NCBI GenBank assembly: GCA_965208435.1
Contig: OZ242337.1
Coordinates: 960,998-1,024,997 of the forward strand
Direction of reading: 5' to 3'
DNA: 64,000 nucleotides
DNA from: Candidatus Aldehydirespiratoraceae bacterium
Lineage (GTDB): Bacteria > Actinomycetota > Acidimicrobiia > Acidimicrobiales > Aldehydirespiratoraceae
Program-made: the position numbers and the translations under genes
In this document: in pieces, positions 1 to 64,000 of the stretch
Position numbering within the stretch: the first letter of the stretch is position 1
How the letters are laid out: each line of letters starts with the position of its first letter
The notes under the pieces: generated by a model
The model's input: the letters and a program-made list of their open reading frames with translations, nothing else
The model's database searches: none
What the model was told of the DNA's origin: nothing

Positions 1-243
1 ATCTCCAGTGCTTCGGGGGTGTGGCCGACCGCCCCGAGGACTCCCATTCCTCCAGCCCTCGAGACCGCCGCGACCACGTCTCGGCAATGGCTGAACGCAA
101 AGACAGGAAACTCGAGATCAAACATCTCCGTTACGTCGTTGCGCATCAGTGGATCCTCTGTCGGCCTCGTGCAGCGGGAAGCTCGCTCCACCGACGATAC
201 CCGGCAGTCAGCGAGCGTTCACATGCATGAGTACACTGCGCGC

Positions 244-1428
244 ATGAACACACCAGAAGTCGTCATCGTCGATGCCGTCCGCAGCCCGATCGGCAAGCGC
301 AACGGCGAACTGTCCACCATGCACAGCATCAACCTGCTGGGCGACGTTCAAAAGGCGATCTTCGACCGCACCGGCATGGACCCGGCCGAGGTCGGCCAGG
401 TTGTGGGCGGTTGCGTCGGCCAGGTCGGGATGCAGACCATGAACACTGCTCGCAACGCCTGGCTCGCGGCGGAACTTCCCCTGTCCGTCGCCGCCACCAC
501 CGTCGACGCCCAGTGCGGTTCGAGCCAACAGGCAACCAACCTCGCCTACTCGCTGGTGAAGTCGGGAGTCGTCGACGTGGCCTTGAGCTGCGGCATCGAG
601 TTGATGAGCCGGATCAAGATGGGCTCGACCATCCCCGACCCCGACACCACAGGCGTTCCGGTCAACGCCCGCTACTGGAAGAGTTACGAGTGGACCTCGC
701 AGTTCGAAGGCGCCGAACGGATTGCCGACAAGTGGGACCTCACCCGGACCGAAGCCGACGAGTTCGGTCTGCGAAGCCAGCAACTGGCAGCCAGGGCCTG
801 GGACGAAGACGCCTTCGGGTCGCAGATAGTTCCCGTCGAGGTCCCGGTCGTTGGTGAGGACGGCAAACCCACCGGGGAACACAACACTGTGAGCAGAGAC
901 GGCGGCCTGCGCGAGACCACCATCGAGGCACTCGCCAACCTCAAGCCGGTTGCCCGCGACGACGGGATCCACACCGCGGGCTCATCAAGCCAGATCTCAG
1001 ATGGTGCGGGTGCGGTGCTGATGATGACCCGGCACAAGGCCGATGGGCTCGGCCTGAAACCCCTCGCAAAGATAGTCGACACCTGCCTCGTGGGCACCGA
1101 TCCAGTGCTCATGCTGACCGGGCCCATAGATGCCACCCAGAAACTCCTCTCCGACAACAACCTCACCATCGACGACATCGGCCTCGTCGAGATCAACGAG
1201 GCCTTCGCTTCGGTCGTGTTGGCCTGGGAACGCGAACTCTCGCCCGACATGAGCACCGTCAACCCCAACGGCGGAGCCATCGCTCTCGGCCACCCCCTCG
1301 GCGGAACGGGATCGATCCTTATGACCAAGGCGGTGCACGAGATGCAACGCAGCGACGTCGAGTACGGCATCGTCACGATGTGCTGCGGCGGCGGCCTGGG
1401 AACCGGAACCCTGCTGCAGAAGCTCTAG
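244..1428 (+). CDS. Thiolase (acetyl-CoA C-acyl/acetyltransferase family)
   Basis: Thiolase motifs are present: VIVDAVRSPIGKRNG at the N-terminus, active-site Cys context DAQCGSSQQA, and C-terminal NPNGGAIALGHPLGGTG and CCGGGLG. The ORF track starts at 19, but homology begins at MNTPEVV (ATG 244). Confidence 0.9.
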   Translation: MNTPEVVIVDAVRSPIGKRNGELSTMHSINLLGDVQKAIFDRTGMDPAEVGQVVGGCVGQVGMQTMNTARNAWLAAELPLSVAATTVDAQCGSSQQATNLAYSLVKSGVVDVALSCGIELMSRIKMGSTIPDPDTTGVPVNARYWKSYEWTSQFEGAERIADKWDLTRTEADEFGLRSQQLAARAWDEDAFGSQIVPVEVPVVGEDGKPTGEHNTVSRDGGLRETTIEALANLKPVARDDGIHTAGSSSQISDGAGAVLMMTRHKADGLGLKPLAKIVDTCLVGTDPVLMLTGPIDATQKLLSDNNLTIDDIGLVEINEAFASVVLAWERELSPDMSTVNPNGGAIALGHPLGGTGSILMTKAVHEMQRSDVEYGIVTMCCGGGLGTGTLLQKL

Positions 1429-1630
1429 CGGCTGTGCGGTTCTCTACCGCTCGGACCAGAACTGGCCGGCTGCCGAATCTCGTCGCGCGCCACCCCCGTT
1501 CGACTGCTGTCGTCTCCCTCACAAGGACCGCAGCAGTACCCTCAAACAGGTTCGGTCCGCTCAGAACGTGCGCGGATTGAACATTGTGGGTGCGCCGAGG
1601 CCTGTTGTCTCCCGCTCATGTTCGCTGCGC

Positions 1631-2134
1631 TCACGGGCCGCTCGGGCCACGGCCTCGTTCGGTCGCGGCCGTGTGCGGGGTCAATCCGCTCGGCCTCTCG
1701 GCTACCGCTGCAACAACATCGAGGAAACCGTCGATAGTGGCTACCGCAAAGTCCAGGAACGCCAAACCCTCCGGGGATGGTTCAGGGTCGACGACCACCC
1801 CCCAGGAGACGTGGCATTCGTCTCCGTCGTCCCGTAGCACGAACGTGCCGTGATACAAGTCGAGGCCCGTGGGTCCGGTCACCGAATAGGCATGCCGCCA
1901 TGGTGGTTCGAACGACAGCACCGTCTCCACCAACGGCTCGTCGGAACCCAGTAGTTCCTCCTGGCCCGGCAGTTTGAGGTGCAGCACCGCACCCTCGCCG
2001 TGCGGCGGCGGATCACCCTCGACCGCGTAGCCGCCGCAAGCCTGCTCGATCAGGTCGTGCAACACCTTCCAGGCGTGCTCACGCGGCGCCTTGACATGCC
2101 TCTCGAGCGAACGGGACACATGCTTGGCGTTCAC
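1631..2134 (-). CDS. SRPBCC / polyketide-cyclase-like small protein (hypothetical)
   Basis: 167-aa ORF packed tightly against its neighbours. It has a general SRPBCC-like composition and no strong motif. Confidence 0.45.
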   Translation of the reverse strand: MNAKHVSRSLERHVKAPREHAWKVLHDLIEQACGGYAVEGDPPPHGEGAVLHLKLPGQEELLGSDEPLVETVLSFEPPWRHAYSVTGPTGLDLYHGTFVLRDDGDECHVSWGVVVDPEPSPEGLAFLDFAVATIDGFLDVVAAVAERPSGLTPHTAATERGRGPSGP

Positions 2135-2137
2135 AGC

Positions 2138-2893
2138 TCAATACCTCCGAGACGACATGGCATCCACAATCCTGTCACGGAATGCCGGCTTGCAGATGAT
2201 GAGACCCGGCGACCATGGATCTGCCTTGTTGAAACAGAGTTCGCTGCCATCGGTCCGACAAGCGACAAGTCCCGCAGCTTCAGCCACCGCGGCGGGCGCA
2301 CACACATCCCATTCATACAGCCCGCCTCCATGGACGTAAGCGTCGACTTCGCCGCGCACGACAGCCATCGCCTTGACCCCCGCCGACCCGACAGCCAATA
2401 TCTCCGCGCCGAGCGCCCGCTGCAGCACACGTCCGTCCACATGACGGCGTGAGCGGGAGACCAGAACCCGCGGCTGGTCCCCCACCCGTGACATGATCGG
2501 CACCGGTGTCGGTTCGGTTGCCCAGGTCGTGTCCCATCCCGGTACCGCCACGGCCCCCGCGGTCGGTCTGTTCGCTTCGACCAGTGCCATGTGAACCGAC
2601 CAGTGGGCGCTCCATCCAAAATCATTGGAGCCGTCCAGCGGATCGACAATCCAGACCCGGTCAGCGGACAGCCGAGAGCTCAGATCGCGCCCCTCTTCGG
2701 AGAGGACCGCATCATTGGGACGATGCTCGGCCAGTTCTTTGACGATAAATTCATGTGCAGCCCGATCGGCCGCGTACTCGAGCGACGTCCAGCCCCGTTG
2801 TGCACGCGGCGGTTCATCGAGCATCCGCTGGAGAAGCTCACCGGTCTGCGAGGCGACACGGAACGCCAGGGCGTGATCAGAGGAATCAGCCAT
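2138..2893 (-). CDS. Inositol monophosphatase family protein (CysQ/SuhB/HisN-like)
   Basis: Carries the IMPase metal-binding motif WIVDPLDGSNDF and the C-terminal WDVCAPAAV motif. Confidence 0.85.
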   Translation of the reverse strand: MADSSDHALAFRVASQTGELLQRMLDEPPRAQRGWTSLEYAADRAAHEFIVKELAEHRPNDAVLSEEGRDLSSRLSADRVWIVDPLDGSNDFGWSAHWSVHMALVEANRPTAGAVAVPGWDTTWATEPTPVPIMSRVGDQPRVLVSRSRRHVDGRVLQRALGAEILAVGSAGVKAMAVVRGEVDAYVHGGGLYEWDVCAPAAVAEAAGLVACRTDGSELCFNKADPWSPGLIICKPAFRDRIVDAMSSRRY

Positions 2894-2902
2894 TCGACCC
2901 GC

Positions 2903-3742
2903 TCAGATCTCCCAGGGCGCGACGCTGCCGCCCTCGGCGATCTGTTGGGCACGGGTAACGATCTGCTCACCGAACTGCGGGTGCGGAAGGACGTAGAACC
3001 TCTCGTTGACGATCGCTTCGAACACCTTCTGCGCGACCTCGCTGGGCGGCATCCCCGAAGCAACCAGGTCTCGCACCGCCTCGCGCCGCAGCTCGACCTC
3101 CTCGGTCGGCTCCTCCAACGACACCAGGTGTTCAGGGATGTTGCGGTCCGAGTCCGCGATGCGGGTATGCACGAATCCGGGACACAGCACCGAGACCCGC
3201 AGGCTGGTGGTCTCGCGGGTCTCGAGTGAGAGCACCTCGCTCATCGCGACAACGCCGTACTTCGCCACCGTGTAGGCGCCCAGTGACGGTGTGGGAAGCA
3301 GACCGGCCATTGAGGCTGTATTCACTATGGCGCAGGGTTCTCCGTGAGCGACCATTTGAGGACCGAAGGCCTTGATTCCATAGATCACCCCGAGCAGGTC
3401 GACACCGAGCACCCAGTCCCAGACCCCGATGTCGTCCGGTTCGAGGATCGGCCCTCCACCGGCTACTCCAGCGTTGTTGAACAGGATATGGACGTCTCCG
3501 AAGCGTTCATCAGCAGCCGCGGCGAGGGCCTTGACCGAGTCATTGTCGGCAACATCGGTGGGCACGCCCAACACGCTCACTCCGTCGGCTTCGAATCCCG
3601 CCACCGCGGATTCGAGCGCCGAATGCTCGATGTCGGCAATCACCAGGTTCATGCCCGCTTCAGCCAATCGTGAGGCCACCCCGTGACCGATGCCGCTCGC
3701 GCCGCCCGTTATCACCGCTGTCCTTCCGTTGAATTCGCGCAT
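2903..3742 (-). CDS. Short-chain dehydrogenase/reductase (SDR)
   Basis: Has the TGGASGIGHG cofactor loop, NNAG, and the catalytic YTVAK (YxxxK). Confidence 0.9.
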   Translation of the reverse strand: MREFNGRTAVITGGASGIGHGVASRLAEAGMNLVIADIEHSALESAVAGFEADGVSVLGVPTDVADNDSVKALAAAADERFGDVHILFNNAGVAGGGPILEPDDIGVWDWVLGVDLLGVIYGIKAFGPQMVAHGEPCAIVNTASMAGLLPTPSLGAYTVAKYGVVAMSEVLSLETRETTSLRVSVLCPGFVHTRIADSDRNIPEHLVSLEEPTEEVELRREAVRDLVASGMPPSEVAQKVFEAIVNERFYVLPHPQFGEQIVTRAQQIAEGGSVAPWEI

Positions 3743-3806
3743 TGGATGATCCTTGCAGCTAATCCCGCCCGTGCGGAAGTCAGGTCGTTGCAGAACTCCG
3801 CCGGAG

Positions 3807-4403
3807 TCAGCCTGAAGGCGCCTCGAGTCGGTGCAGCGACACCGCGTAGTTCCCGTCGGGGTACTGGTCCTGCTCCCAGGTCGCCCACCGCCGTTGAAGT
3901 CTCAGCCCTGCGGCTGCGGCGTGACGGTCGTAGTCTCCCAGACTGAGCCGCCCCAGTTGAAAACCAGCCAACAGGAGCCCTCCCGGCGCAAGATGACGGG
4001 CCATGTTGGCCAACACCGCCGCCTCGGTGCCCGGTTCCACGAAGATCATCACGTTGCCGGCCATAACGATCAGGTCGAACCGTCGATCCAGATCCAGCAT
4101 GCACAGGTCTTCTTGAAGCCAGCACAACCCGGGCGCCTTTGATTCTGCTTCAGCGAGCATGTGCGCGTCGAGGTCCACCCCGACAACAGGTATTTGACGC
4201 CGGTCGAGCTCGATGGCGACGCGACCCGTGCCGCAACCAGCATCGAGCACCGAAGCCCCCGGCCCGTACCCATATGACTCGAGCAGTGCCGACACCAGGT
4301 CGGCCTCGCCGTGGACGGACTCTCCGGCCGCTTCCATTGCTGCCCATCTGCTGTCGTATTCGGCACCGCTGCGAACGTCGCGACGGTTGCTCCATCTGTT
4401 CAT
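3807..4403 (-). CDS. Class I SAM-dependent methyltransferase
   Basis: Motif I is VLDAGCGTGRVAIEL. The start was chosen at the internal MNRWSN (ATG on the minus strand at 4403). The ORF-track start at 4571 would overlap the divergent peptidase gene. Confidence 0.8.
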   Translation of the reverse strand: MNRWSNRRDVRSGAEYDSRWAAMEAAGESVHGEADLVSALLESYGYGPGASVLDAGCGTGRVAIELDRRQIPVVGVDLDAHMLAEAESKAPGLCWLQEDLCMLDLDRRFDLIVMAGNVMIFVEPGTEAAVLANMARHLAPGGLLLAGFQLGRLSLGDYDRHAAAAGLRLQRRWATWEQDQYPDGNYAVSLHRLEAPSG

Positions 4404-4481
4404 GGTCACCTCTGTGGATCGCCGACGAACGATACAGTCCAGCGTCGCGCACGTCCGCCTCGGGTTCGAACCGAATCGGGG

Positions 4482-6836
4482 ATGAGTGCTAGAATCCAGC
4501 GGGTGAAAAGCGCCCGACAGGACCGCGAGCCCCTTGCTCAGGCTCACTCCCAGGACACCCGGCGTTCGCACCGACTGCTGACAATACTGCTGTTCCTCGG
4601 CGTGGCGTTCACATTGACCTCGGTCCTCACCTTCGCACCTGCGAGCTCAGCCCAGGACTCTCCAACGAACCGGATCGACTGCAGCAACCCCCCTGACGAT
4701 TTTGTGATCTACTGCCTGGCGTTCGAGAAGGTCGTCGACCATTTTGTCGACGGAGTCGTCGTGGCGGACTTGGCAGAGGCCGCAATACAGGGCCTGATCG
4801 TGGCCGACCTCGCTCCCAGAACCACTCATCCGCCTCCCTGCGCAGTACCAGCGCCCGAATTCGAAGCCGTGTGCGCAGAGATCGACAAGATCCAGGACAC
4901 GCGTGCAGCAGCGCTTGTGGCGACAGGCGCGATGCTCGAATCCCTCAACGACACGAACACCCGGTATCTGGTGCCCGTGCAGACGAGAAGGTTCTTCAGC
5001 CTTTTGGAAGCCGGCAACTCCAGGGCCGGAATCGGTATCGAATACGCCCTGTTGGGAGCCGACGGTCAACCGTGTTCCGCGCTCGGCGACACCTGTTTTC
5101 TGACCATCGCGGAGGTGTATCCGGGGAGTCCTGCCGACCTGGGCGGTCTTATGGTCGGAGACGTGATCGTCGAGTACGGGAAGACGGTCGCAGAACACAC
5201 CTGCAGCGAACTGTTGGACCTGGACGACCGGGACTACCTCGGTGAGTCTGCGGCGATCGTGGTGCGGCGCGACGGCCTCGAGATCCACCGCCTCCTGGGC
5301 ACGGCGGAAGTAGTCGATCCTCTGGTGTCGAGTCGAATCGTCGATGACAGCATCGGCTACATCCGGCTTGACGTGTTCGCCACCGGAGCTGCCGAGTTGT
5401 TTGCAGCGCAGCTCAGCGACCTCCTCAGTGCCGGTGTCGAGTCCATCGTGGTGGACCTCCGCGACAACCCCGGCGGCTACCTGAACGTCACCGAGGAGAT
5501 CGTTGATCTGTTCTTGGAGAAGGGCGATCTCAGTCATCGGACACAGTCGACTCGAGAGGACTCCTCCTTCTTTGTGGACTCTGACGGCATCGCCGCCGAC
5601 GCCATTGCGCTCCCGATGGCAGTAGCCGTGGACGGCGGCTCGGCTTCAGGCTCTGAGCTGTTCATCCTGGCCATGCGTGGAAACAACCGGGCAAAGATCG
5701 TCGGCACGGCAACCTACGGAAAGTCCACCGGTCAGTTGACTTTCACCGGCAAGTCTGTCAACGGCACGGTGTTGGGTGCAGTCCACGTGACGAGCCTGAG
5801 GTTCTTCGGACCGGACGGTCTCAGTTCATCAGGCGGGATCCAACCCGACACAGTCTCGGAGATATCGCCGTGTGCACACCCCATCGCTGTTGCACGCGAC
5901 GCGGTCGCGTCGCTCCTTCCGCGCGTCACACTGCTGGCCTTCACCTCCACACCCGCAGCGGATGCCTACAAAAAAGGAGAGAAAGTCACGGTGGCTGTTC
6001 AATTCGATGCTCCGGTCGTTGTCGATACGGAGGGCGGGGAGCCGTCCCTGGACCTTGAGATGGGCAACGACATCCGAACGGCCGCCTACGTTGCCACAAA
6101 GACGGACGAGGGAGTCAGCACAATCGAGTTCGAGTACACGATCAACGACGATGCCGACTACGACGGCATCAGCATCGGGGCCGACTCGATCAACTTGAAC
6201 GGGGCGACGATTCGTCGGGCCGCGGTCGGCTGGGATGCGCACCTCGACCACCCGATGCTCGCTGCCGACCCAGCCCAAGTCGTTGCGGCCGACCCCGAGC
6301 GGTATTTCACCGATATCGCCGAGACGTCGTTTGTCGACGCCATCAACTGGCTTCGACACGCCGGCATCACCACAGGCTGCGGACCAGACACCTACTGCGC
6401 CGACCTGCCCATCACCCGCGGCCAGATGGCCGCCTTCCTGAACCGCGCACTGCAACTGCCCGCCGCGGACCAGGACTATTTCAGCGACGACGACACCTCA
6501 ACCTTCCAAGACGACATCAACCGCCTCCGACACGCCGGCATCACCACAGGCTGCGGACCAGACACCTACTGCGCCGACCTGCCCATCACCCGCGGCCAGA
6601 TGGCCGCCTTCCTGAACCGCGCACTGCAACTGCCCGCCGCGGACCAGGACTATTTCAGCGACGACGACACCTCAACCTTCCAAGACGACATCAACCGCCT
6701 CCGACACGCCGGCATCACCACAGGCTGCGGACCAGACACCTACTGCGCCGACCTGCCCGTCACCCGCGGCCAGATGGCCGCCTTCCTCTACCGAGCCCGA
6801 GACCTCATCGCGGCTGCCCGCCAACAGACTCCGTGA
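4482..6836 (+). CDS. Secreted S41 (C-terminal processing / tail-specific) peptidase with a PDZ domain and three C-terminal SLH-like modules
   Basis: Has an N-terminal TM/signal segment (LLTILLFLGVAFTLTSVLTFAPASSAQ) and a PDZ-like GDVIVEYGK. S41 motifs are VVDLRDNPGGYL, GSASGSELF and TYGKSTGQ. Three repeats of type F.D..T.F.DDIN.L...GITTGCGPDTYC...PITRGQMAAFLNRAL match the S-layer-homology pattern. Confidence 0.85.
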   Translation: MSARIQRVKSARQDREPLAQAHSQDTRRSHRLLTILLFLGVAFTLTSVLTFAPASSAQDSPTNRIDCSNPPDDFVIYCLAFEKVVDHFVDGVVVADLAEAAIQGLIVADLAPRTTHPPPCAVPAPEFEAVCAEIDKIQDTRAAALVATGAMLESLNDTNTRYLVPVQTRRFFSLLEAGNSRAGIGIEYALLGADGQPCSALGDTCFLTIAEVYPGSPADLGGLMVGDVIVEYGKTVAEHTCSELLDLDDRDYLGESAAIVVRRDGLEIHRLLGTAEVVDPLVSSRIVDDSIGYIRLDVFATGAAELFAAQLSDLLSAGVESIVVDLRDNPGGYLNVTEEIVDLFLEKGDLSHRTQSTREDSSFFVDSDGIAADAIALPMAVAVDGGSASGSELFILAMRGNNRAKIVGTATYGKSTGQLTFTGKSVNGTVLGAVHVTSLRFFGPDGLSSSGGIQPDTVSEISPCAHPIAVARDAVASLLPRVTLLAFTSTPAADAYKKGEKVTVAVQFDAPVVVDTEGGEPSLDLEMGNDIRTAAYVATKTDEGVSTIEFEYTINDDADYDGISIGADSINLNGATIRRAAVGWDAHLDHPMLAADPAQVVAADPERYFTDIAETSFVDAINWLRHAGITTGCGPDTYCADLPITRGQMAAFLNRALQLPAADQDYFSDDDTSTFQDDINRLRHAGITTGCGPDTYCADLPITRGQMAAFLNRALQLPAADQDYFSDDDTSTFQDDINRLRHAGITTGCGPDTYCADLPVTRGQMAAFLYRARDLIAAARQQTP
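6354..6790 (+). repeat. 174-bp tandem repeat (2 identical units plus 1 partial) encoding SLH-like modules
   Basis: Units 6354-6527 and 6528-6701 read as identical by eye. The third copy (from 6702) has one substitution (cccatcacc to cccgtcacc) and then diverges near 6790. Confidence 0.9.
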
Positions 6837-6840
6837 ATCC

Positions 6841-6857
6841 GTCGGTGTCCGACTTTT
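6841..6857 (+). terminator. Possible intrinsic terminator after the S41 peptidase gene
   Basis: GTCGG-TGT-CCGAC hairpin followed by TTTTG, 5 nt after the stop codon. The stem is short. Confidence 0.35.
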
Positions 6858-6903
6858 GCCGAAAACTGCCGCGCTCAACGTTTTGCATGATTAGCTCAAA
6901 GTC

Positions 6904-8496
6904 GTGAGTGCATCACGAACGAGCCGATTCCCGACACCGACGACGGGAGATCTGATCGCTGGGATCTCGGTAGCGCTGGTGTTGCTGCCCCAGTCACTGG
7001 CGTACGCGGAGATCGCCGGCGTTCCGCCGCATGTGGGGCTGTTCGCCGCAGCTCTGCCTCCTCTGCTGGCCGCCCCTTTCGTGTCGTCGCCGTACCTCCA
7101 GACAGGTCCGGTCGCTCTGACTGCGCTGCTGACCTTCGGTGCGCTGTCAGGGCTGGAGAGCACGGGCACCGCTTCCTACATCGAGCTTGCTGCGTTGTTG
7201 GCGCTGATCGTGGGAGTCGTCCGCGTCATACTCGGCCTCGCGCGGCTGGGCATCGTCGCCTACCTCATGTCGCAACCGGTGCTGACCGGCTTCACAGCCA
7301 GCGCCGCGATTCTCATCGTGGCCTCGCAGGTTCCTTCAATGTTCGACGTGGACCCCGACGCCGAGGGGGTCCTGGACCGGGCCCTGTGGGTTCTGGCACG
7401 ACCCGACCGCTGGGACGTGACCGCCATTGTGCTGAGCGTGACCACCGTGGCGATGGTGTTGGGCGCACGGCGAGTTCACCGGCTGTTCCCCGGCGTGCTG
7501 CTAGCGGTCGTTGCGACAGTGCTGTGGAGCGAAGCCACCGACTACGACGGGACCGTCGTCGGCGATCTTCCCGGAGGCTTCATCAGCCTGAGCCTCGACC
7601 TTCCCTACAGTCAGGTCCCGTCGCTGACAGTCGCAGGGGTCGTGATCGCACTGGTGGGGTTCGCCGAACCCGCATCCATCGCCCGGACCTTCGCAACCCA
7701 GGATCGCATGCGCTGGTCGGCGAACCGCGAGTTCCTCGGTCAAGGCGTCGCCAACATCGCCTCAGGCATTTCGGGTGGATTCCCCGTGGGCGGATCCTTC
7801 TCCCGCAGTTCGCTGAATCGCTTCGCCGGGGCACAGACGCAGTGGTCGGGCGCGATCACCGGGGCGTTCGTCCTGGCTGCGATCCCGTTGTCGGCCACAC
7901 TGAAGTCCCTGCCGACCGCGGTCCTGGGGGCGATCGTGCTGACCGCGGCCTACCGTCTCGTCGACGTTGGGGCCATGCTCACGATCGCCCGCGGCTCGCG
8001 ACTGCAGGGACTCGTCGTATTCGGCACTTTCGCGGCGACCCTGCTGTTCGCGCCCAACGTCGAACGCGGCGTGATCGCCGGCGTGGCCCTCGCCGTCACA
8101 GTCCATCTCATCCGCGAGCTCCGGGTCGACCACACCCACGAGGTCGACCACGACACCCTGGTGCTGAGGCCCCGCGGGGTTATCTGGTTCGTGACCGCCC
8201 CACATCTCGAAGCACGCTTCATCGCGGCGCGCGCCGAGCATCCCCAACTCCAGAACCTGCACATCGACTTCGCCAACGTGGGGCGTGTCGACTATGGGGG
8301 CGCGGCGACTCTGGCCGAACTCGTCGATGACGCGGTGGACGCGGGTCTGACCGTGGAAATCGTCAATATTGAGCCCCACGCGAAACGTGCTGTGGCTGCG
8401 CATCTCGGTGGTCGTCACGGAGTTCCAACACTCGATGAGTTGGCCGACGACGAGCGACATCAGTGGCGTCTCCGCCGAAAGCCTCCGAGCAACTAA
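6904..8496 (+). CDS. SulP family anion (sulfate) permease with a C-terminal STAS domain
   Basis: Has the SulP signature SLAYAEIAGVPP, many TM segments, and a STAS-like tail (LVLRPRGVIWFVTAPHLEARF). The start is GTG. Confidence 0.9.
   Translation: MSASRTSRFPTPTTGDLIAGISVALVLLPQSLAYAEIAGVPPHVGLFAAALPPLLAAPFVSSPYLQTGPVALTALLTFGALSGLESTGTASYIELAALLALIVGVVRVILGLARLGIVAYLMSQPVLTGFTASAAILIVASQVPSMFDVDPDAEGVLDRALWVLARPDRWDVTAIVLSVTTVAMVLGARRVHRLFPGVLLAVVATVLWSEATDYDGTVVGDLPGGFISLSLDLPYSQVPSLTVAGVVIALVGFAEPASIARTFATQDRMRWSANREFLGQGVANIASGISGGFPVGGSFSRSSLNRFAGAQTQWSGAITGAFVLAAIPLSATLKSLPTAVLGAIVLTAAYRLVDVGAMLTIARGSRLQGLVVFGTFAATLLFAPNVERGVIAGVALAVTVHLIRELRVDHTHEVDHDTLVLRPRGVIWFVTAPHLEARFIAARAEHPQLQNLHIDFANVGRVDYGGAATLAELVDDAVDAGLTVEIVNIEPHAKRAVAAHLGGRHGVPTLDELADDERHQWRLRRKPPSN
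8466..8496. repeat. Direct repeat A, copy 1 (last 31 nt of sulP including the stop)
   Basis: gcgtctccgccgaaagcctccgagcaactaa is identical to 10198-10228. Confidence 0.95.
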
Positions 8497-8627
8497 TCGA
8501 TTATGTAACGGCACCGGCGGGCTGGTGTCTCGCATCTGCGCCGGGCTTGACGAGAAAGTCGAAGCGTTCCGCTGAAATCGAGTCGGCGTTTGACAGGATC
8601 GGCGCTGGCCGCTGAACGCGACGCGGG

Positions 8628-8669
8628 GACCCTCAACCACCCCGCCCCCCACGTTTACGCACAGGCTCG
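8628..8669. repeat. Direct repeat B, copy 1 (42 bp)
   Basis: gaccctcaaccaccccgccccccacgtttacgcAcaggctcg matches 10904-10945 at 41 of 42 positions. Confidence 0.95.
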
Positions 8670-8815
8670 TAATGTGGCAGACATGGAGTCGGCTGGAGTG
8701 GTCACGCACGCAACGGAACCAGCCGCTGCCGCTGCGCCCAGCGACGGGAGGGTGCGTCTCTCGGCGATACGTCATCGTTGCGCGTAGCGGAGATGCTGGA
8801 CTCTCGCTGAGTGTC

Positions 8816-10105
8816 TCAGCGTGATCTGTGTCGGCCGGCATGACCGAGCGACAAGACGCACTTTGCTCGTGCCCGCGGCATCCAAGCATTGCATCGAGGT
8901 TCGCTGGGTTGCTGCGCGGCGGGAGCGTCGTATGTGTGCATCGCCTCCTCGGCTGCGACTCTGTTGACGCTGTCGACAGGGATCACGTCCGCGGTCCGCA
9001 CCCTGCCGTCGCTGTCAGTTGTGATGTATGCGGCGTTCTCCAAGTGTCGCCATGCCCGTGTCAGGGTTTTCGGGTTGAGCGATAGAGACTGTGATATCTG
9101 GCGTGGGGTGGCTTCGCCGCCGAACCCGGCGAGTGCGGTGAGGTACGCTTGTTCGGTTTCGGCGAGCGAGTGCCATGCAGGCAACGCGACCCGTTCGTGC
9201 ATCAAGCGGTCCGCTTCAGTGACAGCTAGAGCGGCTGCGCTGTCGTCGATTGGGTTCGCTGGGGCACCCGCGGCGTCCCATGCGGTGTGTCCTAGTAGTT
9301 GCATTCTGTAGGGAAGTGATCCGACGGAGGCGACTAGTGTGTCCAACGCTGCGTTGTCGAAGGCCCCGCCTGCTTCGGTGACGGTCTCTTTCAGGAACCG
9401 GTGAGCGTTGACGCTGCTCAAGGGCGGCATGTCGCCTCGGTTGCACCTGGCAAAGAAGGTCATCCGTTTGTCTTCGAGCAGTGTGTGTTTCATTTCGGAA
9501 AGCCCCGCCCCCAAGAACGCCAACGGCATGAGTTCGTCTTTGATGATGTGTTGAAGGTCCGCTGCTAGACGCCGGAGTTCGCTGATGTCGCCGCTGTGGA
9601 TTTCGTCGATGACGAGCAGCGCCGCCGTGTCGTTGGCCGCGGCGTGCTCGGCGAGAGTGGTTAGTTGACGGCGAAGCCCCCACTTTCCACGCAGTGTGCG
9701 GGTAGCTTCGCGTTCCCAAGTAAACGGAGGCACTTTCAAAGACGAAGATGTGCGGCTGGTCACATCGCTGTCGTCGTCAGGAAGCGACTCGTGTGTGCTG
9801 CGCGCCCAGTCGATCCGTTCGCTGACTCGTTCATGGACGCCGTCAGTGGTCGCGTCGAGGGACAGCACAATCCAGCCAGACCCTCGGGCTTCGTTCTTGA
9901 GATGGTTCAAAATGACGGTCTTGCCTGAACCACGCGGTCCGAGCAGCAAGGACGTGAAACGCGGATCGCGGGGCCCCACCCCCAATCCCTGCTTCAACGA
10001 TGCGACGAGAGCGTCGCGTCCCACCAGCCGGCTCGGTTGCTGCCCGAAATCAGGCGTAAACGGGTTGGCGGGGAAACCGTCGGCTGAGGTCGGGGGAAGA
10101 AGCAT
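8816..10105 (-). CDS. AAA-type ATPase (ORC/Cdc6- or Arch_ATPase-like) with a C-terminal winged-helix-like region and a Cys/His tail
   Basis: Walker A is LLLGPRGSGKT and Walker B is ALLVIDEIH. The C-terminus has YLTALAGFGGEATPRQISQSL (wHTH-like) and CNAWMPRARAKCVLSLGHAGRH. The start was chosen at MLLPP (10105). Confidence 0.75.
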   Translation of the reverse strand: MLLPPTSADGFPANPFTPDFGQQPSRLVGRDALVASLKQGLGVGPRDPRFTSLLLGPRGSGKTVILNHLKNEARGSGWIVLSLDATTDGVHERVSERIDWARSTHESLPDDDSDVTSRTSSSLKVPPFTWEREATRTLRGKWGLRRQLTTLAEHAAANDTAALLVIDEIHSGDISELRRLAADLQHIIKDELMPLAFLGAGLSEMKHTLLEDKRMTFFARCNRGDMPPLSSVNAHRFLKETVTEAGGAFDNAALDTLVASVGSLPYRMQLLGHTAWDAAGAPANPIDDSAAALAVTEADRLMHERVALPAWHSLAETEQAYLTALAGFGGEATPRQISQSLSLNPKTLTRAWRHLENAAYITTDSDGRVRTADVIPVDSVNRVAAEEAMHTYDAPAAQQPSEPRCNAWMPRARAKCVLSLGHAGRHRSR

Positions 10106-10127
10106 AATCCCAATCCTACCACACAAC

Positions 10128-10181
10128 CTGTCGCACAAACGCACAAGCTGTCTCACAAACGCACAAACTGTCTCACAAACG
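10128..10181. promoter_or_regulatory. Three tandem 20-bp iteron/operator-like repeats upstream of the ATPase gene
   Basis: The units are ctgtcgcacaaacgcacaag, ctgtctcacaaacgcacaaa and ctgtctcacaaacg. They begin 22 nt upstream of the start codon. Confidence 0.7.
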
Positions 10182-10197
10182 TCTCGGTCGTCGTTCA

Positions 10198-10228
10198 GCG
10201 TCTCCGCCGAAAGCCTCCGAGCAACTAA
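10198..10228. repeat. Direct repeat A, copy 2
   Basis: Identical to 8466-8496. Confidence 0.95.
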
Positions 10229-10354
10229 CTACACCAAACACAACCAGCCAAAGTAACCGAACCCTCCACTCGCCGCCTGGACGCGTAGGCGCACCACCCA
10301 CCGACCACCCCTGCCGACACGCCGCAGCCACCGGTAGAGCTTGCCGACGAATGC

Positions 10355-10693
10355 TCATGAGACAGCACCGTCAGAGAGCTTGCTTCGCCGTTCGATGCGC
10401 TTGTCAACGCCGTAAGCCAACACCCCCCAGAAGAACATAGAGACAAGGCCCACCACGAGCTTGGCCTCATTGATACCACCGGGCAGCCACGGATCGGCAA
10501 GCGGTGCAAATACTAGCCACACAAACACCAAATAGGCCCAGAGCAATGACAGGAGCCGCAGCCAGCCCCCGCGATACAGCCAGTTCACAACGCGGTCTAG
10601 CCGCACCTCGCCGCCAGCTGCAGCGTCGTCGGCGTCGCCCGTCTGCTGGGTGGTCGCGCTGGTTGGTGTGTCGACTCTGGCGCTATCGGTCAT
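10355..10693 (-). CDS. Small membrane protein (hypothetical)
   Basis: About 112 aa from MTDSARV, with two hydrophobic segments (WLRLLSLLWAYLVFVWLVFAPL and LVVGLVSMFFWGVLAY). Confidence 0.5.
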   Translation of the reverse strand: MTDSARVDTPTSATTQQTGDADDAAAGGEVRLDRVVNWLYRGGWLRLLSLLWAYLVFVWLVFAPLADPWLPGGINEAKLVVGLVSMFFWGVLAYGVDKRIERRSKLSDGAVS

Positions 10694-10742
10694 GGTTCTC
10701 TCGAGTTCACAGTGAGCTTGTCTCCACAAAAAGGGGGGGACC

Positions 10743-10903
10743 TCATGGCTTCGGCGTCGGTGGCGTCACGGTCGGCTTCGGCGGATCGACTTTCGGCGTC
10801 GGTGGCGTCGTGGTCGTTGTCGTCGTGGTCGTGTCCTCGAACGGGTCAGGTGCATGCTCACAGAACAAGGACTCGGCGATCACAACCACCGATGGAGGCC
10901 GCC
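10743..10903 (-). pseudogene. Truncated paralogue of the C-terminal part of the 605-aa repeat protein
   Basis: HAPDPFEDTTTTTTTTTPPTPKVDPP parallels HLPDPFENDDQTITTTTTVPPTTTT...VVVDPDPP in the 11359-13176 product. Similarity stops at repeat B copy 2. Confidence 0.4.
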
Positions 10904-10945
10904 GACCCTCAACCACCCCGCCCCCCACGTTTACGCGCAGGCTCG
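10904..10945. repeat. Direct repeat B, copy 2
   Basis: Matches 8628-8669 at 41 of 42 positions. Confidence 0.95.
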
Positions 10946-10967
10946 AAGTATCCAAGGCTCGTTTCGC

Positions 10968-11318
10968 CTATTTGTACGCGTTCTTACCGTTCGCCGACCA
11001 TCGTAGCCGACCTGTCGCCACCCACCGACGGAGACCACCCAGCAACCGGCGTTGACGAAAGCGACACCAGAGTGAGTGGGCTGCGATCATCAAAAGAAAC
11101 GTTGCACACGCCGCCACCAATTCTCCAACGTACGTGAACGCGCCCCCCACCGACACAAGCCACGGGATAAAATAGGTCCTGTTCAGGTAGGCGAACGGAG
11201 CGGCAGCAGCGAAAGCCGCCAGCCATGGCACCCAGTTGGCAGGTTTGATACCAGCGCTAGAATGTTCGTCGACGACATGCTCACCGGTCAATTCAGCGGA
11301 CTTCGGTTGTCTGGCCAA
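10968..11318 (-). CDS. Small membrane protein (hypothetical)
   Basis: 116 aa with 2-3 hydrophobic segments, 40 nt downstream of the repeat-protein gene on the same strand. Confidence 0.5.
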   Translation of the reverse strand: MARQPKSAELTGEHVVDEHSSAGIKPANWVPWLAAFAAAAPFAYLNRTYFIPWLVSVGGAFTYVGELVAACATFLLMIAAHSLWCRFRQRRLLGGLRRWVATGRLRWSANGKNAYK

Positions 11319-11358
11319 TTGGACTCACCTTGCTTCGTGACACATGACAGCACGTAGG

Positions 11359-13176
11359 TCACCTTGAACCTTCACAAAGTAACATATACAGACCAGCCGT
11401 CCGCCAGTACACCCACGGCACACAGTTCGGGAAGGTCCGACTGTGGGCAAGAGCCGCGTCCTGCACGCGGAAGAACCTGAACCAGTATTTGGAGCTGTTA
11501 TAGGCAGGCAGACTGTCAACCGAAGGGAACGACGCAGGAGGGTCAGGGTCCACCACTACAGGCGCAGGCGGCACCGTCGTCGTCGTTGTGGTCGTGGTGG
11601 TTGTTGGCGGCACCGTCGTTGTCGTTGTAGGCGGAACTGTCGTGGTGGTAGTGATCGTCTGGTCGTCGTTCTCGAACGGATCAGGCAAGTGTGGGCAAGC
11701 ATGCGGAGCTACCCCATAGTTGGTCACAATGACAGCCAAACCCAAACTCTTGGCCGCCGCTCTCGCAAGTCGCCCAGCGAGGCCCAACTCCGCCAAGTCT
11801 CGCGCCAGAGACGAGTGTTCCCAACACAACGCTAGGTGCAGAGTCGGGGGTGTTACGAACGGCGGAGGCTGCCATCCCCCTAAGCCAGGACCCGGGGCGT
11901 CGGAGGGCGTTGCTCGCTCAGTCGCCTCGACGAAGCTCTCACCTACGTAGATGCCCACACCCACCACAGTGTTCACTGCGGCACTAACGGCGTTCTTGAT
12001 CCCGTCTCCGATTGCGCTCCAGTTGATGCGCGTGACGGTTTGTGTTTTGATGAATGGGTCTTTGGGTTGGTGGCAGCCTGTGTGGGTGTCCGTCTCTTCC
12101 CATTCCCTGACCGGAAGGTGCGCTCCGGCGGGTTTGGATAGCGTGAACCGTGTCTCGTCGACGACTTTGAACGCCCAAGCCTCAGGCAGAGGGGGTATAC
12201 GCTGGCCGTTTGGGCAGGTGTGTTGTGTGGGGTCGTGTCGGGTGGTGGTTTTGGTGACGGTTTTGGTGAAGGGCGCGACCCGGACCTTCTTGTTTTCGTA
12301 GTTCTCTACGTCGACGGTGACAGTCTTGGTGAACGGCGCTACCCGCACCTGTCGGGTCTGATAGTTGAACACGTCTGTCCGCACGGTGGAGGTGAACGGC
12401 GCTACCCGCACCTTCTGGTTTTCGTAGTTGAACACGTCCACCGTCTCGGTCTTGTGGGTCGGCGCGACCCGCACCTGACGCGTCTGATAGTTGAACAACG
12501 GGACCTGTCCGACTTTGGTGAACGGCGCTACCCGCACCCGGCGGGTCTGGTAGTTGTGCACGTCCACCTGCACGGTCGTGGAGAACGGCGCGACCCGGAC
12601 CCGGGTGTAGACGCATCCACGCGGCGGCCGGCAATCGCTTGTCACGGTCCGGTAGTTGTACACCGGGATCGTCCTCGCCTCGCTGAACGGCGCTACCCGC
12701 ACCTTCTGGTTTTCGTAGTTGAACACCGCGACGCGGCCTGGCCCAGCAAACGGCGCTACCCGCACCCGATGCGCCTCATAGAAATACACCTGCGACGTGA
12801 CAGTCTTGGTGAACGGAGCGACCCGCACCCGACGGGTCTGATAGTTGAACACATCTATCGTCGTGGTCTCAGAGAACGGCGCCACCCGCACTTGCTGGTC
12901 CTCATAGTTGAACACGTCCACCGTCGTCGTCTCAGAGAACGGCGCAACCTGAACCCGGCGAGTCTCATAGTTGAACACGTCCACCTCCTCTGTGGTTGTG
13001 GCATCTTCACCGTCATGAGCCGACACCGGCGACAGAACAGACGCGAACACAGCCGCGCAGACGACCACGACACAACAACACACCGCGTGCAGCCCCACCG
13101 ACAAGCCGGGACGCGGCGCGTCGCCACTCATCTTTCGGTGTCGACGGCCTGTGTCGGGAGCATCGGGCAGGTTCAT
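11359..13176 (-). CDS. Secreted/surface protein with eleven 21-residue tandem repeats, a globular region and a Thr/Pro-rich stalk (no recognised family)
   Basis: An N-terminal hydrophobic signal/anchor (AVCCCVVVVCAAVFASVLSPVSA) is followed by repeats with consensus [VI]DVFNY[EQ]xxxVRVAPF[ST]xTxT. Later comes TTTTTVPPTTTTTVPPTTTTTTTTTTVPP. A GGAG Shine-Dalgarno sits 6 nt upstream of the ATG. Confidence 0.8.
   Translation of the reverse strand: MNLPDAPDTGRRHRKMSGDAPRPGLSVGLHAVCCCVVVVCAAVFASVLSPVSAHDGEDATTTEEVDVFNYETRRVQVAPFSETTTVDVFNYEDQQVRVAPFSETTTIDVFNYQTRRVRVAPFTKTVTSQVYFYEAHRVRVAPFAGPGRVAVFNYENQKVRVAPFSEARTIPVYNYRTVTSDCRPPRGCVYTRVRVAPFSTTVQVDVHNYQTRRVRVAPFTKVGQVPLFNYQTRQVRVAPTHKTETVDVFNYENQKVRVAPFTSTVRTDVFNYQTRQVRVAPFTKTVTVDVENYENKKVRVAPFTKTVTKTTTRHDPTQHTCPNGQRIPPLPEAWAFKVVDETRFTLSKPAGAHLPVREWEETDTHTGCHQPKDPFIKTQTVTRINWSAIGDGIKNAVSAAVNTVVGVGIYVGESFVEATERATPSDAPGPGLGGWQPPPFVTPPTLHLALCWEHSSLARDLAELGLAGRLARAAAKSLGLAVIVTNYGVAPHACPHLPDPFENDDQTITTTTTVPPTTTTTVPPTTTTTTTTTTVPPAPVVVDPDPPASFPSVDSLPAYNSSKYWFRFFRVQDAALAHSRTFPNCVPWVYWRTAGLYMLLCEGSR
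12253..12984 (-). repeat. 63-bp (21-codon) coding tandem repeat array, 11 units
   Basis: The Ala of the VAPF motif falls at residues 78, 99, 120, 141, 162, 196, 217, 238, 259, 280 and 301. Spacing is exactly 21 except for one unit carrying a 13-residue Cys-containing insert (DCRPPRGC). Confidence 0.9.
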
Positions 13177-13190
13177 TGCGGTCTCCGGTT

Positions 13191-13562
13191 TCTACGCGGC
13201 GGATAATTGCCGTTATCGGTCACCTAGACCCCCGACCCGCGGCACGCGAGACACACAGGCTCCGGCTATGAGAACCCCTGATCGGGGTGTTGTTCAGAGA
13301 GTTCTGAAACGAGCCGGGACCGTCGCCTGTGGCTGGTGTGTGGTCGCTGGTTCGTGCAACAACCGGCAGAACCAGACGTTGCCGGACCCGACCGCGGGAC
13401 TCTGCGACCAAGAAACCTGCCGACCGGCAGACCAGTCATATCCCCAGGTCAACTGCACAATCACCAGGTCGTGCCGAGGGTGGATCAACGCTCGGCATCA
13501 ACAAAGGCTTGACAAGCACCGAACTGAACGTGGAGGATAACGGCAATTATTGGTCAGGTAGA
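13191..13562. promoter_or_regulatory. Candidate invertible DNA switch: two 38-bp dyad-symmetric recombinase-type sites in inverted orientation
   Basis: Site L (13191-13228) is TCTAC gcggcg GATAA TTGCCG TTATC ggtcac CTAGA. Site R (13525-13562) is TGAAC gtggag GATAA CGGCAA TTATT ggtcag GTAGA. The central 6-bp spacers are reverse complements of each other. Site L begins 15 nt upstream of the repeat-protein ATG, and site R ends 50 nt upstream of the recombinase ATG. Confidence 0.6.
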
Positions 13563-13612
13563 TGCATGCTGGTCTGGTCGGGTTCGCCTCTGGGGTTGGT
13601 TGACTCTGGGTT

Positions 13613-14635
13613 ATGCATCACACCACAGGTAATCTCGGCGGCCCTACCCGACTCGACGCACTCAACGGCTTGAGTGTTGAGGCGCTCGAGCGTTTGGTTG
13701 TTGAAGGTAAGGCTGCGGCGTATTCGCCCAACACGCACAAGACCTACGACGTCGGGTACAGGAACTGGGCCCGATGGGCGACCAGTCACAGTTGTCGTGT
13801 GTTCCCAGCAGACCCGAGACATCTTCAGATGTGGCTCGCGACGCTGGCCGCCCAGAACATGAAACCCTCAACTTGGTGCACCTACCTCGCCGGGGTCGCC
13901 CACCACCACCGCGGCTGCGGGACTGCGAACCCGGCTCATGACCCCCAGGTCCGTCTGCTGCTGCGCGGCTTGACCCGCCGAGCCGCCGCCGGCGGCCACA
14001 CTCCCAAACAGGCCGCGGCGTTGCGTTGGAACGATATACAACACATAGCCGACACCGCTCATGAACCGCGTCGCAACCAGCCCGGCGGGCGGGCCGAGAC
14101 CCCGGGCCAAGCCCGCCAACGCGGCGACGAAGACGTCGCCATGGCCGCGGTCGCCCACGACGCAGCGTTGCGCTCAAGCGAACTCCTCGCGCTCACCTGG
14201 AAAGACATCGAACCCTCACAAGACGACCGGCTCGACGTCGTGAGAATCCGCCGCTCCAAAACCGACCAGACCAGCCAAGGCGCTGCCGCGCCCATATCAG
14301 AGTTCGCCACCCAAGCGCTCACCCGCATAAGACCCGCTGATCTGGACCCCGGCCGGCGCATCTTCAACATCTCAGCAAGCACACTCAACCGTCGCCTCAA
14401 AACCGCTGCCCGAACCGCAGGCATCGAACCCGCACGCATTAGCGGTCACTCACCGCGAGTCGGGATGGCCCAAGACCTCGCCGCGCACGGCGTCACCATG
14501 GTCGGCCTCAAACAAGCAGGCCGCTGGAAGAGCTCCGCAACTGCCAGCCGCTACACCCAACACCTCAACGCCCACCACACACCAGCCGGCCGATACCTCA
14601 AAACCCAACACCGAACCAACCCCCCAGACCCGTAA
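13613..14635 (+). CDS. Tyrosine recombinase / phage-integrase family, Cre-like architecture
   Basis: Has the catalytic-domain markers LRSSELLALTW (Arg), GHSPRVGMAQDLA (HxxR) and GRWKSSATASRYTQH (Trp/His ... Tyr). The N-terminal core-binding region (HKTYDVGYRNWARWA) resembles Cre-type recombinases. Confidence 0.9.
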   Translation: MHHTTGNLGGPTRLDALNGLSVEALERLVVEGKAAAYSPNTHKTYDVGYRNWARWATSHSCRVFPADPRHLQMWLATLAAQNMKPSTWCTYLAGVAHHHRGCGTANPAHDPQVRLLLRGLTRRAAAGGHTPKQAAALRWNDIQHIADTAHEPRRNQPGGRAETPGQARQRGDEDVAMAAVAHDAALRSSELLALTWKDIEPSQDDRLDVVRIRRSKTDQTSQGAAAPISEFATQALTRIRPADLDPGRRIFNISASTLNRRLKTAARTAGIEPARISGHSPRVGMAQDLAAHGVTMVGLKQAGRWKSSATASRYTQHLNAHHTPAGRYLKTQHRTNPPDP

Positions 14636-14644
14636 TCAGGGTCT
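14626..14644. terminator. Weak hairpin between the convergent recombinase and LLM genes
   Basis: AGACCC-gtaatca-GGGTCT spans the recombinase stop codon. There is no T tract. Confidence 0.25.
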
Positions 14645-14656
14645 CCTCGGCAGTGC

Positions 14657-15667
14657 TCAGCCCTTCACCAGATCCGCTATGAGACGCAGTTCCTCGGGGG
14701 TCCGGGCGGCCACGTTGAGCATTGTGACCGGACTCTCCTGCCACGCTTGGAGCCGATCACGGATCCGATCGACGGAACCGACCAGCGAGATCTCATCTGC
14801 GAACTCGGTGGGGACCATGGCGATCGCCTCATCGCGCCTTCCCTCGAAGAACAGGTCCTGGATCTTGTATGCCTCCTGCTCATATCCCATCCGCGCCATC
14901 AACCTGGTGTGGTAGTTCTGCCCCTTGGCGCCCATGCCGCCGATGTAGAACCCGAGCGAGGCCTTGGTGGGATACAGCGCCTGTTCCACATCGTCGTGGA
15001 CACGCACCGAGACGTTGACCGCGATCTCGAAGCCGGGCCTCGCCATGGCCAACTCGGCGGCGTAGACCTCGGGCCTGAACGGCGAGTAGTACAGCGGAAT
15101 CCAGCCGTCGGCGATCTCCACGGTCTGGGCAATGTTCTTCGGTCCTTCAGCCCCGATCCAAATGGGTATCTCGCGCAGCGGATGGGTCATCACCTTCAAC
15201 GGCTTTCCCAGACCCTCCGAACCCGCTCCGTGATAGGGCATCTGAAAATGATCCCCCTGGAAATCCATGGGCCCCTCACGGCGGAAGACCCGGCGCAGGA
15301 TCTCGACGTATTCGCGGGTACGGGCCAGGGGCTTGCGCGAAGGCATTCCGTACCAGCCTTCGACAACCTGAGGCCCGGACACACCGAGCCCCAGAATCGT
15401 GCGTCCGTTGGAAATGTGATCGAGGGTGATGGCGTGCATGGCAGTAGCGGTCGGTGTGCGAGCCGAAATCTGCACAACCCCGGTTCCGAGCTTGACTCGA
15501 TCCGTGTGCGCTGCGATCAGCACGAGCGGACTGAAAGCATCAGAACCCCACGACTCAGCGGACCAGACCGCATCGAAACCGGCCTTCTCTGCTTCGACGC
15601 TCAGTTCTACGAAGTCTTCGGGCATTGTGCGACCCCAGTAGCCCCATATGAGTCCCAGTTCCATCAC
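14657..15667 (-). CDS. Luciferase-like monooxygenase (LLM) class, probably F420-dependent oxidoreductase
   Basis: Full-length family-level resemblance, for example GLGVSGPQVVEGWYG. The start is GTG at 15667 or ATG at 15664. Confidence 0.8.
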   Translation of the reverse strand: MMELGLIWGYWGRTMPEDFVELSVEAEKAGFDAVWSAESWGSDAFSPLVLIAAHTDRVKLGTGVVQISARTPTATAMHAITLDHISNGRTILGLGVSGPQVVEGWYGMPSRKPLARTREYVEILRRVFRREGPMDFQGDHFQMPYHGAGSEGLGKPLKVMTHPLREIPIWIGAEGPKNIAQTVEIADGWIPLYYSPFRPEVYAAELAMARPGFEIAVNVSVRVHDDVEQALYPTKASLGFYIGGMGAKGQNYHTRLMARMGYEQEAYKIQDLFFEGRRDEAIAMVPTEFADEISLVGSVDRIRDRLQAWQESPVTMLNVAARTPEELRLIADLVKG

Positions 15668-15706
15668 GGTTTCCTTCCCAGTTGAATGGCGCTTGATCTT
15701 GGCGGA

Positions 15707-18349
15707 TCAATGCTCAGCAACCAAAGTCTCGATGAAGTTGTAGGTCGTCTGGGCGACGGCTGACCAATCGGTATCGGCCTGCCTCGCGGTTGCCGCTGCG
15801 CCGGCGGTCGCCAGATCGCCATCGCTCAGCGCGTCGATGCAGGCAGCGAGGTCGGTGACCGTTGATCCGTAGTAGATCCCGGCTCCTCCGAGAGCCTCGT
15901 GGAGGTATCCCCAATCGGAGGCCAGGCTCGGCAGCCTGGTTCCGATGGCATCGGCGACCACGCCGGTGGTCAGCATTCCTTCGCTGAACGGCAGAACCAG
16001 GGCGTCGAGCGAGAAGAGTCGACGGGCGTAGACTTCCAGGTCGACCAGTTCGTACCGTTCGGCCACAACGATCCGGTCATCGTCTGGCACCTGCTCGTCG
16101 CCCATAGACCAGACACAGAGTTGCACATCGTCGCGACTGCACCGATGGACCGCGTCGATCACCAGTTGCACGTCCTTCTCTCGGCGGGGTGCGCCGACGA
16201 CACCGAGTCGCAGGCCTGCAGGCGACAGACCGAGGCTCTCCTCGGCATCGGAGCGGCCTCCGGGGGGCCTCAATGGCTCCAAACGCTGCCCCCAATGCCC
16301 ATGGGGAGCGACCAGGTGGCGAGTGTGGGCACCGTAGCCGTAGTCGGATTCCATCACCGCTCGGCCATAGCTGCTGTGATGGACGACGCCGTCGGCCTCC
16401 GAGCACCAGATCTCGTAGATCTCACGCGCCCCCGAGACGTAGTGCGGCTTGCGGTTGTGTTGAGTCCACAGAATCGGCAGGCCCGCGGCGCGAAGATTGG
16501 CGATCACTTCCCGGGTTCGGGCCGGATCGGTTCCGACGGACCACTCCGGCCAGTGCAGATGGAACAGGTCGAATTCATACAGCGCAGCGGGGTCGTCCAA
16601 CAGCCACATCGCCTCCTGGTCCGCTACCCGATCGCCGAGTGGGTCATAGAGGCTGCGGTGATACCAGTGTCCTGCCGCTGTGGCCGCAACCCGCAACTGG
16701 GGCGTGACCTTCCAGGTGAAGTTGATCTCTTCGGACGGTTCAAGGTCGATCTCGTGCACACGCACGTGCTCGTTCCAGAACGAGCGGTGTGCCAGCATTC
16801 CCGAGGTGTCGATCACTCTGGTCGTGCATCGGTGGTCGGTTTCGAACTCGACTAGGAGCTTTCGTTGGGAAGTCTCGGGGATCTGCAGCGATATCGCGTC
16901 GATGGTTTCGGGGACGCGATCGAGCCTCAGCGTCTCGGACACGACGACACTGCGCTGGTCCACTCTGTAGCTGGCACTGCGAGATCCGGCGACAGACGGA
17001 CCCGGCGAATCCGAACCTGCCGTTTCGTCCGAGGGGGTTCCCAGCGGCGTGAACTGGTTGAAGCTGACGTCGAGTCGGCCGTCACTGTGCTGGATCGAGT
17101 CTGGTGTCCCGAAGGTTGTCCACACGGTACCGTCGGCGTGAACCGCGGGAAGCATCGACGCTAGTTGGTTGTTGTTGACGGGTACTTCGAAGGTGCCGGG
17201 CCAGCGCAGCGCCGGCGTGTAGTCAACCCAGAATCCTCCGACGAAGGGCAGCACGAATTCAACACCTCTGCCGCGGTGGGCCCAGACCGAGGCATTGCTT
17301 TGCGGGTCCAGGACAACCAGGCGGTCGACCGCCCCGAAACTCACCGTTGGAGCAGCGGCATCGAGCGCTTCTGATTTCCTCAATTCGAGCGATGCCTGCA
17401 CCAGTTTCCCGAGCAGATCGAGAGTCATCTGCAACCGCCGCTGCGGACCACGGTAGAACATCGTTGAACGGTGCTGGTGGGCGTTGACGAGACCGTCCTC
17501 GAACCAGTCGCTGATGCGGTGCGCTGAGAGTTCAGCTCTGCCGAGCCAACCGCTGCGATCATCGGTCAACCCCCGCGACACCGCGATCGCGCCGAGTTCG
17601 ATGTTCATCACGACGCCGAGCGCTCCTGTTGAGCGTCCCCAGACGATCGCTCCCTCGGGTGTGGCCAAGTCGGCGACGTCGCTGAGAACCTTGCGGAATC
17701 CGCTCGACCAGGAGCTCCCAAGACGCTCTGCGAACGGTTCGGCGAACAGGTACACGTCTGGTGTGTAGATGTCGAAGTTGGCGCCACCGAAATCGTCGAT
17801 CCAACCCGTCTGGAGTCGGGTGAACAAACCGGAGACCTTGTTGATCAGGGTGTCGAGTACATCCTCGTCCGGGAGTCGGCCGAGGCGGGATCGATCAAAC
17901 TCACAGCGGGTGAGTACCACCGAATAGTTGTTGGGGAGCCCGCCTGAGGCCAGCGCTTCGAGCATCGAGGAGGAGTCGATGGCCAAAGCAGCGTTGGCCA
18001 GATCCGTCTCGCTCCAGCTTCGGAGCGCCGCGTTGTCGTCGAGCCCACCCAAGCGCAACAGAGTCTCGGCTGCTCGATAACTGTAGAAACTGTGCGTCGC
18101 GGCACCGTCGAGTTGTCGCACGATCTCGAGCGCGACGTCGGCGCACGACAGTCCCGCGACCTTCTCTACACCAGCTTCGTGCAACAGAGAGAGTGTGAAT
18201 GCCAGATCGGCTCGAGCGTCCGGGCCGACGAGGTATCCGCCGTGTACTCGCGGCAGGTCGAGACCGGGAGCGTGTTCGGACTCAAGGTCGCTCAGTACTG
18301 CTTTGGCAATGTTCAGCAGTCGTTCTGCGAGGTCGGCCGGGGTTGTCAT
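15707..18349 (-). CDS. Large hypothetical protein with an unassigned N-terminal domain and a C-terminal GT-B glycosyltransferase-like half
   Basis: An 880-aa uninterrupted ORF. The C-terminal half (LFHLHWPEW...ILWTQHN...VVHHSSYG...LVLPF) resembles GT4-like transferases. The N-terminal 550 aa are unassigned. Confidence 0.6.
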   Translation of the reverse strand: MTTPADLAERLLNIAKAVLSDLESEHAPGLDLPRVHGGYLVGPDARADLAFTLSLLHEAGVEKVAGLSCADVALEIVRQLDGAATHSFYSYRAAETLLRLGGLDDNAALRSWSETDLANAALAIDSSSMLEALASGGLPNNYSVVLTRCEFDRSRLGRLPDEDVLDTLINKVSGLFTRLQTGWIDDFGGANFDIYTPDVYLFAEPFAERLGSSWSSGFRKVLSDVADLATPEGAIVWGRSTGALGVVMNIELGAIAVSRGLTDDRSGWLGRAELSAHRISDWFEDGLVNAHQHRSTMFYRGPQRRLQMTLDLLGKLVQASLELRKSEALDAAAPTVSFGAVDRLVVLDPQSNASVWAHRGRGVEFVLPFVGGFWVDYTPALRWPGTFEVPVNNNQLASMLPAVHADGTVWTTFGTPDSIQHSDGRLDVSFNQFTPLGTPSDETAGSDSPGPSVAGSRSASYRVDQRSVVVSETLRLDRVPETIDAISLQIPETSQRKLLVEFETDHRCTTRVIDTSGMLAHRSFWNEHVRVHEIDLEPSEEINFTWKVTPQLRVAATAAGHWYHRSLYDPLGDRVADQEAMWLLDDPAALYEFDLFHLHWPEWSVGTDPARTREVIANLRAAGLPILWTQHNRKPHYVSGAREIYEIWCSEADGVVHHSSYGRAVMESDYGYGAHTRHLVAPHGHWGQRLEPLRPPGGRSDAEESLGLSPAGLRLGVVGAPRREKDVQLVIDAVHRCSRDDVQLCVWSMGDEQVPDDDRIVVAERYELVDLEVYARRLFSLDALVLPFSEGMLTTGVVADAIGTRLPSLASDWGYLHEALGGAGIYYGSTVTDLAACIDALSDGDLATAGAAATARQADTDWSAVAQTTYNFIETLVAEH

Positions 18350-18523
18350 GACAGTCGGTGAGAGATCGTGTAGGGCCGTACGCTAATACTCCGCAGCGGC
18401 TCGACCCCAACCCGACCGGCTGGGCAGACTAGGCATTCGAGGAGCAGACAATGACTGACCAAGGCGTGTTCGTGGTCGGTGCTTTGATACCGTGAATCCT
18501 GTTCATTGCAATTGTATGACAAA

Positions 18524-19783
18524 ATGTCCGGCACGTCGCGATCACCCGTAGCTTCCCCCCGAAATCGCCGCAACCGGTGGATCCGCGTCGTCGCTGCGGC
18601 CGTGGTTTTCGTTTCCCTCACGACGACGGGCCCCATGGCGCTCGCGCAGAATCAAACACCGGACGAAATTCGCCGGGAAAACGAAGAACGCAGAGAGAGG
18701 CAAAGGCAAGCGAAGGAGGATGCGGCGGAGAACCAGGGCGAGATCGATGTGCTGACCCAGGACATCGACGAGTTGGTGAGTGCCTTCCAGACTCTCGAAG
18801 CAGCCCGCGACAGTGCCCAGGAAGCCGTCGACGCAGCCCGCAGAAAACTGGAGGAAGCACTCGCGGAGCAGGCCAGAACAGAGGCGAGGATCGCCGAGCT
18901 TGAGGACGAGGTCGCCGAGACCGAACTGTTGTTGCAACAATCAGCCGTCAACGCTTTCACCTCGTTTCAAGGGCCCAACAGCGAGCAGACTGCTTTGAGT
19001 TCGGACCCTTGGCAGCACGCACGCAACCAGGCGTTGCGCAGCTTCGCGAACCGCAGCACCGAGGATCTCCTCGACGCATTTCGAGGCCGGGCAGCTGAAC
19101 TCGAAGCGCTGCGGGAGGAATCGGACCGTTACGTCAACGAACTGGAACAACTGCGCAACGAGGCACTTGAACGAGAAGACAATTTCAACAGGGCTGTTGC
19201 CCGCGAGGACGACGCCCTCGAGCAGATCAACCAACGACTGGACCGTCGTCTCGCTGAAGCAGCCGCCATCGAACACTTGGATGCACAACTCGCCGCAGAG
19301 ATCCGGTCTGGTGAACAACAACTCGCAACAGCAATCGCCCGTGCCGAGGCACTCAGGCGGGCACAGACCATCACCCGCCCACCGAACGCGGATTTTGACT
19401 TGACGACCGTGCAGGGGATTACGGTCAATGTTCTCATCGCCGAGGAACTCGACGGATTTCTGAACGCAATGGCGGCCGAGGGATTCGACCTGTTCGGTAG
19501 CGGATACCGCACCAACTCCAGGCAGATCGAACTTCGCAAGGAGCATTGTGGGACTTCTGACTACGCCGTTTATCAGATGCCATCGTCGCAATGCAGTCCG
19601 CCCACTGCAAGGCCCGGATTCTCGATGCACGAAGTAGGTCTGGCTGTGGACTTCATATACAACGGCGGGCTGATCAGGAGCCAGAATACAGCTGTGTTCC
19701 AAGCCATGGCCCGGATCGCGCCGGACTACGGGCTCCTGAATCTGCCCAGCGAGCCCTGGCACTGGTCGACCACCGGCCAGTAG
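18524..19783 (+). CDS. Secreted coiled-coil protein with a C-terminal M15B (VanY-type) D-Ala-D-Ala carboxypeptidase domain
   Basis: Has a signal/TM segment (WIRVVAAAVVFVSLTTTGPMALAQ) and a long heptad-like Glu/Arg/Ala region. M15B motifs are SGYRTNSRQ, SMHEVGLAVDF and EPWHW. Confidence 0.8.
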   Translation: MSGTSRSPVASPRNRRNRWIRVVAAAVVFVSLTTTGPMALAQNQTPDEIRRENEERRERQRQAKEDAAENQGEIDVLTQDIDELVSAFQTLEAARDSAQEAVDAARRKLEEALAEQARTEARIAELEDEVAETELLLQQSAVNAFTSFQGPNSEQTALSSDPWQHARNQALRSFANRSTEDLLDAFRGRAAELEALREESDRYVNELEQLRNEALEREDNFNRAVAREDDALEQINQRLDRRLAEAAAIEHLDAQLAAEIRSGEQQLATAIARAEALRRAQTITRPPNADFDLTTVQGITVNVLIAEELDGFLNAMAAEGFDLFGSGYRTNSRQIELRKEHCGTSDYAVYQMPSSQCSPPTARPGFSMHEVGLAVDFIYNGGLIRSQNTAVFQAMARIAPDYGLLNLPSEPWHWSTTGQ

Positions 19784-19808
19784 GCAGTTCGCCGAGCCTG
19801 AGCATGTG

Positions 19809-20987
19809 CTATCGAGACGTTGCAGCGACCGCTTCGGCTGGGCGGCCCGCTATCAGACCGTCAACGCCTCTACCGAGGAGATCGGCGTAGAACTCGCGGG
19901 TCTCGACCACATCGGTTCCGCTCAGCCACACCCATACGTATCGACCCTCGTTGTGGATCCTCTCGGTCAGTTCCGAGGTGACGACCTCCACTCCCTCGAA
20001 GGTCAACGGGACCTGCAGCACGTCATACCGGGGATCGAGGGGCACTCCCGACAGGAACCAGGCGAGCATCGTCTCGAGTCCGGGGCTGGTGGCGACGCTG
20101 GGAGCAAGTTCGTTGAGCGCGGCCAGCGTCGCGTCGTTGAAGGAACTGACGATCACCGACAGCTCGCGGTCCAGTTCGGTGATCTCCGCGGCGAGCACCT
20201 CCGCCGCGGAGATGCCGGTGCTGGGATCGGGCTCACCGTCGGGGGTGTCCTGGATCTTGATCTCGACGTCGAGCACATGATTCGGGAACCGTTGGGCCAC
20301 CTCGGAGAACGTCGCCACCGAGAAGTCGTCGGGTTCGAATCCCTCGGGCGGTTCAACCTCCCCGGTGCGCACCCCGCGAAAGACGTACTCTTCGTCCGGC
20401 CGGGTCTGGTCTCCCCAATAACCGGGCGCGAACCAGTACGCGTTGTCGAGCGCCTTGATCTCCGCCAGTGTCAACTCGGCCACTCGACCGGTTGTTTCGG
20501 TGGTGCGGTCGACGGTGTCGTCGTGCTGCACGATGAGGACACCGTCGGCGGTCAACTGCACGTCAAGCTCAAGGATGTCAGCGCCGACTGCGGCTGCCTG
20601 GGCATACGCGTAGATCGTTGAATGCGGATAGTCCTGGTCGCCGCCCGCATGGGCGATCACCAGGGGGCGGTCGAGCGCGAGGAGCCCGTCGAGCGTCGTC
20701 AGCAGGGACTGGGGCGCCTCGGCCTTGGTTGTTGTGGAGGGGGTCGTCGTCGTTGTCATCGTTGCCGTGGACGTCGTGGGGGGCGCGGCTGTGGTGGTGG
20801 TCAGATCCGACGTGGTGACGCTCGGCGTCGTGGTCGTCGTCGTCGACGCCGATGCTGATGGTGACGCCTGGGGCTCAGACAGTTCTCGGCTCTGATCGTC
20901 GTCGCCGGCGCACCCCGCAACAGACAACGCGGCAACCAGCGCCGCGGCAACCATCGCCAACGGGCCGAACCAACGCCGCCGAGCCAT
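19809..20987 (-). CDS. Glycerophosphodiester phosphodiesterase lipoprotein
   Basis: Has the lipobox LSVAGC after MARRRWFGPLAMVAAALVAA and a Thr-rich linker. GDPD motifs are VIAHAGG and LELDVQLTADGVLIVQHDDTVDRTT. Upstream alternative starts at 21059 and 21101 are possible. Confidence 0.85.
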   Translation of the reverse strand: MARRRWFGPLAMVAAALVAALSVAGCAGDDDQSRELSEPQASPSASASTTTTTTPSVTTSDLTTTTAAPPTTSTATMTTTTTPSTTTKAEAPQSLLTTLDGLLALDRPLVIAHAGGDQDYPHSTIYAYAQAAAVGADILELDVQLTADGVLIVQHDDTVDRTTETTGRVAELTLAEIKALDNAYWFAPGYWGDQTRPDEEYVFRGVRTGEVEPPEGFEPDDFSVATFSEVAQRFPNHVLDVEIKIQDTPDGEPDPSTGISAAEVLAAEITELDRELSVIVSSFNDATLAALNELAPSVATSPGLETMLAWFLSGVPLDPRYDVLQVPLTFEGVEVVTSELTERIHNEGRYVWVWLSGTDVVETREFYADLLGRGVDGLIAGRPAEAVAATSR

Positions 20988-21107
20988 CGACCGTGAACCG
21001 ACCGCTGCCTGTTGTTGTGCATCTGACTGTGCGTCGCTATCCGTCGTCGATGCCCACATCGTTCGCCCACATCGTTCAGATTCTGGGGCAGACGGTATCA
21101 TGCCGGT

Positions 21108-22127
21108 ATGCCGTCCACATTGTTCAGCCTTCTCAAAAACTCAGTCTCGCGCGACGAGGTGGCACGCACTGCCGAGGAGCACGAGAACCGGTTCGACACC
21201 ACCGGAGACGACGACCCGAGGGAGACCGGCAACCACGGGCTCGTCACCGACTACTACAAACTCGCCACCGACTTCTACGAGTACGGCTGGGGCAAGTCCT
21301 TCCATTTCGCGCCGCGGCATTCAAATGAGAGCTTCGAAGCTTCTCTGGCCCGCCATCAGCACTTCATCGCCCACAAGCTCGGCCTCAAACCCGGTATGCG
21401 TGTGGCCGACTTCGGTTGTGGTGTCGGCGGTCCGCTGCGAGAGATCGTCAGCTTCTCCGGTGCCAACGTGGTCGGGATCAACATCAGTTCGTACCAACTA
21501 GATCTTGCACGCAAGTACACCGATGAGGCCGGGCTGGGCGACTCAGCGGAATACCTCGAGTGCAACTTCATGGACGTTGACGCTCCCGACAGCTCCTTCG
21601 ACGCCGTCTACGCGATCGAGGCGACGGTTCATTCACCCGATGCCGTCGCCGTGTTCAGCGAAGCTCAGCGTCTGCTGAAGCATGGTGGCCGCTTCGCCTC
21701 ATACGAGTGGTGCCTCACCGACAAGTTCGACGCGGATGATCCGCACCACGTCCAACTCAAGAAGGACATCGAGTTCGGTGCAGCGACGCCGGGCCTGCGT
21801 TACACACATGAAGTGGACGCGGCTATAGAGCAGTCCGGCCTCGAACTCATCGAGACACGCGACCTCGCAGACCAGACTGCAGCCGGTATTCCGTGGTATC
21901 AGCCATTGGTCGGATCCGGCATCTCCCTGTCCGGGTTCCGCAGCTCGCATGTGGGCCGGGCAGTGACCGACCGCTCGCTGCGCGCGTTGGAGAAGGTCAA
22001 GGTCGTCCCCGCCGGAGCGTCAGAGGTTGCTCGACTCCTCAATGTCGCCGCGGACGCCCTCGCGGAGGGAGGCCGACTGGAGATCTTCACGCCGATGTAC
22101 TTCGTGCTTGCCCGAAAGCCCGAGTAA
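21108..22127 (+). CDS. Sterol 24-C-methyltransferase (Erg6/SMT)-like SAM-dependent methyltransferase
   Basis: End-to-end resemblance to yeast Erg6 as I recall it. Shared motifs are YYKLATDFYEYGWGKSFHFAP, VADFGCGVGGP, VYAIEATVHSPD, YEWCLTDKFD, IPWYQPL and IFTPMYFVLARKPE. Confidence 0.85.
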   Translation: MPSTLFSLLKNSVSRDEVARTAEEHENRFDTTGDDDPRETGNHGLVTDYYKLATDFYEYGWGKSFHFAPRHSNESFEASLARHQHFIAHKLGLKPGMRVADFGCGVGGPLREIVSFSGANVVGINISSYQLDLARKYTDEAGLGDSAEYLECNFMDVDAPDSSFDAVYAIEATVHSPDAVAVFSEAQRLLKHGGRFASYEWCLTDKFDADDPHHVQLKKDIEFGAATPGLRYTHEVDAAIEQSGLELIETRDLADQTAAGIPWYQPLVGSGISLSGFRSSHVGRAVTDRSLRALEKVKVVPAGASEVARLLNVAADALAEGGRLEIFTPMYFVLARKPE

Positions 22128-22149
22128 CCGAGCCTCAACCAGCACGCTG

Positions 22150-23274
22150 TCAGTCGGTAGCGAGCAGCGCCTGGGTGCGTTCCAGCGAATCGACGCACTC
22201 CTCCACAAGTTCAAAGATGACGTCGGCGCTGCGCTTCACCCTGTTCATCGAGCCGACGATCTGACCCACCGGGTTGAAGGCGACCTGCTGGGCCTTGTCG
22301 GGATAGCGGCCGCTTCTCGCCATCGCCTCACGCACGGCCATCATCTGCAGCGGCATCCCCAACGTGTCGGGGGTGTCCGGCCGTTCCCATGCCTCGGTCC
22401 AGTCGTTGCGGAGCATTCGACAGGGCTTTCCGGTGTATGAGCGGGAGCGCACCGTGTCCTTGCTCGTCGCATCCAGATAGGACTGGATCTGGGCGGGAGA
22501 TCCCGCCGCTTCCTCGACAGCCAGCCACAGCGAACCGGTCCATACACCCGCAGCTCCCATGGCCAGCGCAGCCGCCATCTGGCGACCCGACCCGATACCC
22601 CCCGCCGCGAGCATCGGTACCGGCGAGATCGCATCGATGACCTGGGGCCACAACACCATCGAACCGATGTCTCCGGTGTGGCCGCCTCCCTCGTACCCCT
22701 GGGCGATCACAAAATCAAGGCCCGCCGCGGCGTGGCGGCTCGCCTGTGCCGAGGTACCGCAGAGTGCCCCGACCGCACGGCCGCTCGCCTGGATCTGTTC
22801 GACGAGGTCCGGCGGCGGAGTCCCCAGAGCGTTGGCAACCATTACCACGTTGTCGTGACGCAGGATCTCCTCGACCTGGGGAACCGCGGTGGCAGCGTTC
22901 CAGCCCATCAGTCCGCTGCCGAGCTCCTCGTCGGGAGGCAACTCGGGGACGTCGTGCTTTTCGAGCATCTCCCTGACGAACTGGCGGTGTTCGTCTGGGA
23001 TCATCGACTGGAGTTGTCCGGTCAACTTGCCGAGGTCCATCTCCTGAGCGCCGTCGTATTTGGCGGGCAGGACGATGTCCACGCCATAGGGCTTGTCGCC
23101 GATGTGCTCGTCAATCCATTCGAGCTCGATTCTCAGTTGTTCAACACTGAACCCGACCGCGCCCAGGACTCCCAGTCCGCCGGCCCTGCTCACCGCGACC
23201 ACCACATCACGGCAGTGTGTGAACGCATAGATCGGAAACTCGATACCGAACCGTTGTGTCAAGTCGTTCTGCAT
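22150..23274 (-). CDS. Nitronate monooxygenase / NAD(P)H-dependent flavin oxidoreductase (NPD family)
   Basis: Has the FMN-binding GGIGSGRQMAAALAMGAAGVWTGS and the N-terminal IEFPIYAFTH. Confidence 0.85.
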   Translation of the reverse strand: MQNDLTQRFGIEFPIYAFTHCRDVVVAVSRAGGLGVLGAVGFSVEQLRIELEWIDEHIGDKPYGVDIVLPAKYDGAQEMDLGKLTGQLQSMIPDEHRQFVREMLEKHDVPELPPDEELGSGLMGWNAATAVPQVEEILRHDNVVMVANALGTPPPDLVEQIQASGRAVGALCGTSAQASRHAAAGLDFVIAQGYEGGGHTGDIGSMVLWPQVIDAISPVPMLAAGGIGSGRQMAAALAMGAAGVWTGSLWLAVEEAAGSPAQIQSYLDATSKDTVRSRSYTGKPCRMLRNDWTEAWERPDTPDTLGMPLQMMAVREAMARSGRYPDKAQQVAFNPVGQIVGSMNRVKRSADVIFELVEECVDSLERTQALLATD

Positions 23275-23300
23275 GTTTCCAACCTACGCGCGTTGCTTGC

Positions 23301-23431
23301 GCCGGGCGCAGCCGGAGCCGGATCAAACTTCGCCGGGCGCAGCCGGAGCCGCGACCGCTATCGCCGCGCGAGACCGGAGCGTCCCGCTGAAATCCCACAA
23401 GCCTGACCCCGCGGCTCCGGCTGCGCCCGGC
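23301..23431. repeat. 20-bp GC-rich element in three copies (two direct, one inverted)
   Basis: gccgggcgcagccggagccg occurs at 23301-23320 and 23332-23351. Its exact reverse complement occurs at 23412-23431. Confidence 0.9.
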
Positions 23432-23446
23432 AACAAAACAGCCTGA

Positions 23447-24427
23447 TCAGTCGTCTTGGAGGGCTGGGATCACGCGATCGACCGTTAGCTCAACGGACTC
23501 CCAGGCCGAATCGATCGGCATGCCCCCGACCAACGGGTGAAGCGAGAGGGCCCCCGTCTCGCGGGCCCGCTTCACCGCCTGATCCGGGGTCAGGAACTGA
23601 TAGATCCCCTCCTCACGCAGTTCCTGCTGGTTGGTGGCATGGGTATGGACCGCGGAGGTCTGCCCCGGTGGTTGCCACGAATCGTAGACGGACGCTTCGA
23701 GCCAGAAGTGTTTCCCGAGCTTGGCCCAAGCCTCATCAGGATCGTCGACCACATGGATCATGGCCACCTGCTCGGGTGAGATACAGAACCCCTGCGTACC
23801 CTGCCTCTCGCATTCGGCGTAATACAGTGCCTCGACCTCAGGGTTGGGGGCGGGAAGCTGGAGCGGCAGACCCAGGCGGGCCGCACGCTTCGCTGCGGCC
23901 GGGCCCGAACCACCGATCATCACCATGGGATGCGGGCGGGTGTAGGGCATGGGACCGACCTTGATCGTCGCGCCGTTGTATTCGAACTCCTCCCCCGACC
24001 AGACCTTCTGCATGGTCTCGAGGGCATGGTCTAGGATCTTGCCGCGGCGACTCCAGTCCTTTTGAACAGCCGCGTACTCCGCGGGGCGGTAACCGAGCCC
24101 TGTGGTGATCGAGATCCGGCCCCTGCTCATCAGGTCGATCACCGCCAACTCCTGTGCCAGGCGCACCGGATCATGCAGCGGGACGAGCAGCGCGGTGATC
24201 GCCACCGACAGATTCTGCGTTCGGTTGAGAATCATCGCCGCGTTGAGCAGAGGCGTGGGGCTCCAACCGATGTCTGTGGCTTGGTGCTCCTCAAGGCTCA
24301 CCATCGCGAAACCGTTCTTGTCAACGTATTCGGCGAGGTCGAAACCGGCACGGTAGCGGTCGCTCATGTGGTTGGGGTCGGTCGGGTCCGGGTGCACGAA
24401 GTTGAGCCGCATCATCATGAAAGCCAC
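23447..24427 (-). CDS. LLM class flavin-dependent oxidoreductase
   Basis: Family-level resemblance across the full length. Confidence 0.8.
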   Translation of the reverse strand: MAFMMMRLNFVHPDPTDPNHMSDRYRAGFDLAEYVDKNGFAMVSLEEHQATDIGWSPTPLLNAAMILNRTQNLSVAITALLVPLHDPVRLAQELAVIDLMSRGRISITTGLGYRPAEYAAVQKDWSRRGKILDHALETMQKVWSGEEFEYNGATIKVGPMPYTRPHPMVMIGGSGPAAAKRAARLGLPLQLPAPNPEVEALYYAECERQGTQGFCISPEQVAMIHVVDDPDEAWAKLGKHFWLEASVYDSWQPPGQTSAVHTHATNQQELREEGIYQFLTPDQAVKRARETGALSLHPLVGGMPIDSAWESVELTVDRVIPALQDD

Positions 24428-24589
24428 AGCAGAACGCTCCTTGGGTATGGGGTCGGATCAATCAGCGAACGGCGCCAGAACACCGCGACGCTCACCTGGC
24501 GTGAATGTAACCGGCATAGCGACTTGCACACCGGTGCTCAGTCTTGTTTGACTTGCCGACGAAACACAATCGACGACCGGAGAAATACC

Positions 24590-25441
24590 ATGACCATGGA
24601 CCTGTTCCGATATGACGGCAAACGCGTAGTCGTTGTTGGCGGAGCTACAGGAATGGGAGCCTCGACGGCGCGTTTGGCCGTCGAGGCGGGCGCGGAAGTC
24701 GTGGTTGTCGATGTTGCAGAGGTTGCGTACGACTGTGCCCAGTCAATCCGGGCGGACCTTCGCAACCAGAGCGAGGTCGATGCCGCTATTGAAGCAATCG
24801 ACGGTCCAGTCCATGCGGTGTTCGCCTGCGCCGGTGTGGCAGACGGAACGCCTGGAATAATGCTCATCAACTTCACCAGCCAACGTCATCTGATCGAGCG
24901 GATGGTCGCAGACGGCAAGCTGGTCTCCGGTGGCTCAGTCGCCTTGATCTCTTCAGTTGCGGGCCTGGGCTGGCGCAAGAACATTGAGCAGGCGAAGGAC
25001 TTTCTCGCCAGCGCCGACTGGGACGCCGCAGCCGCGTGGACTCAAGCGCACCCCGAAACCGACACCTACAGTTTCAGCAAAGAGGTAATCAACTGCTACG
25101 TCGCCCAGCAGGGATTCCCGTTGCTCACCAAGGGGATCCGGATCAACGCGATCCTCCCCGGTCCCACGGACACCCCACTGGCCAGGGCCAACGCCGATTT
25201 ATGGCTCACCTTCGGCGCGGACTACCGCGAAGCGACCAATGCCCCGACTCTGCAGCCCGACCAGATGGCCTCCACGATGATCTTCCTGTGCTCCGAAGCT
25301 GCCAGCGGCATCAACGGTGTGACTCTGCTGGTGGACCAAGGACATGTGAGCGCTTCTCTCATAGACGCCTTCGATGCCCCCCTCGTGAAGATGATCGCCG
25401 GTGAGATGGAGTTCGACCTCGCAGTTCTCGGCTTCGAGTAG
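24590..25441 (+). CDS. SDR family oxidoreductase
   Basis: Has VVVVGGATGMGAST. The ATG at 24590 follows a non-homologous read-through extension in the ORF track. Confidence 0.8.
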   Translation: MTMDLFRYDGKRVVVVGGATGMGASTARLAVEAGAEVVVVDVAEVAYDCAQSIRADLRNQSEVDAAIEAIDGPVHAVFACAGVADGTPGIMLINFTSQRHLIERMVADGKLVSGGSVALISSVAGLGWRKNIEQAKDFLASADWDAAAAWTQAHPETDTYSFSKEVINCYVAQQGFPLLTKGIRINAILPGPTDTPLARANADLWLTFGADYREATNAPTLQPDQMASTMIFLCSEAASGINGVTLLVDQGHVSASLIDAFDAPLVKMIAGEMEFDLAVLGFE

Positions 25442-25462
25442 CCCTCAGCCGACCGCCGACGG

Positions 25463-26221
25463 TCAGCGCAGACCCCCGTCGAGACGCAGGATAGCGCCGG
25501 TGGTGTAGCTGCCGGCGTCACCGGCGAAGTAGAGGGCCGCGCCGACGATCTCTTCAGGTTGGCCGGCGCGCCCCAAGGAGGTCCGGCCGCCGAGGCCGGC
25601 GATCATCTCCGGTGACCATGCTCTGGAGACGTCGGTCAGGAACGGGCCTGGTTGGATGCAGTTGACCCGCACCTCGGGTCCATATGCCTTTGACATGCTC
25701 TCGGTCAGGTTGTGGAGGCTCGCCTTGGCCATCCCGTAGACGACTTCGCCCGGTGTCGGTTTGACGGCCGCGCTGGAGCTGACGAAGACGACCGACCCTG
25801 AGCCGCGCATCTTCATGCGCTCGGCGACTATCGCAGTGAGCCGGAACGCTCCCTTGAGATTGACGTCCATCACTTTGTCGTACAGCGCTTCGCTGATCTC
25901 TGAGATCGAGGGGTACAGGGGTGACATTCCGGCGTTGTTGACCAGGATGTCGATGTCGCCGAACTGCTCATAGGCCGCATCAGCGAGGCCCTGCACCTGG
26001 TCCCAGTACCCCACATGGCAGGCGTACGCCATAGCCTCCACTCCGAGGGCGCGGGCCTCTGCTGCCACCGATTCGCAGGTGTCGAGCTTGCGGCCGGCGA
26101 TCACGACATTGGCGCCGTGCCCGGCGAAGGCCAGAACCATCTCCCGCCCCAGGCCGCGGCTTCCGCCGGTGACGATGGCGGTGCGCCCCGTCAGGTCGAA
26201 GAGTTCACTCGCGTGTGCCAT
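25463..26221 (-). CDS. SDR family oxidoreductase (FabG-like)
   Basis: Has AIVTGGSRGLG, NNAG and YGMAK. Confidence 0.9.
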   Translation of the reverse strand: MAHASELFDLTGRTAIVTGGSRGLGREMVLAFAGHGANVVIAGRKLDTCESVAAEARALGVEAMAYACHVGYWDQVQGLADAAYEQFGDIDILVNNAGMSPLYPSISEISEALYDKVMDVNLKGAFRLTAIVAERMKMRGSGSVVFVSSSAAVKPTPGEVVYGMAKASLHNLTESMSKAYGPEVRVNCIQPGPFLTDVSRAWSPEMIAGLGGRTSLGRAGQPEEIVGAALYFAGDAGSYTTGAILRLDGGLR

Positions 26222-26384
26222 GGCTCTACTTTCAGATGCTCGGCTGGGCTTTCAGACGTCGGCTAGGCGACAGTATGCACCCTGGGCCATACTTGGCAGC
26301 AACATCTACTCTCAACATTCATTCACAACACTCATTCAATGGCATCCCACAACAGAACATGAACCTGCTGAGACTGGTCGAACG

Positions 26385-27305
26385 ATGAAGTTCTCCGTCA
26401 CGTATCCGCTCGTGCAGCACCCCTACAACCCTGAACTTCTTACCAAACAGAGCTTGGTCCGGTTCGCTCAGACCGCCGAGAACGCCGGTTTCAACGCGAT
26501 GGGGTTCACCGACCATCCAGCACCCACCCACCGTTGGCTCAGTGCCGGGGGCCACGACGCGCTCGACCCGTTCTCGGCGCTCGCATTCGTGGCCGCGGTC
26601 ACCGACCGCATGCTGTTGATTCCCAACATCGTGGTTCTCCCCTACCGAAACCCCTTCGTGGTGGCGAAGTCGATCGCGACAATCTCCGCCTTGAGCGACC
26701 AGAGGTTCGTGCTGGCGACCGGCACCGGCTATCTGAAGGGCGAGTACAAAGCGTTGGGAGTCGACTTCGATGAACGCAACGAGTTGTTCGACGAGGCGAT
26801 CGAGGTTATGCGCGGCGTCTGGGACACCGATGATTTCGCCCACGAGGGCCGCAACTTCCTGGCCTACGGGCAGACCGCCAACCCGAAGCCCGGCAGGGTT
26901 CCAATCTGGATCGGCGGCAACAGCAGACTCTCACGCAGACGGGTCGCGGCTGTAGCCGACGGCTGGGTCCCGTTCCCCGCGCCGCGGGCCCTGGCGGCCA
27001 CGACCAAGACTCCGCCACTGGAAACTCATGAGGACCTCGCCGAGATGCTCGACTACCTCTGGCGGCATGTAGAGGATCAGGGCCGTGACCGCTCAGAGAT
27101 CGACGTCTGCTTCGGTTCTGATGCCGGCGGTTCTTTGGCCGACGACACCTTCGACGCGGGCGCCCAGATCGAGGGACTGGCCTCGCTGAGCGCGTTGGGC
27201 GTCACCTGGGCGTCGGTGACTGTGCCGGGAGACTCGATCAACCGCGCCGTCGAGGCGCTGGCGCGCTATGGCGAAGAGGTCATCGCCGTAGCCGACACCG
27301 GTTGA
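26385..27305 (+). CDS. LLM class (F420-dependent type) oxidoreductase
   Basis: Homology starts at MKFSVTYPL (ATG 26385). The upstream part of the track ORF is antisense to the neighbouring SDR. Confidence 0.8.
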   Translation: MKFSVTYPLVQHPYNPELLTKQSLVRFAQTAENAGFNAMGFTDHPAPTHRWLSAGGHDALDPFSALAFVAAVTDRMLLIPNIVVLPYRNPFVVAKSIATISALSDQRFVLATGTGYLKGEYKALGVDFDERNELFDEAIEVMRGVWDTDDFAHEGRNFLAYGQTANPKPGRVPIWIGGNSRLSRRRVAAVADGWVPFPAPRALAATTKTPPLETHEDLAEMLDYLWRHVEDQGRDRSEIDVCFGSDAGGSLADDTFDAGAQIEGLASLSALGVTWASVTVPGDSINRAVEALARYGEEVIAVADTG

Positions 27306-27407
27306 CGCTCACCCCGCCGCTCACCCCGCCGACACCGGTTGACGCCCAGGGCTCAGGGTTGCGAAAATCGAAGTACGGACCCAGCCGGGGCGCCGACACC
27401 GACCCCA

Positions 27408-28289
27408 TCAGCCGCCGGACCCCGGGATCTTGAAGACCCGCTCGGCGTTCTCGTGCAGGAACTTGGGCCAGACGTGGGGTCGCAAACCCACATCGGGAAG
27501 CTCAGCGAAGATCCGTTCCAGGTCGAGACCTGCCGGGTAGTAGCCCGCGTACATCACCTTGTCGGAGCCGCGGGTGTTGGCATAGTCGATGATGGCCTCG
27601 GGATAGTATTTCGGAGCGAAAGCCGAGGTCATGTAGTACAAACCCGGCCATTTCAGCATCAGCTTCACAGCCAGGGCCTCCCAGGGCTCGGCTCCGTGGC
27701 GCATCACGATCCGCAGTTCGGGGAAGTCGTAGCACACGTCGTCGAAATGCCTGACGTGCTGGCAGTCCGCAGGCACACGGGGCCCGGGGACACCCGCGTT
27801 GGAGATGATCGGCAGGTCGAGGTCGATGCAGGTCATGTAGATCGGGTAGTAGCGACGATCGCTGACCGGGACCTGGGGGATGCAGCCGGCCGGGAAGGTC
27901 GTCACCGCGCTGAGTCCGTGCTCGCTGTGCGTCTCTCGGATCTTCCGCACGGTGCCGGCAATGTCGTTGGGGTCGACCTCTGTTGAGAAGTAGACCCTCC
28001 CGGGGTGGCGCCGACGGGCCTCGATCGACACCTTGTTGAGGCCGAACAACCCGGCACGCACACCGCAGCGGTCCATCTTGGCGAAGGTCGTCTCTATCGG
28101 ATCCTCGTCGGGGGCGGCCTCAGCCGGCGTGTCGGTGAACATGTATCCCGCCGGCATCACCAAGTCGCCGCCCTCGGCTGATTCGGCATCCTTGAATCCC
28201 GCTCTCAGGTGCTTGTAAACGGCGTTCTTGTCGGCGAACGGAAACCCGATCATCAAGTCGACTGCTTGCGGATCTGACGGATAGCTCAT
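27408..28289 (-). CDS. Amidohydrolase-2 (ACMSD-like) family protein
   Basis: Family-level resemblance. Typical size of 293 aa. Confidence 0.7.
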   Translation of the reverse strand: MSYPSDPQAVDLMIGFPFADKNAVYKHLRAGFKDAESAEGGDLVMPAGYMFTDTPAEAAPDEDPIETTFAKMDRCGVRAGLFGLNKVSIEARRRHPGRVYFSTEVDPNDIAGTVRKIRETHSEHGLSAVTTFPAGCIPQVPVSDRRYYPIYMTCIDLDLPIISNAGVPGPRVPADCQHVRHFDDVCYDFPELRIVMRHGAEPWEALAVKLMLKWPGLYYMTSAFAPKYYPEAIIDYANTRGSDKVMYAGYYPAGLDLERIFAELPDVGLRPHVWPKFLHENAERVFKIPGSGG

Positions 28290-28363
28290 TTTGTTCCTCT
28301 GGTTCTGGATTAGCGGGCAAGATCAGGCGCGACTCTTCGCGGCAGACAGTAATCTCCATCGCA

Positions 28364-29653
28364 ATGACGACCAATGCCCAATTGCTTGAACGCTACAGAG
28401 CGGTCCTGCCGTCGTATGTGAGTCCGCTCTACGCCGAACCGATCTCCATCGAACACGGCGAGGGAGGCTACGTATGGGACGTGGAGGGAAACCGCTACCT
28501 CGACTTCTTCGGTGGAGTGCTCACCACCATGGTCGGCCACAGCAATCCCGATGTGGTGGCCGCGGTGCAGGACCAGGCCGCCAAGGTCATGCACACTTCG
28601 ACGCTGTACCTCTGCGAGCCGATGATCGAGCTGGCTGAACAGATCGCCGCCATATCGGGTATCCCCGACGCCAGAGTGTTCTTCACCACCTCGGGCAGCG
28701 AAGCCAACGACACCGCCATCCTGCTGGCTACCAGCTATCGCAAGTCCAACCAGGTGCTGGCCATGCGCAACAGCTACCACGGCCGTTCGTTCACCGCTCA
28801 GGCGATCACCTCCCACTCCTCCTGGTCCTCGACCAGCCTCTCAGGTTTGTCGGTCAACTTCATCCAGGGCGGCTACCGCCTGCGCAGTCCCTTCGGCCAC
28901 ATGAACGACGAAGACTTCACCAACGCCTGCGTCGACGACCTCGTGCAGGTGATCGACATGATGACTGCCGGTGACGTCGCCTGCCTGATCGCCGAGCCGA
29001 TCCAGGGAGTCGGCGGTTTCGCCACGCCGCCGGACGGTTTCTTCGGTGAGCTCAACAAGGTGCTCGCCAACCATCAGATCCTGCTCGTCGTGGACGAGGT
29101 GCAGACCGGATGGGGGCGAACCGGCGAGCACTTCTGGGGCTATCAGGCCCACGACGTGGTGCCGGACATGCTCACCTTCGCCAAGGGCGTCGGCAACGGC
29201 GCCACGCTGGCAGGGATAGTCGCCCGTGCAGAGATCATGGACACCATCAGTGTGCTCTCGTTCAGCACCTTCGGCGGCAATCCGCTCTCGTCTGCGGCAG
29301 GTCTGGCCACGCTTCGCTATGTGCTCGACAACGACCTGCAAGGCAATGCCCTGCGAATGGGGCAGCGACTCACTGCGGCGGTGGCGCCGACAGCAGCCTC
29401 GGCGCCGTGGATTGCGGAACTGCGGGGCAGGGGTCTGATGCAGGCGATCGAGACCGTCCATCCCGGTTCGCTCGAACCCGACGCTGCGCGCGCCGGCGCG
29501 GTGTTGGAGGGCTGCAAGCGGCGGGGCCTGCTCGTCGGCAAGGGCGGGCTCTACGGCAACGTCATCCGCATCACCCCGATGCTCGACGTCACCGCTGACG
29601 AGTTGGACGAGGGGATCGCAGCCATCCTCGAGACGATCGACGAGATCGACTAG
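28364..29653 (+). CDS. Class III (omega) aminotransferase
   Basis: Has DEVQTGWGRTG and the PLP-lysine context FAKGVGNG. Confidence 0.9.
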   Translation: MTTNAQLLERYRAVLPSYVSPLYAEPISIEHGEGGYVWDVEGNRYLDFFGGVLTTMVGHSNPDVVAAVQDQAAKVMHTSTLYLCEPMIELAEQIAAISGIPDARVFFTTSGSEANDTAILLATSYRKSNQVLAMRNSYHGRSFTAQAITSHSSWSSTSLSGLSVNFIQGGYRLRSPFGHMNDEDFTNACVDDLVQVIDMMTAGDVACLIAEPIQGVGGFATPPDGFFGELNKVLANHQILLVVDEVQTGWGRTGEHFWGYQAHDVVPDMLTFAKGVGNGATLAGIVARAEIMDTISVLSFSTFGGNPLSSAAGLATLRYVLDNDLQGNALRMGQRLTAAVAPTAASAPWIAELRGRGLMQAIETVHPGSLEPDAARAGAVLEGCKRRGLLVGKGGLYGNVIRITPMLDVTADELDEGIAAILETIDEID

Positions 29654-29687
29654 ACACCGACGCGCACCCACAGACAGGACATCCATC

Positions 29688-31175
29688 ATGAAACAGATCA
29701 CCCACCTCATCGACAACGATTCCGTTCCCGGCACATCCGGACGGTCCGCTGCGGTCTTCAACCCGGCGACCGGCGAGCAGACAGCCGAGGTGGCTCTGGC
29801 ATCCAGCGAAGAGGTCGATGCAGCGGTCGCCTCAGCCAAAGCGGCGTTCGCCGAGTGGAGCGAGGTGAGCATCGCCCGCCGAACCAAGCTGATGTTCGCC
29901 TTTCGCAACCTCGTCGTGGACAACGCCGCTGAAGTCGCGGCCCGGCTCACAGCAGAGCACGGCAAGGTCACCTCTGACGCAGCCGGCGAGGTGGCACGAG
30001 CCATCGAGAACATTGAGTTCGCTTGCGGTATCGCCGAGCATCTCAAGGGCAGCCACAGCGAAATGGCGTCCACCGGGGTCGACGTCTACTCGGTGCGGCG
30101 TCCGCTCGGGGTCGTCGCCGGGATCACCCCGTTCAACTTCCCGGCAATGGTCCCGATGTGGATGGTTCCCAATGCTGTGGCGTGCGGCAACACGTTCCTG
30201 TTGAAACCTTCCGAGCGCGACCCGTCCGCTCCGTTGTTCATGGCCGAACTGTTCTGCGAAGCCGGTTTCCCCCCGGGCGTTCTCAACGTGGTGCAGGGCG
30301 ACAAGGTCGCTGTCGACCGGCTGCTCACCCACCCCGACGTCAAAGCGCTGAGCTTCGTCGGATCCACACCGATCGCCCAGTACGTCTACGAGACCGCCAG
30401 CGCCAACCACAAGCGCGTGCAGGCCCTCGGCGGCGCCAAGAACCACATGGTCGTACTTCCCGACGCCGACATCGACTTGGCGGCGGACTCCGCAGTGTCG
30501 GCGGCCTACGGTTCGGCGGGAGAGCGCTGCATGGCGGTCTCGGTGGCCGTCGCGGTCGGCGACGTCGCCGATCCGCTGGTCGACGCCATCAAGGTCCGCA
30601 TGGAGAAGTTGACCATCGGTGAGGGCACCGACCCCGCCTCGGAGATGGGGCCGTTGATCACCCGTGACCACCGTGACAGAGTCGCTGGTTATGTGGCCGC
30701 GGGCGAGGCATCGGGCGCATCGGTGGTCGTGGACGGACGCGAGGCCGCCTTCGACAACGAGGGTTTCTTTCTGGGCGTCACCCTGCTTGACCATGTGACC
30801 CCGGACATGACCGTCTACCAGGACGAGATCTTCGGCCCGGTGCTGAGCGTGGTGCGCGTCGACACCTATCGGGAGGCCGCCGAGTTGATCGCCGGCAATC
30901 CCTGGGGAAACGGCGCGGCGATCTTCACCCGCGACGGCGGCGCGGCACGCCAGTTCCAGCAGGACGCGGACGCCGGCATGGTGGGCATCAACGTGCCGAT
31001 TCCCGTGCCCGTCGGCTACCACTCCTTCGGCGGTTGGAAAGACTCAGCGTTCGGTGACACGACCATGTACGGGCCCGAGGGCATCCACTTCTACACCCGC
31101 CCCAAGGTGCTCACCACCCGCTGGCCCGACCCCGCCGGCAGCGCGGTCAACCTGGGGTTTCCCACCAACCAGTAG
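29688..31175 (+). CDS. mmsA: CoA-acylating methylmalonate-semialdehyde dehydrogenase
   Basis: Has FNFPAMVPMWMVPNAVACGNTFLLKPSERDP and the catalytic Cys context GERCMAVS. It is adjacent to an aminotransferase. Confidence 0.85.
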   Translation: MKQITHLIDNDSVPGTSGRSAAVFNPATGEQTAEVALASSEEVDAAVASAKAAFAEWSEVSIARRTKLMFAFRNLVVDNAAEVAARLTAEHGKVTSDAAGEVARAIENIEFACGIAEHLKGSHSEMASTGVDVYSVRRPLGVVAGITPFNFPAMVPMWMVPNAVACGNTFLLKPSERDPSAPLFMAELFCEAGFPPGVLNVVQGDKVAVDRLLTHPDVKALSFVGSTPIAQYVYETASANHKRVQALGGAKNHMVVLPDADIDLAADSAVSAAYGSAGERCMAVSVAVAVGDVADPLVDAIKVRMEKLTIGEGTDPASEMGPLITRDHRDRVAGYVAAGEASGASVVVDGREAAFDNEGFFLGVTLLDHVTPDMTVYQDEIFGPVLSVVRVDTYREAAELIAGNPWGNGAAIFTRDGGAARQFQQDADAGMVGINVPIPVPVGYHSFGGWKDSAFGDTTMYGPEGIHFYTRPKVLTTRWPDPAGSAVNLGFPTNQ

Positions 31176-31179
31176 CGCG

Positions 31180-32499
31180 TCAGGATCCTGCGGGTCCGGC
31201 AGTGCCTTCTCTCGGGCCGGGAGTGAACGTGACGGGCAGCGACCGCCAGCCGGTGACGTTGGAGGAGTGGAAGCGCACTTTGGCGTCGTGGTCGACCTCG
31301 TAGTCGGGTATTCGACGCAGGATCTCCTCGACAGCCACCTTCCCCTCCATGCGAGCCAGAGCAGCACCGAGACAGAAGTGCGCGCCGTACCCGAATCCCA
31401 GGTGTCTCTCCGGCCGTCGGAAGATGTTGAACTCCTCGGCCGTGGGGCCGAACTCACGCTCGTCGTGGTTGGCCGCCCCGATGAGCAGCAGAACCGAGTC
31501 GCCCTCACGCATCCGCTGTCCGTGTGCCTCAAAGTCCCGGGTCAGCGTGCGATGCATGTACTGGGTCGAGTTGTGGTAGCGCAGGACTTCCTCGATCATG
31601 TCCGGGATCAGCGCGGGATCCGCGACCACTGCGGCCTTCTGGTCCGAGTGCCGCGACAACAACTCCATGACGTTGGCCACCATCTTGGTGGTCGTCTCGT
31701 GGCCGGCGATGATGAACAGTATGCAGAAACCGAGGAGTTCCTCGTTGGTGAGCGCCCGCCCGTCAACCTCGAACCCGACAAGATCATTGATGAGCCCTGA
31801 TCCTTCACCGGCCTTGCGTTTCGGCAGGTCCTCCATGAAATAGGTGATGAGGCCTGCCATCCCGTCGGCGGCCTCACGGGGGATCGCGAACACCCCGTCC
31901 TCGCGGATCATCACCTTGTCGCTGTTGGCCCGCAACTCCGGGCGGTCCGCCGCCGGCACACCCAAGATCGCCGAGATCACATCCATCGGGAACGGGCTTG
32001 TGAGGTCGTCCACCACCTCAGCCCGGCCCGACTCGATGACCTCATCGAGGTAGCCGGTGAAGATCCTGCGGATCTCAGCTTCCATCTTGGCGACCGTGCG
32101 GGTGGTGAACACCCGGCTCACCAACTTGCGCAACACAGTGTGTTCCGGCGGGTCGTACTCGATCATCTGATCGAAGCCGGTGCTGTGACCGATGGGCCGC
32201 CGGTTCTCGAGCGCGACCCCGCCGGCAGACGACAACAGTTCCGTGTCGCGGAAGCCCTGTTGGACGTCCTCGAAACGGCTCAGCGCCCAGAACTCGAGCT
32301 CGGGATTCCAATAGGCGGGAGCTTCGTCACGGAGCCGTTTGTACGTGACGTACGGATCGTCGTGATGCGCAAACCCGAACGGATTGTAAACAAGTTCAGC
32401 CACAGCGAGTTCAGCCACCCCAAGACCGTAGCCAAACCCGCCCGAAAGATTCGATTCGCGAGCTTCAGAGGGACTGGAGGGACTTGGTGATCTCGACAA
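31180..32499 (-). CDS. Cytochrome P450
   Basis: Has AGHETT, the EEVLR (ExxR) motif, and the heme loop FGYGAHFCLGAALAR. The start is uncertain because the 32499 start overlaps the pntB end. Confidence 0.85.
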   Translation of the reverse strand: MSRSPSPSSPSEARESNLSGGFGYGLGVAELAVAELVYNPFGFAHHDDPYVTYKRLRDEAPAYWNPELEFWALSRFEDVQQGFRDTELLSSAGGVALENRRPIGHSTGFDQMIEYDPPEHTVLRKLVSRVFTTRTVAKMEAEIRRIFTGYLDEVIESGRAEVVDDLTSPFPMDVISAILGVPAADRPELRANSDKVMIREDGVFAIPREAADGMAGLITYFMEDLPKRKAGEGSGLINDLVGFEVDGRALTNEELLGFCILFIIAGHETTTKMVANVMELLSRHSDQKAAVVADPALIPDMIEEVLRYHNSTQYMHRTLTRDFEAHGQRMREGDSVLLLIGAANHDEREFGPTAEEFNIFRRPERHLGFGYGAHFCLGAALARMEGKVAVEEILRRIPDYEVDHDAKVRFHSSNVTGWRSLPVTFTPGPREGTAGPAGS

Positions 32500-33844
32500 C
32501 GGCCTCGCGTCCGTCGCCGAAGAGCATCAGGGCGTTGTCGGCGGCGAACAGAGGATTGGCGATCTTCGCGAAACCCGGGCTGAGGCTTCGCTTGATCACC
32601 ACCACAACGTCGCTCTTGTCGACGTCGAGAATCGGCATTCCCGCTATCGGACTCGACGGGTCGGTGCGAGCCACGGGGTTCACGACATCGTTGGCACCGA
32701 TGACGATGGTCACGTCGGTCTGCTCGAAGGTCGGGTTGATGTCGTCCATCTCCACGAGGCGTTCGTAGGCGACCTCCGCTTCGGCGAGCAGCACGTTCAT
32801 GTGGCCGGGCATCCGTCCCGCGACCGGGTGGATGCCGAACACCACCTCCACACCACGGTCCTGCAAACGCCTCATGAGGTCCCGCACCGCGTGCTGCGCT
32901 TGGGCCACTGCAAGCCCGTAGCCGGGGACGATCGCCACACGCTCGGCCGACTCGAGCAGCATCGCCACATCGTCGGGAGAGGTTGATCGGACCTTGCCTG
33001 CATAGATGTCGTCGACATCGTTGCCGCCCGCTCCCGACGGCGCAGGGCTGAACATCACCGCCAGCAGTGTGCGGTTCATGGCTGTGCACATGATCTGGGT
33101 GAGGATCAAGCCGCTCGCTCCGACCAGCGAGCCGGCGATGATCAACAGCGAGTTGTCGAGCACGAAACCAGCCGCCACCGCAGCCATGCCGGACAATGAG
33201 TTCAACAAGGCGATCACGACCGGCATGTCGGCTCCGCCGATCGGCAGTACCACCAACAGTCCGAGAACCGCTCCGACCCCGACCAGCAGCCAAAGCCAAA
33301 GAGCATTCTGTGCGTCGACGACCATCAACACACCGAGAACCACCGCTGCGGTCGCTCCAAGGGCGCTGAGCACGGTGATGCCTTTGAACCCCGACCAACG
33401 CAGCGCTTCGCGGAGCTTGGCGAAGGCGACCAGACTCCCCGTGAACGTCACCGCCCCGATCAGCGACGCCAGCGCCGCTGACGACGACAGTCGCGCGGTG
33501 TCGCCGAACAGATCAACAGCCTGGGTGTAGGACGCAGCCGCAACCAGCACCGACGCACCCCCGCCGAAGCCGTTGAACAGAGCAACCAGTTCGGGCATCG
33601 CGGTCATCTGGACGCGCACAGCCAGCACAACTCCCACAGCCGCCCCCAGAATCACCCCTCCGATGATCCACCCGAAGCCGATGATGGAGTTGTCGGTGAG
33701 CGTGACCAGCACCGCGACGAGCATTCCCGCCGCTCCGTACTGGTTGCCCCTTACCGCGGTGCGGGGCCGGCTGAGCCGTTTCAGACCGAAGATGAACAGG
33801 ATTGCCGCGACGAGGTAACCGAGCGCGGCCCAATCGTTGGTCAC
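32465..33844 (-). CDS. pntB: NAD(P) transhydrogenase subunit beta
   Basis: A multi-TM N-terminal half is followed by a dIII domain (GYGLAVAQAQH, GIHPVAGRMPGHMNVLLAEA). Confidence 0.9.
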   Translation of the reverse strand: MTNDWAALGYLVAAILFIFGLKRLSRPRTAVRGNQYGAAGMLVAVLVTLTDNSIIGFGWIIGGVILGAAVGVVLAVRVQMTAMPELVALFNGFGGGASVLVAAASYTQAVDLFGDTARLSSSAALASLIGAVTFTGSLVAFAKLREALRWSGFKGITVLSALGATAAVVLGVLMVVDAQNALWLWLLVGVGAVLGLLVVLPIGGADMPVVIALLNSLSGMAAVAAGFVLDNSLLIIAGSLVGASGLILTQIMCTAMNRTLLAVMFSPAPSGAGGNDVDDIYAGKVRSTSPDDVAMLLESAERVAIVPGYGLAVAQAQHAVRDLMRRLQDRGVEVVFGIHPVAGRMPGHMNVLLAEAEVAYERLVEMDDINPTFEQTDVTIVIGANDVVNPVARTDPSSPIAGMPILDVDKSDVVVVIKRSLSPGFAKIANPLFAADNALMLFGDGREAVVEITKSLQSL

Positions 33845-34164
33845 GAACCGTCTCCGTCGGTCTTCGACTGATCCGCTGCAGCACGTCGCCGCTTCGGGCC
33901 GAACATGTGCAGCATTCGATGGGTCACCAGGAAGCCTCCCACCACGTTGATCATCGCCATGGTTACCGCAACGAATCCCAGGACTGCGGTGAACGTCGAA
34001 TGGTCTGCGCCGGCGGCCAACAACGCCCCCACAATCGTGATGCCCGAGATGGCGTTGGATCCCGACATCAGCGGGGTGTGCAGCGTCGGGGGCACCTTGG
34101 TGATCAACTCCACCCCCAAGAACACGGCCAGCACCAGCAGGGTGACGGCGATCAGCAGTTCCAC
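33841..34164 (-). CDS. pntA: NAD(P) transhydrogenase subunit alpha part 2
   Basis: Has HTPLMSGSNAISGI and three TM segments. The GTG start at 34164 is 5 nt after the pntAA stop. The 3' end overlaps the pntB start by 4 nt. Confidence 0.8.
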   Translation of the reverse strand: MELLIAVTLLVLAVFLGVELITKVPPTLHTPLMSGSNAISGITIVGALLAAGADHSTFTAVLGFVAVTMAMINVVGGFLVTHRMLHMFGPKRRRAAADQSKTDGDGS

Positions 34165-34168
34165 CTTC

Positions 34169-35329
34169 TCAGCCCTCCCCGAGCGCGGCCACGACTTCGT
34201 GATGGACGACCGCACCGTCGTGGGTGACCAGCATCGCCGAGAGAATCTCGTCGTCGCTGCGCAGCTCCACCTCACCGTCGGGAGCGAGATGGGTCAGGAA
34301 CGCCACAAGATTGCGGGAGAACATCTCGCTGGCGTGGCGGGCGCACTTCGAGGCCAGATCGGTCGGGCCGAGAACGGTGACACCGTCGCAATCCACCTTC
34401 TCGTCGGCTTCGGTCACCTCGCAGTTGCCGCCGCGCTCGGCCGCCAAGTCGATCAGCACCGACCCGGCCTCCATGGCGTCGACCATCTCCGCGGTGACGA
34501 GCAGCGGGGACGGTCGACCCGGCACGGATGCGGCAGTGATCACAACGTCAGCGCCGGCCACATGAGGGGTCAGCATCTCGCGCTGGATCTGCGCAACGTC
34601 GTCACTCTGGGCGACCGCGTAGCCGTTGATGCTCGTGACGGCCTTGGATCCAACAGCGTCCGGTGAAACCTCGAATTCCAACGCACGGGCGCCTATCGAA
34701 CGAATCTGCTCGACTGCCTCGGGGCGCACGTCGTAGGCGTCCACCACACCACCGAGCCGCCTCGCGGTGCCGATGGCCTGCAGACCGGCCACGCCTGCGC
34801 CGAGCACCAGCACTCGGGCCGGAGCCAGCGTGCCCGCAGCAGTCATCATCAACGGGAACATCTGGGGCAGACTGCTCGCGGCGAGCAGCACAGCCTCGTA
34901 CCCGGCGATCGTCGCCATCGACGACAGCACGTCCATCGTCTGGGCACGGGTGACGCGCGGCACCAGGTCCAAAGAGAATGCCGAGACACCGTTCGCCGCA
35001 TGGCGCTGCGCCCTGTGAGGCGCCCACAGCGGGTCGAAGACGCCCACGAACACGGTCGCGGGCACCGCGGCCGGATTGAGGGACGAGGAACCCATCGGAG
35101 CATCCCGCACCGAGACGACAACATCGGCGACGCCCGAGTCCGGAGCAAGCCGATCGACGATGGTCGCCCCGGCACGCAGATAGGCGTCGTCGTCGAAGCC
35201 CGAGGCCGAGCCTGCGCTCCGCTCCACGGACACATCGCAACCCTGCTGCACCAACGCGGCGACACCGTCGGGAACGAGAGCGACTCGGTTCTCCCTCGGT
35301 GCTGACTCACGCAGCAGTCTCAGCCGCAC
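34169..35329 (-). CDS. pntA: NAD(P) transhydrogenase subunit alpha part 1
   Basis: Alanine-dehydrogenase-like fold with a Rossmann loop, VLVLGAGVAGLQAIGTARRLGG. Confidence 0.9.
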   Translation of the reverse strand: MRLRLLRESAPRENRVALVPDGVAALVQQGCDVSVERSAGSASGFDDDAYLRAGATIVDRLAPDSGVADVVVSVRDAPMGSSSLNPAAVPATVFVGVFDPLWAPHRAQRHAANGVSAFSLDLVPRVTRAQTMDVLSSMATIAGYEAVLLAASSLPQMFPLMMTAAGTLAPARVLVLGAGVAGLQAIGTARRLGGVVDAYDVRPEAVEQIRSIGARALEFEVSPDAVGSKAVTSINGYAVAQSDDVAQIQREMLTPHVAGADVVITAASVPGRPSPLLVTAEMVDAMEAGSVLIDLAAERGGNCEVTEADEKVDCDGVTVLGPTDLASKCARHASEMFSRNLVAFLTHLAPDGEVELRSDDEILSAMLVTHDGAVVHHEVVAALGEG

Positions 35330-35402
35330 AAGACAGGAAGATTAGCAGGTCCGTTCAGGCTGCGGGTGCCACCCGGCGATGGTCGTCCGCCACAGGCTCA
35401 GC

Positions 35403-35457
35403 GCTGGCCTCTATCGGGAGAGCTGGCCTCTATCGGGAAGCTGGCCCTCTATCGACT
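35403..35457. repeat. Three tandem 18-19-bp repeats upstream of pntAA
   Basis: The units are gctggcctctatcgggag, gctggcctctatcgggaa and gctggccctctatcgact. The last overlaps the stop of the 35449-36693 gene. Confidence 0.85.
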
Positions 35458-36693
35458 GAAACGCCGAAGGGCGTGACGGCGGCGCTCAGCCTGGAGTTCA
35501 CGGCGGGCTCGCGAATCCAGCCGTGGTGTGTCCGGGTGGAGATGTTGCTCGACTTGCGACATCGACATCAGGCGCAGTGTGGGAACCGGTACTGTTTCGG
35601 CGTTGTTCCAACGGTAGGTGATACCGCCCTGGGGACATCCGCCGAGAGCGATCCAGTTCTCGATTCCGGGATCGCGGTGCGAGACCACTGCCCGCAGCAC
35701 CCCGTCGGGGTCGATGTGCGCCTGCGAATCGTTGAGGGTCGTGGGCAGGTTCACGTAGTCGAGGCTCTGGAACCAGGTGTCGCCCACCTGGATGGCCCAG
35801 TACAGGCACTTCGGCGGGGTCACCTCGAAGAACAGCGCCTCATCTTCGCCCACCTCGAACCAGCACTGCCCGTAGGCCTGTTGGTCGCTGCCGCCGAGAC
35901 CTACCCCGCTGACCTTGCGTCCGGCCATGTGCTCGAAGGAGTTGACCTCTCCCCGTTCACGCTGGCTGACCACATAGTCGGTCCAGAACTTCGGGACGAT
36001 GCTCATCTCGGCGGCCAACTCCTCCAGGCCCGCAACCGCGTCCGTTGCGTTCAACCGCTGTGGCGGCTCAACCGAGTCGAGGCACTCGAGGTGCAGGTCT
36101 GCGAGGTCCTCTTCGGACCAGTCAGAGAAGAACTGGCGCACCAGCAGGCGGCACTGTTGAGGCTCGAGTTGGTACCAGTTGCCCCGATGGTCGCCCGGGT
36201 CGGGGTCCGGGCTGAACACCACGTCCATGCGTCCGCCACCGACGTCGACCAGTTCGAGCGTGCCGATGTTGAGGATCTGTGTGACTTTGCCCCGTCCGAA
36301 ACGGAAGTCCATCAGTGAGAACCCGAGATAGCGGGGCGTGTCGATGCGTCCAGTCAGCCGGTAGCTGCGGTGCAGGTCCATGGGTGCGGACATGTAGAAG
36401 GCGTCGGGGTTGTCCTGGCCCATCTTGGCCGGATACGTCCAGCCCAACTCTGGGTGGGCCGGGTCGCAGTTCTCCAACAGGCGGTCGGTCGCCCCGTGGA
36501 GCATCCGCAGATGATGGCGCAGCCCTTCAGCCTGTTCGGAAGCATCGACGCCGAGCGATGGATCGAAAACGTATTCGGCCGATTCCTTGAGGGTGTCGCA
36601 GAGCCGATCCCATGCGGCTTTCAGGTCGTTCTCCATCCCGTTTGTATAGCGCGCGGCCCACACCGGGATGTCATCCGTCGCAGCATTGTTCAT
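35449..36693 (-). CDS. Conserved hypothetical protein
   Basis: 414-aa ORF with coding-like composition that fits between its neighbours. No family is confidently recognised. Confidence 0.55.
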   Translation of the reverse strand: MNNAATDDIPVWAARYTNGMENDLKAAWDRLCDTLKESAEYVFDPSLGVDASEQAEGLRHHLRMLHGATDRLLENCDPAHPELGWTYPAKMGQDNPDAFYMSAPMDLHRSYRLTGRIDTPRYLGFSLMDFRFGRGKVTQILNIGTLELVDVGGGRMDVVFSPDPDPGDHRGNWYQLEPQQCRLLVRQFFSDWSEEDLADLHLECLDSVEPPQRLNATDAVAGLEELAAEMSIVPKFWTDYVVSQRERGEVNSFEHMAGRKVSGVGLGGSDQQAYGQCWFEVGEDEALFFEVTPPKCLYWAIQVGDTWFQSLDYVNLPTTLNDSQAHIDPDGVLRAVVSHRDPGIENWIALGGCPQGGITYRWNNAETVPVPTLRLMSMSQVEQHLHPDTPRLDSRARRELQAERRRHALRRFSR

Positions 36694-36722
36694 CGGCGCG
36701 CCGCATGCGCGACACTGGCGGG

Positions 36723-37811
36723 ATGCAGGGACTGATTCTTGAAGGAACGACCGAAGACTCCGTGCGTCTGTCGACCGATGTCGAGTTCGCGCAGCGCGAC
36801 CTGGCCCCCCGCCAGGTACGCGTCGAGATCAAGGCCGCCGGCGTGTGCGGATCCGATCTGAGTTGCGTGCACGGCAAGTACTACATGCCCACGCCGCTCG
36901 TGCCGGGCCATGAGGCCGCCGGCGTGGTTGTGGAGACGGGCTCCGCGGTCACCTACTGCCAAGTCGGCGACCATGTCATTCTGTCGACCTTCAGCAATTG
37001 CGGTCACTGCGCGGACTGCGAGGGAGGCGACCCCGGGAACTGCAGCGTGTCGATGGGCAACCTCACCCAGCCCTACTGTGAGGGCGACCAGCCGCTCTAC
37101 AACTTTGCGGGGATCGGCGCCTTCGTGCAGGAGACGATCGTGGGTGAGAACCAGTGCATCCCGATCCCCGCGGAGATGCCCCTCACCGCTGCGGCGCTGA
37201 TCGGCTGTGGTGTCATCACAGGCACCGGCGCGGTGTTCAACCGGGCACGGCTGCAGCTCGGCGACACCTGTGTGGTCATCGGTGCCGGCGGTGTAGGCCT
37301 CAATGTCATCCAGGCAGCCAAGCTCTGCGGGGCCAGCCAGATCATCGCTGTGGACCGGGTCCCCGAGAAGGAGGCGTTCGCCATCGACTTCGGAGCGACC
37401 GACTTCATTCTGGCCGACGAGGGCGTCGACGTGATAAGCGAGGTCAAGAAGATGACCGGTACCGGCGTCGATCACGCTTTCGAGGTGGTGGGTTCCACCA
37501 AGCTCCTCACCGACTGTCTGGCGATGACCCGGCCGGGCGGCAACATCTGCGCGGTGGGTGTGCCGGACCTCACCGCCGAGGTCACCTACCCGTTTCAGGC
37601 TCTGCACCAGAACAAGAACCTGTTGGGCATCCGTGCGGGTGGCGCCCGTCCCCGCAAGGACTTCCCGATGCTGGCCAACCTCTACCTGAAGGGCCAACTC
37701 AAACTCGATCAACTGATCAGCAACACCGCCGGCCTCGACGGGCTCCAGGGTGCCTTCGACGCCATCAAGACCGGCACCGAGGCCCGCACCGTCCTACTGC
37801 CCAACGGCTGA
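36723..37811 (+). CDS. Zinc-dependent alcohol dehydrogenase (MDR family)
   Basis: Has GVCGSDL, GHEAAGVV, a structural-zinc Cys cluster (CGHCADCEGGDPGNC) and GAGGVGLNVIQ. Confidence 0.9.
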   Translation: MQGLILEGTTEDSVRLSTDVEFAQRDLAPRQVRVEIKAAGVCGSDLSCVHGKYYMPTPLVPGHEAAGVVVETGSAVTYCQVGDHVILSTFSNCGHCADCEGGDPGNCSVSMGNLTQPYCEGDQPLYNFAGIGAFVQETIVGENQCIPIPAEMPLTAAALIGCGVITGTGAVFNRARLQLGDTCVVIGAGGVGLNVIQAAKLCGASQIIAVDRVPEKEAFAIDFGATDFILADEGVDVISEVKKMTGTGVDHAFEVVGSTKLLTDCLAMTRPGGNICAVGVPDLTAEVTYPFQALHQNKNLLGIRAGGARPRKDFPMLANLYLKGQLKLDQLISNTAGLDGLQGAFDAIKTGTEARTVLLPNG

Positions 37812-37858
37812 GGACCGCTGGTCGCTGACACCGCGGAGGATCCCGGTCCTCCCAGCGA

Positions 37859-38590
37859 TCACATGACTTGATCGGTGTCGAGCTCGGCGGGCAGTGAACT
37901 GGCCCGGATCCGCTGCGCGAACGAATAGTCGAGCGGTGTGATCGCGTCGTAGGGGGCGTCGAGCACTATCTCAGCATCTTCGCCATAGCCGGCCGCTTCG
38001 CGGCTTGCCAGAGTGGTTTCTGCAGTCGCCCCCGACAGCAGGTAGATGTCGGCTTCGAGCCCCGCGAAGAAACGGCTGGTGAACGACATCACGCCGTGCA
38101 CTCCATCAACGCCGACCGCCCGCTCGGCCACGGTGCGCGCCTCACCGCCACGCCGCAGGACGATCCTGATTCCGGTGTGACCGAGGTAGGGGACGTCGCG
38201 GTCGTCGAGGTTCAGAGTCGGGTCGCCGACAACCCAGGAAAGGTCCATGGCGTCACCGGTCCTGACCGTCCGGCGGCCTGCCCCCTCCATTCGACCCGCT
38301 GCTTCCAGAACCTCGCGGAAGACCGTCATCGCCGCTATCGCCTCGGCAGGATCTACCGCGGTCAGATAGATCGTGACGTTGACTCCCTTGCCGTTCTCGA
38401 AACCCCGATGAGGCTCGTCAGGCAGCCGGATGTCGTGAAGTTCCGGTGGTGCGACATAACGGCGGCCCGCGGCGATCTCGGGCATGGCGATGTTGGGCGG
38501 CAGATGCTCCAGGTCGTACCAGCGGTTCCAGCTCTCGATGTTGTCGTGGTCGGTGTCGAGCGCTGTGAAGATGATCCCTTTGGCTTCCAT
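37859..38590 (-). CDS. Hypothetical protein
   Basis: A start at MEAKGIIF (38590) leaves a 23-nt gap to the upstream gene. No family is recognised. Confidence 0.5.
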   Translation of the reverse strand: MEAKGIIFTALDTDHDNIESWNRWYDLEHLPPNIAMPEIAAGRRYVAPPELHDIRLPDEPHRGFENGKGVNVTIYLTAVDPAEAIAAMTVFREVLEAAGRMEGAGRRTVRTGDAMDLSWVVGDPTLNLDDRDVPYLGHTGIRIVLRRGGEARTVAERAVGVDGVHGVMSFTSRFFAGLEADIYLLSGATAETTLASREAAGYGEDAEIVLDAPYDAITPLDYSFAQRIRASSLPAELDTDQVM

Positions 38591-38613
38591 TGCGCAGTCC
38601 AGTCTGTGGCGCC

Positions 38614-39825
38614 TCAGCCGAGGGGCAGCACCGGGGTCGGGAGCGGGTGACGGTACAGGGCGGCGGCGTTCTGGCTGCACATCATGCGGAGTTCGGCCGC
38701 GGGCAGGTCACCCCACAGGTCTGCAACCACCTGCTGGGTGTCGGGCCAGGTCGAGTCGCCGTGGGGATAGTCGGTCTCGAGGCAGATGTTCTCGACCCCG
38801 ATCACATCACGGCAGCGGATCGTCGAGGGGTCGTCGATCGTGCAGAACCAGAAGTTGCGGCGCAGCACGTCTGCGGGACGCTCAGACCAGCCTTTGCCGT
38901 AGCCGGAACGGTCGACGAGGTTGTCGAGCCGGTCGATCAGCATCGGCACCCAGCCGATACCGCCTTCGCTCATCGCGATCTTCAATCGTGGTTGACGCAG
39001 CGGGTACTCCGACCAGAGCCATTCAGCACACGACCCGAGCGAGAGCTGACCGAACATGGTGGCGCCGAGTTGCAGCCCCGGGGACCCCTGCGGCATCGGG
39101 TACATGCCGGAGCTGCCGACATGCAGGGAAATCACGGTGTCGGTGTCGACGCAGGCCTGAATGACCGGATCCCAGAAGTCCCGATCCCAGAGACTGGGAA
39201 CGCCGATGGCATGGGGCCGCTCGGGCATGGTCACCGAGACGAACCCGCGGGCCGCGTTGCGGTGAATCTCCTCCACAGCACCCTCCGACGAGCCGAGGTA
39301 CGTGATCCCGCCCGGAATGACCCGCTCGGGATAGGGCTCATACCATTCGGTGAAGAGCCAGTCGTTCCAGGCCCTCACCGCATCAATGCCGACCTCCGGG
39401 TCGCTCGCCCCGGCGAAGACCGAGCCGCAGAAGCCGGTGATCTGGCTCGGGAAGTTGAGCATCGCCCAGACACCGCCGAGGTCCATGTCGCGCACCCGCG
39501 CCTCGATGTCGTAGCACCCCGGTCGCATCTGCTCGAAACGGAAGGGTTCGATCTTGACGGTCTCGGGGCGCCGGCCGGCAACGGCGTTCATGCCCATCTG
39601 CACGTACCGTGCACCGTCGAACTCCCAGACCTGATGCCCCTCGTCGGTCTCGATCAGTTGAGGCCCGAGATCACGCAGGTGCGGCTGCATATAGGTCGCG
39701 AAGAGGTGGGGAGGTTCGACGACATGGTCATCGACGGACACCACCGTGTAGCGCACCTCCGCCGCCGGGGGGTCCGGCAGGAAGAGGTCGTCGGACAGTT
39801 CGGAGATCTCGCCGTAGGAGTTCAC
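38614..39825 (-). CDS. Amidohydrolase-2 family protein
   Basis: Family-level resemblance. It has a 4-nt overlap with the upstream NTF2-like gene. Confidence 0.75.
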   Translation of the reverse strand: MNSYGEISELSDDLFLPDPPAAEVRYTVVSVDDHVVEPPHLFATYMQPHLRDLGPQLIETDEGHQVWEFDGARYVQMGMNAVAGRRPETVKIEPFRFEQMRPGCYDIEARVRDMDLGGVWAMLNFPSQITGFCGSVFAGASDPEVGIDAVRAWNDWLFTEWYEPYPERVIPGGITYLGSSEGAVEEIHRNAARGFVSVTMPERPHAIGVPSLWDRDFWDPVIQACVDTDTVISLHVGSSGMYPMPQGSPGLQLGATMFGQLSLGSCAEWLWSEYPLRQPRLKIAMSEGGIGWVPMLIDRLDNLVDRSGYGKGWSERPADVLRRNFWFCTIDDPSTIRCRDVIGVENICLETDYPHGDSTWPDTQQVVADLWGDLPAAELRMMCSQNAAALYRHPLPTPVLPLG

Positions 39826-40382
39826 AGGTCAGCCAGAGTAACGGGGCGAATCTGCGCGGGCTCCACCGGTCGGCTCGCAATGCCGGCCCAGCCGTCACCA
39901 GCGGTGTAGGAGTCCTCGCACTGCACCAGGCCGTCCTCGTCGAAGCCCCATACGATCATCATCCGTGTCTGGAACATGTACAGCCCGTCGAGATCAGACA
40001 CTTCGATACCGGCGTCGGCTAGGAACGCCCCCGGGTAAGCCATCCGCATCGGTCCCTCCGTGGTGACGGCATCCTGGTCCACCACCATGCGATCTACTGC
40101 GTGTTCGACGTTGTTGCGACCGCTCTCAACCAGGTCCGCGTAGAACGCTCCGACGCCGTCCTTGCCCACCACATCGGTGACCTCGTCTCCGAAGAAGCGA
40201 TAGTGGGCGTGCGGCGAAACCGTCGCCATCAGACGCTCATAATCGGGCAGGGCCTCGGCTTTGGCATGTTCAATGATCGTGCCGAGCAGTTGGCGACGCC
40301 GCGGGTCTGTCTCATCGGCTAGCCGTTGCTCGGCCATAGCCCAGTTCTTTCGCTGATCGATCAGGTATTCCACGTTGCACAT
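39822..40382 (-). CDS. NTF2/SnoaL-like fold protein
   Basis: Size and pattern are typical of the family. An alternative start exists at MAEQRL (40337). Confidence 0.55.
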   Translation of the reverse strand: MCNVEYLIDQRKNWAMAEQRLADETDPRRRQLLGTIIEHAKAEALPDYERLMATVSPHAHYRFFGDEVTDVVGKDGVGAFYADLVESGRNNVEHAVDRMVVDQDAVTTEGPMRMAYPGAFLADAGIEVSDLDGLYMFQTRMMIVWGFDEDGLVQCEDSYTAGDGWAGIASRPVEPAQIRPVTLADL

Positions 40383-40502
40383 CTCCTCGGCCAGCTTGCG
40401 TGATCCCTATTTACGCCCACGAAACAAGGCAGACCAAATTGTCGAGCATCAAACACTCCCGGATCCCCACGATCCAGCGCGGGCCCGAGGTGGAGTGCAT
40501 GC

Positions 40503-40628
40503 GTGTCTGAGAGCGGCACAGTGTCTGAGAGCGGCACAGTGTCTGAGAGCGGCACAGTGTCTGAGAGCGGCACAGTGTCTGAGAGCGGCACAGTGTCTGA
40601 GAGCGGCACAGTGTCTGAGAGCGGCGGA
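40503..40628. repeat. 18-bp perfect tandem repeat, 6 full units plus 1 degenerate
   Basis: The unit is gtgtctgagagcggcaca. It reads as hexapeptide VSESGT on the plus strand. Confidence 0.95.
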
Positions 40629-40889
40629 GTGTCCCGCGGTGCGCAACGGTTCCAGCTGGCGCAACTCGTGCAGCACCTTGCGCCCAACATTCATCACTGG
40701 AACTCCAGCACCGTGTTCTCGATCGACCGGCTCCGCAACGACATCGGCTGGGAGCCTCAACACACCTTCGAGTCGATGGTCGACCACACGTTCGGCTGGT
40801 ACAACGACGCTGGTCTGGCGCACGCGCAGACCGTCGACTGGGGTTTCGAGGATTCGATCCTCACGGTGCTCGACGCTCAAGGCGGATGA
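40629..40889 (+). pseudogene. C-terminal remnant of an NAD-dependent epimerase/dehydratase
   Basis: FSIDRLRNDIGWEPQHTFESMVDHTFGWY matches the conserved C-terminal end of that family. No Rossmann N-terminus lies upstream. Confidence 0.5.
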
Positions 40890-40957
40890 CCCCGAAGACA
40901 CGAATCGGCCCGACGAAAATATGCGGCCGGGGCAACGCCTGATCTATCGTCTCGGCC

Positions 40958-42196
40958 ATGGCCATAGACGGACTTGATCTCATCTCCCCGGTTCGTTACG
41001 GCGAGTCGGGCCAACCCCACGCGCAATGGGAGCAGCTTCGCAAAGAACCGCTGCAGTATTTCGAGACCGAGGATCGTGAGCCGTTCTGGGCCGTGACCAG
41101 GCATGCCGACATCATGGAGATCTCAAGTCGTCCCGAGGACTTCAGCAACAGCAACAGCATCGTCGTGTTGAGCAGCGAACAGGTGGAGCGACGCGCCAAG
41201 GGCTACCCGGTCCAGATGAAGACGATCATTGAGATGGACCCTCCTGACCATCGAGTGTTCCGCAAGGTGGCCAGCGGTTATTTCACGCCTCGGGGCATCG
41301 AACGGCTCGACGAGATCGTGGAGACCAGCGCCCGTACCGTCATGGACAGTCTCGGCACCCAGGGCGAAGCCGACTTCGTCGAGAACATCGCCCAGAAGCA
41401 CCCCCTGCGTGTCTTGGCGACGATACTGGGGATTGAACCGCATCAAGAGGAGCAACTGCTGGAGCTGACCAGCCAACTGCTCGCCAGCGAGGACCCCGAA
41501 CTGCGACGCCAGGGCGAGGACCGTCACGAAGCCAGCTTCGACCTGATGATGGACTTCTTCAACATGTTCAACAACATCATTCAAGACCGCCGGGCCAACC
41601 CCCGCGACGACCTCGCCAGCATGCTGGCCAACGCCACCTTCGAGAACGGCGAGGCTCTGGGAGACATCGAGACGCTCGGCTACTACCTGATCATCTTCAA
41701 CGCCGGACACGACACCACCCGCCATTCACTGACCGGAGCGTTCCAGGCGTTCCTCGACCATCCCGATGAGTTGAGACGCCTGCGCGAAGACCCGAGCCTG
41801 CTAAAGACCGCGGTCGAAGAGGTGGTCCGTTACACGGCACCCGTCAACTACATGAAACGAACTGCAACCCGCGATGTCGTCTACGACGGGCAGGACATCA
41901 AGGAGGGCCAGATCCTTGCGCTCTTCTACGCATCAGGCAGCCGTGACGAGACCGTCTTCGAAGACCCGCACCGCTTCGACATCGGTCGCAGCCCCAACCG
42001 GCATCTCGGATTCGGTTGGGCGGAGCACTATTGCCTGGGTGCCCATCTGGCCCGGGCCAGCATCAAGGCACTGCTCGCGCAGATGGCGTCGCGGATCGAA
42101 TCAATGGAGCATGCGGGTCCAGCGGAGTACGTGTCGTCGAGCTTCGTGGTCGGACCCAAGCATCTGCCTGTTCGCTACAAGATGTTCGACCGCTGA
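40958..42196 (+). CDS. Cytochrome P450
   Basis: Has AGHDTT, the EEVVR (ExxR) motif, and the heme loop FGWAEHYCLGAHLAR. Confidence 0.9.
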   Translation: MAIDGLDLISPVRYGESGQPHAQWEQLRKEPLQYFETEDREPFWAVTRHADIMEISSRPEDFSNSNSIVVLSSEQVERRAKGYPVQMKTIIEMDPPDHRVFRKVASGYFTPRGIERLDEIVETSARTVMDSLGTQGEADFVENIAQKHPLRVLATILGIEPHQEEQLLELTSQLLASEDPELRRQGEDRHEASFDLMMDFFNMFNNIIQDRRANPRDDLASMLANATFENGEALGDIETLGYYLIIFNAGHDTTRHSLTGAFQAFLDHPDELRRLREDPSLLKTAVEEVVRYTAPVNYMKRTATRDVVYDGQDIKEGQILALFYASGSRDETVFEDPHRFDIGRSPNRHLGFGWAEHYCLGAHLARASIKALLAQMASRIESMEHAGPAEYVSSSFVVGPKHLPVRYKMFDR

Positions 42197-42198
42197 AC

Positions 42199-43842
42199 GT
42201 GAGACTCGGCGAACACCGTTTCCAAGAACCCGGTTATCGCCTTACCGCAGGCGAGTTCATCAAACATGTCGCCGATGATTGGGGTGACCGCAACCTCTGC
42301 GTGATCGAGCAGGAGACGCTGACCTTCAACCAAGCCGAGGCACGGTCAGCGGAACTGGCCAAAGCCCTGTTGGCTTCGGAGGTGCGGTCCGGCACCCGCG
42401 TCGGGCTGCTGGCTCCCAACGGAGGCGACTGGATCGTTGCCTGGCTCGCCGCGACCCGAATCGGCGCACTCGTCGTGTTGCTCAACACCTATTACAAACC
42501 CCGCGAGCTCCGGTGGGTGCTTGAGCACAGCGACGTCGAGGTGCTGCTGACCGTTGACTCCCATCTCAACAACAACTACGTCGAACGGCTCGAATCGGTG
42601 GTGGAGGGTCTGGGCGAGGCGACCGCAGGCGACATCGCGGTCGGCTCGCACCCGGCGCTGCGCAGTGTCTGGATGTGGGGAGATCAGGTCCCGTCCTGGG
42701 CCGGGCACGTCAGCGACCTGCTCGCTGCAACAGCAGAGACCAGCGACGCTGAACTGGCCTCCGCCGAAGCAGCGGTGGCACCCGAAGACCCGATGATCGT
42801 GATGTACAGCTCCGGCAGCACAGGCGATCCGAAGGGTGTGGTCCATTCGCATGCGGGGGTGATCGGTCACCCCTACAACCTGCTGCAGTTCCTTGATCGC
42901 CAACCTGGTGAGGTTGTGTACACCCCGATGCCTCTGTTCTGGGTCGGCGGAATGACCTACGTGCTGATCGCGAGCATGCACGCGGGTACGACGATCATCT
43001 TCGAGCACCAGTTCGATCCCGCCGAGACGCTGAAGCTGATCGAGCGGCACCAGGTCGCCCATGTCGTCGGCTGGCCCCACATGGCCAAGGCGCTCGTGGA
43101 GCACCCCACCGCCACCCACAGGGACCTCTCCTCGGTGCGCTCGGGCAGCATCGAGGAGTTCCTGCCCAGCCACGTCCGCATCGATGATCCCGAGCTGCGG
43201 CCCAACGCTCTGGGGATGACCGAGTCGCTGGGTCCGCACTCCATCGAGATGATGGGCGGCGAGCTGCCTCCGGAGAAGCGGGGTTCGTTCGGTCGTTCGG
43301 TGCCCGGCGTTGCGCATCGCATCGTCGATCCGGCGTCCGGCGCCGAGCAGCCGCTGGGAGAGATGGGCGAGATTCATATCAAGGGTTACTCCCTGATGCT
43401 CGGCTTGTTGAAGACCGACCCAGAGGACGTGTTCACAGCCGACGGCTGGTTCCCGACCGGTGACGCCGGGTACCTCGATTCAGACGGCCACCTCTATTTC
43501 AAGGGTCGCATGGGCGACCAGATCAAGTCTTCGGGGATGAACATCACGCCGCGCGAGGTGGAGATCGTCCTCGAGGAGCAGGACGAGGTCATGGACGCCT
43601 ACGTGATGGGCGTGCCGAGCGCGCAACGCGGCCAGGACGTGGCCGCCGCCGTCGTGTTGCGACCCGGTGAGTCCTGTGAGCCGAGTGAGTTGCAGGCGCG
43701 CGTCAAGGCTGAGCTGTCGAGCTTCAAGGTTCCCCGTCACATCGCGGTGTTCGCTTCGCCGAGCGAACTCCCCTGGCTGGACAGCGGCAAAATCGACCTG
43801 ACCGCGCTGGGCCAGCTGCTCGCCGACCGTTTCGGCAGCTGA
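42199..43842 (+). CDS. AMP-dependent acyl-CoA synthetase/ligase
   Basis: Has MYSSGSTGDPKGVVHSH and TGDAGYLDSDGHLYFKGR. The in-frame GTG start lies just after the P450 stop. Confidence 0.85.
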   Translation: MRLGEHRFQEPGYRLTAGEFIKHVADDWGDRNLCVIEQETLTFNQAEARSAELAKALLASEVRSGTRVGLLAPNGGDWIVAWLAATRIGALVVLLNTYYKPRELRWVLEHSDVEVLLTVDSHLNNNYVERLESVVEGLGEATAGDIAVGSHPALRSVWMWGDQVPSWAGHVSDLLAATAETSDAELASAEAAVAPEDPMIVMYSSGSTGDPKGVVHSHAGVIGHPYNLLQFLDRQPGEVVYTPMPLFWVGGMTYVLIASMHAGTTIIFEHQFDPAETLKLIERHQVAHVVGWPHMAKALVEHPTATHRDLSSVRSGSIEEFLPSHVRIDDPELRPNALGMTESLGPHSIEMMGGELPPEKRGSFGRSVPGVAHRIVDPASGAEQPLGEMGEIHIKGYSLMLGLLKTDPEDVFTADGWFPTGDAGYLDSDGHLYFKGRMGDQIKSSGMNITPREVEIVLEEQDEVMDAYVMGVPSAQRGQDVAAAVVLRPGESCEPSELQARVKAELSSFKVPRHIAVFASPSELPWLDSGKIDLTALGQLLADRFGS

Positions 43843-43959
43843 ATCCGCCGAGAAACTCGCTGATCCGGAGTTCTCCGGGCGCTCTGTCTTGGCAATCTGG
43901 CTCGACAGGCCGTTACGATGCGCTCGACTCACTCGATCCTGCCCCGGGAGGCACCGAAG

Positions 43960-45942
43960 ATGGCCCGTATCCGACCCCGCAAACCGATCACGGTTCTAGC
44001 CGTGCTGGCCCTGGTCTCGGCGATGTTCGCATCGCTGACCCTTTCTGCGGGAGCACAGACCCCCGTGCCGATCAGCGCTGAGACCTTCACGCTCACGATC
44101 CTGCACAACAACGACGGTGAGTCGAAGCTCCTGCCCGACGAGGATGCCGGGTTTCCCGGCGTTGCCCGCTTCGCCGCCCAGATGAAGTTGATGCAGACTG
44201 CCGCGGGATCCGCCGGCAACGGCGTCATCACGCTGACTTCCGGCGACAACTTCCTGGCTTCCCAGGAACTCGGCGTCTCCCTGGCCAGAGAGGGTGCCCT
44301 CTACGATTCGATCGCCCTCAGCGGACTCTACGACGCCATGGCGCTGGGCAACCACGACTTCGACCTGGGCCCCGAGGTGACAGCCCGATTCATCGAAGGG
44401 TTCACACCGTCGATACCGTTCCTGTCCGCCAATGCCGACTTCTCGGGCGAGCCCGTGCTCCAGGCACTGGTCGACGACGGCAGGCTCGCAGCGAGCACGA
44501 TCATCGAGACCGGCGGCCAGAAGGTCGGAGTGATCGGGGCGGTAACGCCACAGCTCCCCAACATCTCCTCGCCCCGCAACGTGGTCATCTCCGATGTGCT
44601 GGCCGCAGTGTCAGCCGAGGCTGAGTCGCTCACCGAGCAGGGTGTCAACAAGATCATTCTGGTCAGCCACCTCCAGGATGTGGATGAAGAGATCGAGCTC
44701 ATCGCCTCGTTGACCGACGTGGACGTGGTCATCGCCGGCGGAGGCGACGACCTGCTGCGCAACGACGGCGACACCTGCATGCCAGATGACGAACCGGCTG
44801 GTCCGTACCCGACCCTGGTGACCGACGCTGACGATGTTGAGGTGCCGGTGATCACCGCGCCCGGGGGTTACCGCTGTATCGGCGCTCTCAGCGTGACCTT
44901 CGATGGTGACGGCAACATCGTCAACAGCAGCGGCCGCTCCGTCGGTGTCAGCTTCGACGTGACACCTGATCCGGACGTGCAGACCAACGTGATCGAACCG
45001 CTTGCAGAAGCGGTCGCCGAAGTCGATGCCGACGTCATCGGTGTCAGCGAGGTCGACCTCGACGGTCGCCGCGCGATGGTGCGCACCACGTCCACCAACC
45101 AGGGCAACCTCCACGCGGATGCTCTGCGGGCCACAGCCACCAACCTCGCTGCCTCCTTCGGGATCACAGCGCCGGACGTGGCCATCCAGAACGGCGGCGG
45201 GATCCGCAACGATGCGGTGATCCCAGCAGGTGACATCACCACCGGCGACACCTGGGACATCGCCCCGTTCCGAAACTTCGTGGTTGTGCTTGAAGTGCCG
45301 CGTGAGACGTTCCATGTGCTGCTTGAGCAGGCTGTCGACCGGATCCCGGGTGCTGGAGGCCAGTTCGCTCAGGTCTCAGGGTTCACCTTGTCCTACGACC
45401 CGACTGCTGCGGCCCGTGAGACCGACCGCGACGGCGACTGTTCGCTCATCGGCGATCCGGGATCAAGGGTGCGCGACGTGGTTCTCGATGACGGCACCGT
45501 CATCATCGAGGACGGCGCCGTCGTGCCGGGTGATCCGGTGGTGCTGGCCACCATCGACTTCCTGGCCGGCGGCGGAGACTGTTACCCGCTCGCCGACTTG
45601 GAGTTCACCAAGATGGGTGTCAGCTACCAGCAGGCGCTCGCGGACTACATCTCTGAGGACCTGGGCGGAGAGATCACCGCTGACGATTACCCCGTCGGCG
45701 GTGAAGACCGCATCACAACGGTGACTCCTGAGCCCGAGCCGATGCCCGAGCCTGAGCCGACGACGGTCACGGTTGCAAGCGGGGACACTCTGTGGGGACT
45801 CGCTAGGACCCATCTGGGCTCCGGCCACCGTTTCCAGGAGATCTTCGAGCTGAACATGGGCAGGGTCCAAGCCGACGGACAGAGTCTCGCCAACCCGAAT
45901 CTGATCCTGGTCGGCTGGGTGCTCGAACTCCCGTCGGGCTGA
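43960..45942 (+). CDS. Secreted 5'-nucleotidase/metallophosphoesterase (UshA-like) with a C-terminal LysM domain
   Basis: Has a signal peptide, ILHNNDGES, GNHDFD, and the LysM segment VASGDTLWGLA...NPNLILVGWVLELP. Confidence 0.85.
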   Translation: MARIRPRKPITVLAVLALVSAMFASLTLSAGAQTPVPISAETFTLTILHNNDGESKLLPDEDAGFPGVARFAAQMKLMQTAAGSAGNGVITLTSGDNFLASQELGVSLAREGALYDSIALSGLYDAMALGNHDFDLGPEVTARFIEGFTPSIPFLSANADFSGEPVLQALVDDGRLAASTIIETGGQKVGVIGAVTPQLPNISSPRNVVISDVLAAVSAEAESLTEQGVNKIILVSHLQDVDEEIELIASLTDVDVVIAGGGDDLLRNDGDTCMPDDEPAGPYPTLVTDADDVEVPVITAPGGYRCIGALSVTFDGDGNIVNSSGRSVGVSFDVTPDPDVQTNVIEPLAEAVAEVDADVIGVSEVDLDGRRAMVRTTSTNQGNLHADALRATATNLAASFGITAPDVAIQNGGGIRNDAVIPAGDITTGDTWDIAPFRNFVVVLEVPRETFHVLLEQAVDRIPGAGGQFAQVSGFTLSYDPTAAARETDRDGDCSLIGDPGSRVRDVVLDDGTVIIEDGAVVPGDPVVLATIDFLAGGGDCYPLADLEFTKMGVSYQQALADYISEDLGGEITADDYPVGGEDRITTVTPEPEPMPEPEPTTVTVASGDTLWGLARTHLGSGHRFQEIFELNMGRVQADGQSLANPNLILVGWVLELPSG

Positions 45943-46024
45943 GGAGGTTCGCCGATCTCCTGCGGAGGGCCTGACTCGATCAAGTCCTCCCAAGGGGCGC
46001 TCGTACACTGCGAACTGTTCTAGT

Positions 46025-46122
46025 TTGGTGATGTGCAGATTCCGCTAGGAGGCAACCGTCGATGTGTGCGATGGCGAGAACATCAGAAGTTGGTGATGTG
46101 CAGATTCCGCTAGGAGGCAACC
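46025..46122 (+). repeat. Duplicated 33-bp leader containing a Shine-Dalgarno sequence (two copies, 65-bp period)
   Basis: ttggtgatgtgcagattccgctaggaggcaacc occurs at 46025-46057 and 46090-46122. Confidence 0.9.
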
Positions 46123-46126
46123 CCGT

Positions 46127-47326
46127 ATGAGCCGCCCAGACAGTGCCCATCAAAACCGCGCCGATCAGAACAGGGCCGATCAAGAGATCGCCGATGAGCT
46201 CGTCTCGGTGGTCGCCACTTGGGTCGATCGTGAAGTGGTCCCCCGCGCGAGCGAACTCGAACACGCAGATGAGTTTCCCCAGGAGATGTTCGACCAGATG
46301 TGCGAGTTCGGCCTCTTCGGAGCGACGATTCCCACCGAATACGGAGGTCTCGGGCTCAGCGCCAAAACCTACGCCCGCCTTATAGAAGAACTCAGCCGGG
46401 GCTGGATGAGCCTCTCGGGAATCCTCAACACCCACAAGATCGCCTGCGTCATGATCGGACGGTACGGGACCGACGAACAGCGCTCGAAGCACCTCCCGAG
46501 AATGGTCGACGGCCACTGTCGGGCTGCCTTCTCCCTCTCGGAGCCCGACAGCGGCAGCGATGCGGGCGCGCTCCGTTGCAAGGCCACGAAGGACGGCGAC
46601 GAATGGATCATCAACGGCACCAAGATGTGGGTGACCAACGGCGAGCGGGCATCGCTGGTGATGCTGCTCGCCCGCACTCCCGAGGACCGAGTGACCTGCT
46701 TCATCGTCGAGAAGGAACCGGGCAGCGAATTCGAGGGGATCCGGACCTCGAAACACATACGCAAGCTCGGTTACAAGGGTCTCGAGACTGTCGAGATGAG
46801 CTATGTCGACCATCGGGTACCCGACGCCAACCTGCTCGGCGGCCCCGAAGGCTTGGGCAACGGGCTTCGCTACGCTCTGTCGGCTCTGGAGCTCGGACGG
46901 ATCAACATCGCTGCACGTTCAGTAGGGGTCGGCCGAGCCGCCTTCGACGCAGCCATGAAGTACAGCCTCCAGCGTGAGACTTTCGGGAAGCCGATCTTCG
47001 AGCACCAGGCGATCGCGTTCAAACTCGCCGAGATGGCCACGAAACTCCAGGCGGCACGGCTGATGACCTACGACGCTGCAGAGAAGTACGACTCAGGACA
47101 GCGAATAGACCTGGAGGCGGGCATGGCGAAACTGTTCGCCTCCGAGGCTGCCTTCGAGATCAGCACCGAGGCTCTGCGCATCCACGGCGGCAACGGATAC
47201 ACCCAGGAGTACGACGTCGAGAGGTACTTCCGCGACACACCGCTGATGATCATCGGCGAGGGCACCAGCGAGATCCAGAAGATGGTGATCGCCCGCAAAC
47301 TCCGCGAACGCCACGCAATCGAGTGA
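46127..47326 (+). CDS. Acyl-CoA dehydrogenase
   Basis: Has FSLSEPDSGSDA and GGNGYTQEYDVERYFRD. Confidence 0.9.
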   Translation: MSRPDSAHQNRADQNRADQEIADELVSVVATWVDREVVPRASELEHADEFPQEMFDQMCEFGLFGATIPTEYGGLGLSAKTYARLIEELSRGWMSLSGILNTHKIACVMIGRYGTDEQRSKHLPRMVDGHCRAAFSLSEPDSGSDAGALRCKATKDGDEWIINGTKMWVTNGERASLVMLLARTPEDRVTCFIVEKEPGSEFEGIRTSKHIRKLGYKGLETVEMSYVDHRVPDANLLGGPEGLGNGLRYALSALELGRINIAARSVGVGRAAFDAAMKYSLQRETFGKPIFEHQAIAFKLAEMATKLQAARLMTYDAAEKYDSGQRIDLEAGMAKLFASEAAFEISTEALRIHGGNGYTQEYDVERYFRDTPLMIIGEGTSEIQKMVIARKLRERHAIE

Positions 47327-47338
47327 CCGTCGAAACGC

Positions 47339-47698
47339 GTGCCACCGGACCCGACTATGAGCGACGTAGACACACATATCGGCTTGACGCTGAACGAATC
47401 GAGGATGCCGCGGCCGGCTGACCCGTACCGCCGCGGGGCGCCCAACGTCATCATGATGGTGCTCGACGACTGCGGTTTCGGTCAGCTCGGCTGCTACGGA
47501 TCGCTGATCGACACACCCAACATCGACCGCCTCGCCGAGCGGGGCCTGCGCTTCACCAACTTCCACACCACCGCGGTCTGCTCACCCACCCGGGCCAGTG
47601 CCTTGACAGGGCGCAATCATCATCGTGTCGGCATGGGGATGCTGCCAGACATGCCCCGGTTCAACGAACTGCTAGAAGAAATCATGCGCCACCAGTGA
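47339..47698 (+). pseudogene. Arylsulfatase N-terminal fragment (about 119 codons)
   Basis: Has VLDDCGFGQLGCYG and the formylglycine signature CSPTRASALTGRNHH. The ORF stops about 45 residues later, whereas as I recall the family usually exceeds 450 aa. Confidence 0.7.
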
Positions 47699-47750
47699 CT
47701 TGCTGGTCGGCAGATCCGCGGACGGCTGATCGTCGGAGAGGCGTTCGGCA

Positions 47751-48584
47751 GTGTTGATCGACCTCTTTGCCGCGGCGCCCGAGCGTGACGATCTGATCGT
47801 CCACCGAGACCACCGGATCTCGACCGCCGCGATCGTCGAACGGGCGCAGGGTTTGGCGGCGGCATTCAACGCCCGGGGGATCGGCCACGGCGACCACATC
47901 GCGTTTCAGATGCCCACCGGGATCGATGCGATAGCGCTGTACCGGGCGTGTTGGCGTATCGGCGCAGTCGCTGTGCCGGTGCACCCCAGAGCCGGCGCCG
48001 CCCAGATTGACGACATGATCGATCAGTCGCACCCGAGCCTGCTTGTCGGTCATCCGGACTCGGCGCTGCGTGACGTGCCGGCAGCAGTGGGCGTCGACGA
48101 TCTCACCGGGGGTGAGGCGCCCGCCGTTGAGTGCCGCGACTCAGACGATGCGCTGGCGATGTTCACGTCCGGGTCGACCGGCAGACCCAAAGGGGTGATC
48201 CACACTCACGCCGGGTTGGTCGTCAAGACCCGCCAGATCTCAGAGATACATGGGCTGACCAGCGACGACTGTGTGCTCATGCCCGCTCCGCCGGCGCATG
48301 TCTCAGGTCTGCTCCACGGAGTGTTGGTGCCCGCAGCCCTGGGCGCCAAGACGGTGCTCATGGAACAGTGGAACTCCTCAGTCGCACTGCGCCACATCGA
48401 AGCTGAACAGGTGACCTGGATGGTCGGTCCGCCGACTTTCTTCATCGATCTGATGGACGACCCGACCTTCGATCGCGAGCGGGTCGCCTCGCTGCGGCTC
48501 ATCTCCTGCGGCGGCGCCGGAGTCACGCCGGCGTTCACGCACCGGGCAGGCCAAGAACTCGGCACCGTGGTGGAACGCACCTAG
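47751..48584 (+). pseudogene. AMP-binding enzyme, nonsense-interrupted and 3'-truncated
   Basis: Has MFTSGSTGRPKGVIHTHAG. The ORF ends VVERT-TAG-DSTEAP, which is where the family has RTYGSTE. The convergent gene starts 40 nt later. Confidence 0.7.
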
Positions 48585-48624
48585 GACTCCACCGAGGCCC
48601 CGCGGCCGGTCACTCGACTGCCCG

Positions 48625-49866
48625 CTACCGGCCGGCGCGGTAGCGCTTGGAATCGTTCTCGTTGTCGGCGGCCGCAATGCGATCGGTCACGTCGGTCAAC
48701 TCGGCGCGTGCCTCGCGGCTGTAGCGCGGGTTCGGCTTGACCACGTCGCCGGGGAGGGGCGGCAACCCGAACGAGGAGTAGACCACTTTGCGGGGCCGCT
48801 CTATCGGCGGGTGTGCCCGATGCAGCGTGTCGCTGCAATGGACCGTGACATCGCCTTTGTTCGTCTCCAACATCCTCGGTTGAAGATCGAGTTTCGGGTC
48901 GCGCCCGGTGGCCATGGTGTTAGCCCGATGCGACCCGGGAATGACACCGAGGGCGCCGCTCACCCGATCAGCTCCGGTGACGCTGATCCCAGTGGTCATT
49001 CCGTTGCACATGTAGGAGTGGCGACCCTGGCCGCAGTCCTTGTGCCAGGGAAGGTCCGACAGCCCCTGCACTATCCCGAGCGGCTTGACCAGACCCTCAG
49101 CACCGCCGTTGTGTCGATGACCGTCACCGGTCAATTCGGTGAGCCACTGGTAGCGCTCATCCTCCACGATCTCTCGCAACGCGGCCGACTTCTCCAAGAA
49201 GAACAGCACCCGCACAGCCTGGTCGACCCCGTCGACGTCCTTGGCCCACCAGGACTCTCCGTCGTCGGGGGTGGCCTTGGCGATCCACTCGTCAATGTCG
49301 GCGCCGACCGTGTCCATCTCGTCTGGTTCGAAGATGCCCGTGAGGTGCAGGAACCCGGCCTCGCGCAGGAAGTGGGCCATCTCCTCCCGGTCGTCGTCAA
49401 TCTTGAAAGTCCGGTCCAGGTCGAGTTCGTCGCCGTTGAGATCCTGGAAGGTCACATCGCCGGTCTCATGTACCCTGCGCCCGTCGAGCAGGGCTCGAAA
49501 CGCCGGCTCCCAACCGATCCAGTCGTTGATGTTGCCGCTGGTCAGCTTCACCCGCGAGGTCATTGCCAAACCCATCGTCGACTGATGGTCCTGGATCAGG
49601 TCCGACAGGGCATCGGCGGGCATCTCAGCGGTCACGCCCGCGGGTTCGTCGCCTGCTTCGAGCACCAGCGTGCTGCCGTTCGCACGCATTGTGACTGCAC
49701 GGCCGTCAACCCGGAGGCTCACCGGCGGGAGTTCCTTGTAGGTCACGCCCCGCCCGGCCAGCGTGCCGTGTTCAGAGACTGCTTGGGGCAGCAGCGAATC
49801 GAACACTTCATCGCGTTCAAGGTCACGAACATCCTTCTGGAGTCGGGAGCGGCGATCAATCGACAT
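48625..49866 (-). CDS. Phytanoyl-CoA dioxygenase (PhyH) family protein with an SCP2-like N-terminal region
   Basis: Has HKDCGQG, VIPGSHR and TVHCSDTLHRA. The start was chosen at MSIDRR. Confidence 0.7.
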   Translation of the reverse strand: MSIDRRSRLQKDVRDLERDEVFDSLLPQAVSEHGTLAGRGVTYKELPPVSLRVDGRAVTMRANGSTLVLEAGDEPAGVTAEMPADALSDLIQDHQSTMGLAMTSRVKLTSGNINDWIGWEPAFRALLDGRRVHETGDVTFQDLNGDELDLDRTFKIDDDREEMAHFLREAGFLHLTGIFEPDEMDTVGADIDEWIAKATPDDGESWWAKDVDGVDQAVRVLFFLEKSAALREIVEDERYQWLTELTGDGHRHNGGAEGLVKPLGIVQGLSDLPWHKDCGQGRHSYMCNGMTTGISVTGADRVSGALGVIPGSHRANTMATGRDPKLDLQPRMLETNKGDVTVHCSDTLHRAHPPIERPRKVVYSSFGLPPLPGDVVKPNPRYSREARAELTDVTDRIAAADNENDSKRYRAGR

Positions 49867-50022
49867 GGGCAACCTTCTTCTGGCACTCATTCTCAATGAG
49901 TTGAGACTAACGACCCAATCGTGCCTCAAGTCAGCACCGAACCGCCACTCTCGCACCAGCATTGAAGAAATCTCTCGGTGGGTTGTGCGTTGAGGAGCCT
50001 CCGGATCGTGACATGATGCGGG

Positions 50023-50295
50023 ATGGCTCCCGATCCAGTCCTCGAGCGGCTCGAAACGGCCTTCTCGAAGCAGCGGGCCGGACTGTTGGAGACGAACGCC
50101 GGTCGTTGGGCGGTGTTCGTGCAGCCTCGTGACAGGCGCCGCAAACCTGAGTTCGTCGGTTGCTTCGATGACGAGCATCAAGCCTGCGAGGTTGGCTACC
50201 GCAGCACCATCGGTAGACGCTTCCTGATCAAAGAAGTAAGAGAGAATGATCGGGTCATCAGCGTCCCGTGGGCGGTGCCGGCCGATCAACCCTGA
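50023..50295 (+). CDS. Small hypothetical protein
   Basis: 90-aa ORF with GC-rich third positions that exactly fills an otherwise empty gap. Confidence 0.3.
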   Translation: MAPDPVLERLETAFSKQRAGLLETNAGRWAVFVQPRDRRRKPEFVGCFDDEHQACEVGYRSTIGRRFLIKEVRENDRVISVPWAVPADQP

Positions 50296-50305
50296 CGAGA
50301 TGGCC

Positions 50306-50590
50306 CTAGTCTTGGAGTTGGTCCTGGTCTTGGTCGTCCTGCTGTTCAGCGGGCTCGGCCGCGGCTCGACGACGGGCGCGGGAACGGAGGGGGACCGCAA
50401 CGAAGCGCGCTGCACCGATGGCGATCAGGGCGACCCCGGCCAGCACGACGGGATCGACGTCTACCAACGACTCACCGGCCAACCCAATGGCTCCCGCCGC
50501 TGCGAATACCAGCGCGGCCACCAGCGACACCACGTCGACCGACGCCAACTTGGGTTGTCCGGAACTCTCAACTGTTGATTCTTCGTCCAT
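50306..50590 (-). CDS. Small membrane protein downstream of the PspC-domain gene
   Basis: Two TM segments. It lies 11 nt after the upstream stop on the same strand. Confidence 0.5.
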   Translation of the reverse strand: MDEESTVESSGQPKLASVDVVSLVAALVFAAAGAIGLAGESLVDVDPVVLAGVALIAIGAARFVAVPLRSRARRRAAAEPAEQQDDQDQDQLQD

Positions 50591-50601
50591 GATCTCGCTC
50601 C

Positions 50602-52326
50602 TTAACGCTGCTGTGTCGGGTAACGCACCACTCGGACCTGCCCCACACCGACCTCAACATTGAGTTCAATGTCGTGTTCGCGGTGGGTGTTGTGCTCGGC
50701 TTCCAGTCCGACACCCTTCTCGAACTGGTCATAGTCGATCAGGCCCCCCATGCCGTAGCCCTCGTACCGACCGGCTCCGCACAGCGCCCTCTCTGTTCTG
50801 AAGTCCGGTATCTGCTCGTCGACCCTGTAGACGTATTGAGCATTGACGCAGTACAACTGCTCGTCCTCGATTCTCGGAACCATCACCTGTCTGACGGTCA
50901 CGTATTCGCCGCCACGCATCGTGCCTGCACCGATATTCGCGTTGGTCATGACCCTCAGATCTGCTGGGATTCTGATCGTGACTTCACCCACGGTGAGATG
51001 AACGCCGTGTTCGATCGGCGCTCGTACGGTCGACCGCAGTGAGTCGCGGTCGAGCGACCTCAGGTCCACCACCAGGCTGCCGATCCCGTGTTTGACCTCA
51101 CTATCCAATGAACTGACGTCTTCAGGCACGGTCTCGACGTCGCCGAACCCCGACCACCACGATGTGTCGCTGCCTGAGAACACTACCAATGGGGGGAGCA
51201 GCAACACACCGAGCGCCATGAGCGCCCAGTTCCTGCCGACGAAGACCGACACCAACAGACCAGCAGCGACAACCAGCAGGGCCACCGCGAAGAACTCGCC
51301 GAGGAGCACCCGCTCCATGTCGAGCCGATCCAACAGGATCGCGCCGCCCGTCAGCACGAGCAGAGCTGCGAGGGTCAGGAAGGTGACCGTCGACTGACCA
51401 CGACGTTGGGAGCGGCGCTCGGCTCTGCGGTCACGCCGGCTCGCCTTGGGTTCGGGCGGTTCGGGCGGTTGGTCCCCCAGATTCGCCCCCGGCCACTCCG
51501 AGCCTGCCGCCGAGGGAGGGGGCGGCACCACATTTTCAGTGGGTGCCGCGAGCGGCTCGGCCGGAGTGTCCAGGGGGGGCGCCAACCGGCGGGGCCAGAA
51601 GACCAGCCCGATTCCGGCGACAATCAGCGCAAGCGCCAGATACGGCGCCGTGCGTGACACTGTCGTGAACAATTCGAAGACGTTGCGACTCAAGATCGCG
51701 GTGATGAACATTCCCACCGCTATCAAGACGATGCCCGCGAGGTTTCGGAACCGGCGGGGCGCACCGCTGCGCAGAGCGTTGGCGAGGATGCTGCCCGAAT
51801 CGCCGAGCGGCACGATCAGCCAGCTCACCAGATAGAGGAACGGTCCGACTCCGGCGAAGAGGGTCAGAACGATGAAGCCGACGCGGACGATCACCGGGTC
51901 TACACGGAAGAAGTCTCCGAGTCCACCCGCAATACCGGCAACCAATCGATCATCTTTGCTGCGGCGCAAAGCAGGCCAACGAAACTCGCGCTTTTCTCTG
52001 GTTTGTTCGTCGGCAGCCTCCTCGGGCTCAGCCTCGTCCCGCGGCGTATCCTCTGAGTCCTCCTCGGGCTCAATGTCCTCCACCTCGTTGTCTTCTGTCG
52101 GCTCGCCCTCGGGCGCGTCCGCCTCAGTTGCCGCTTCAGCTTCGTGTGCTCCTGTCACAGCCTCGGGCGCATCTGCCACAGTTGCCGCTTCAGCTTCGTG
52201 TGCTCCTGTCACAGCCTCGGGCGCATCTGCCACAGCTGCCGCTTCAGCTTCGTGTGCTCCTGCCTCGGTCTCCGCTGCGTCGTCGGAGGGGGACTCCTCT
52301 GAGTCGGCGGGAGGGTCTTTTGCCAT
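50602..52326 (-). CDS. PspC domain-containing membrane protein with an acidic repeat N-terminus
   Basis: The PspC domain is LVAGIAGGLGDFFRVDPVIVRVGFIVLTLF, with multiple TM segments. The start was chosen at MAKDPP. Confidence 0.85.
   Translation of the reverse strand: MAKDPPADSEESPSDDAAETEAGAHEAEAAAVADAPEAVTGAHEAEAATVADAPEAVTGAHEAEAATEADAPEGEPTEDNEVEDIEPEEDSEDTPRDEAEPEEAADEQTREKREFRWPALRRSKDDRLVAGIAGGLGDFFRVDPVIVRVGFIVLTLFAGVGPFLYLVSWLIVPLGDSGSILANALRSGAPRRFRNLAGIVLIAVGMFITAILSRNVFELFTTVSRTAPYLALALIVAGIGLVFWPRRLAPPLDTPAEPLAAPTENVVPPPPSAAGSEWPGANLGDQPPEPPEPKASRRDRRAERRSQRRGQSTVTFLTLAALLVLTGGAILLDRLDMERVLLGEFFAVALLVVAAGLLVSVFVGRNWALMALGVLLLPPLVVFSGSDTSWWSGFGDVETVPEDVSSLDSEVKHGIGSLVVDLRSLDRDSLRSTVRAPIEHGVHLTVGEVTIRIPADLRVMTNANIGAGTMRGGEYVTVRQVMVPRIEDEQLYCVNAQYVYRVDEQIPDFRTERALCGAGRYEGYGMGGLIDYDQFEKGVGLEAEHNTHREHDIELNVEVGVGQVRVVRYPTQQR
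52127..52268 (-). repeat. 54-bp coding tandem repeat (2 units plus 1 partial)
   Basis: Units at 52127-52180 and 52181-52234 encode the VADAPEAVTGAHEAEAAT-type acidic repeat. Confidence 0.85.
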
Positions 52327-52454
52327 GGGACCATTGTGAAGCAGTCTGATGTCTCCACAAATGGGGGATGACCCTGAACTTTCCCTGAGTCGACCCGAGA
52401 ATTCAGGGTTGTCCCCCATGTGCATGGTGGACGCTTCGTGCCATCATCAAGACC

Positions 52455-53624
52455 ATGAACCGGTACACACGGACCCTGCCTGCACGGTCTGACCGTGACC
52501 GGATCATTGCAGGCGTGTGCGGAGGTATCAGCGAGCGTCTCGGCATAGACGTGACGATCGTCCGGGTGGCTTTCGTCGTTCTAACGCTTGCGTGGGTCGG
52601 AATTCCCATCTATCTGCTGGCTTGGATCGTTTTGCCGCGGGCTGCCCCGGGCGGGCCTCCGGCAGCGGCCGTGCCCGCGTCGACTGTGACGAGGCGCGCT
52701 CTGGGGTTGGTGTTGGCTGTGTTGGGCACGGTGTTGTTGGCGCGCCACCTGCGGGTCACATTGCCCGACGCCTATATCTGGCCCGCCCTCTGCGCTGCTC
52801 TCGGGGTCGGCGTGGTGGTGTGGAGGGTTCAACCGATTGCGACGGTCGGCAGGGCGTTCGCCGTTCGGATGGCCGGCGGGACGATCCTGGTCGCCTTCGG
52901 GATCGGCGTTCTGGTAGCGGCCAACCTTTCGCTGGGGGTGGTGCTCGACGGGCTGTTGTCGACGGTGTTGGTCGTGGGAGGACTGGCCTTGATCCTCGGG
53001 CCCTGGGTGGCGGTGTTGGTGCGCGACCGACGCGCAGAGCGCCAGCAGCGGATCCGCGCCGACGCGCGCGCCGAAGTAGCTGCACACCTGCATGACTCGG
53101 TCCTGCAGACTCTGGCTCTGGTCCAGCGTTCAGACGATCCGGTCCACATGTCGGCCCTGGCGCGGCGCCAGGAACGGGAGCTGCGGGGCTGGCTCTACGG
53201 CGAGAAGTTCGGCGAGAAGTACGGTCCCGGCCCGCAGCAGGCCACGCTGAAGGTCGCGGTGGAACATCTCGCCGGTGTTGTCGAAGATCGTCACGGGTCG
53301 ATGATTGATGTGGTTGTCGTCGGTGACGCCAGGCTCGACGCGGCGACGGAGTCTCTGGTGGCTGCGACAGGTGAGGCCATGACCAACGCCGCGCGATGGT
53401 CCGGCCGGTCCGACATCGGCGTCTATGTCGAGGCGACCGACGACCAGGTGGAGGTCTTCGTCCGCGACCGTGGCGTCGGTTTCGACCCGGAGACTGTCGG
53501 CGACGACCGCCACGGAATCCGCGACTCGATCCGGGGCAGACTGCAGCGAGTCGGCGGAGACTGCGAGATCATCAGCTCCCCGGGCCAGGGCACCGAAGTC
53601 CGCCTCTGCCTGTCGCGCGCCTGA
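52455..53624 (+). CDS. PspC-domain sensor histidine kinase (LiaS/NarL-partner type)
   Basis: The PspC domain is IIAGVCGGISERLGIDVTIVRVAFVVLTL. The H-box is AHLHDSVLQTL, and the ATPase boxes are EAMTNAARW, DRGVGF and GQGTEV. Confidence 0.85.
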   Translation: MNRYTRTLPARSDRDRIIAGVCGGISERLGIDVTIVRVAFVVLTLAWVGIPIYLLAWIVLPRAAPGGPPAAAVPASTVTRRALGLVLAVLGTVLLARHLRVTLPDAYIWPALCAALGVGVVVWRVQPIATVGRAFAVRMAGGTILVAFGIGVLVAANLSLGVVLDGLLSTVLVVGGLALILGPWVAVLVRDRRAERQQRIRADARAEVAAHLHDSVLQTLALVQRSDDPVHMSALARRQERELRGWLYGEKFGEKYGPGPQQATLKVAVEHLAGVVEDRHGSMIDVVVVGDARLDAATESLVAATGEAMTNAARWSGRSDIGVYVEATDDQVEVFVRDRGVGFDPETVGDDRHGIRDSIRGRLQRVGGDCEIISSPGQGTEVRLCLSRA

Positions 53625-53761
53625 CTCGCTGTCGCGCGCCTGACTCACAGCCCCGGCCCAGTACCCGACAGTCCCCTCGACTGAGCGACCGAGCGCAGCT
53701 TTGGTGGTCGGGTACCGCTGGGGTACGTTTGGATGCCGAGGCCCGACCTCAAGGGGGAGAC

Positions 53762-54585
53762 TTGCGAATCGAACCGCTCAACGACACGATCGGGGCATCG
53801 GTCAGCGACATTTCGCCCGATGATCTGACTGAGGCCGAGGTCGCCGGAGTTCTTCTGGACGCACTGGAGCGGTTCGGCGTGCTGGCGTTCAGGGGCCTGT
53901 TCATCTCCGACGAGCAGCAGGTCGCTTTCAGCCGACATCTCGGCGAGGTTGAGATCCTGCCCGTTCCGGGGCTCGAACATCGGGAGATCTTCACGGTCTC
54001 CCTCGACCCCGGCAAGGCTCTCAGCGCCGAGTACCTCAAAGGCACGTTCCACTGGCACATCGACGGAGCCACCGACGACATTCCCAACAAAGCCACCATG
54101 CTCAACGCACTTGAAGTGTCGGCCACCGGCGGCGAGACCCAGTTCTGCAACACCTACGCAGCCTGGGAGGCACTGCCTGAGGATCAGAAGATCCGCTGTG
54201 CGGACTTGAGGGTGCTCCACAGCTTCGCGACCGCGCAACGGCGCGTCTACCCCGATCCCAGCGAAGACCAGGTCGAGTTCTGGAGCAGCGACCAGCCAAG
54301 GTTCAACCACTGGCCTGGACTCACCGCTCCGGCCGTACCTCGCTGGTGCTCGGCGCTACCGCCTCACATGTGATCGACATGGACCCCGATGAGAGCACCG
54401 AGCTCATGGAACACCTCGAGGACTGGACCACAGATGAGCGCTTCCGCTACCAGCACAGCTGGGAGACCGGCGACCTGGTGCTGTGGGACAATCGGGGCAC
54501 GATGCACCGGGCGCTCCCCTACGCCGCAGACTCCGGACGGCTCATGCACCGCACCACCATCGTGGGCGACGAGCCGTTCGCCTGA
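53762..54585 (+). pseudogene. TauD/TfdA family dioxygenase, frameshifted
   Basis: The N-terminal frame has FHWHIDG. The C-terminal frame, shifted near 54296-54305, has PLAWTHRSGRTSLVLGATASHV and LWDNRGTMHRA. Confidence 0.75.
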
Positions 54586-54616
54586 TGGCCACTCCCAGCA
54601 GACGCGAGCAGGCACG

Positions 54617-55099
54617 ATGACCGATCCCTCCAGCCTCGACCGCCCCTCCAGCCTCGACGGTCCCTCCACTCTCGACGGCCCCTTCAGTCTCGAAGGCAGA
54701 GTGGTGTTGATAACCGGGGCGAGCCGAGGCGTCGGCGCGGCAACCGCGCTGGCAGCCGCAGCCCGGGGCGCCCGGGTGGCCTGCGTGGCCCGTTCAACGG
54801 ACGCGGCACCCAAACGGATTCCCGGCACGATCGACCAGACGGTCGCCGCCATCACCGAAACCGGGGGCGAGGCGCTGGCCATTCCGGCCGATCTCACCTC
54901 GCCGGACGACATCGCCCGGATGGTCTCGGTGACAGTCGAACACTGGGGTCGCCTCGATGTGCTCGTCAACAACGCCGCGGTCACCTTCGTCGGCGACGTC
55001 GACATCGAATTGAAGCGCCACGATCTGGTCATGGCCATCAACGTTCAGGCACCGCTGCTCTGCGTGCGGGCCGCGCTGCCGCACATGCGCGCGGCAGGC
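54617..55099 (+). pseudogene. SDR N-terminal fragment
   Basis: VVLITGASRGVGAA ... VNNAAV is present. Similarity is lost after HMRAAGRGRIA, before the catalytic Ser/YxxxK. Confidence 0.65.
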
Positions 55100-55307
55100 C
55101 GCGGCCGAATCGCTCGACCGCACCCTGCCCAACTCGTGGCAGAACGGCGGCACCAGACTGATCATCGGCTACGACACCGGTTTCCCGGTATGCGACGACT
55201 ACGAGCCTCCCTTCCCCTGGAACGGGACGATCAGCTACGTTTCCGTTCCCGACGCCCGCCCCGCCGACCCCGCCCAGATCGCTCGAGAGTCCCTCAACGC
55301 CGACTGA
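55100..55307 (+). pseudogene. Arylsulfatase C-terminal fragment
   Basis: The +1 frame reads LIIGYDTGFPVCDDYEPPFPWNGTISYVSV, the conserved sulfatase C-terminal pattern, and ends in TGA at 55305-55307. Confidence 0.55.
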
Positions 55308-55309
55308 GC

Positions 55310-55492
55310 GACACGGTCCTCGAGCCCGGCATGGTCGTCTCAATGGAACCGATGATCATGATCCCCGAGGGCCAGCCCGGCGCCGGCGGCTACCGCGAGC
55401 ACGACATCCTCGTCATCAACCAAGACGGCTCCGTCGACAACATCACCGCTTTCCCCTACGGCCCCGACCACAACATCGTCCCCTCGACCTGA
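55310..55492 (+). pseudogene. M24 peptidase (Xaa-Pro aminopeptidase/creatinase) C-terminal fragment
   Basis: LEPGMVVSMEPMIMIP...YREHDILVINQDGSVDNITAFP matches the M24 C-terminus. No N-terminal part lies upstream. Confidence 0.55.
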
Positions 55493-55789
55493 TTGGCTGC
55501 GGCCCGTCAACCTCCACTACCCGGGAGCACCGGGATGTCCAGAGGGTTTGATGCACCAGAACGCGCAAAGACCCGGCCCCTCTCCGTCCGGAGAAGTACC
55601 GGGCCTCACTTCCCAAAGCTAGTGCTCTAGACCCCTGAATTCTGCCGCCACAGCACAAAATGTCAACTGCAATAACGGAATCGCTCCCCTACGCCACCCA
55701 GTGGTACCTGCTCCATGTCGCTCGAAACGCTACACAACGGAATCCGTTTGGATGCCGAGTACTGAAGCAGCCCTTTTCGTGATATATCT

Positions 55790-56035
55790 TTGATGGTAAT
55801 GTTATTTAATGATAACCCAATATCCATCACTGAGACTGCCCACCGCCATGGGGTGGCAGCTGAGGATATGCTCCATGCATGTCGGAACGCGATCATTGTG
55901 CACCAGGAGGACGATCTCTTGATGTACGTGGGCGCCGACCGAAGTGGGACGCCCCTAGAGGTGGGGGTTATTGCTGACGGCAAGCGTTTCAAGATCATTC
56001 ACGCAATGCCCGCAAGGGCAAAATACTTGAGGTAG
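55790..56035 (+). CDS. Small toxin-like protein (BrnT/DUF497-like, tentative)
   Basis: 81 aa in AT-rich DNA. The C-terminal FKIIHAMPARAKY resembles the IRIISARKA end of BrnT-type toxins. A second small ORF follows after a 5-nt gap. Confidence 0.4.
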   Translation: MMVMLFNDNPISITETAHRHGVAAEDMLHACRNAIIVHQEDDLLMYVGADRSGTPLEVGVIADGKRFKIIHAMPARAKYLR

Positions 56036-56040
56036 GAGAA

Positions 56041-56349
56041 ATGTCCGAGTCCCTCCGAGAACTCATAGACGAAGCCAAGTTGAGCGGCGACTGGAATCAG
56101 GTCACTGACTGGTGCGAAGCCTTCGACTGGGCAACGGCTGTAGGGGTGCCAACCGCCGAGTTCTATCTCAGGTGCGTCTACGAGACCTCCCCAGAGGGCG
56201 AAACGCTACTCATAGAAGCCGTCTCAGCCGCTAGAGCCGCCGGAACGCCCTGGCCCCGCATCGCCCGGATCCTTGACACCACCGCCCAAGATGCCCAAGA
56301 CCGATTCGCTCCCCTCATCAAGTCCACCGAACCCGCCCATCAGTCCTGA
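56041..56349 (+). CDS. Small hypothetical protein, possible partner/antitoxin with an HTH-like tail
   Basis: 102 aa, with TPWPRIARILDTTAQDAQDRF. It is tightly coupled to the upstream small ORF. Confidence 0.4.
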   Translation: MSESLRELIDEAKLSGDWNQVTDWCEAFDWATAVGVPTAEFYLRCVYETSPEGETLLIEAVSAARAAGTPWPRIARILDTTAQDAQDRFAPLIKSTEPAHQS

Positions 56350-56350
56350 G

Positions 56351-56508
56351 GGCCTTGAATCGCTTGAGGAAACGCTGGCGATCCTAGCTGACCCCGATGC
56401 CATGGAGAGCGTGAGATCGCCGACGGCGACGTAATTGATGGCGTTGAAGCCCTCAGAGCACTGCGACCACGGTGAATGCACAACGGTGCGGACTCGCGGT
56501 CGCGCGCT
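56351..56508 (+). pseudogene. Phd/YefM-type antitoxin C-terminal remnant (frameshifted)
   Basis: Reads GLESLEETLAILADPDAMESVRS, then in another frame DGDVIDGVEALRALRPR. No N-terminal part is present. Confidence 0.35.
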
Positions 56509-56537
56509 CCGCAGCAACTGTCATTGCCAAGCGGCGG

Positions 56538-59500
56538 TTATTCGAACTCGGAGGATCGGGAGCCCAGGTTGGTCGCGTTCTCGGAGACCGTGCGTCGGGT
56601 GGCGTCGTCGAACCCGTCTTCGTTGCGGGCACGGACTTCGAGGGTGATTTCCACATCCGGGCCGAGTCGGGCGGTCACATGTTCAGCGATCTCTCCGAGT
56701 TGTCTGATGCAGCGAACCGGATCCAATTCGAACTGGGCGTAGAACTCGGTCGGCCCTGTAGTGGCACCGGCTGCGTCCGCGGCTGAATCAGCAGGCTTAC
56801 TGCCGTCGGCCTTGGAGCTGTCAGCACCGCCGACGCCTCCCTCAGCCGGAGCACCAGTGTCGGGGTCGGGGTCTGCCGGCGGGGGCAGGCTGTCGGGGCG
56901 GATCAACAGGCCGCTGTGCGTCGGTGTCACATGTTGCGCTGTGTGGACACCGAGCCAGCGTTCACCGTCATGCGCATCGGCGTAGGCGAACGTCGTCTGC
57001 TCCCAGTCGAAGGCCGCCACCCCGTCTGAGAGAGCCTCTGCCATCACCTCGAACGATCCCAGCCTCGGCATATGGCAGAAACGGGCGTAGGTGGCCCAGA
57101 GCTCTGCGACCGTCAAGTCGCCGCGGTCTGACCACAGCCCGTTGCGGTCGATGTCCATGCGCACACGCACCCCGCTGTACTTGGAGATGAGCTTCTCCTC
57201 GCTTCGCAGCTTGCGACTGGCACGGACCGCGATCGTGTCCTCCCCCGCGGCGCGGCTCGTCTGCCATACGATGGCGGAGGTCCCGGGGAGTTTCTCCGGG
57301 GTGAGGACCAGGGTGAAAGTCTCGTTGATGAGCGACTCGACCCGCTGCTGGGAGTCGTCGAGTTTGGTCTGCGCCTGGCGAAGCTGATGCTTTGTCAACT
57401 CGAGGTCGTCGCCGCCGTCGACAATTGAGCGCCATGCGAGGTATGCACGGGCGGCATCGAGCAGTTCACCGACACGGTTGGTGCCCGGCGCGACGAACAC
57501 CAGCAGATTGGGGTTCAGTCGGGGTCCGGCGTCTCGTTTGGCGAGGATCTTCTCCGCCATCTCGATCGCCTTGGACTTGTCGTCGCCTGCGGAATGCGTG
57601 AACTTGGGCGCCAGCACGACGAGCCGCACGCCGTCGTCGTTGTCGGGAACGTCGCCCGGGCCTTCCGCGAACACTTGCACCGCGTGGAAGTCTCCGCGAT
57701 CGCGCTGTTCAGAGACCATCCGCCGCGCCAGATCCTCGGCGTCGCGTTCGTCGTAGTTGGAGGCTCGGTCCTCAGCGATTCGGGTGACGTTGGGGGTAAG
57801 CGAGTACCAGTACTGGGAGCCGTCGACGTACAGGTGCGTCGCCCGGTCCGAGAGCCGTCGCAGGGCGTCGGAGAACTGCCCGAGAGACTCTCCGGGTTGC
57901 GCGCAGCCCAGCACCACCGACTTGACGTCGACTCCGCGTCTGCCGTCGGGACGCGGCGCAGAACTCATGTATACGGTGCGCGCAGCCCGACGGGTGGCCG
58001 CGATCCGTCCGAAGTGTGGAAACTCGCTGTCGATGTGCAACGGCAGAGCGTTCTCACCGTCCACGTCGGATTTGATCACCGGGTCCCAGCCCTCGTCGAG
58101 GTACTTCTTCATCTCGCTCACCAACGGCCCGGAGTCCATCGGCAGGCTGGCCGGCATGATCATGAGCGATCGGTCGTCGCGCTGCCACAGCTGCGATATC
58201 ACCAGCGCCATCAACCTCAGCACTCCCCTGGTTCGCTGAAACTTCTCGAGCGCCGACCAGTCCCCGAACAGCCGGTCGAACAGCTCTGGATGTATCGGGT
58301 AGGAGAGCTCCATGCGACGCCGGTACTCGCCCTCCCCGACTCTGGGCGGGAACTCTTTGGCGTGCTTGCGGTACATCTCGCTGAACGCTCGGATCACCCC
58401 GTCGCGGACCTTGGCCTGCTCGGCAGTGATCGGGTCGAACAGGCGTCGACGCACGATCTCGAAGGATTCGTCGGGTGAGGCGGGCTGCCACTGCGCCGCC
58501 TTGCGCGCGACGACGTTCTTGAGCCTCTCAAGTGCCGTGCGCCCCTTCGGACCGCCGGTCTCGATGTCTGATGCCGGGATGGCGATGAGCACGACCACAT
58601 TGGGCACAGCCGCAGCCGCTTCGGTCAGCGCCTGCGCGAACGTGAACTGCGTGTCGAAGTCGCCTCCCGCCGGTCGGACGGCGTTGGGGTTGGACCCGTC
58701 TGGAAGTTGGCGGGCGTAGGCCACCCACTCGTCGATCAGTACGACCGCAGGGCCGAACTGCTGGAACAGCTTGACCAGTGCAGCTCCCGGATTGGTGGCG
58801 GCCTCGTCGTCAGCACGCACCAGTTCGTAGGCTTCCCGTCCGCCGAGTTGATAGGCGAGGCGACCCCACAGGGTGTTGAGACGAACGTCAGGTTCGGGAT
58901 CCTCGGGTGTGGCCGGTTGGATCATCTGCCCGACGAGGACTGACCGGTTTATCTGTTCTGGAAGCGACACTCCCTGCGCGGCCAGCACGTCGCCGATGCC
59001 TGGCATTTCTGCGGCCGGCTCTCCCGAGGCCAGGTGGTACAGCGCGATCATGGAGTGGGTCTTGCCACCACCGAAGTTGGTCTGCAGTTCGATCACGGGG
59101 TCGCCACCATCCCCGGAGAGCCGGCGTGCTGCTCCCGCGAGCATCTCTTCCAGGCCCTGCGTGAGGTAGGTGCGGGCGTAGAAGGCACGGGGATCCTGGT
59201 ACTCCGCTTCTGCGGTGCCTTCCAGCACGTCGTGTAGATTGGCGGCGAACTCGGCCTGCTCGAAGCGCCCGGACGCGACATCGCCGTGCGGCGTGATGAT
59301 CTCGCGCCACGGCGTCAGCCCGGTCTCGGGCCTGCCCTCTGCCGGTTTTGCTGCGGTGCGACGGCGCTCGGAGCGGGACTGCTCGTCGACCATCTGGCGC
59401 ATGAGGTCCTGTCGGAGGCCGCGTATCTGGTGTCGTTCGGTTGCGTTGCCGAACGACTCGAGCACTCGTTCCATCGAGTCGAGCGCCCGAACGGTGTCGT

Positions 59501-59804
59501 CGGTGGACATCGACTGTTGATGCGCCCAGCGGTTGCGGGCGTCGGCTACTTCAAACACCATCGAGCGCACGCCCGCGGGAAAGCCGTGGCCGAACACTTC
59601 GTTCCAAGTGAGTTTGATACCGGTCAGCAGGAACGCAGCATCGTCAGTGGAGGGTTCGCGCAGCGGATTGTGGAGCCTCTGGTTGACGGTCCGGAGCCAG
59701 TCGTCGCCGTAGAACCCCTGCCAGGTCTCCTCGCACTTCGGCCGCAGCCCGTCTCGCAGCAGGTCGAGCGCCTTGGCGATGCGCTCCGTGTTCGCCATCA
59801 CCAT
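56538..59804 (-). CDS. HEPN (Swt1-like) plus DUF499 P-loop NTPase, 1088 aa
   Basis: The N-terminal Rx4H HEPN motif is ARNRWAHQ, and the DUF499-type P-loop is NFGGGKTHS. Walker B is VVLIDEW. The conserved C-terminal module reads EFYAQFELDPVR...EITLEVRARNEDGFDDATRRTVSENATNLG. Confidence 0.85.
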   Translation of the reverse strand: MVMANTERIAKALDLLRDGLRPKCEETWQGFYGDDWLRTVNQRLHNPLREPSTDDAAFLLTGIKLTWNEVFGHGFPAGVRSMVFEVADARNRWAHQQSMSTDDTVRALDSMERVLESFGNATERHQIRGLRQDLMRQMVDEQSRSERRRTAAKPAEGRPETGLTPWREIITPHGDVASGRFEQAEFAANLHDVLEGTAEAEYQDPRAFYARTYLTQGLEEMLAGAARRLSGDGGDPVIELQTNFGGGKTHSMIALYHLASGEPAAEMPGIGDVLAAQGVSLPEQINRSVLVGQMIQPATPEDPEPDVRLNTLWGRLAYQLGGREAYELVRADDEAATNPGAALVKLFQQFGPAVVLIDEWVAYARQLPDGSNPNAVRPAGGDFDTQFTFAQALTEAAAAVPNVVVLIAIPASDIETGGPKGRTALERLKNVVARKAAQWQPASPDESFEIVRRRLFDPITAEQAKVRDGVIRAFSEMYRKHAKEFPPRVGEGEYRRRMELSYPIHPELFDRLFGDWSALEKFQRTRGVLRLMALVISQLWQRDDRSLMIMPASLPMDSGPLVSEMKKYLDEGWDPVIKSDVDGENALPLHIDSEFPHFGRIAATRRAARTVYMSSAPRPDGRRGVDVKSVVLGCAQPGESLGQFSDALRRLSDRATHLYVDGSQYWYSLTPNVTRIAEDRASNYDERDAEDLARRMVSEQRDRGDFHAVQVFAEGPGDVPDNDDGVRLVVLAPKFTHSAGDDKSKAIEMAEKILAKRDAGPRLNPNLLVFVAPGTNRVGELLDAARAYLAWRSIVDGGDDLELTKHQLRQAQTKLDDSQQRVESLINETFTLVLTPEKLPGTSAIVWQTSRAAGEDTIAVRASRKLRSEEKLISKYSGVRVRMDIDRNGLWSDRGDLTVAELWATYARFCHMPRLGSFEVMAEALSDGVAAFDWEQTTFAYADAHDGERWLGVHTAQHVTPTHSGLLIRPDSLPPPADPDPDTGAPAEGGVGGADSSKADGSKPADSAADAAGATTGPTEFYAQFELDPVRCIRQLGEIAEHVTARLGPDVEITLEVRARNEDGFDDATRRTVSENATNLGSRSSEFE

Positions 59805-59946
59805 GGGCGTCTCCGTTCGTCAGCAGGAATCGTTGTGATCACGCCCCATACAATGCCACGAACCTATGACAATGCCATTGCTGCGTGATGCGCCCACCGT
59901 CGGCATGCCACCCGTCCGCAGCCGACCCCAATAACTCAGCAGACTC

Positions 59947-61215
59947 CTATTCGGACCACAGGGAGTTTACGGGTCGCATGTGGAGGCGGTCACCCGTAGT
60001 CAGAGTCAAGGGTCCAGTGTGCAGAAGGATGCCAGAGCGGAACGAGCCCGGGTTGGAAGCATCAAGTTTGTCGCGCAGCCAGCGCAGGTGGCTGACCGCA
60101 TCGGTAGAGGGCGAGTTGGTCGCCTTAACTTCTACGGCAACTACAGCGCCGTTGGGAGCTTCGATGATGAGATCGATCTCACGGCCCCGATGTGTACGGT
60201 CTTGATGGTTTCGCCAGTGGTGAAGTGTGTATCTGTGGGGCGAGGCGGCAAGCTGCCGTGCGATCTCGTTCACAACGAAGGTTTCCAGCAGCGGCCCCGA
60301 GGCGAGAGCGGTGGGTGATGCCAGAGCGTGGGGATCGACTCCGATGAGGCCGGCTGCCAGTCCACTGTCGGTGACGTGGACTTTGGGCCGGCGGGACGTC
60401 CGCGACGAGAGGTTCCGGGACCACGCTGGGATTTCGTGTATCAAGAAGACGGTCTGTAGCCACTCGAGGTATGAGGCGACCACCGTGCGGCTCACCTCCA
60501 GGTCCCGCGAGGCATCGGACTGGTTGATCGGACTGCTGGTGCAGGATGCGACCCAGCGCAGCAGGCGCGGCAACGATGCCGCCTTGCGTATATCGGCGAG
60601 CGCGGCGATGTCGCGTTGGACCACCGTCTCGACGTAGCTCGCGAACCAGCGCTGTCGCTGGTTGGGGTTCAGGTCGATGACCTCTGGGTAGCCTCCTCTG
60701 CAGACGCGGGAGAAGTAGTCGTCCCGTGTGAGGTCGGTTGCGGGGTACGGTGGGGGGCCGCCCTCGAACCAACTGTCGATCTCAGTGGGCCGTGTACCTG
60801 CCAGTTCCGCCTCCGACAGCGGCCCCAAACGGAAAATCTGCACTCGACCAGCGAGGGACTCGCTGATGTTGGGCACGGTCAGGAAGTTGGTGGAGCCGGT
60901 CAAAAGAAAACGCCCAGGGGTTCTGGACTGGTCTACGAGCCTCTTTACGGCGACGATCATCCGGTCGCCGCCGCGCTGCGCCTCGTCAATGACCAGCGGA
61001 TAGCGCTGGTTGGCCAAGAATGCCACAGGGTCGACGAGCACTCCTTCGCGTAGATCATCGTCGTCCAGTGACACGTATGTGCCTCGGCGGTCATTGGCGA
61101 TCATCTGGGCCAAGGTTGACTTTCCGCTCTGGCGGGCACCGTGCAGCATCACCACGCGGGAGAAATCCAGCGCTGCCTCGATCTCTGACTGCATGTGTCG
61201 AGCTACAGTCTCCAC
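59947..61215 (-). CDS. AAA ATPase with a DUF4143 / restriction-endonuclease-like C-terminus (COG1373 type)
   Basis: Has HGARQSGKSTL, LVIDEAQ and FLLTGS. The C-terminus has GREIDLIIE...VAVEVKAT. Confidence 0.85.
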   Translation of the reverse strand: METVARHMQSEIEAALDFSRVVMLHGARQSGKSTLAQMIANDRRGTYVSLDDDDLREGVLVDPVAFLANQRYPLVIDEAQRGGDRMIVAVKRLVDQSRTPGRFLLTGSTNFLTVPNISESLAGRVQIFRLGPLSEAELAGTRPTEIDSWFEGGPPPYPATDLTRDDYFSRVCRGGYPEVIDLNPNQRQRWFASYVETVVQRDIAALADIRKAASLPRLLRWVASCTSSPINQSDASRDLEVSRTVVASYLEWLQTVFLIHEIPAWSRNLSSRTSRRPKVHVTDSGLAAGLIGVDPHALASPTALASGPLLETFVVNEIARQLAASPHRYTLHHWRNHQDRTHRGREIDLIIEAPNGAVVAVEVKATNSPSTDAVSHLRWLRDKLDASNPGSFRSGILLHTGPLTLTTGDRLHMRPVNSLWSE

Positions 61216-61231
61216 TCTGCGACTATAGTCC

Positions 61232-61295
61232 TACTTTGCAAATTCGCAGCAAGATACTTTGCAAATTCGCAGCAAGATACTTTGCAAATTCGCAG
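61232..61295. promoter_or_regulatory. 2.8 copies of an AT-rich 23-bp repeat containing the palindrome TTTGCAAA
   Basis: tactttgcaaattcgcagcaaga occurs at 61232-61254 and 61255-61277, with a partial copy at 61278-61295. The array starts 17 nt upstream of the DUF4143 ATPase start codon. Confidence 0.7.
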
Positions 61296-61341
61296 GCTTT
61301 TGGAATTGGGGCGTCGTGATTCGGGGAACGCAAGGTCCACC

Positions 61342-62904
61342 TCAAGCGGGCATCGGGTCTTCCGTTTCGCCGCCTGCCAAGCCTTCGAGGCGCTCGAGGT
61401 CCTCGGGGGAGTCCATCTCGATCACGGCCCGAACGGCTTTGCCGGGCCCGGTGAGCTCCTTGAGCGCACGGTCGCCTGCGCTGTTGCGAGCGGGGCGGTC
61501 GGTGGTGAGGAGGACCAGCCGGGTCTCGGGATTCTTCGAATGCAGCACGGATGCTTTGCCGAGCGCCTTCCAGAGGGTGTCGGTGCGGCGAAGGCCCGGG
61601 CGCTGGGTCACGCTGAACGCCCCCGACACGTCGAAGCACCAGGGCTGCCCCCTCTGGTCGAGAGCCTTGAAGTTGACCTGCACGCCACAGCCCTCGGAGA
61701 CTTTCTCATCGATCACCCTGAAACCACAACGGACTAGGACCGCGAGTGCCATCTCCTGGGCTTTTCGGCCCTCCTCCCCCGCCCGAGCCTGGAAGTCTTC
61801 GTTCACAGGGTCTTTGTTCTCAGGGGATGTGCTGCGATGAGCTTCAACCTGGCTTCCGTTCTGCGGTGCCGACGCGCCGAGAACCTGCTCGGAGAAACTC
61901 AATTGACCTTTGCGTACCTTTCGACGCGGAGCCGCGACCGACCAGTTGAGCGAGCCGGAGCGCTCGGGTGGCGCCTGCCGCTCTGCGGCGATGCGCTGCT
62001 CAGCCAATTCGATGTAGCCGCCGTCAGTGTCGAAGCCGACGTAGTGGCGTTGTGAGCGCACGGCGGCCACGGCGGTGGTTCCGGACCCGATGAACGGGTC
62101 GAGCACCAAGTCGCCCCGATAGGTGTAGAGCTCGATCAGGCGCTGCGGCAACTCCACCGGGAACGGCGCGGGATGACCCACTCGCGTGGCCGAGGCCGGG
62201 GGGATCTCCCACACGTCGGTTGTGGCTTCCATGAACTCGTCGACATGTACAGTGCTCACCGAGGGCAGCCCCTCATCAGCACGCGCCGGGGCCGGCCGCG
62301 CCCGGTCCAGGCGCCCCTTTGAAGCGATCACAACCCGTTCGGTCAGGTCTCGCAGAACCGGATTGGCCGGCTGCTGGAAGCTGCCCCATGCACAGCTGCC
62401 CGCCGCGCCCCGTGCCTTGAGCCAGACCACCTCACCGCGCAGCAACAGCCGCAGACGGTCCTGGAGTATCTGCACCACATCGGCCGACAACGACCGATAC
62501 GGGCGGCGCCCCAGGTTGGCGACGTTCACAGCAATACGACCGCCAGGCTCCAACTTTCGCACACATTCGGCGAACACCGCCTCCAACATCTCCAGATAGG
62601 CGATGTAGTCGGCCGGCACATGTCCACACCCCACCGCTTCCTCGTATTCCTTGCCTGCGAAGTAGGGGGGCGACGTGACTACGAGCGCTACCGAGTCGTC
62701 AGCGATGTCGCCGTAGGCGTCCATGTCACGCGCGTCGCCCTCCCAGAGCATGTCGACACAGGAGGGGGAGACGACTTCGTCGTCGCCGCTGATCTCCGGC
62801 GCCGGGAACCGGGCATAGAACGCCGACGCGTCATGCCCCTCGCGCCGCCCGACCCCAAAATTGGACGTGGACGTTCCCCCCTTACGCCGATCCGACACGC
62901 TCAT
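61342..62904 (-). CDS. Beta-class N4/N6 DNA methyltransferase fused to an uncharacterised C-terminal domain of about 200 aa
   Basis: Motif IV (VVTSPPYFAGKEY) precedes motif I (LVLDPFIGSGTT). The C-terminal region (GRKAQEMALAVLVRCGFRV...NFKALDQRGQPWCFDVSG...RRTDTLWKALGKA) has no family I can name. The start was chosen at MSVSDRR. Confidence 0.8.
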   Translation of the reverse strand: MSVSDRRKGGTSTSNFGVGRREGHDASAFYARFPAPEISGDDEVVSPSCVDMLWEGDARDMDAYGDIADDSVALVVTSPPYFAGKEYEEAVGCGHVPADYIAYLEMLEAVFAECVRKLEPGGRIAVNVANLGRRPYRSLSADVVQILQDRLRLLLRGEVVWLKARGAAGSCAWGSFQQPANPVLRDLTERVVIASKGRLDRARPAPARADEGLPSVSTVHVDEFMEATTDVWEIPPASATRVGHPAPFPVELPQRLIELYTYRGDLVLDPFIGSGTTAVAAVRSQRHYVGFDTDGGYIELAEQRIAAERQAPPERSGSLNWSVAAPRRKVRKGQLSFSEQVLGASAPQNGSQVEAHRSTSPENKDPVNEDFQARAGEEGRKAQEMALAVLVRCGFRVIDEKVSEGCGVQVNFKALDQRGQPWCFDVSGAFSVTQRPGLRRTDTLWKALGKASVLHSKNPETRLVLLTTDRPARNSAGDRALKELTGPGKAVRAVIEMDSPEDLERLEGLAGGETEDPMPA

Positions 62905-63156
62905 ACTGCAGGGGGCCGTCCGGTATGACCGAGACCACTTAGGAGTGACGGCGAAGGAAGAGCAAGAACCATGCGTACAAGCTACCCCGACCGCGTGACA
63001 CAGGTGGAGAGCCTTCCGCTCAGATCGTTGCGCCCTCCCCACGAGCGGACACTCTCGGCTGGGCAGGCAACCCATGGGGTCATCGAGAAATGCCTGACGG
63101 CCAGCACTAATTTAGAAACTGCCCACAAGATAATTGCAAAATCGCCCACTCACTAG

Positions 63157-64000
63157 TTACAAAACGGCCAGAGCGGGGGCGGTCACCTGCAGACAGGGCG
63201 ACAAGCCGTGGGCGGTCTCGAATGACACTGAACGGCTCGACGCCGCAAACGGAATCGCCGCCTGCACGATCCACGACGCCGCATTCGATGTCGGCCTGAT
63301 CACTGTCAGCGGCGGCCTTTCCGAGGTTGAGGGTGGATCGCTGGACCCAATGTTGGGAGCACGGCCGGCCTCGGAGACGTGCTTGACGAAGTGCTCGCCA
63401 AACCGCTGCGCCAGGATTACGGGGACGGCGTTGCCGATCTGCCGCGCCTGTGAGGTCAGCCCCCCGGCGAACTCGAACGAGTCTGGGAACGTCTGCAGAC
63501 GTGCTGCCTCTCGTGCGGTGAGCGCTCTGTGCTCGCTCGGATGCCCGAAGCGGCCGTTGCTGTAACTGACGCACTTCGTTGTCAGCGTCGGAGCTGGTTT
63601 GTCCCAGCTGAGGCGTCCATACACGTCGGTGTGGCCGCCGAACCCGCCTCCGTGACAGGAGGGCCAGAGATGCTTCGGCCACTCTCGGCGGTCTCCGCCT
63701 TCCGATGTGGCTTCGATGCGTTTGCGGTTCAGCACCGACATGCGCATCGCGATGTGGCTGCTGAACTTGGCCGCGTCGGGTCCCTCGACATCGTGGGGCA
63801 AAGAGAAGATGGCGTCCCGGACCGTCTTGTGTGGTTGGTCGGTCGTCGGGCCGTGTGTCGGCTCAGGCAACTCGATCTCGCCAAGATCGAAGCTGCTGGC
63901 GATGAGCACCAGCCTGCGCCGGGTCTGCGGCACGCCGTAGTCCGCGCAGGAGATGGTGTCGAGGGCTACGTGATGGGTCTTCTTCAGCTCTTCGACGAAT
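63157..64000 (-). CDS. DNA (cytosine-5)-methyltransferase, 5' end outside the window
   Basis: Has DYGVPQTRRRLVLIAS (motif VIII, read in frame to the window edge), TAREAARLQTFPDSFEF and QIGNAVPV. The last 72 or so codons are non-conserved and antisense to the HNH remnant. Confidence 0.85.
   Translation of the reverse strand, partial: FVEELKKTHHVALDTISCADYGVPQTRRRLVLIASSFDLGEIELPEPTHGPTTDQPHKTVRDAIFSLPHDVEGPDAAKFSSHIAMRMSVLNRKRIEATSEGGDRREWPKHLWPSCHGGGFGGHTDVYGRLSWDKPAPTLTTKCVSYSNGRFGHPSEHRALTAREAARLQTFPDSFEFAGGLTSQARQIGNAVPVILAQRFGEHFVKHVSEAGRAPNIGSSDPPSTSERPPLTVIRPTSNAASWIVQAAIPFAASSRSVSFETAHGLSPCLQVTAPALAVL
63197..63319 (+). pseudogene. HNH (HNH_2-type) endonuclease remnant
   Basis: KPWAVSNDTERLDAANGIAACTIHDAAFDVGLITV matches the pattern KPW...ERLD..NGL.L...H..FD.GLIT. 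A possible upstream piece (CLTASTNLETAHKI) lies in another frame and ends in TAG at 63154-63156. Confidence 0.45.

Follow-up and report, generated by a model that had tools for sequence, protein, structure and literature searches.

The window analysed here, a stretch of 64,000 nucleotides, contains on its minus strand a gene for a 605-residue protein with a central array of repeats. A pair of inverted repeats and a divergently transcribed recombinase gene lie upstream of it, and small ORFs follow it. The features of the locus are listed below.

11359–13176, minus strand: repeat protein gene, ATG start, 605 aa
10968–11318, minus strand: hydrophobic ORF of 116 aa directly downstream of the repeat protein gene, with a 41% identical homolog in locus L005
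10710–10928, minus strand: paralog remnant, C-terminal helix and Thr linker ending in …VVVIAESLFCEHAPDPFEDTTTTTTTTTPPTPKVDPPKPTVTPPTPKP and a stop; tblastn with P0001 82% over 28 aa (1e-9), with P0002 1e-6
10355–10729, minus strand: ORF for a small two-TM protein, probable start at an internal Met giving MTDSARVDTPTSAT…
13191–13217, no strand: gene-proximal arm of the inverted repeat with a perfect core of 15 nt (ATAATTGCCGTTATC); the start codon lies 15 nt downstream of the arm
13536–13562, no strand: recombinase-proximal arm, pairing with 13191–13217
13613–14635, plus strand: tyrosine recombinase of 340 aa, transcribed divergently from the repeat protein gene; Pfam Phage_integrase (5.1e-14) and Phage_int_SAM_1, PHROG integrase

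The sequence GGAG sits 7–10 nt 5' of the ATG of the repeat protein gene and is kept in a paralogous locus, and dN/dS was 0.35 in comparison with the closest paralog or ortholog (L002, 400 codons). Judged by these sequence features, ORF 11359–13176 is a real gene. The ORF might be suspected to be a decaying or silent cassette that yields no protein, both from the partial and remnant family copies in the window (10710–10928) and in loci L001 and L005, and from a scan of 13177–13612, not calibrated for Acidimicrobiia, that recognised no sigma-70 consensus promoter. However, the frame of 605 codons is intact and has a Shine-Dalgarno sequence, codon positions 1+2 of the repeats are better conserved than position 3, and all domain modules and Cys pairs are in place, so that a silent cassette is extremely improbable. 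The initial annotation mentioned a small membrane protein gene after this gene, and the ORFs at 10968–11318 and 10355–10729 agree with this; an ORF of the type at 10355–10729 comes after the gene in most loci of the protein's subfamily. In L005, a homolog with 37% identity to the ORF at 10355–10729 comes directly after the gene, and the N-terminal TDxxETPT motif of this ORF recurs in ORFs that follow the genes in L017, L015, and L001. This short shared motif is the sole connection of the small downstream ORFs across loci, among which BLAST gave no link. Neither ORF matched Pfam, and the ORF at 10968–11318 had no PHROG match.

The protein can be divided into the following modules, all coded on the minus strand.

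13018–13176: residues 1–53, predicted Sec signal peptide with a long charged n-region, hydrophobic core AVCCCVVVVCAAVFASVLS, and end VSA/HD
12634–13017: residues 54–181, N arm of the proposed hairpin, five full 21-residue units and a half unit (IPVYNYRTVTSD); DSSP strands 57–183
12613–12633: residues 182–188, tip loop C-R-P-P-R-G-C, a predicted disulfide-closed turn (turn 184–186 in the AlphaFold2 (AF2) model)
12238–12612: residues 189–313, C arm of the proposed hairpin, a half unit and five full units; strands 187–313, mirror rule i + j = 370
12052–12237: residues 314–375, His/Cys module, H-D-P-T-Q-H-T-C321-P-N-G-Q ... E-W-E-E-T-D-T-H-T-G-C368-H
11665–12051: residues 376–504, variable helical region with the conserved Cys pair C451 and C494
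11515–11664: residues 505–554, Thr/Pro-rich linker TTTTTVPPTTTTTVPPTTTTTTTTTTVPPAPVVVDPDPP, a recombination breakpoint between paralog modules
11362–11514: residues 555–605, C-terminal tail domain, beta-alpha-beta-beta, with Cys585 and Cys601 and the motifs LPxYD and C-x-P-W-V-Y-W...L-C

Secretion of the protein, as first proposed, is supported by the N-terminal hydrophobic segment and the cleavage motif S-A-H-[DE] that follows its core and is kept in 11 homologs. Residues 1–53 are the only segment of the protein with a Kyte-Doolittle 19-mer above 1.6 (2.72), and the AF2 model has a helix at residues 28–47. With the predicted cleavage VSA/HD, the mature N-terminus would be His54, and the mature protein has eight Cys in four conserved neighbour pairs. 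In addition, Peptidase_S8, fn3, and Calx-beta domains are fused to the same hairpin module in other family members. Given the signal peptide, the paired Cys, and these fusions, the protein would be exported and extracellular. A regular expression search for LPxTG was negative, and the protein closes with a folded domain that contains Cys and has …LLCEGSR as its last residues; the combination of LPxTG, hydrophobic span, and basic tail of a sortase-anchored surface protein is absent, and that assignment was rejected. Because the protein has neither a TM-grade anchor nor LPxTG, we can only infer its retention at the envelope.

The eleven VAP motifs were located exactly where the initial annotation had placed them (Ala 78, 99, 120, 141, 162, 196, 217, 238, 259, 280, and 301), with a strict spacing of 21 residues and a sole exception of 34 across the two-Cys insert. 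Its VAPF/FNY consensus fits the array overall, except that one unit reads VAPT and one YFY, and the insert, described as 13 residues, is more exactly a 7-residue predicted disulfide loop, C182-R-P-P-R-G-C188, plus flanks. A disulfide would join C182 and C188, and every homolog has at the centre of its array either a loop of the form C-x-P-x-x-G-C or a longer one with two Cys. The array is rich in V (18%), T (15%), F+Y (12%), and R (10%), and L, I, and G are nearly absent. Its DNA is periodic at 63 bp and 126 bp (TRF scores 253, 262, 330, and 218), and the ten intact units have a mean identity of 60% in amino acids and 67% in nucleotides. Conservation among the units was 0.58 at codon position 3 and 0.72 at positions 1+2, which marks the repeats as old and maintained by selection on the protein.

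In the most likely fold, the eleven repeats turn back on one another to form a single beta-hairpin of two strands, about 40 nm in length. The initial annotation had instead suggested a beta-solenoid or hairpin stack, in which each unit would be one coil or a strand-turn-strand of a parallel rod of about 5 nm, and the two-Cys insert a loop excursion. Beta-solenoid coils typically have 18–22 residues per period, and the array, with its exact period of 21 residues and its conserved Asn and aromatics, resembles solenoid ladders. However, this fold is not supported, as mirror symmetry about the insert, matched arm counts, mirror covariation, and two AF2 models all speak for a single hairpin, and it gives no reason for a Cys loop midway in every homolog or for the co-variation of arm length. 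The N arm was measured between the mature N-terminus and Cys1, and the C arm between Cys2 and the HD/HxH motif; the two were equal in length in 12 homologs over a range of 56–157 residues (Pearson r = 0.993; pairs 128/125, 151/151, 130/130, 143/145, 108/108, 112/111, 67/67, 57/56, 128/127, 97/106, and 150/157), although, because the homologs are related, neither the 12 pairs nor the register results are independent observations. When the mirror position was defined as Cys1+Cys2 minus the residue position, the VAPF Ala of the N arm mirrored the FNY Asn of the C arm exactly, and vice versa, in the window protein, P0001, P0002, P0003, P0006, and P0010. The offset was 0 for every unit of the window protein and a constant +1 in P0012–14, P0016, P0018, P0021, and P0023. 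Even where the two arms carry unlike repeats, their counts are matched (4/4 in P0007/8 and P0036, 5/5 in P0022, 8/8 in P0015, and 10/10 in P0020 and P0044). In four homologs the motifs are wholly segregated as (RVRVAPFTx)n, Cys loop, and (VYNYETRx)n. A solenoid has no room for members with such units of 9–10 residues sorted by type on either side of the loop, since the 9-residue units are too short to form its coils.

Covariation also followed the mirror. A solenoid predicts covariation of stacked direct units, whereas mutual information between residue i and its mirror partner exceeded that of shuffled partners (z = 7.0 and 8.4). The value was z = 4.2 when 21 residues on each side of the loop were removed and shuffling was done only within each protein, and whole-unit-shifted pairings, used as a control, gave z from -1.2 to 1.3. 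Correlation of deviations from the consensus at mirror positions was weak (r 0.13–0.31), and shift 0 was not top-scoring; we consider this test crude, and the mutual-information test with controls took its place. Structure prediction with AF2 returned the one-hairpin topology, at low to moderate confidence, for both the window protein and the distant homolog P0016 (32% identical), as read from DSSP strings. The window protein had strands at 57–183, a turn at 184–186, and strands at 187–313, in a model with a mean pLDDT of 53 and pTM of 0.25 (pLDDT 58–69 only near the tip and 35–46 further out). In P0016, the strands were at 35–100 and 103–169 with a turn at 101–102 and mirrored breaks (pLDDT 54–78). 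In these low- to moderate-confidence models the DSSP strands run unbroken for 17–41 residues with a single central turn and are not interrupted every 5–7 residues. A solenoid would have a free number of units without internal symmetry and strands of about 3–7 residues per repeat; the family shows neither, the second judged on low-confidence models, and we regard the solenoid as very unlikely. The one-to-one pairing of N-side with C-side repeats that marks a fold-back (hairpin) stalk was found in register, counts, and covariation.

In the hairpin, each V-R-V-A-P-F strand would face a V-F-N-Y-E strand of the other arm, because residue i would lie opposite residue 370-i. The resulting cross-strand pairs would be Ala/Asn, Arg/Glu, Pro/Phe or Tyr, and Val/Tyr. 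The usual rise of a beta-strand is 3.3–3.4 Å per residue, so that about 125 residue pairs would make a rod of roughly 40 nm. Such a two-stranded ribbon exposes many Val, Phe, and Tyr and may therefore need oligomerisation or coiling. One alternative takes the hairpin as a protomer, with chains joining side by side into a beta-barrel tube or a multi-stranded fibre that acts as a needle or filament; comparable oligomers are the stems of anthrax PA and other binary-toxin pores and viral fibre shafts. Burial by association is favoured by the Val, Phe, Tyr, and Pro on both faces of the predicted ribbon, and several structures with long stem hairpins (PA pore, CDTb, iota Ib pore, lysenin, phi29 and P68 tails) are among the top Foldseek matches of P0016, which are non-significant (E 0.2–9). 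However, these matches are far from significance, the tip region TIPVYNYRTVTSDC-RPPRG-CVYTRVRVAPFS bears charges on either face and lacks a membrane-spanning amphipathic stretch, and the protein has no homology to any toxin or phage protein. We consider such an oligomer quite unlikely. A pore-forming toxin stem in particular was rejected, as the tip flanks carry Arg, Asp, and Thr at both parities and the fold matches were not significant.

Another alternative is that the ribbon is an anchor or binder, a multivalent module that, like choline-binding and other wall-binding repeats, holds a repeating polymer of the envelope or the environment, for example a secondary cell-wall polymer or an exopolysaccharide, and tethers the base domains. 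Both chain ends leave the same end of the hairpin, so the ribbon cannot separate two domains, and the module is appended to enzymes and adhesion-type domains (Peptidase_S8, fn3, Calx-beta). The strictly conserved Asn, Tyr/Phe, Arg, and Glu at fixed spacing would suit a polymer-binding surface, and SLH-domain proteins in the source organism imply a decorated wall. However, cross-strand pairing explains the conserved residues equally well, and there is no similarity to a known carbohydrate-binding or wall-binding family. A binder is unlikely, and we prefer the projecting hairpin.

The hairpin is followed by modules of different character. The His/Cys module is probably a small disulfide-bonded domain at the hairpin base; alignment A5 shows its C8, P9, G11, Q12, W46, and C55 as invariant or nearly so, its pLDDT was 60–82 in AF2, and it had no match in PDB or Pfam. 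Residues 376–504 are the part most shuffled among paralogs, and the equivalent region has 1–2 TM-like helices in several paralogs and none in the window protein. The segment AVNTVVGVGIYVG, first noted as a possible hydrophobic segment, does not stand as a membrane span, as its Kyte-Doolittle 19-mer is below 1.6 and thus below the transmembrane level. The Thr/Pro stalk and the aromatic tail noted at the same time are both present, and the tail proves to be a confidently predicted small domain (pLDDT >90 in the window protein, 75–85 in P0016) that is conserved in alignment A5. This tail is nearly identical to those of P0007, P0008, and the L004 protein, whereas the remainder of those proteins differs. 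A 94.7% match with the 3' end of L004 breaks off within the Thr/Pro linker at 11628, and 11639–11837 matches another paralog fragment, L005/P0004, at 87%. On these alignments the C-terminal part is modular and mosaic between paralogs, which exchange modules through recombination. Inverted promoterless 3' cassettes occur in the related loci L001 and L005; the window has no inverted cassette, only the same-strand remnant 10710–10928, and C-terminal cassette switching of the shufflon or G-segment type was rejected on this ground.

The candidate invertible switch that the initial annotation placed above the gene holds as to its parts, for the inverted repeats and the recombinase are present and conserved; as to inversion, only one orientation was seen. 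The repeats have 27-nt arms that are 81% complementary, with 318 nt between them, and are kept in L001 and, with a related core, in L017. Recombinase copies 72–76% identical adjoin the paralogs in L001–L004 in the same arrangement, and the distant members P0002, P0005, and P0016 have no adjacent recombinase. As in fimS-like switches, a recombinase gene adjoins the element, and inverted repeats a few hundred bp apart lie between recombinase and target gene. The presence of an own recombinase and an inverted-repeat-flanked element of about 320 bp upstream of each copy in the lineage suggests on/off (phase-variable) expression. Among six paralogous loci, the inner segment was co-linear with the window wherever it aligned, and exact-pattern searches for the inverted form or either junction had zero matches in JGI metagenome contigs, a collection without these loci.

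The protein was first described as having no recognisable family, and the database searches agree. The best matches were PilP in Pfam (18.9 bits, cut-off 25.6; the remainder weaker) and one of 20.5 bits in NCBIfam (cut-off 250), both far below the curated cut-offs. Among PDB sequences, phmmer gave a best E of 0.43, and a C-terminal profile had only low-complexity matches. The best Foldseek E values were 0.13 (PDB) and 0.053 (BFVD) for the window protein model and 0.2 (PDB) for the P0016 model, none of them <= 0.001. PHROGs and PADLOC returned nothing significant for the protein, and tblastn of 50,697 phage records gave no match to it. A tail fibre of a prophage or mobile element was rejected on the PHROG and phage results, the lack of a tRNA in the window, and the metabolic genes on both sides; a defence-system role of the neighbouring AAA_16 ATPase was likewise rejected, all PADLOC matches being sub-threshold. 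An exhaustive scan of 1.84 billion cluster representatives, which bears on the taxonomic spread of the repeat, found 37 relatives, and all recovered genomic loci were from Acidimicrobiia MAGs. Family members named by a source are always called 'hypothetical protein', and a hairpin-core profile (alignment A6) found three short proteins only, with nothing past this label. Exact look-ups in a contig index gave no record for the protein, its recombinase, or P0008. The literature on the motif and on long two-stranded ribbon stalks yielded analogies only, and the architecture was not found described. The family is very rare, confined in these searches to Acidimicrobiia, and new to the databases searched.

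Taken together, these results indicate that the protein is probably an exported, disulfide-bonded envelope protein in which residues 54–313 form a single antiparallel beta-ribbon on C-terminal modules, with module shuffling among paralogs and an upstream element suggestive of phase variation. After signal peptide cleavage, the N arm (54–181) would run outward to the turn C182-RPPRG-C188 and the C arm (189–313) would return. Both ends of the ribbon would then meet at the base, where the chain would continue into the His/Cys mini-domain, the helical region, the Thr/Pro linker, and the beta-alpha-beta-beta domain. Anchoring at the envelope would probably fall to these C-terminal modules, possibly aided by the small two-TM protein encoded downstream. 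From there the ribbon would stand out as a rigid mast that carries the conserved loop at its distal end, and display of such a mast on the envelope might be its function. In relatives, rod length would be set by gain or loss of repeats in both arms together. We lean slightly towards regarding this as an undescribed architecture, namely a monomeric mirror-repeat beta-ribbon of about 250 residues and tens of nm with coordinated repeat gain and loss, which may serve as a portable mast on diverse extracellular proteins of Acidimicrobiia (proteases, fn3, Calx-beta) and which here is module-shuffled and possibly recombinase-switched.

If the giant-hairpin model holds, the ribbon would far exceed in length any single beta-hairpin known to us. 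It would mean that a two-stranded sheet without a conventional hydrophobic core can act as a rigid rod tens of nm long, which would bear on the stability of single-layer beta-sheets and on the design of protein rods of programmable length, with one mirrored repeat pair per step. The family would also be a clean natural experiment in the co-evolution of two halves of one repeat array. Acidimicrobiia are common in soil, water, and sludge and are rarely cultured, and the protein would offer a view onto their almost unstudied cell surface. The mosaic paralogs, together with the linked recombinase and inverted repeats, are also a hint that the surface varies in a free-living lineage of actinobacteria; to our knowledge, such systems have hardly been described in these lineages.

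Several known systems share part of these features. Beta-solenoids such as curli CsgA and pentapeptide or hexapeptide repeats are likewise built from units of about 20 residues that are rich in beta-formers and keep Asn and aromatic positions conserved. However, they require no central turn, equal halves, or mirror covariation, and the family described here has all three. The switch region is similar to fimS with FimB/FimE in that a tyrosine recombinase lies beside a segment of about 320 bp that has inverted repeats on both sides and directly precedes a surface-protein gene. It differs from the fim type in that only one orientation was seen across loci and no promoter was recognised in the uncalibrated scan, and its recombinase is a 340-aa Xer/integrase-like protein and not of FimB size. 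The promoterless inverted 3' cassettes downstream in related loci resemble shufflons and the Mu G segment, but the window has none.

As to the stalk itself, antigen I/II proteins (SpaP, SspB) similarly have a surface chain that is folded back so that equal N-side and C-side repeats pair over tens of nm, with the turn distal and both chain ends at the base. In antigen I/II, however, an alpha-helix is wound with a polyproline-II helix and there are a large globular tip and an LPxTG sortase anchor, whereas the window protein would have a two-stranded beta-ribbon with a 7-residue disulfide loop as its tip, and has no LPxTG and no sequence relationship. Membership of the antigen I/II family proper was rejected, as Ala-rich helical and Pro-rich repeats, a V domain, LPxTG, and a Pfam match are lacking. 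The stalk and knob of bovine ultralong CDR H3 is also a solvent-exposed two-stranded antiparallel beta-ribbon with a disulfide-bonded tip (PMC8602281, PMC5994613). It has roughly 10–20 residues per strand and a folded multi-disulfide knob and is carried on an antibody, compared with about 125 residues per strand from mirrored repeats and a minimal loop tip in the proposed hairpin. The stalks of fibrillar adhesins consist of tandem domains (G5-E, Rib, Ig-like, and similar; PMC9210967). Like the window protein, these adhesins are exported, form repetitive beta-rich rods whose length depends on repeat number, evolve rapidly, and occur as paralog families. Their domains, however, fold independently and are strung one way, the functional domain sitting at the distal chain end, whereas the window protein would form one hairpin rod in which repeats change in mirrored pairs and both termini lie at the base.

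The hairpin-protein gene lies in a compact block, 8816-14635, with metabolic genes on both sides, and no tRNA was found within the 64-kb window. The features of the block are as follows.

8816-10156: AAA_16 ATPase
10355-10729: small ORF with two transmembrane (TM) segments
10710-10928, minus strand (that of the hairpin gene): remnant covering the final helix and the Thr/Pro linker of a different paralog, with a stop codon at its end
10968-11318: hydrophobic ORF of 116 aa
11359-13176, minus strand: hairpin-protein gene, intact, ATG start, 605 codons
13191-13217 and 13536-13562: inverted-repeat pair with a 15-nt perfect core, arms 318 nt apart
13613-14635: tyrosine recombinase, divergent from the hairpin gene

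A GGAG motif is located 7-10 nt 5' of the ATG and is kept in a paralogous locus. The initial annotation had described eleven 21-residue repeats interrupted by a 13-residue insert, and the same arrangement was recovered here. The Ala residues of the VAP motifs are at positions 78, 99, 120, 141, 162, 196, 217, 238, 259, 280, and 301, a strict 21-residue period whose single interruption is the insert. Tandem Repeats Finder detected 63-bp and 126-bp periods in the array DNA, matching the protein array. The ten intact units share 60% identity at the protein level and 67% at the DNA level, with the lowest conservation at third codon positions, and the dN/dS ratio against the closest related gene (locus L002) was 0.35. 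Taken together, these results indicate that the array is real and old, that it is no artefact of recent duplication, and that the gene is under purifying selection.

The same annotation had placed the protein in no recognisable family, and the database searches agreed with this. All matches in Pfam and NCBIfam were far under the curated cut-offs, neither the protein nor a profile built from its C-terminal half had a meaningful match among PDB sequences, and no match was found in PHROGs, PADLOC, or 50,697 phage genomes. Foldseek returned nothing at E <= 0.001 for the model of the window protein against PDB and BFVD, or for the model of the homolog P0016 against PDB. The family is extremely rare: 23 proteins were found by a word-indexed search of 5.8 billion clusters and 37 by exhaustive phmmer against 1.84 billion representatives, and members named in any source are labelled "hypothetical protein". 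All 12 family loci found in a set of one genome per GTDB species were in Acidimicrobiia metagenome-assembled genomes (MAGs), and the 3.73-Mb MAG OZ224042.1 carries at least five copies of the gene.

In every homolog examined, a two-Cys loop is located in the middle of the array, and in several of them the half-motifs are segregated around it as (RVRVAPFTx)n - Cys loop - (VYNYETRx)n, suggesting that one half of the array pairs with the other. Arm lengths were compared in the window protein and 11 other homologs with complete ends; the N arm was counted from the start of the predicted mature protein up to the first Cys, and the C arm from the second Cys up to the HD/HxH motif closing the array. 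The N and C arms measured 128/125 residues in the window protein and 128/125, 151/151, 130/130, 150/157, 143/145, 97/106, 108/108, 112/111, 67/67, 57/56, and 128/127 in the others, so that the two lengths were strongly correlated (r = 0.993, n = 12) over a nearly threefold span. The heterotypic homologs carry one motif type per arm, except P0026, where the search motif patterns overlapped. Where the arms consist of unlike repeats, the numbers of units were equal in seven proteins (4/4 in P0007, P0008, and P0036, 5/5 in P0022, 8/8 in P0015, and 10/10 in P0020 and P0044) and near-equal in others (6/5, 9/8, and 11/8).

The register of the two arms was also matched. When the arms are mirrored about the Cys pair (182 + 188 = 370), the VAPF Ala residues of the N arm (78 to 162) map exactly onto the FNY Asn residues of the C arm (292 to 208), and the reverse also holds. 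The offset was 0 in six proteins, including P0006 with its 14-residue loop, and a constant +1 in seven more distant proteins; drift was observed only in P0005, at its insertions. Mutual information between each residue and its mirror partner, pooled over four proteins, was 8.66 bits compared with 5.87 +/- 0.40 after shuffling (z = 7.0). The z value was 8.4 when shuffling was confined to each protein and 4.2 when 21 residues on either side of the loop were left out, while pairings offset by one, two, or three full units, which keep the phase but change the partner unit, gave z values of -1.2 to 1.3. In addition, only one N-arm unit is deviant (SQVYFYEAHRVRVAPFAGPGR, 128-148), and it faces the only deviant stretch of the C arm (VGQVPLFNY...VAPTHK, 222-242). 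A test of deviation from consensus at mirror positions gave r = 0.13-0.31, with shift 0 below the top-scoring shift.

AlphaFold2 predicted near-continuous strands at 57-183 and 187-313 of the window protein, joined by a three-residue turn (184-186), at low confidence (mean pLDDT 53; 58-69 close to the tip and 35-46 at greater distance from it). For P0016, which is 32% identical, strands were predicted at 35-100 and 103-169 around a turn at 101-102, with mirrored strand breaks and a pLDDT of 54-78 in 10-residue blocks of the hairpin. Giving more weight to the comparative evidence than to these models, we consider it probable that the array forms a single mirror-paired hairpin, a giant two-stranded antiparallel ribbon, in which the cross-strand pairs would be Ala/Asn, Arg/Glu, Pro/aromatic, and Val/Tyr. 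A beta-solenoid or a stack of hairpins had been proposed from the repeat pattern. Neither fold explains the central position of the loop, the matched arms, the segregation of the 9-residue repeats, or the mirror covariation, and this reading is replaced by the single hairpin, which is better supported and more unusual.

The composition of the array (V 18%, T 15%, R 10%, F+Y 12%, with L, I, and G almost absent) fits a sheet that has no conventional core. From about 125 pairs at standard strand rise, the inferred rod length is about 40 nm in the window protein, and it would be roughly 17-50 nm in relatives. The short natural hairpin of P0018/P0029, with about 50 residues per arm, would reach about 16 nm. 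The chain enters and exits the hairpin at one end, which makes this element a protruding arm rather than a spacer between domains.

The rest of the protein begins with a signal peptide ending in an S-A-H-D/E motif common to the family. A conserved His/Cys module, H-D-x-x-x-H-x-C-P-x-G-Q ... W-x-E-x-D-x-H-T-G-C-H, is located at the hairpin base. Next along the chain are a variable helical region flanked by a pair of conserved Cys residues, a linker rich in Thr and Pro, and a beta-alpha-beta-beta tail of 50 residues that contains two Cys residues (pLDDT above 90 in the window protein and 75-85 in P0016). The variable region contains one or two TM-grade helices in several paralogs; no such helix and no LPxTG motif were found in the window protein. 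The eight Cys residues of the mature window protein fall into four neighbour pairs, which together with the signal peptide indicates an oxidised protein that is very likely extracytoplasmic. Disulfides are predicted for 182-188, 321-368, 451-494, and 585-601. Its role may, more tentatively, be that of a projecting envelope mast. In most members the mature protein is predicted to begin with His (S-A-|-H-D/E; window residue 54, 13015-13017), Asp taking its place in the distant members P0021 and P0023, and an H-D-x-x-x-H or H-x-H motif closes the array (residues 314-319, 12220-12237). In the hairpin model the His residues of the two sites come together at the ribbon base, where they could form a metal-binding clasp.

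The hairpin is a portable module. In other members it is joined to Peptidase_S8, fn3, or Calx-beta domains, and it also occurs in proteins with a HELAHxxGxxH metalloprotease-like motif that have no Pfam match (examples outside the window are P0015, P0012-14, P0036, and P0017/19/20/44).

Modules are also shuffled between paralogs. Identity to locus L002 of OZ224042.1 is 87% across the recombinase, the inverted repeats, and the first two-thirds of the gene. The DNA encoding the tail matches another paralog (L004) at 95%, and that of the helical region matches a third (L005/P0004) at 87%; one mosaic breakpoint falls within the Thr-linker DNA. The L004 protein itself is a P0001 front fused to a P0008/9 back. 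In OZ224042.1, inverted promoterless partial copies of the C-terminal half lie a few kb 3' of full-length genes (L001 13828-14568, minus strand, P0030; L005 13272-13529, minus strand, the end of P0004), and they recall cassettes of the shufflon or gene-conversion type. L017 contains a tandemly amplified unit of 707 bp, which comprises the terminal ~240 bp of the P0003 gene (encoding some of the Thr linker and the tail) and a 114-aa two-TM ORF. Beyond the 3' end of the gene itself there are four further copies in a row (5561-8688), three at 97-100% identity and the last at 65-84%. This amplification suggests either joint action of the tail domain with the small membrane protein or a 3' end that serves as an exchangeable cassette. 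The remnant at 10710-10928, just before the two-TM ORF, looks like a decayed unit of this kind. Most loci of the subfamily have small two-TM ORFs after the hairpin gene, often in duplicate (10355-10729 and 10968-11318 in the window; L014 7407-8075; L015 7170-7439; L001 12589-13323). BLAST found no cross-locus link among them, and several share an N-terminal (M/V)-T-D-x-x-E-T-P-T/S motif.

The inverted-repeat pair (core ATAATTGCCGTTAT) lies directly 5' of the hairpin gene in three loci, the window, L001 (9617-9641/9950-9974), and L017 (3598-3639/3949-3990), and encloses a segment of about 310-320 bp that is far less conserved than the arms. The tyrosine recombinase is divergent from the gene in the window and L001, and is 5 kb downstream and convergent in L017; no adjacent recombinase is present in the more distant members P0002, P0005, and P0016. 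All alignable paralogous copies of the upstream element were co-linear, none being inverted, and JGI metagenome contigs gave zero matches to the element junctions in either orientation, these loci evidently not being in the collection. A sigma-70 consensus scan, uncalibrated for Acidimicrobiia, recognised no promoter in 13177-13612. Phase variation of the hairpin gene might reasonably be inferred from this arrangement, and switching of its expression by inversion is possible, though less likely than not.

Several other repeats were observed in the window. One tandem repeat, at 6336-6787, has a period of 174 bp (2.6 copies at 98% identity); it lies within a gene for an 841-aa S41 peptidase/PDZ/SLH-domain protein (4311-6836) and probably represents recently duplicated SLH modules. 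The three others, also in tandem and near-perfect, are at 40503-40633 (18 bp x 7.3, 98%; one frame gives a PLSDTV-type hexapeptide run), 52107-52262 (54 bp x 2.9, 96%), and 61232-61295 (23 bp x 2.8, 100%, TACTTTGCAAATTCGCAGCAAGA). An 880-aa ORF on the minus strand (15707-18349), two genes from the recombinase, had no Pfam match at E <= 0.001.

Among known systems, the hairpin is most closely analogous to the stalk of streptococcal antigen I/II, which folds back on itself, to the ribbon-like stalk of bovine ultralong CDR H3 (PMC8602281), and to the stalks of fibrillar adhesins (PMC9210967). However, these have no sequence kinship to the window protein and are built differently.

Follow-up and report, generated by a model that had tools for sequence, protein, structure and literature searches.

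The intergenic region between a gene for a 605-aa secreted repeat protein and a gene for a Cre-like tyrosine recombinase probably is, or very recently was, a recombinase-driven inversion switch (inverton). The region lies in the window, the 64-kb stretch of DNA analyzed here. An invertible switch had been proposed at this position in a sequence-only reading, and the proposal is supported by a conserved architecture, by covariation of the site spacers, and by one homologous locus in the flipped orientation. Each structural prediction of an inversion switch that was checked on the assembled sequence was borne out, namely inverted sites with an asymmetric core, an intact adjacent recombinase gene, and the lack of space for a promoter ahead of the target gene, all of which are conserved in the related loci examined. 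The sequence of the locus suggests that it may still flip, and the specific ON/OFF assignment given below has about even chances of being correct.

Candidate recombination sites L and R

Site L is a predicted lox-like recombination site at positions 13191-13228, composed of an outer arm (13191-13206), the spacer TTGCCG (13207-13212), and an inner arm (13213-13228), and it reads TCTACGCGGCGGATAA-TTGCCG-TTATCGGTCACCTAGA. Site R at 13525-13562 reads TGAACGTGGAGGATAA-CGGCAA-TTATTGGTCAGGTAGA. Its inner arm (13525-13540) is weak and overlaps a promoter-like element, and it is followed by the spacer CGGCAA (13541-13546) and an outer arm (13547-13562). A direct sequence check bore out the positions and sequences of the two 38-bp sites, and their inverted orientation was also correct, as CGGCAA is the exact reverse complement of TTGCCG. 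The dyad symmetry described within each site exists, though not perfectly: 12 of 16 positions agree between the 16-nt arms of L, and among all four arms the inner one of R is the weakest.

The L/R pair forms a 27-nt inverted repeat that is 81% complementary, with arms 318 nt apart. It ranks first among the eight inverted repeats found in the whole window with a 12-nt exact seed and a distance of at most 600 bp. Exactly two copies of the 14-mer core ATAATTGCCGTTAT, one on each strand, are present in the window, where 0.64 matches would be expected by chance even with three mismatches permitted. The pattern GATAA-N6-TTATY is present in the window only at sites L and R. A separate perfect inverted repeat of 20-22 nt, the GC-rich GCCGGGCGCAGCCGGAGCCGCG, lies at 23301-23431 together with a second direct copy of one arm; its arms are 56-91 nt apart, and it is unrelated to the switch sites.

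Site L and the ATG of the 605-aa gene are separated by a 14-nt leader (13177-13190, minus strand), not by 15 nt as the sequence-only reading had it, and this leader holds only the Shine-Dalgarno (SD) sequence GGAG (13183-13186). This 14-nt leader leaves no space for a promoter ahead of the gene, as that reading had pointed out. On the other side, the distance from the end of site R to the recombinase ATG (13613) is 50 nt, which agrees with the earlier figure. The arrangement typical of invertons, with inverted repeats around a short segment beside the gene presumed to be regulated, is kept in 42 collected site pairs.

The Cre-like recombinase

The presumed invertase is a Cre-like tyrosine recombinase of 340 aa encoded on the plus strand at 13613-14635. 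It matches Pfam Phage_integrase (5e-14) and has a SAM-like N-terminal domain. All 17 of its solved-structure matches are Cre or the Cre-derived Tre (E ~1e-16). Cre residues R173, K201, H289, R292, W315, and Y324 align with conserved residues of the recombinase, and this R-K-H-R-W-Y set is invariant or nearly so among 46 recombinase homologs. The Cre structure matches, the alignment of catalytic residues, and their conservation in homologs show that the earlier label "Cre-like" is correct. A site-specific recombinase is thus encoded near the inverted repeats, as in known invertons, and it carries the catalytic R, K, H, R, Cre-type W, and Y of Cre/lox-type enzymes.

Nearly all homologs of the recombinase come from metagenome-assembled genomes (MAGs) of Acidimicrobiia, many of them named Candidatus Poriferisocius (sponge symbiont). 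The family is multi-copy, with several paralogs per genome, and one paralog (P0033) is found in the genome of the window itself. A protein scan of the viral contigs of IMG/VR found no close relative, the best match being 29% identical, and relatives at no more than 29% identity indicate that the family is not phage-borne. Homologs from Gemmatimonadota and Longimicrobiales (36-40% identity) had no comparable inverted-repeat pair, which suggests that the switch is confined to the Acidimicrobiia clade. Two other roles for such an enzyme were rejected. The integrase of an integrated mobile element, where att sites in direct repeat flank the element and a tRNA gene is often the location, does not suit sites that are inverted and 334 bp apart, in a 64-kb window where no tRNA was found. 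A phage integrase system was discarded on the lack of a tRNA, the inverted sites, and the absence of close viral relatives.

Many relatives have long poly-C tracts at the 5' end of the recombinase ORF (L024:3225-3260, L042:338-360, L028, L043, L051:3920-3945, and L164:113-135), and the recombinase gene of the window has no such tract. Locus L042 has C7 with the ATG in frame, and its ortholog L024 has about C22 with the upstream ATG out of frame. These tracts could represent a second, slipped-strand control layer on the invertase or a homopolymer assembly error. Three shortened homologs of 273 aa (L053, L054, and L055) have neither a Phage_integrase Pfam match nor a site pair, and a tRNA-like sequence precedes them by a few hundred bp. 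Their role is probably different, for example that of island integrase remnants.

The presumed target gene

The putative target gene (11359-13176, minus strand) encodes a secreted protein of 605 aa, as judged from its ORF and translation. The protein is composed of an N-terminal hydrophobic signal or anchor segment, about 11 repeats of 21 residues with the pattern ..VFNYxTRxVRVAPFTKT.., a Thr/Pro linker, and a Cys-containing C-terminal domain. Comparison with Pfam and NCBIfam gave nothing above the cutoff, and its approximately 20 homologs are unnamed and restricted to Acidimicrobiia. The AlphaFold model is all-beta in the repeats but of low confidence (pLDDT 45), too poor for a fold search. 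A C-terminal motif, C-x-P-W-V/A-Y/T-W ... L-C-x-R, is common to the big proteins of this group (11359-11430 in the window, and L020, L008, and L134). It is the best-modelled part of the 605-aa protein (pLDDT ~77) and may be a sorting or anchoring module.

A family of related loci

The ATAA-N6-TTAT site pair was found 325-349 bp apart just upstream of a recombinase at 34 genome loci in addition to the window. The set was raised to 42 pairs by adding variants with TTAA arms and one mini-version. Across these pairs, which come from Acidimicrobiia MAGs and metagenomes, the spacing is 325-357 bp, with a single exception at 118 bp. The exception is the mini-switch L032:3719-3874, where TTAA-TTGCCT-TTAA and TTAA-AGGCAA-TTAA enclose a TTGACA and a good TATATT -10 element.

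The family follows one layout, in which site L stands beside the SD and ATG of a signal-peptide protein and is followed by the interior, site R, and usually a recombinase gene. The SD and ATG lie 14-24 nt from L in most of 35 tabulated loci, and in three the first ATG of a long ORF is at 52-53 nt. The L-adjacent proteins range from 129 to >1150 aa, and several of the larger ones have fibronectin type III (fn3) domains.

A scan of metagenome contigs for TTGACA-N22-25-ATAA-MRRCRD-TTATYNRNC returned 53 stretches, nearly all of them chance matches from unrelated habitats. The real family loci among them were L109, L110, L113, and L134 only, and all four have the same orientation as the window (state A). 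The scanned collection evidently holds few sponge samples. The loci of the recombinases P0013, P0027, P0006, and P0130 likewise gave only state A or orphan switches.

Covariation of the spacers

The spacers of L and R are exact reverse complements of each other in 40 of the 42 pairs, even though at least ten distinct spacers occur (TTGCCG, TTGCTG, CTGCCG, TTGCCT, TTGTCT, ATGCCT, ATGCCG, TCGCCT, TCGCCG, and TTGCCC). Five of the six spacer positions vary on both sides (36 cells), none of 500 shuffles reached the observed values, and slid controls were near zero. The complementarity between L and R is 98-100% at each of the six positions. Towards the outside of the arms it falls to the value expected from shuffling, and the covariation ends at the edges of the spacer. 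Mutual information is near zero in the outer arms as well, except where the arm type changes between ATAA and TTAA in both sites. Conserved arms around a core that is matched to its partner are what is expected of the crossover region of a tyrosine recombinase and not of repressor operators. Inverted arms around an asymmetric spacer of 6-8 bp that is identical between partners are also the hallmark of Cre/lox-type sites.

Paralogous switches in one genome usually differ in their spacers, as on NZ_OZ244791.1, where ATGCCT, TTGCCT, and ATGCCG are found. With different spacers, exchange between loci would be blocked. There are exceptions to the rule: L020 and L061 share one spacer, as do L025 and L033.

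The interior segment and its promoter-like element

The interior of the putative invertible segment spans 13229-13524 (296 bp). In 35 loci its length is 287-311 bp, and its sequence is barely alignable across the family. A MAFFT alignment of the 35 interiors revealed TTGACA as the sole fully conserved element, located 22-25 nt ahead of the ATAA of site R. In the window, this -35-like hexamer is at 13509-13514 on the plus strand, just inside site R. It is exact in 35 of 35 tabulated loci and faces the recombinase in every fully assembled locus, including the window. TTGACA is rare in the window, with 15 occurrences where 22.5 are expected.

A weak -10-like hexamer, GAGGAT (13533-13538, plus strand), follows TTGACA after 18 nt and lies within the inner arm of R. 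Close relatives have GAGAAT or ACGAAT at this position, and most others have TAnnnA, which is unorthodox. Because a strict consensus promoter scan of the window did not call the TTGACA/GAGGAT pair, a working promoter at this element is a provisional reading of its sequence and conservation. As assembled, the -10-like hexamer ends 74 nt before the recombinase ATG. Both hexamers are on the interior side of the crossover point and would therefore move together on inversion, which would bring the pair to a point 38 nt upstream of the ATG of the 605-aa gene, the SD lying in between. The promoter of that gene had been claimed to lie inside or beyond the segment. As assembled, the one conserved promoter-like element, the TTGACA inside the segment, points at the recombinase and not at the repeat-protein gene. 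No conserved leftward promoter and no conserved terminator were found in scans of the window and of 35 to 42 related loci.

The same alignment showed a conserved interior block, TCATATCCCCAGGTCAAC (13436-13453, plus strand), with the family pattern T.T...C.GGT..A. Some 64 nt separate it from the TTGACA downstream. Neither the promoter scans nor the terminator scans account for it, and it is possibly an architectural or accessory-protein site; simple Cre/lox-type systems recombine without accessory proteins or arm sites. In four relatives, the block follows a GC hairpin and resembles a plus-strand terminator.

Proposed mechanism of inversion

In the proposed mechanism, the Cre-like recombinase would bind as dimers at both 38-bp sites, each with 16-bp inverted arms around a 6-bp asymmetric spacer. 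The sites would synapse, and strand exchange would take place within the identical, oppositely oriented spacers. The exchange would flip a segment of ~334 bp (13207 to 13546) that holds one outward-facing promoter, composed of TTGACA at 13509, 18 nt, and GAGGAT. In state A, the orientation as assembled, this promoter would read into the recombinase gene, and the 605-aa gene, with the SD alone between L and its ATG, would be silent. In state B, the inverted orientation, the promoter would be placed 38 nt upstream of the ATG of the 605-aa gene, which would be turned on, and the recombinase gene would lose the segment promoter. The predicted flipped junctions are L', TCTACGCGGCGGATAA-TTGCCG-TTATCCTCCACGTTCA (written out TCTACGCGGCGGATAATTGCCGTTATCCTCCACGTTCA), and R', TCTAGGTGACCGATAA-CGGCAA-TTATTGGTCAGGTAGA (written out TCTAGGTGACCGATAACGGCAATTATTGGTCAGGTAGA).

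Orientation in related genomes

Loci L042 (MAG p16x33bins.34) and L024 (MAG jk18x27bins.72) are orthologous, with nearly identical recombinase and downstream amidohydrolase regions. The recombinase-side site of L042 consists of a strong arm, AGGCAT, and another strong arm, and no TTGACA stands beside it, as predicted for state B. The interior of L024 matches L042 on the minus strand, which is the sole minus-strand match among 150. The alignment of L024 as assembled to L042 begins at the first spacer base and runs to the right only. When L024 is flipped in silico between the spacers, the two are colinear through the site and into the interior. The contigs of both loci are named with the prefix k141_, which suggests an assembly with 141-mers. 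If the prefix is read correctly, the join in L042 is not an artefact of a 38-bp repeat and needs real spanning reads. From this sequence comparison, with L042 flipped relative to L024 and the breakpoint exactly at the spacer, it is evident that inversion at exactly these sites has occurred in nature in this family. A search with the L042 recombinase found no closer relatives. The comparison of orientation in related genomes suggested by the sequence-only reading thus gave one opposite ortholog pair; L136, the 88%-identical ortholog of the window, has the same orientation as the window.

A second line of observation comes from the recombinase P0127, which is carried in identical form by eight Logan contigs from different sequencing runs, with the P0127 locus in SRR8304785, SRR8304767, SRR8304786, SRR22586461, and SRR22586462. 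The five contigs listed in full all share one starting base, which lies 9 nt to the left of the ATAA in site R. Logan assemblies use k = 31, and the first 31-mer of these contigs ends at the first base after TTATCCGCCGC. A state-B junction, in which the inner R arm and the core would be joined to the outer L arm in reverse complement (family consensus TTATCCGCCGCG), would part from the state-A flank at this point. At this locus, the base after AACTAGCCAATAAAGGCAATTATCCGCCGC would be A, the recombinase flank, in state A, and G followed by the SD and ATG in state B. The contig breaks fit a graph branch caused by mixed orientation; the alternative is a paralog with the same 30-mer.

Among the assembled loci, some 45 show state A and a single one shows state B, so inversion must be rare, biased, or counter-selected, and state A is clearly the resting state. 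If the recombinase is made only in state A, accumulation of state B would be expected, which is opposite to the observed bias. The bias could be reconciled with the mechanism by paralogs with similar arms acting in trans, by a fitness cost of state B, or by extra control of the recombinase.

Alternative explanations

One alternative is a fossil switch, in which the family inverts while the copy in the window is effectively locked in state A, with a fixed recombinase promoter and a 605-aa gene that is silent or otherwise driven. The ortholog L136 in the same orientation, the locked-looking relatives with a spacer mismatch or deletion, and the poor -10-like hexamer of the window favor such a locked copy, but the spacers of the window match perfectly, its arms fit the family consensus, and both ORFs are intact, which makes this reading rather unlikely. 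The near absence of flipped assemblies would suit a model without any inversion, where L and R are operators at which the recombinase-like protein or another dimeric regulator represses both divergent genes, perhaps by looping; the overlap of R with the -10-like element and of L with the 5' leader points the same way. A repressor, however, needs no exact reverse-complement spacers, and only the 6-bp core covaries. The breakpoint of the flip in L042 coincides exactly with the spacer, and the catalytic residues of the recombinase are invariant. Repression at two operators is therefore considered improbable.

A switch of the cwpV type, with the promoter outside the segment and inversion altering a leader structure or terminator instead of promoter direction, would explain a terminator-like minus-strand hairpin in the interior of the window (13420-13435). 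Only the closest paralog has this hairpin as well, however, and terminator-like sites occur in 10 of 35 interiors at scattered positions. The lack of a conserved leftward promoter to the right of R or in the interior, against the universal TTGACA within the segment, makes this variant highly improbable. Least credible, to the point of being negligible, is a miniature transposable element (MITE) or mobile-element terminus bounded by the inverted repeat, or a long-range RNA helix formed by its pairing in a transcript. An inverted-repeat-bounded unit of ~370 bp is indeed present at many loci, and the sequence-only reading had held that scattering over unrelated loci would indicate a MITE. The unit instead always abuts a secreted-protein gene and usually a recombinase gene, and its interiors diverge while this context is constant, which argues that it is not a MITE. 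As for an RNA helix, the spacer pairs with mismatches do not consistently allow G-U pairing on either strand, and the window gave no Rfam match. A recombinase-driven inversion switch continues to be the preferred interpretation of the locus.

Comparison with known inversion systems

Promoter inversion is a well-known means of phase variation in gut and pathogenic bacteria. In the E. coli fim system, a segment of ~300 bp with the promoter for a surface-structure gene is inverted between 9-bp inverted repeats with flanking half-sites by the adjacent FimB/FimE, and IHF and Lrp are needed. The locus in the window is similar in that an inverted-repeat-bounded segment of about this size with a promoter-like element is located between a gene for a surface or secreted protein and an adjacent tyrosine recombinase. 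The parallel with fimS drawn in the sequence-only reading therefore applies to function, but not to the components. All PDB matches of the recombinase are Cre and none is FimB/FimE-like, and the sites are self-contained lox-like 38-mers, in contrast to the 9-bp repeats of fimS; membership in the fimS and FimB-FimE family was rejected on these grounds. The recombinase gene is also divergent from the target gene, and the promoter-like element faces the recombinase in the resting state, unlike in fimS.

Cre/loxP of phage P1 and mined relatives of it, such as Dre/rox and Vika/vox, share with the candidate switch the catalytic set, including the Cre-type Trp, and inverted arms around a short matching asymmetric spacer. 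The geometry is 16-6-16 in the window and 13-8-13 in loxP, and the similarity to Cre is low, detected by profile-type search only (E 1e-16). Cre/loxP serves plasmid dimer resolution and circularization, whereas the element in the window is chromosomal, multi-copy, and proposed to invert a promoter.

Bacteroides invertible promoters for capsule, fimbriae, and S-layer, which use Tsr-type tyrosine recombinases and Mpi, resemble this family in having many paralogous promoter invertons per genome that act on surface molecules of host-associated symbionts. The Acidimicrobiia switches differ in phylum and usually have their own dedicated recombinase instead of a global invertase. Their targets are secreted repeat or fn3-domain proteins, and their assemblies are almost always in one state. 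In Mycoplasma (Xer1/vpma) and C. difficile (RecV/cwpV), a tyrosine recombinase also drives phase variation of surface proteins. In vpma, however, the promoter stays fixed and genes are shuffled onto it, and in cwpV a leader terminator is flipped, whereas the movable part in the window carries a promoter-like element.

Within the literature that could be searched, there was no report of inversion switches for sponge symbionts, Acidimicrobiia, or Ca. Poriferisocius; for Actinobacteria at large, a survey paper describes invertons predicted by computation. If the switch is active, uncultured sponge symbionts would vary secreted repeat and fn3-domain proteins stochastically, with several modules per genome. 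Eukaryote-like proteins of the repeat and fn3-domain class are thought to mediate host recognition. The family also offers a large number of natural pairs of a Cre-like recombinase and its 38-bp sites, with spacers that are mutually incompatible, and these could serve genome engineering.

More speculatively, these self-limiting promoter toggles may form a network, a possibility that is tentative and on balance doubtful. Each promoter would drive either its own invertase (resting) or a secreted host-interaction protein (flipped), and the several paralogous modules of a genome have similar arms but often different spacers. Cross-acting recombinases would thereby be able to reset flipped modules, and the spacers would bar exchange between loci. 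Eukaryote-like (fn3 or repeat) surface proteins of uncultured sponge symbionts would then be expressed a few at a time, and dozens of Cre/lox-like recombinase-site pairs with known spacer variants would come from the family as a natural library.

Duplicated, decaying, and rearranged modules

One related chromosome carries three modules within 40 kb (L001-L003, OZ224042.1, 2.56-2.61 Mb), and each is composed of a large minus-strand gene, ~430 bp of intergenic DNA, and a recombinase gene. The modules are interspersed with transposase fragments (HTH_Tnp_1, DDE_Tnp_1_4, IS110, and Transposase_mut), and the region looks like a hotspot of module duplication.

Decay shows in L001, L046, and the P0013 loci, where the spacers disagree at one base, and in L051, whose spacer has lost 1 bp. 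Two orphan switches, L134 (Ga0209022_1006274) and L180 (ERZ15614206 NODE_39), have L, an interior, TTGACA, and R beside a gene for a big secreted protein, with no recombinase gene beyond site R. They suggest that recombinases may act in trans or that these modules have decayed. Downstream of the switch-controlled gene in L180 (4488-6800), a 114-aa ORF is present at least four times in tandem, once every ~707 bp.

In L137 (ERZ25084331 contig_72), an ortholog of the window locus has been rearranged. Its recombinase is 90% identical to the window over the C-terminal two-thirds, as is the luciferase-like gene, and the N-terminus of the recombinase is derived from another paralog. The switch and the big gene are gone from this locus, and a 66-bp fragment of the big gene is left.
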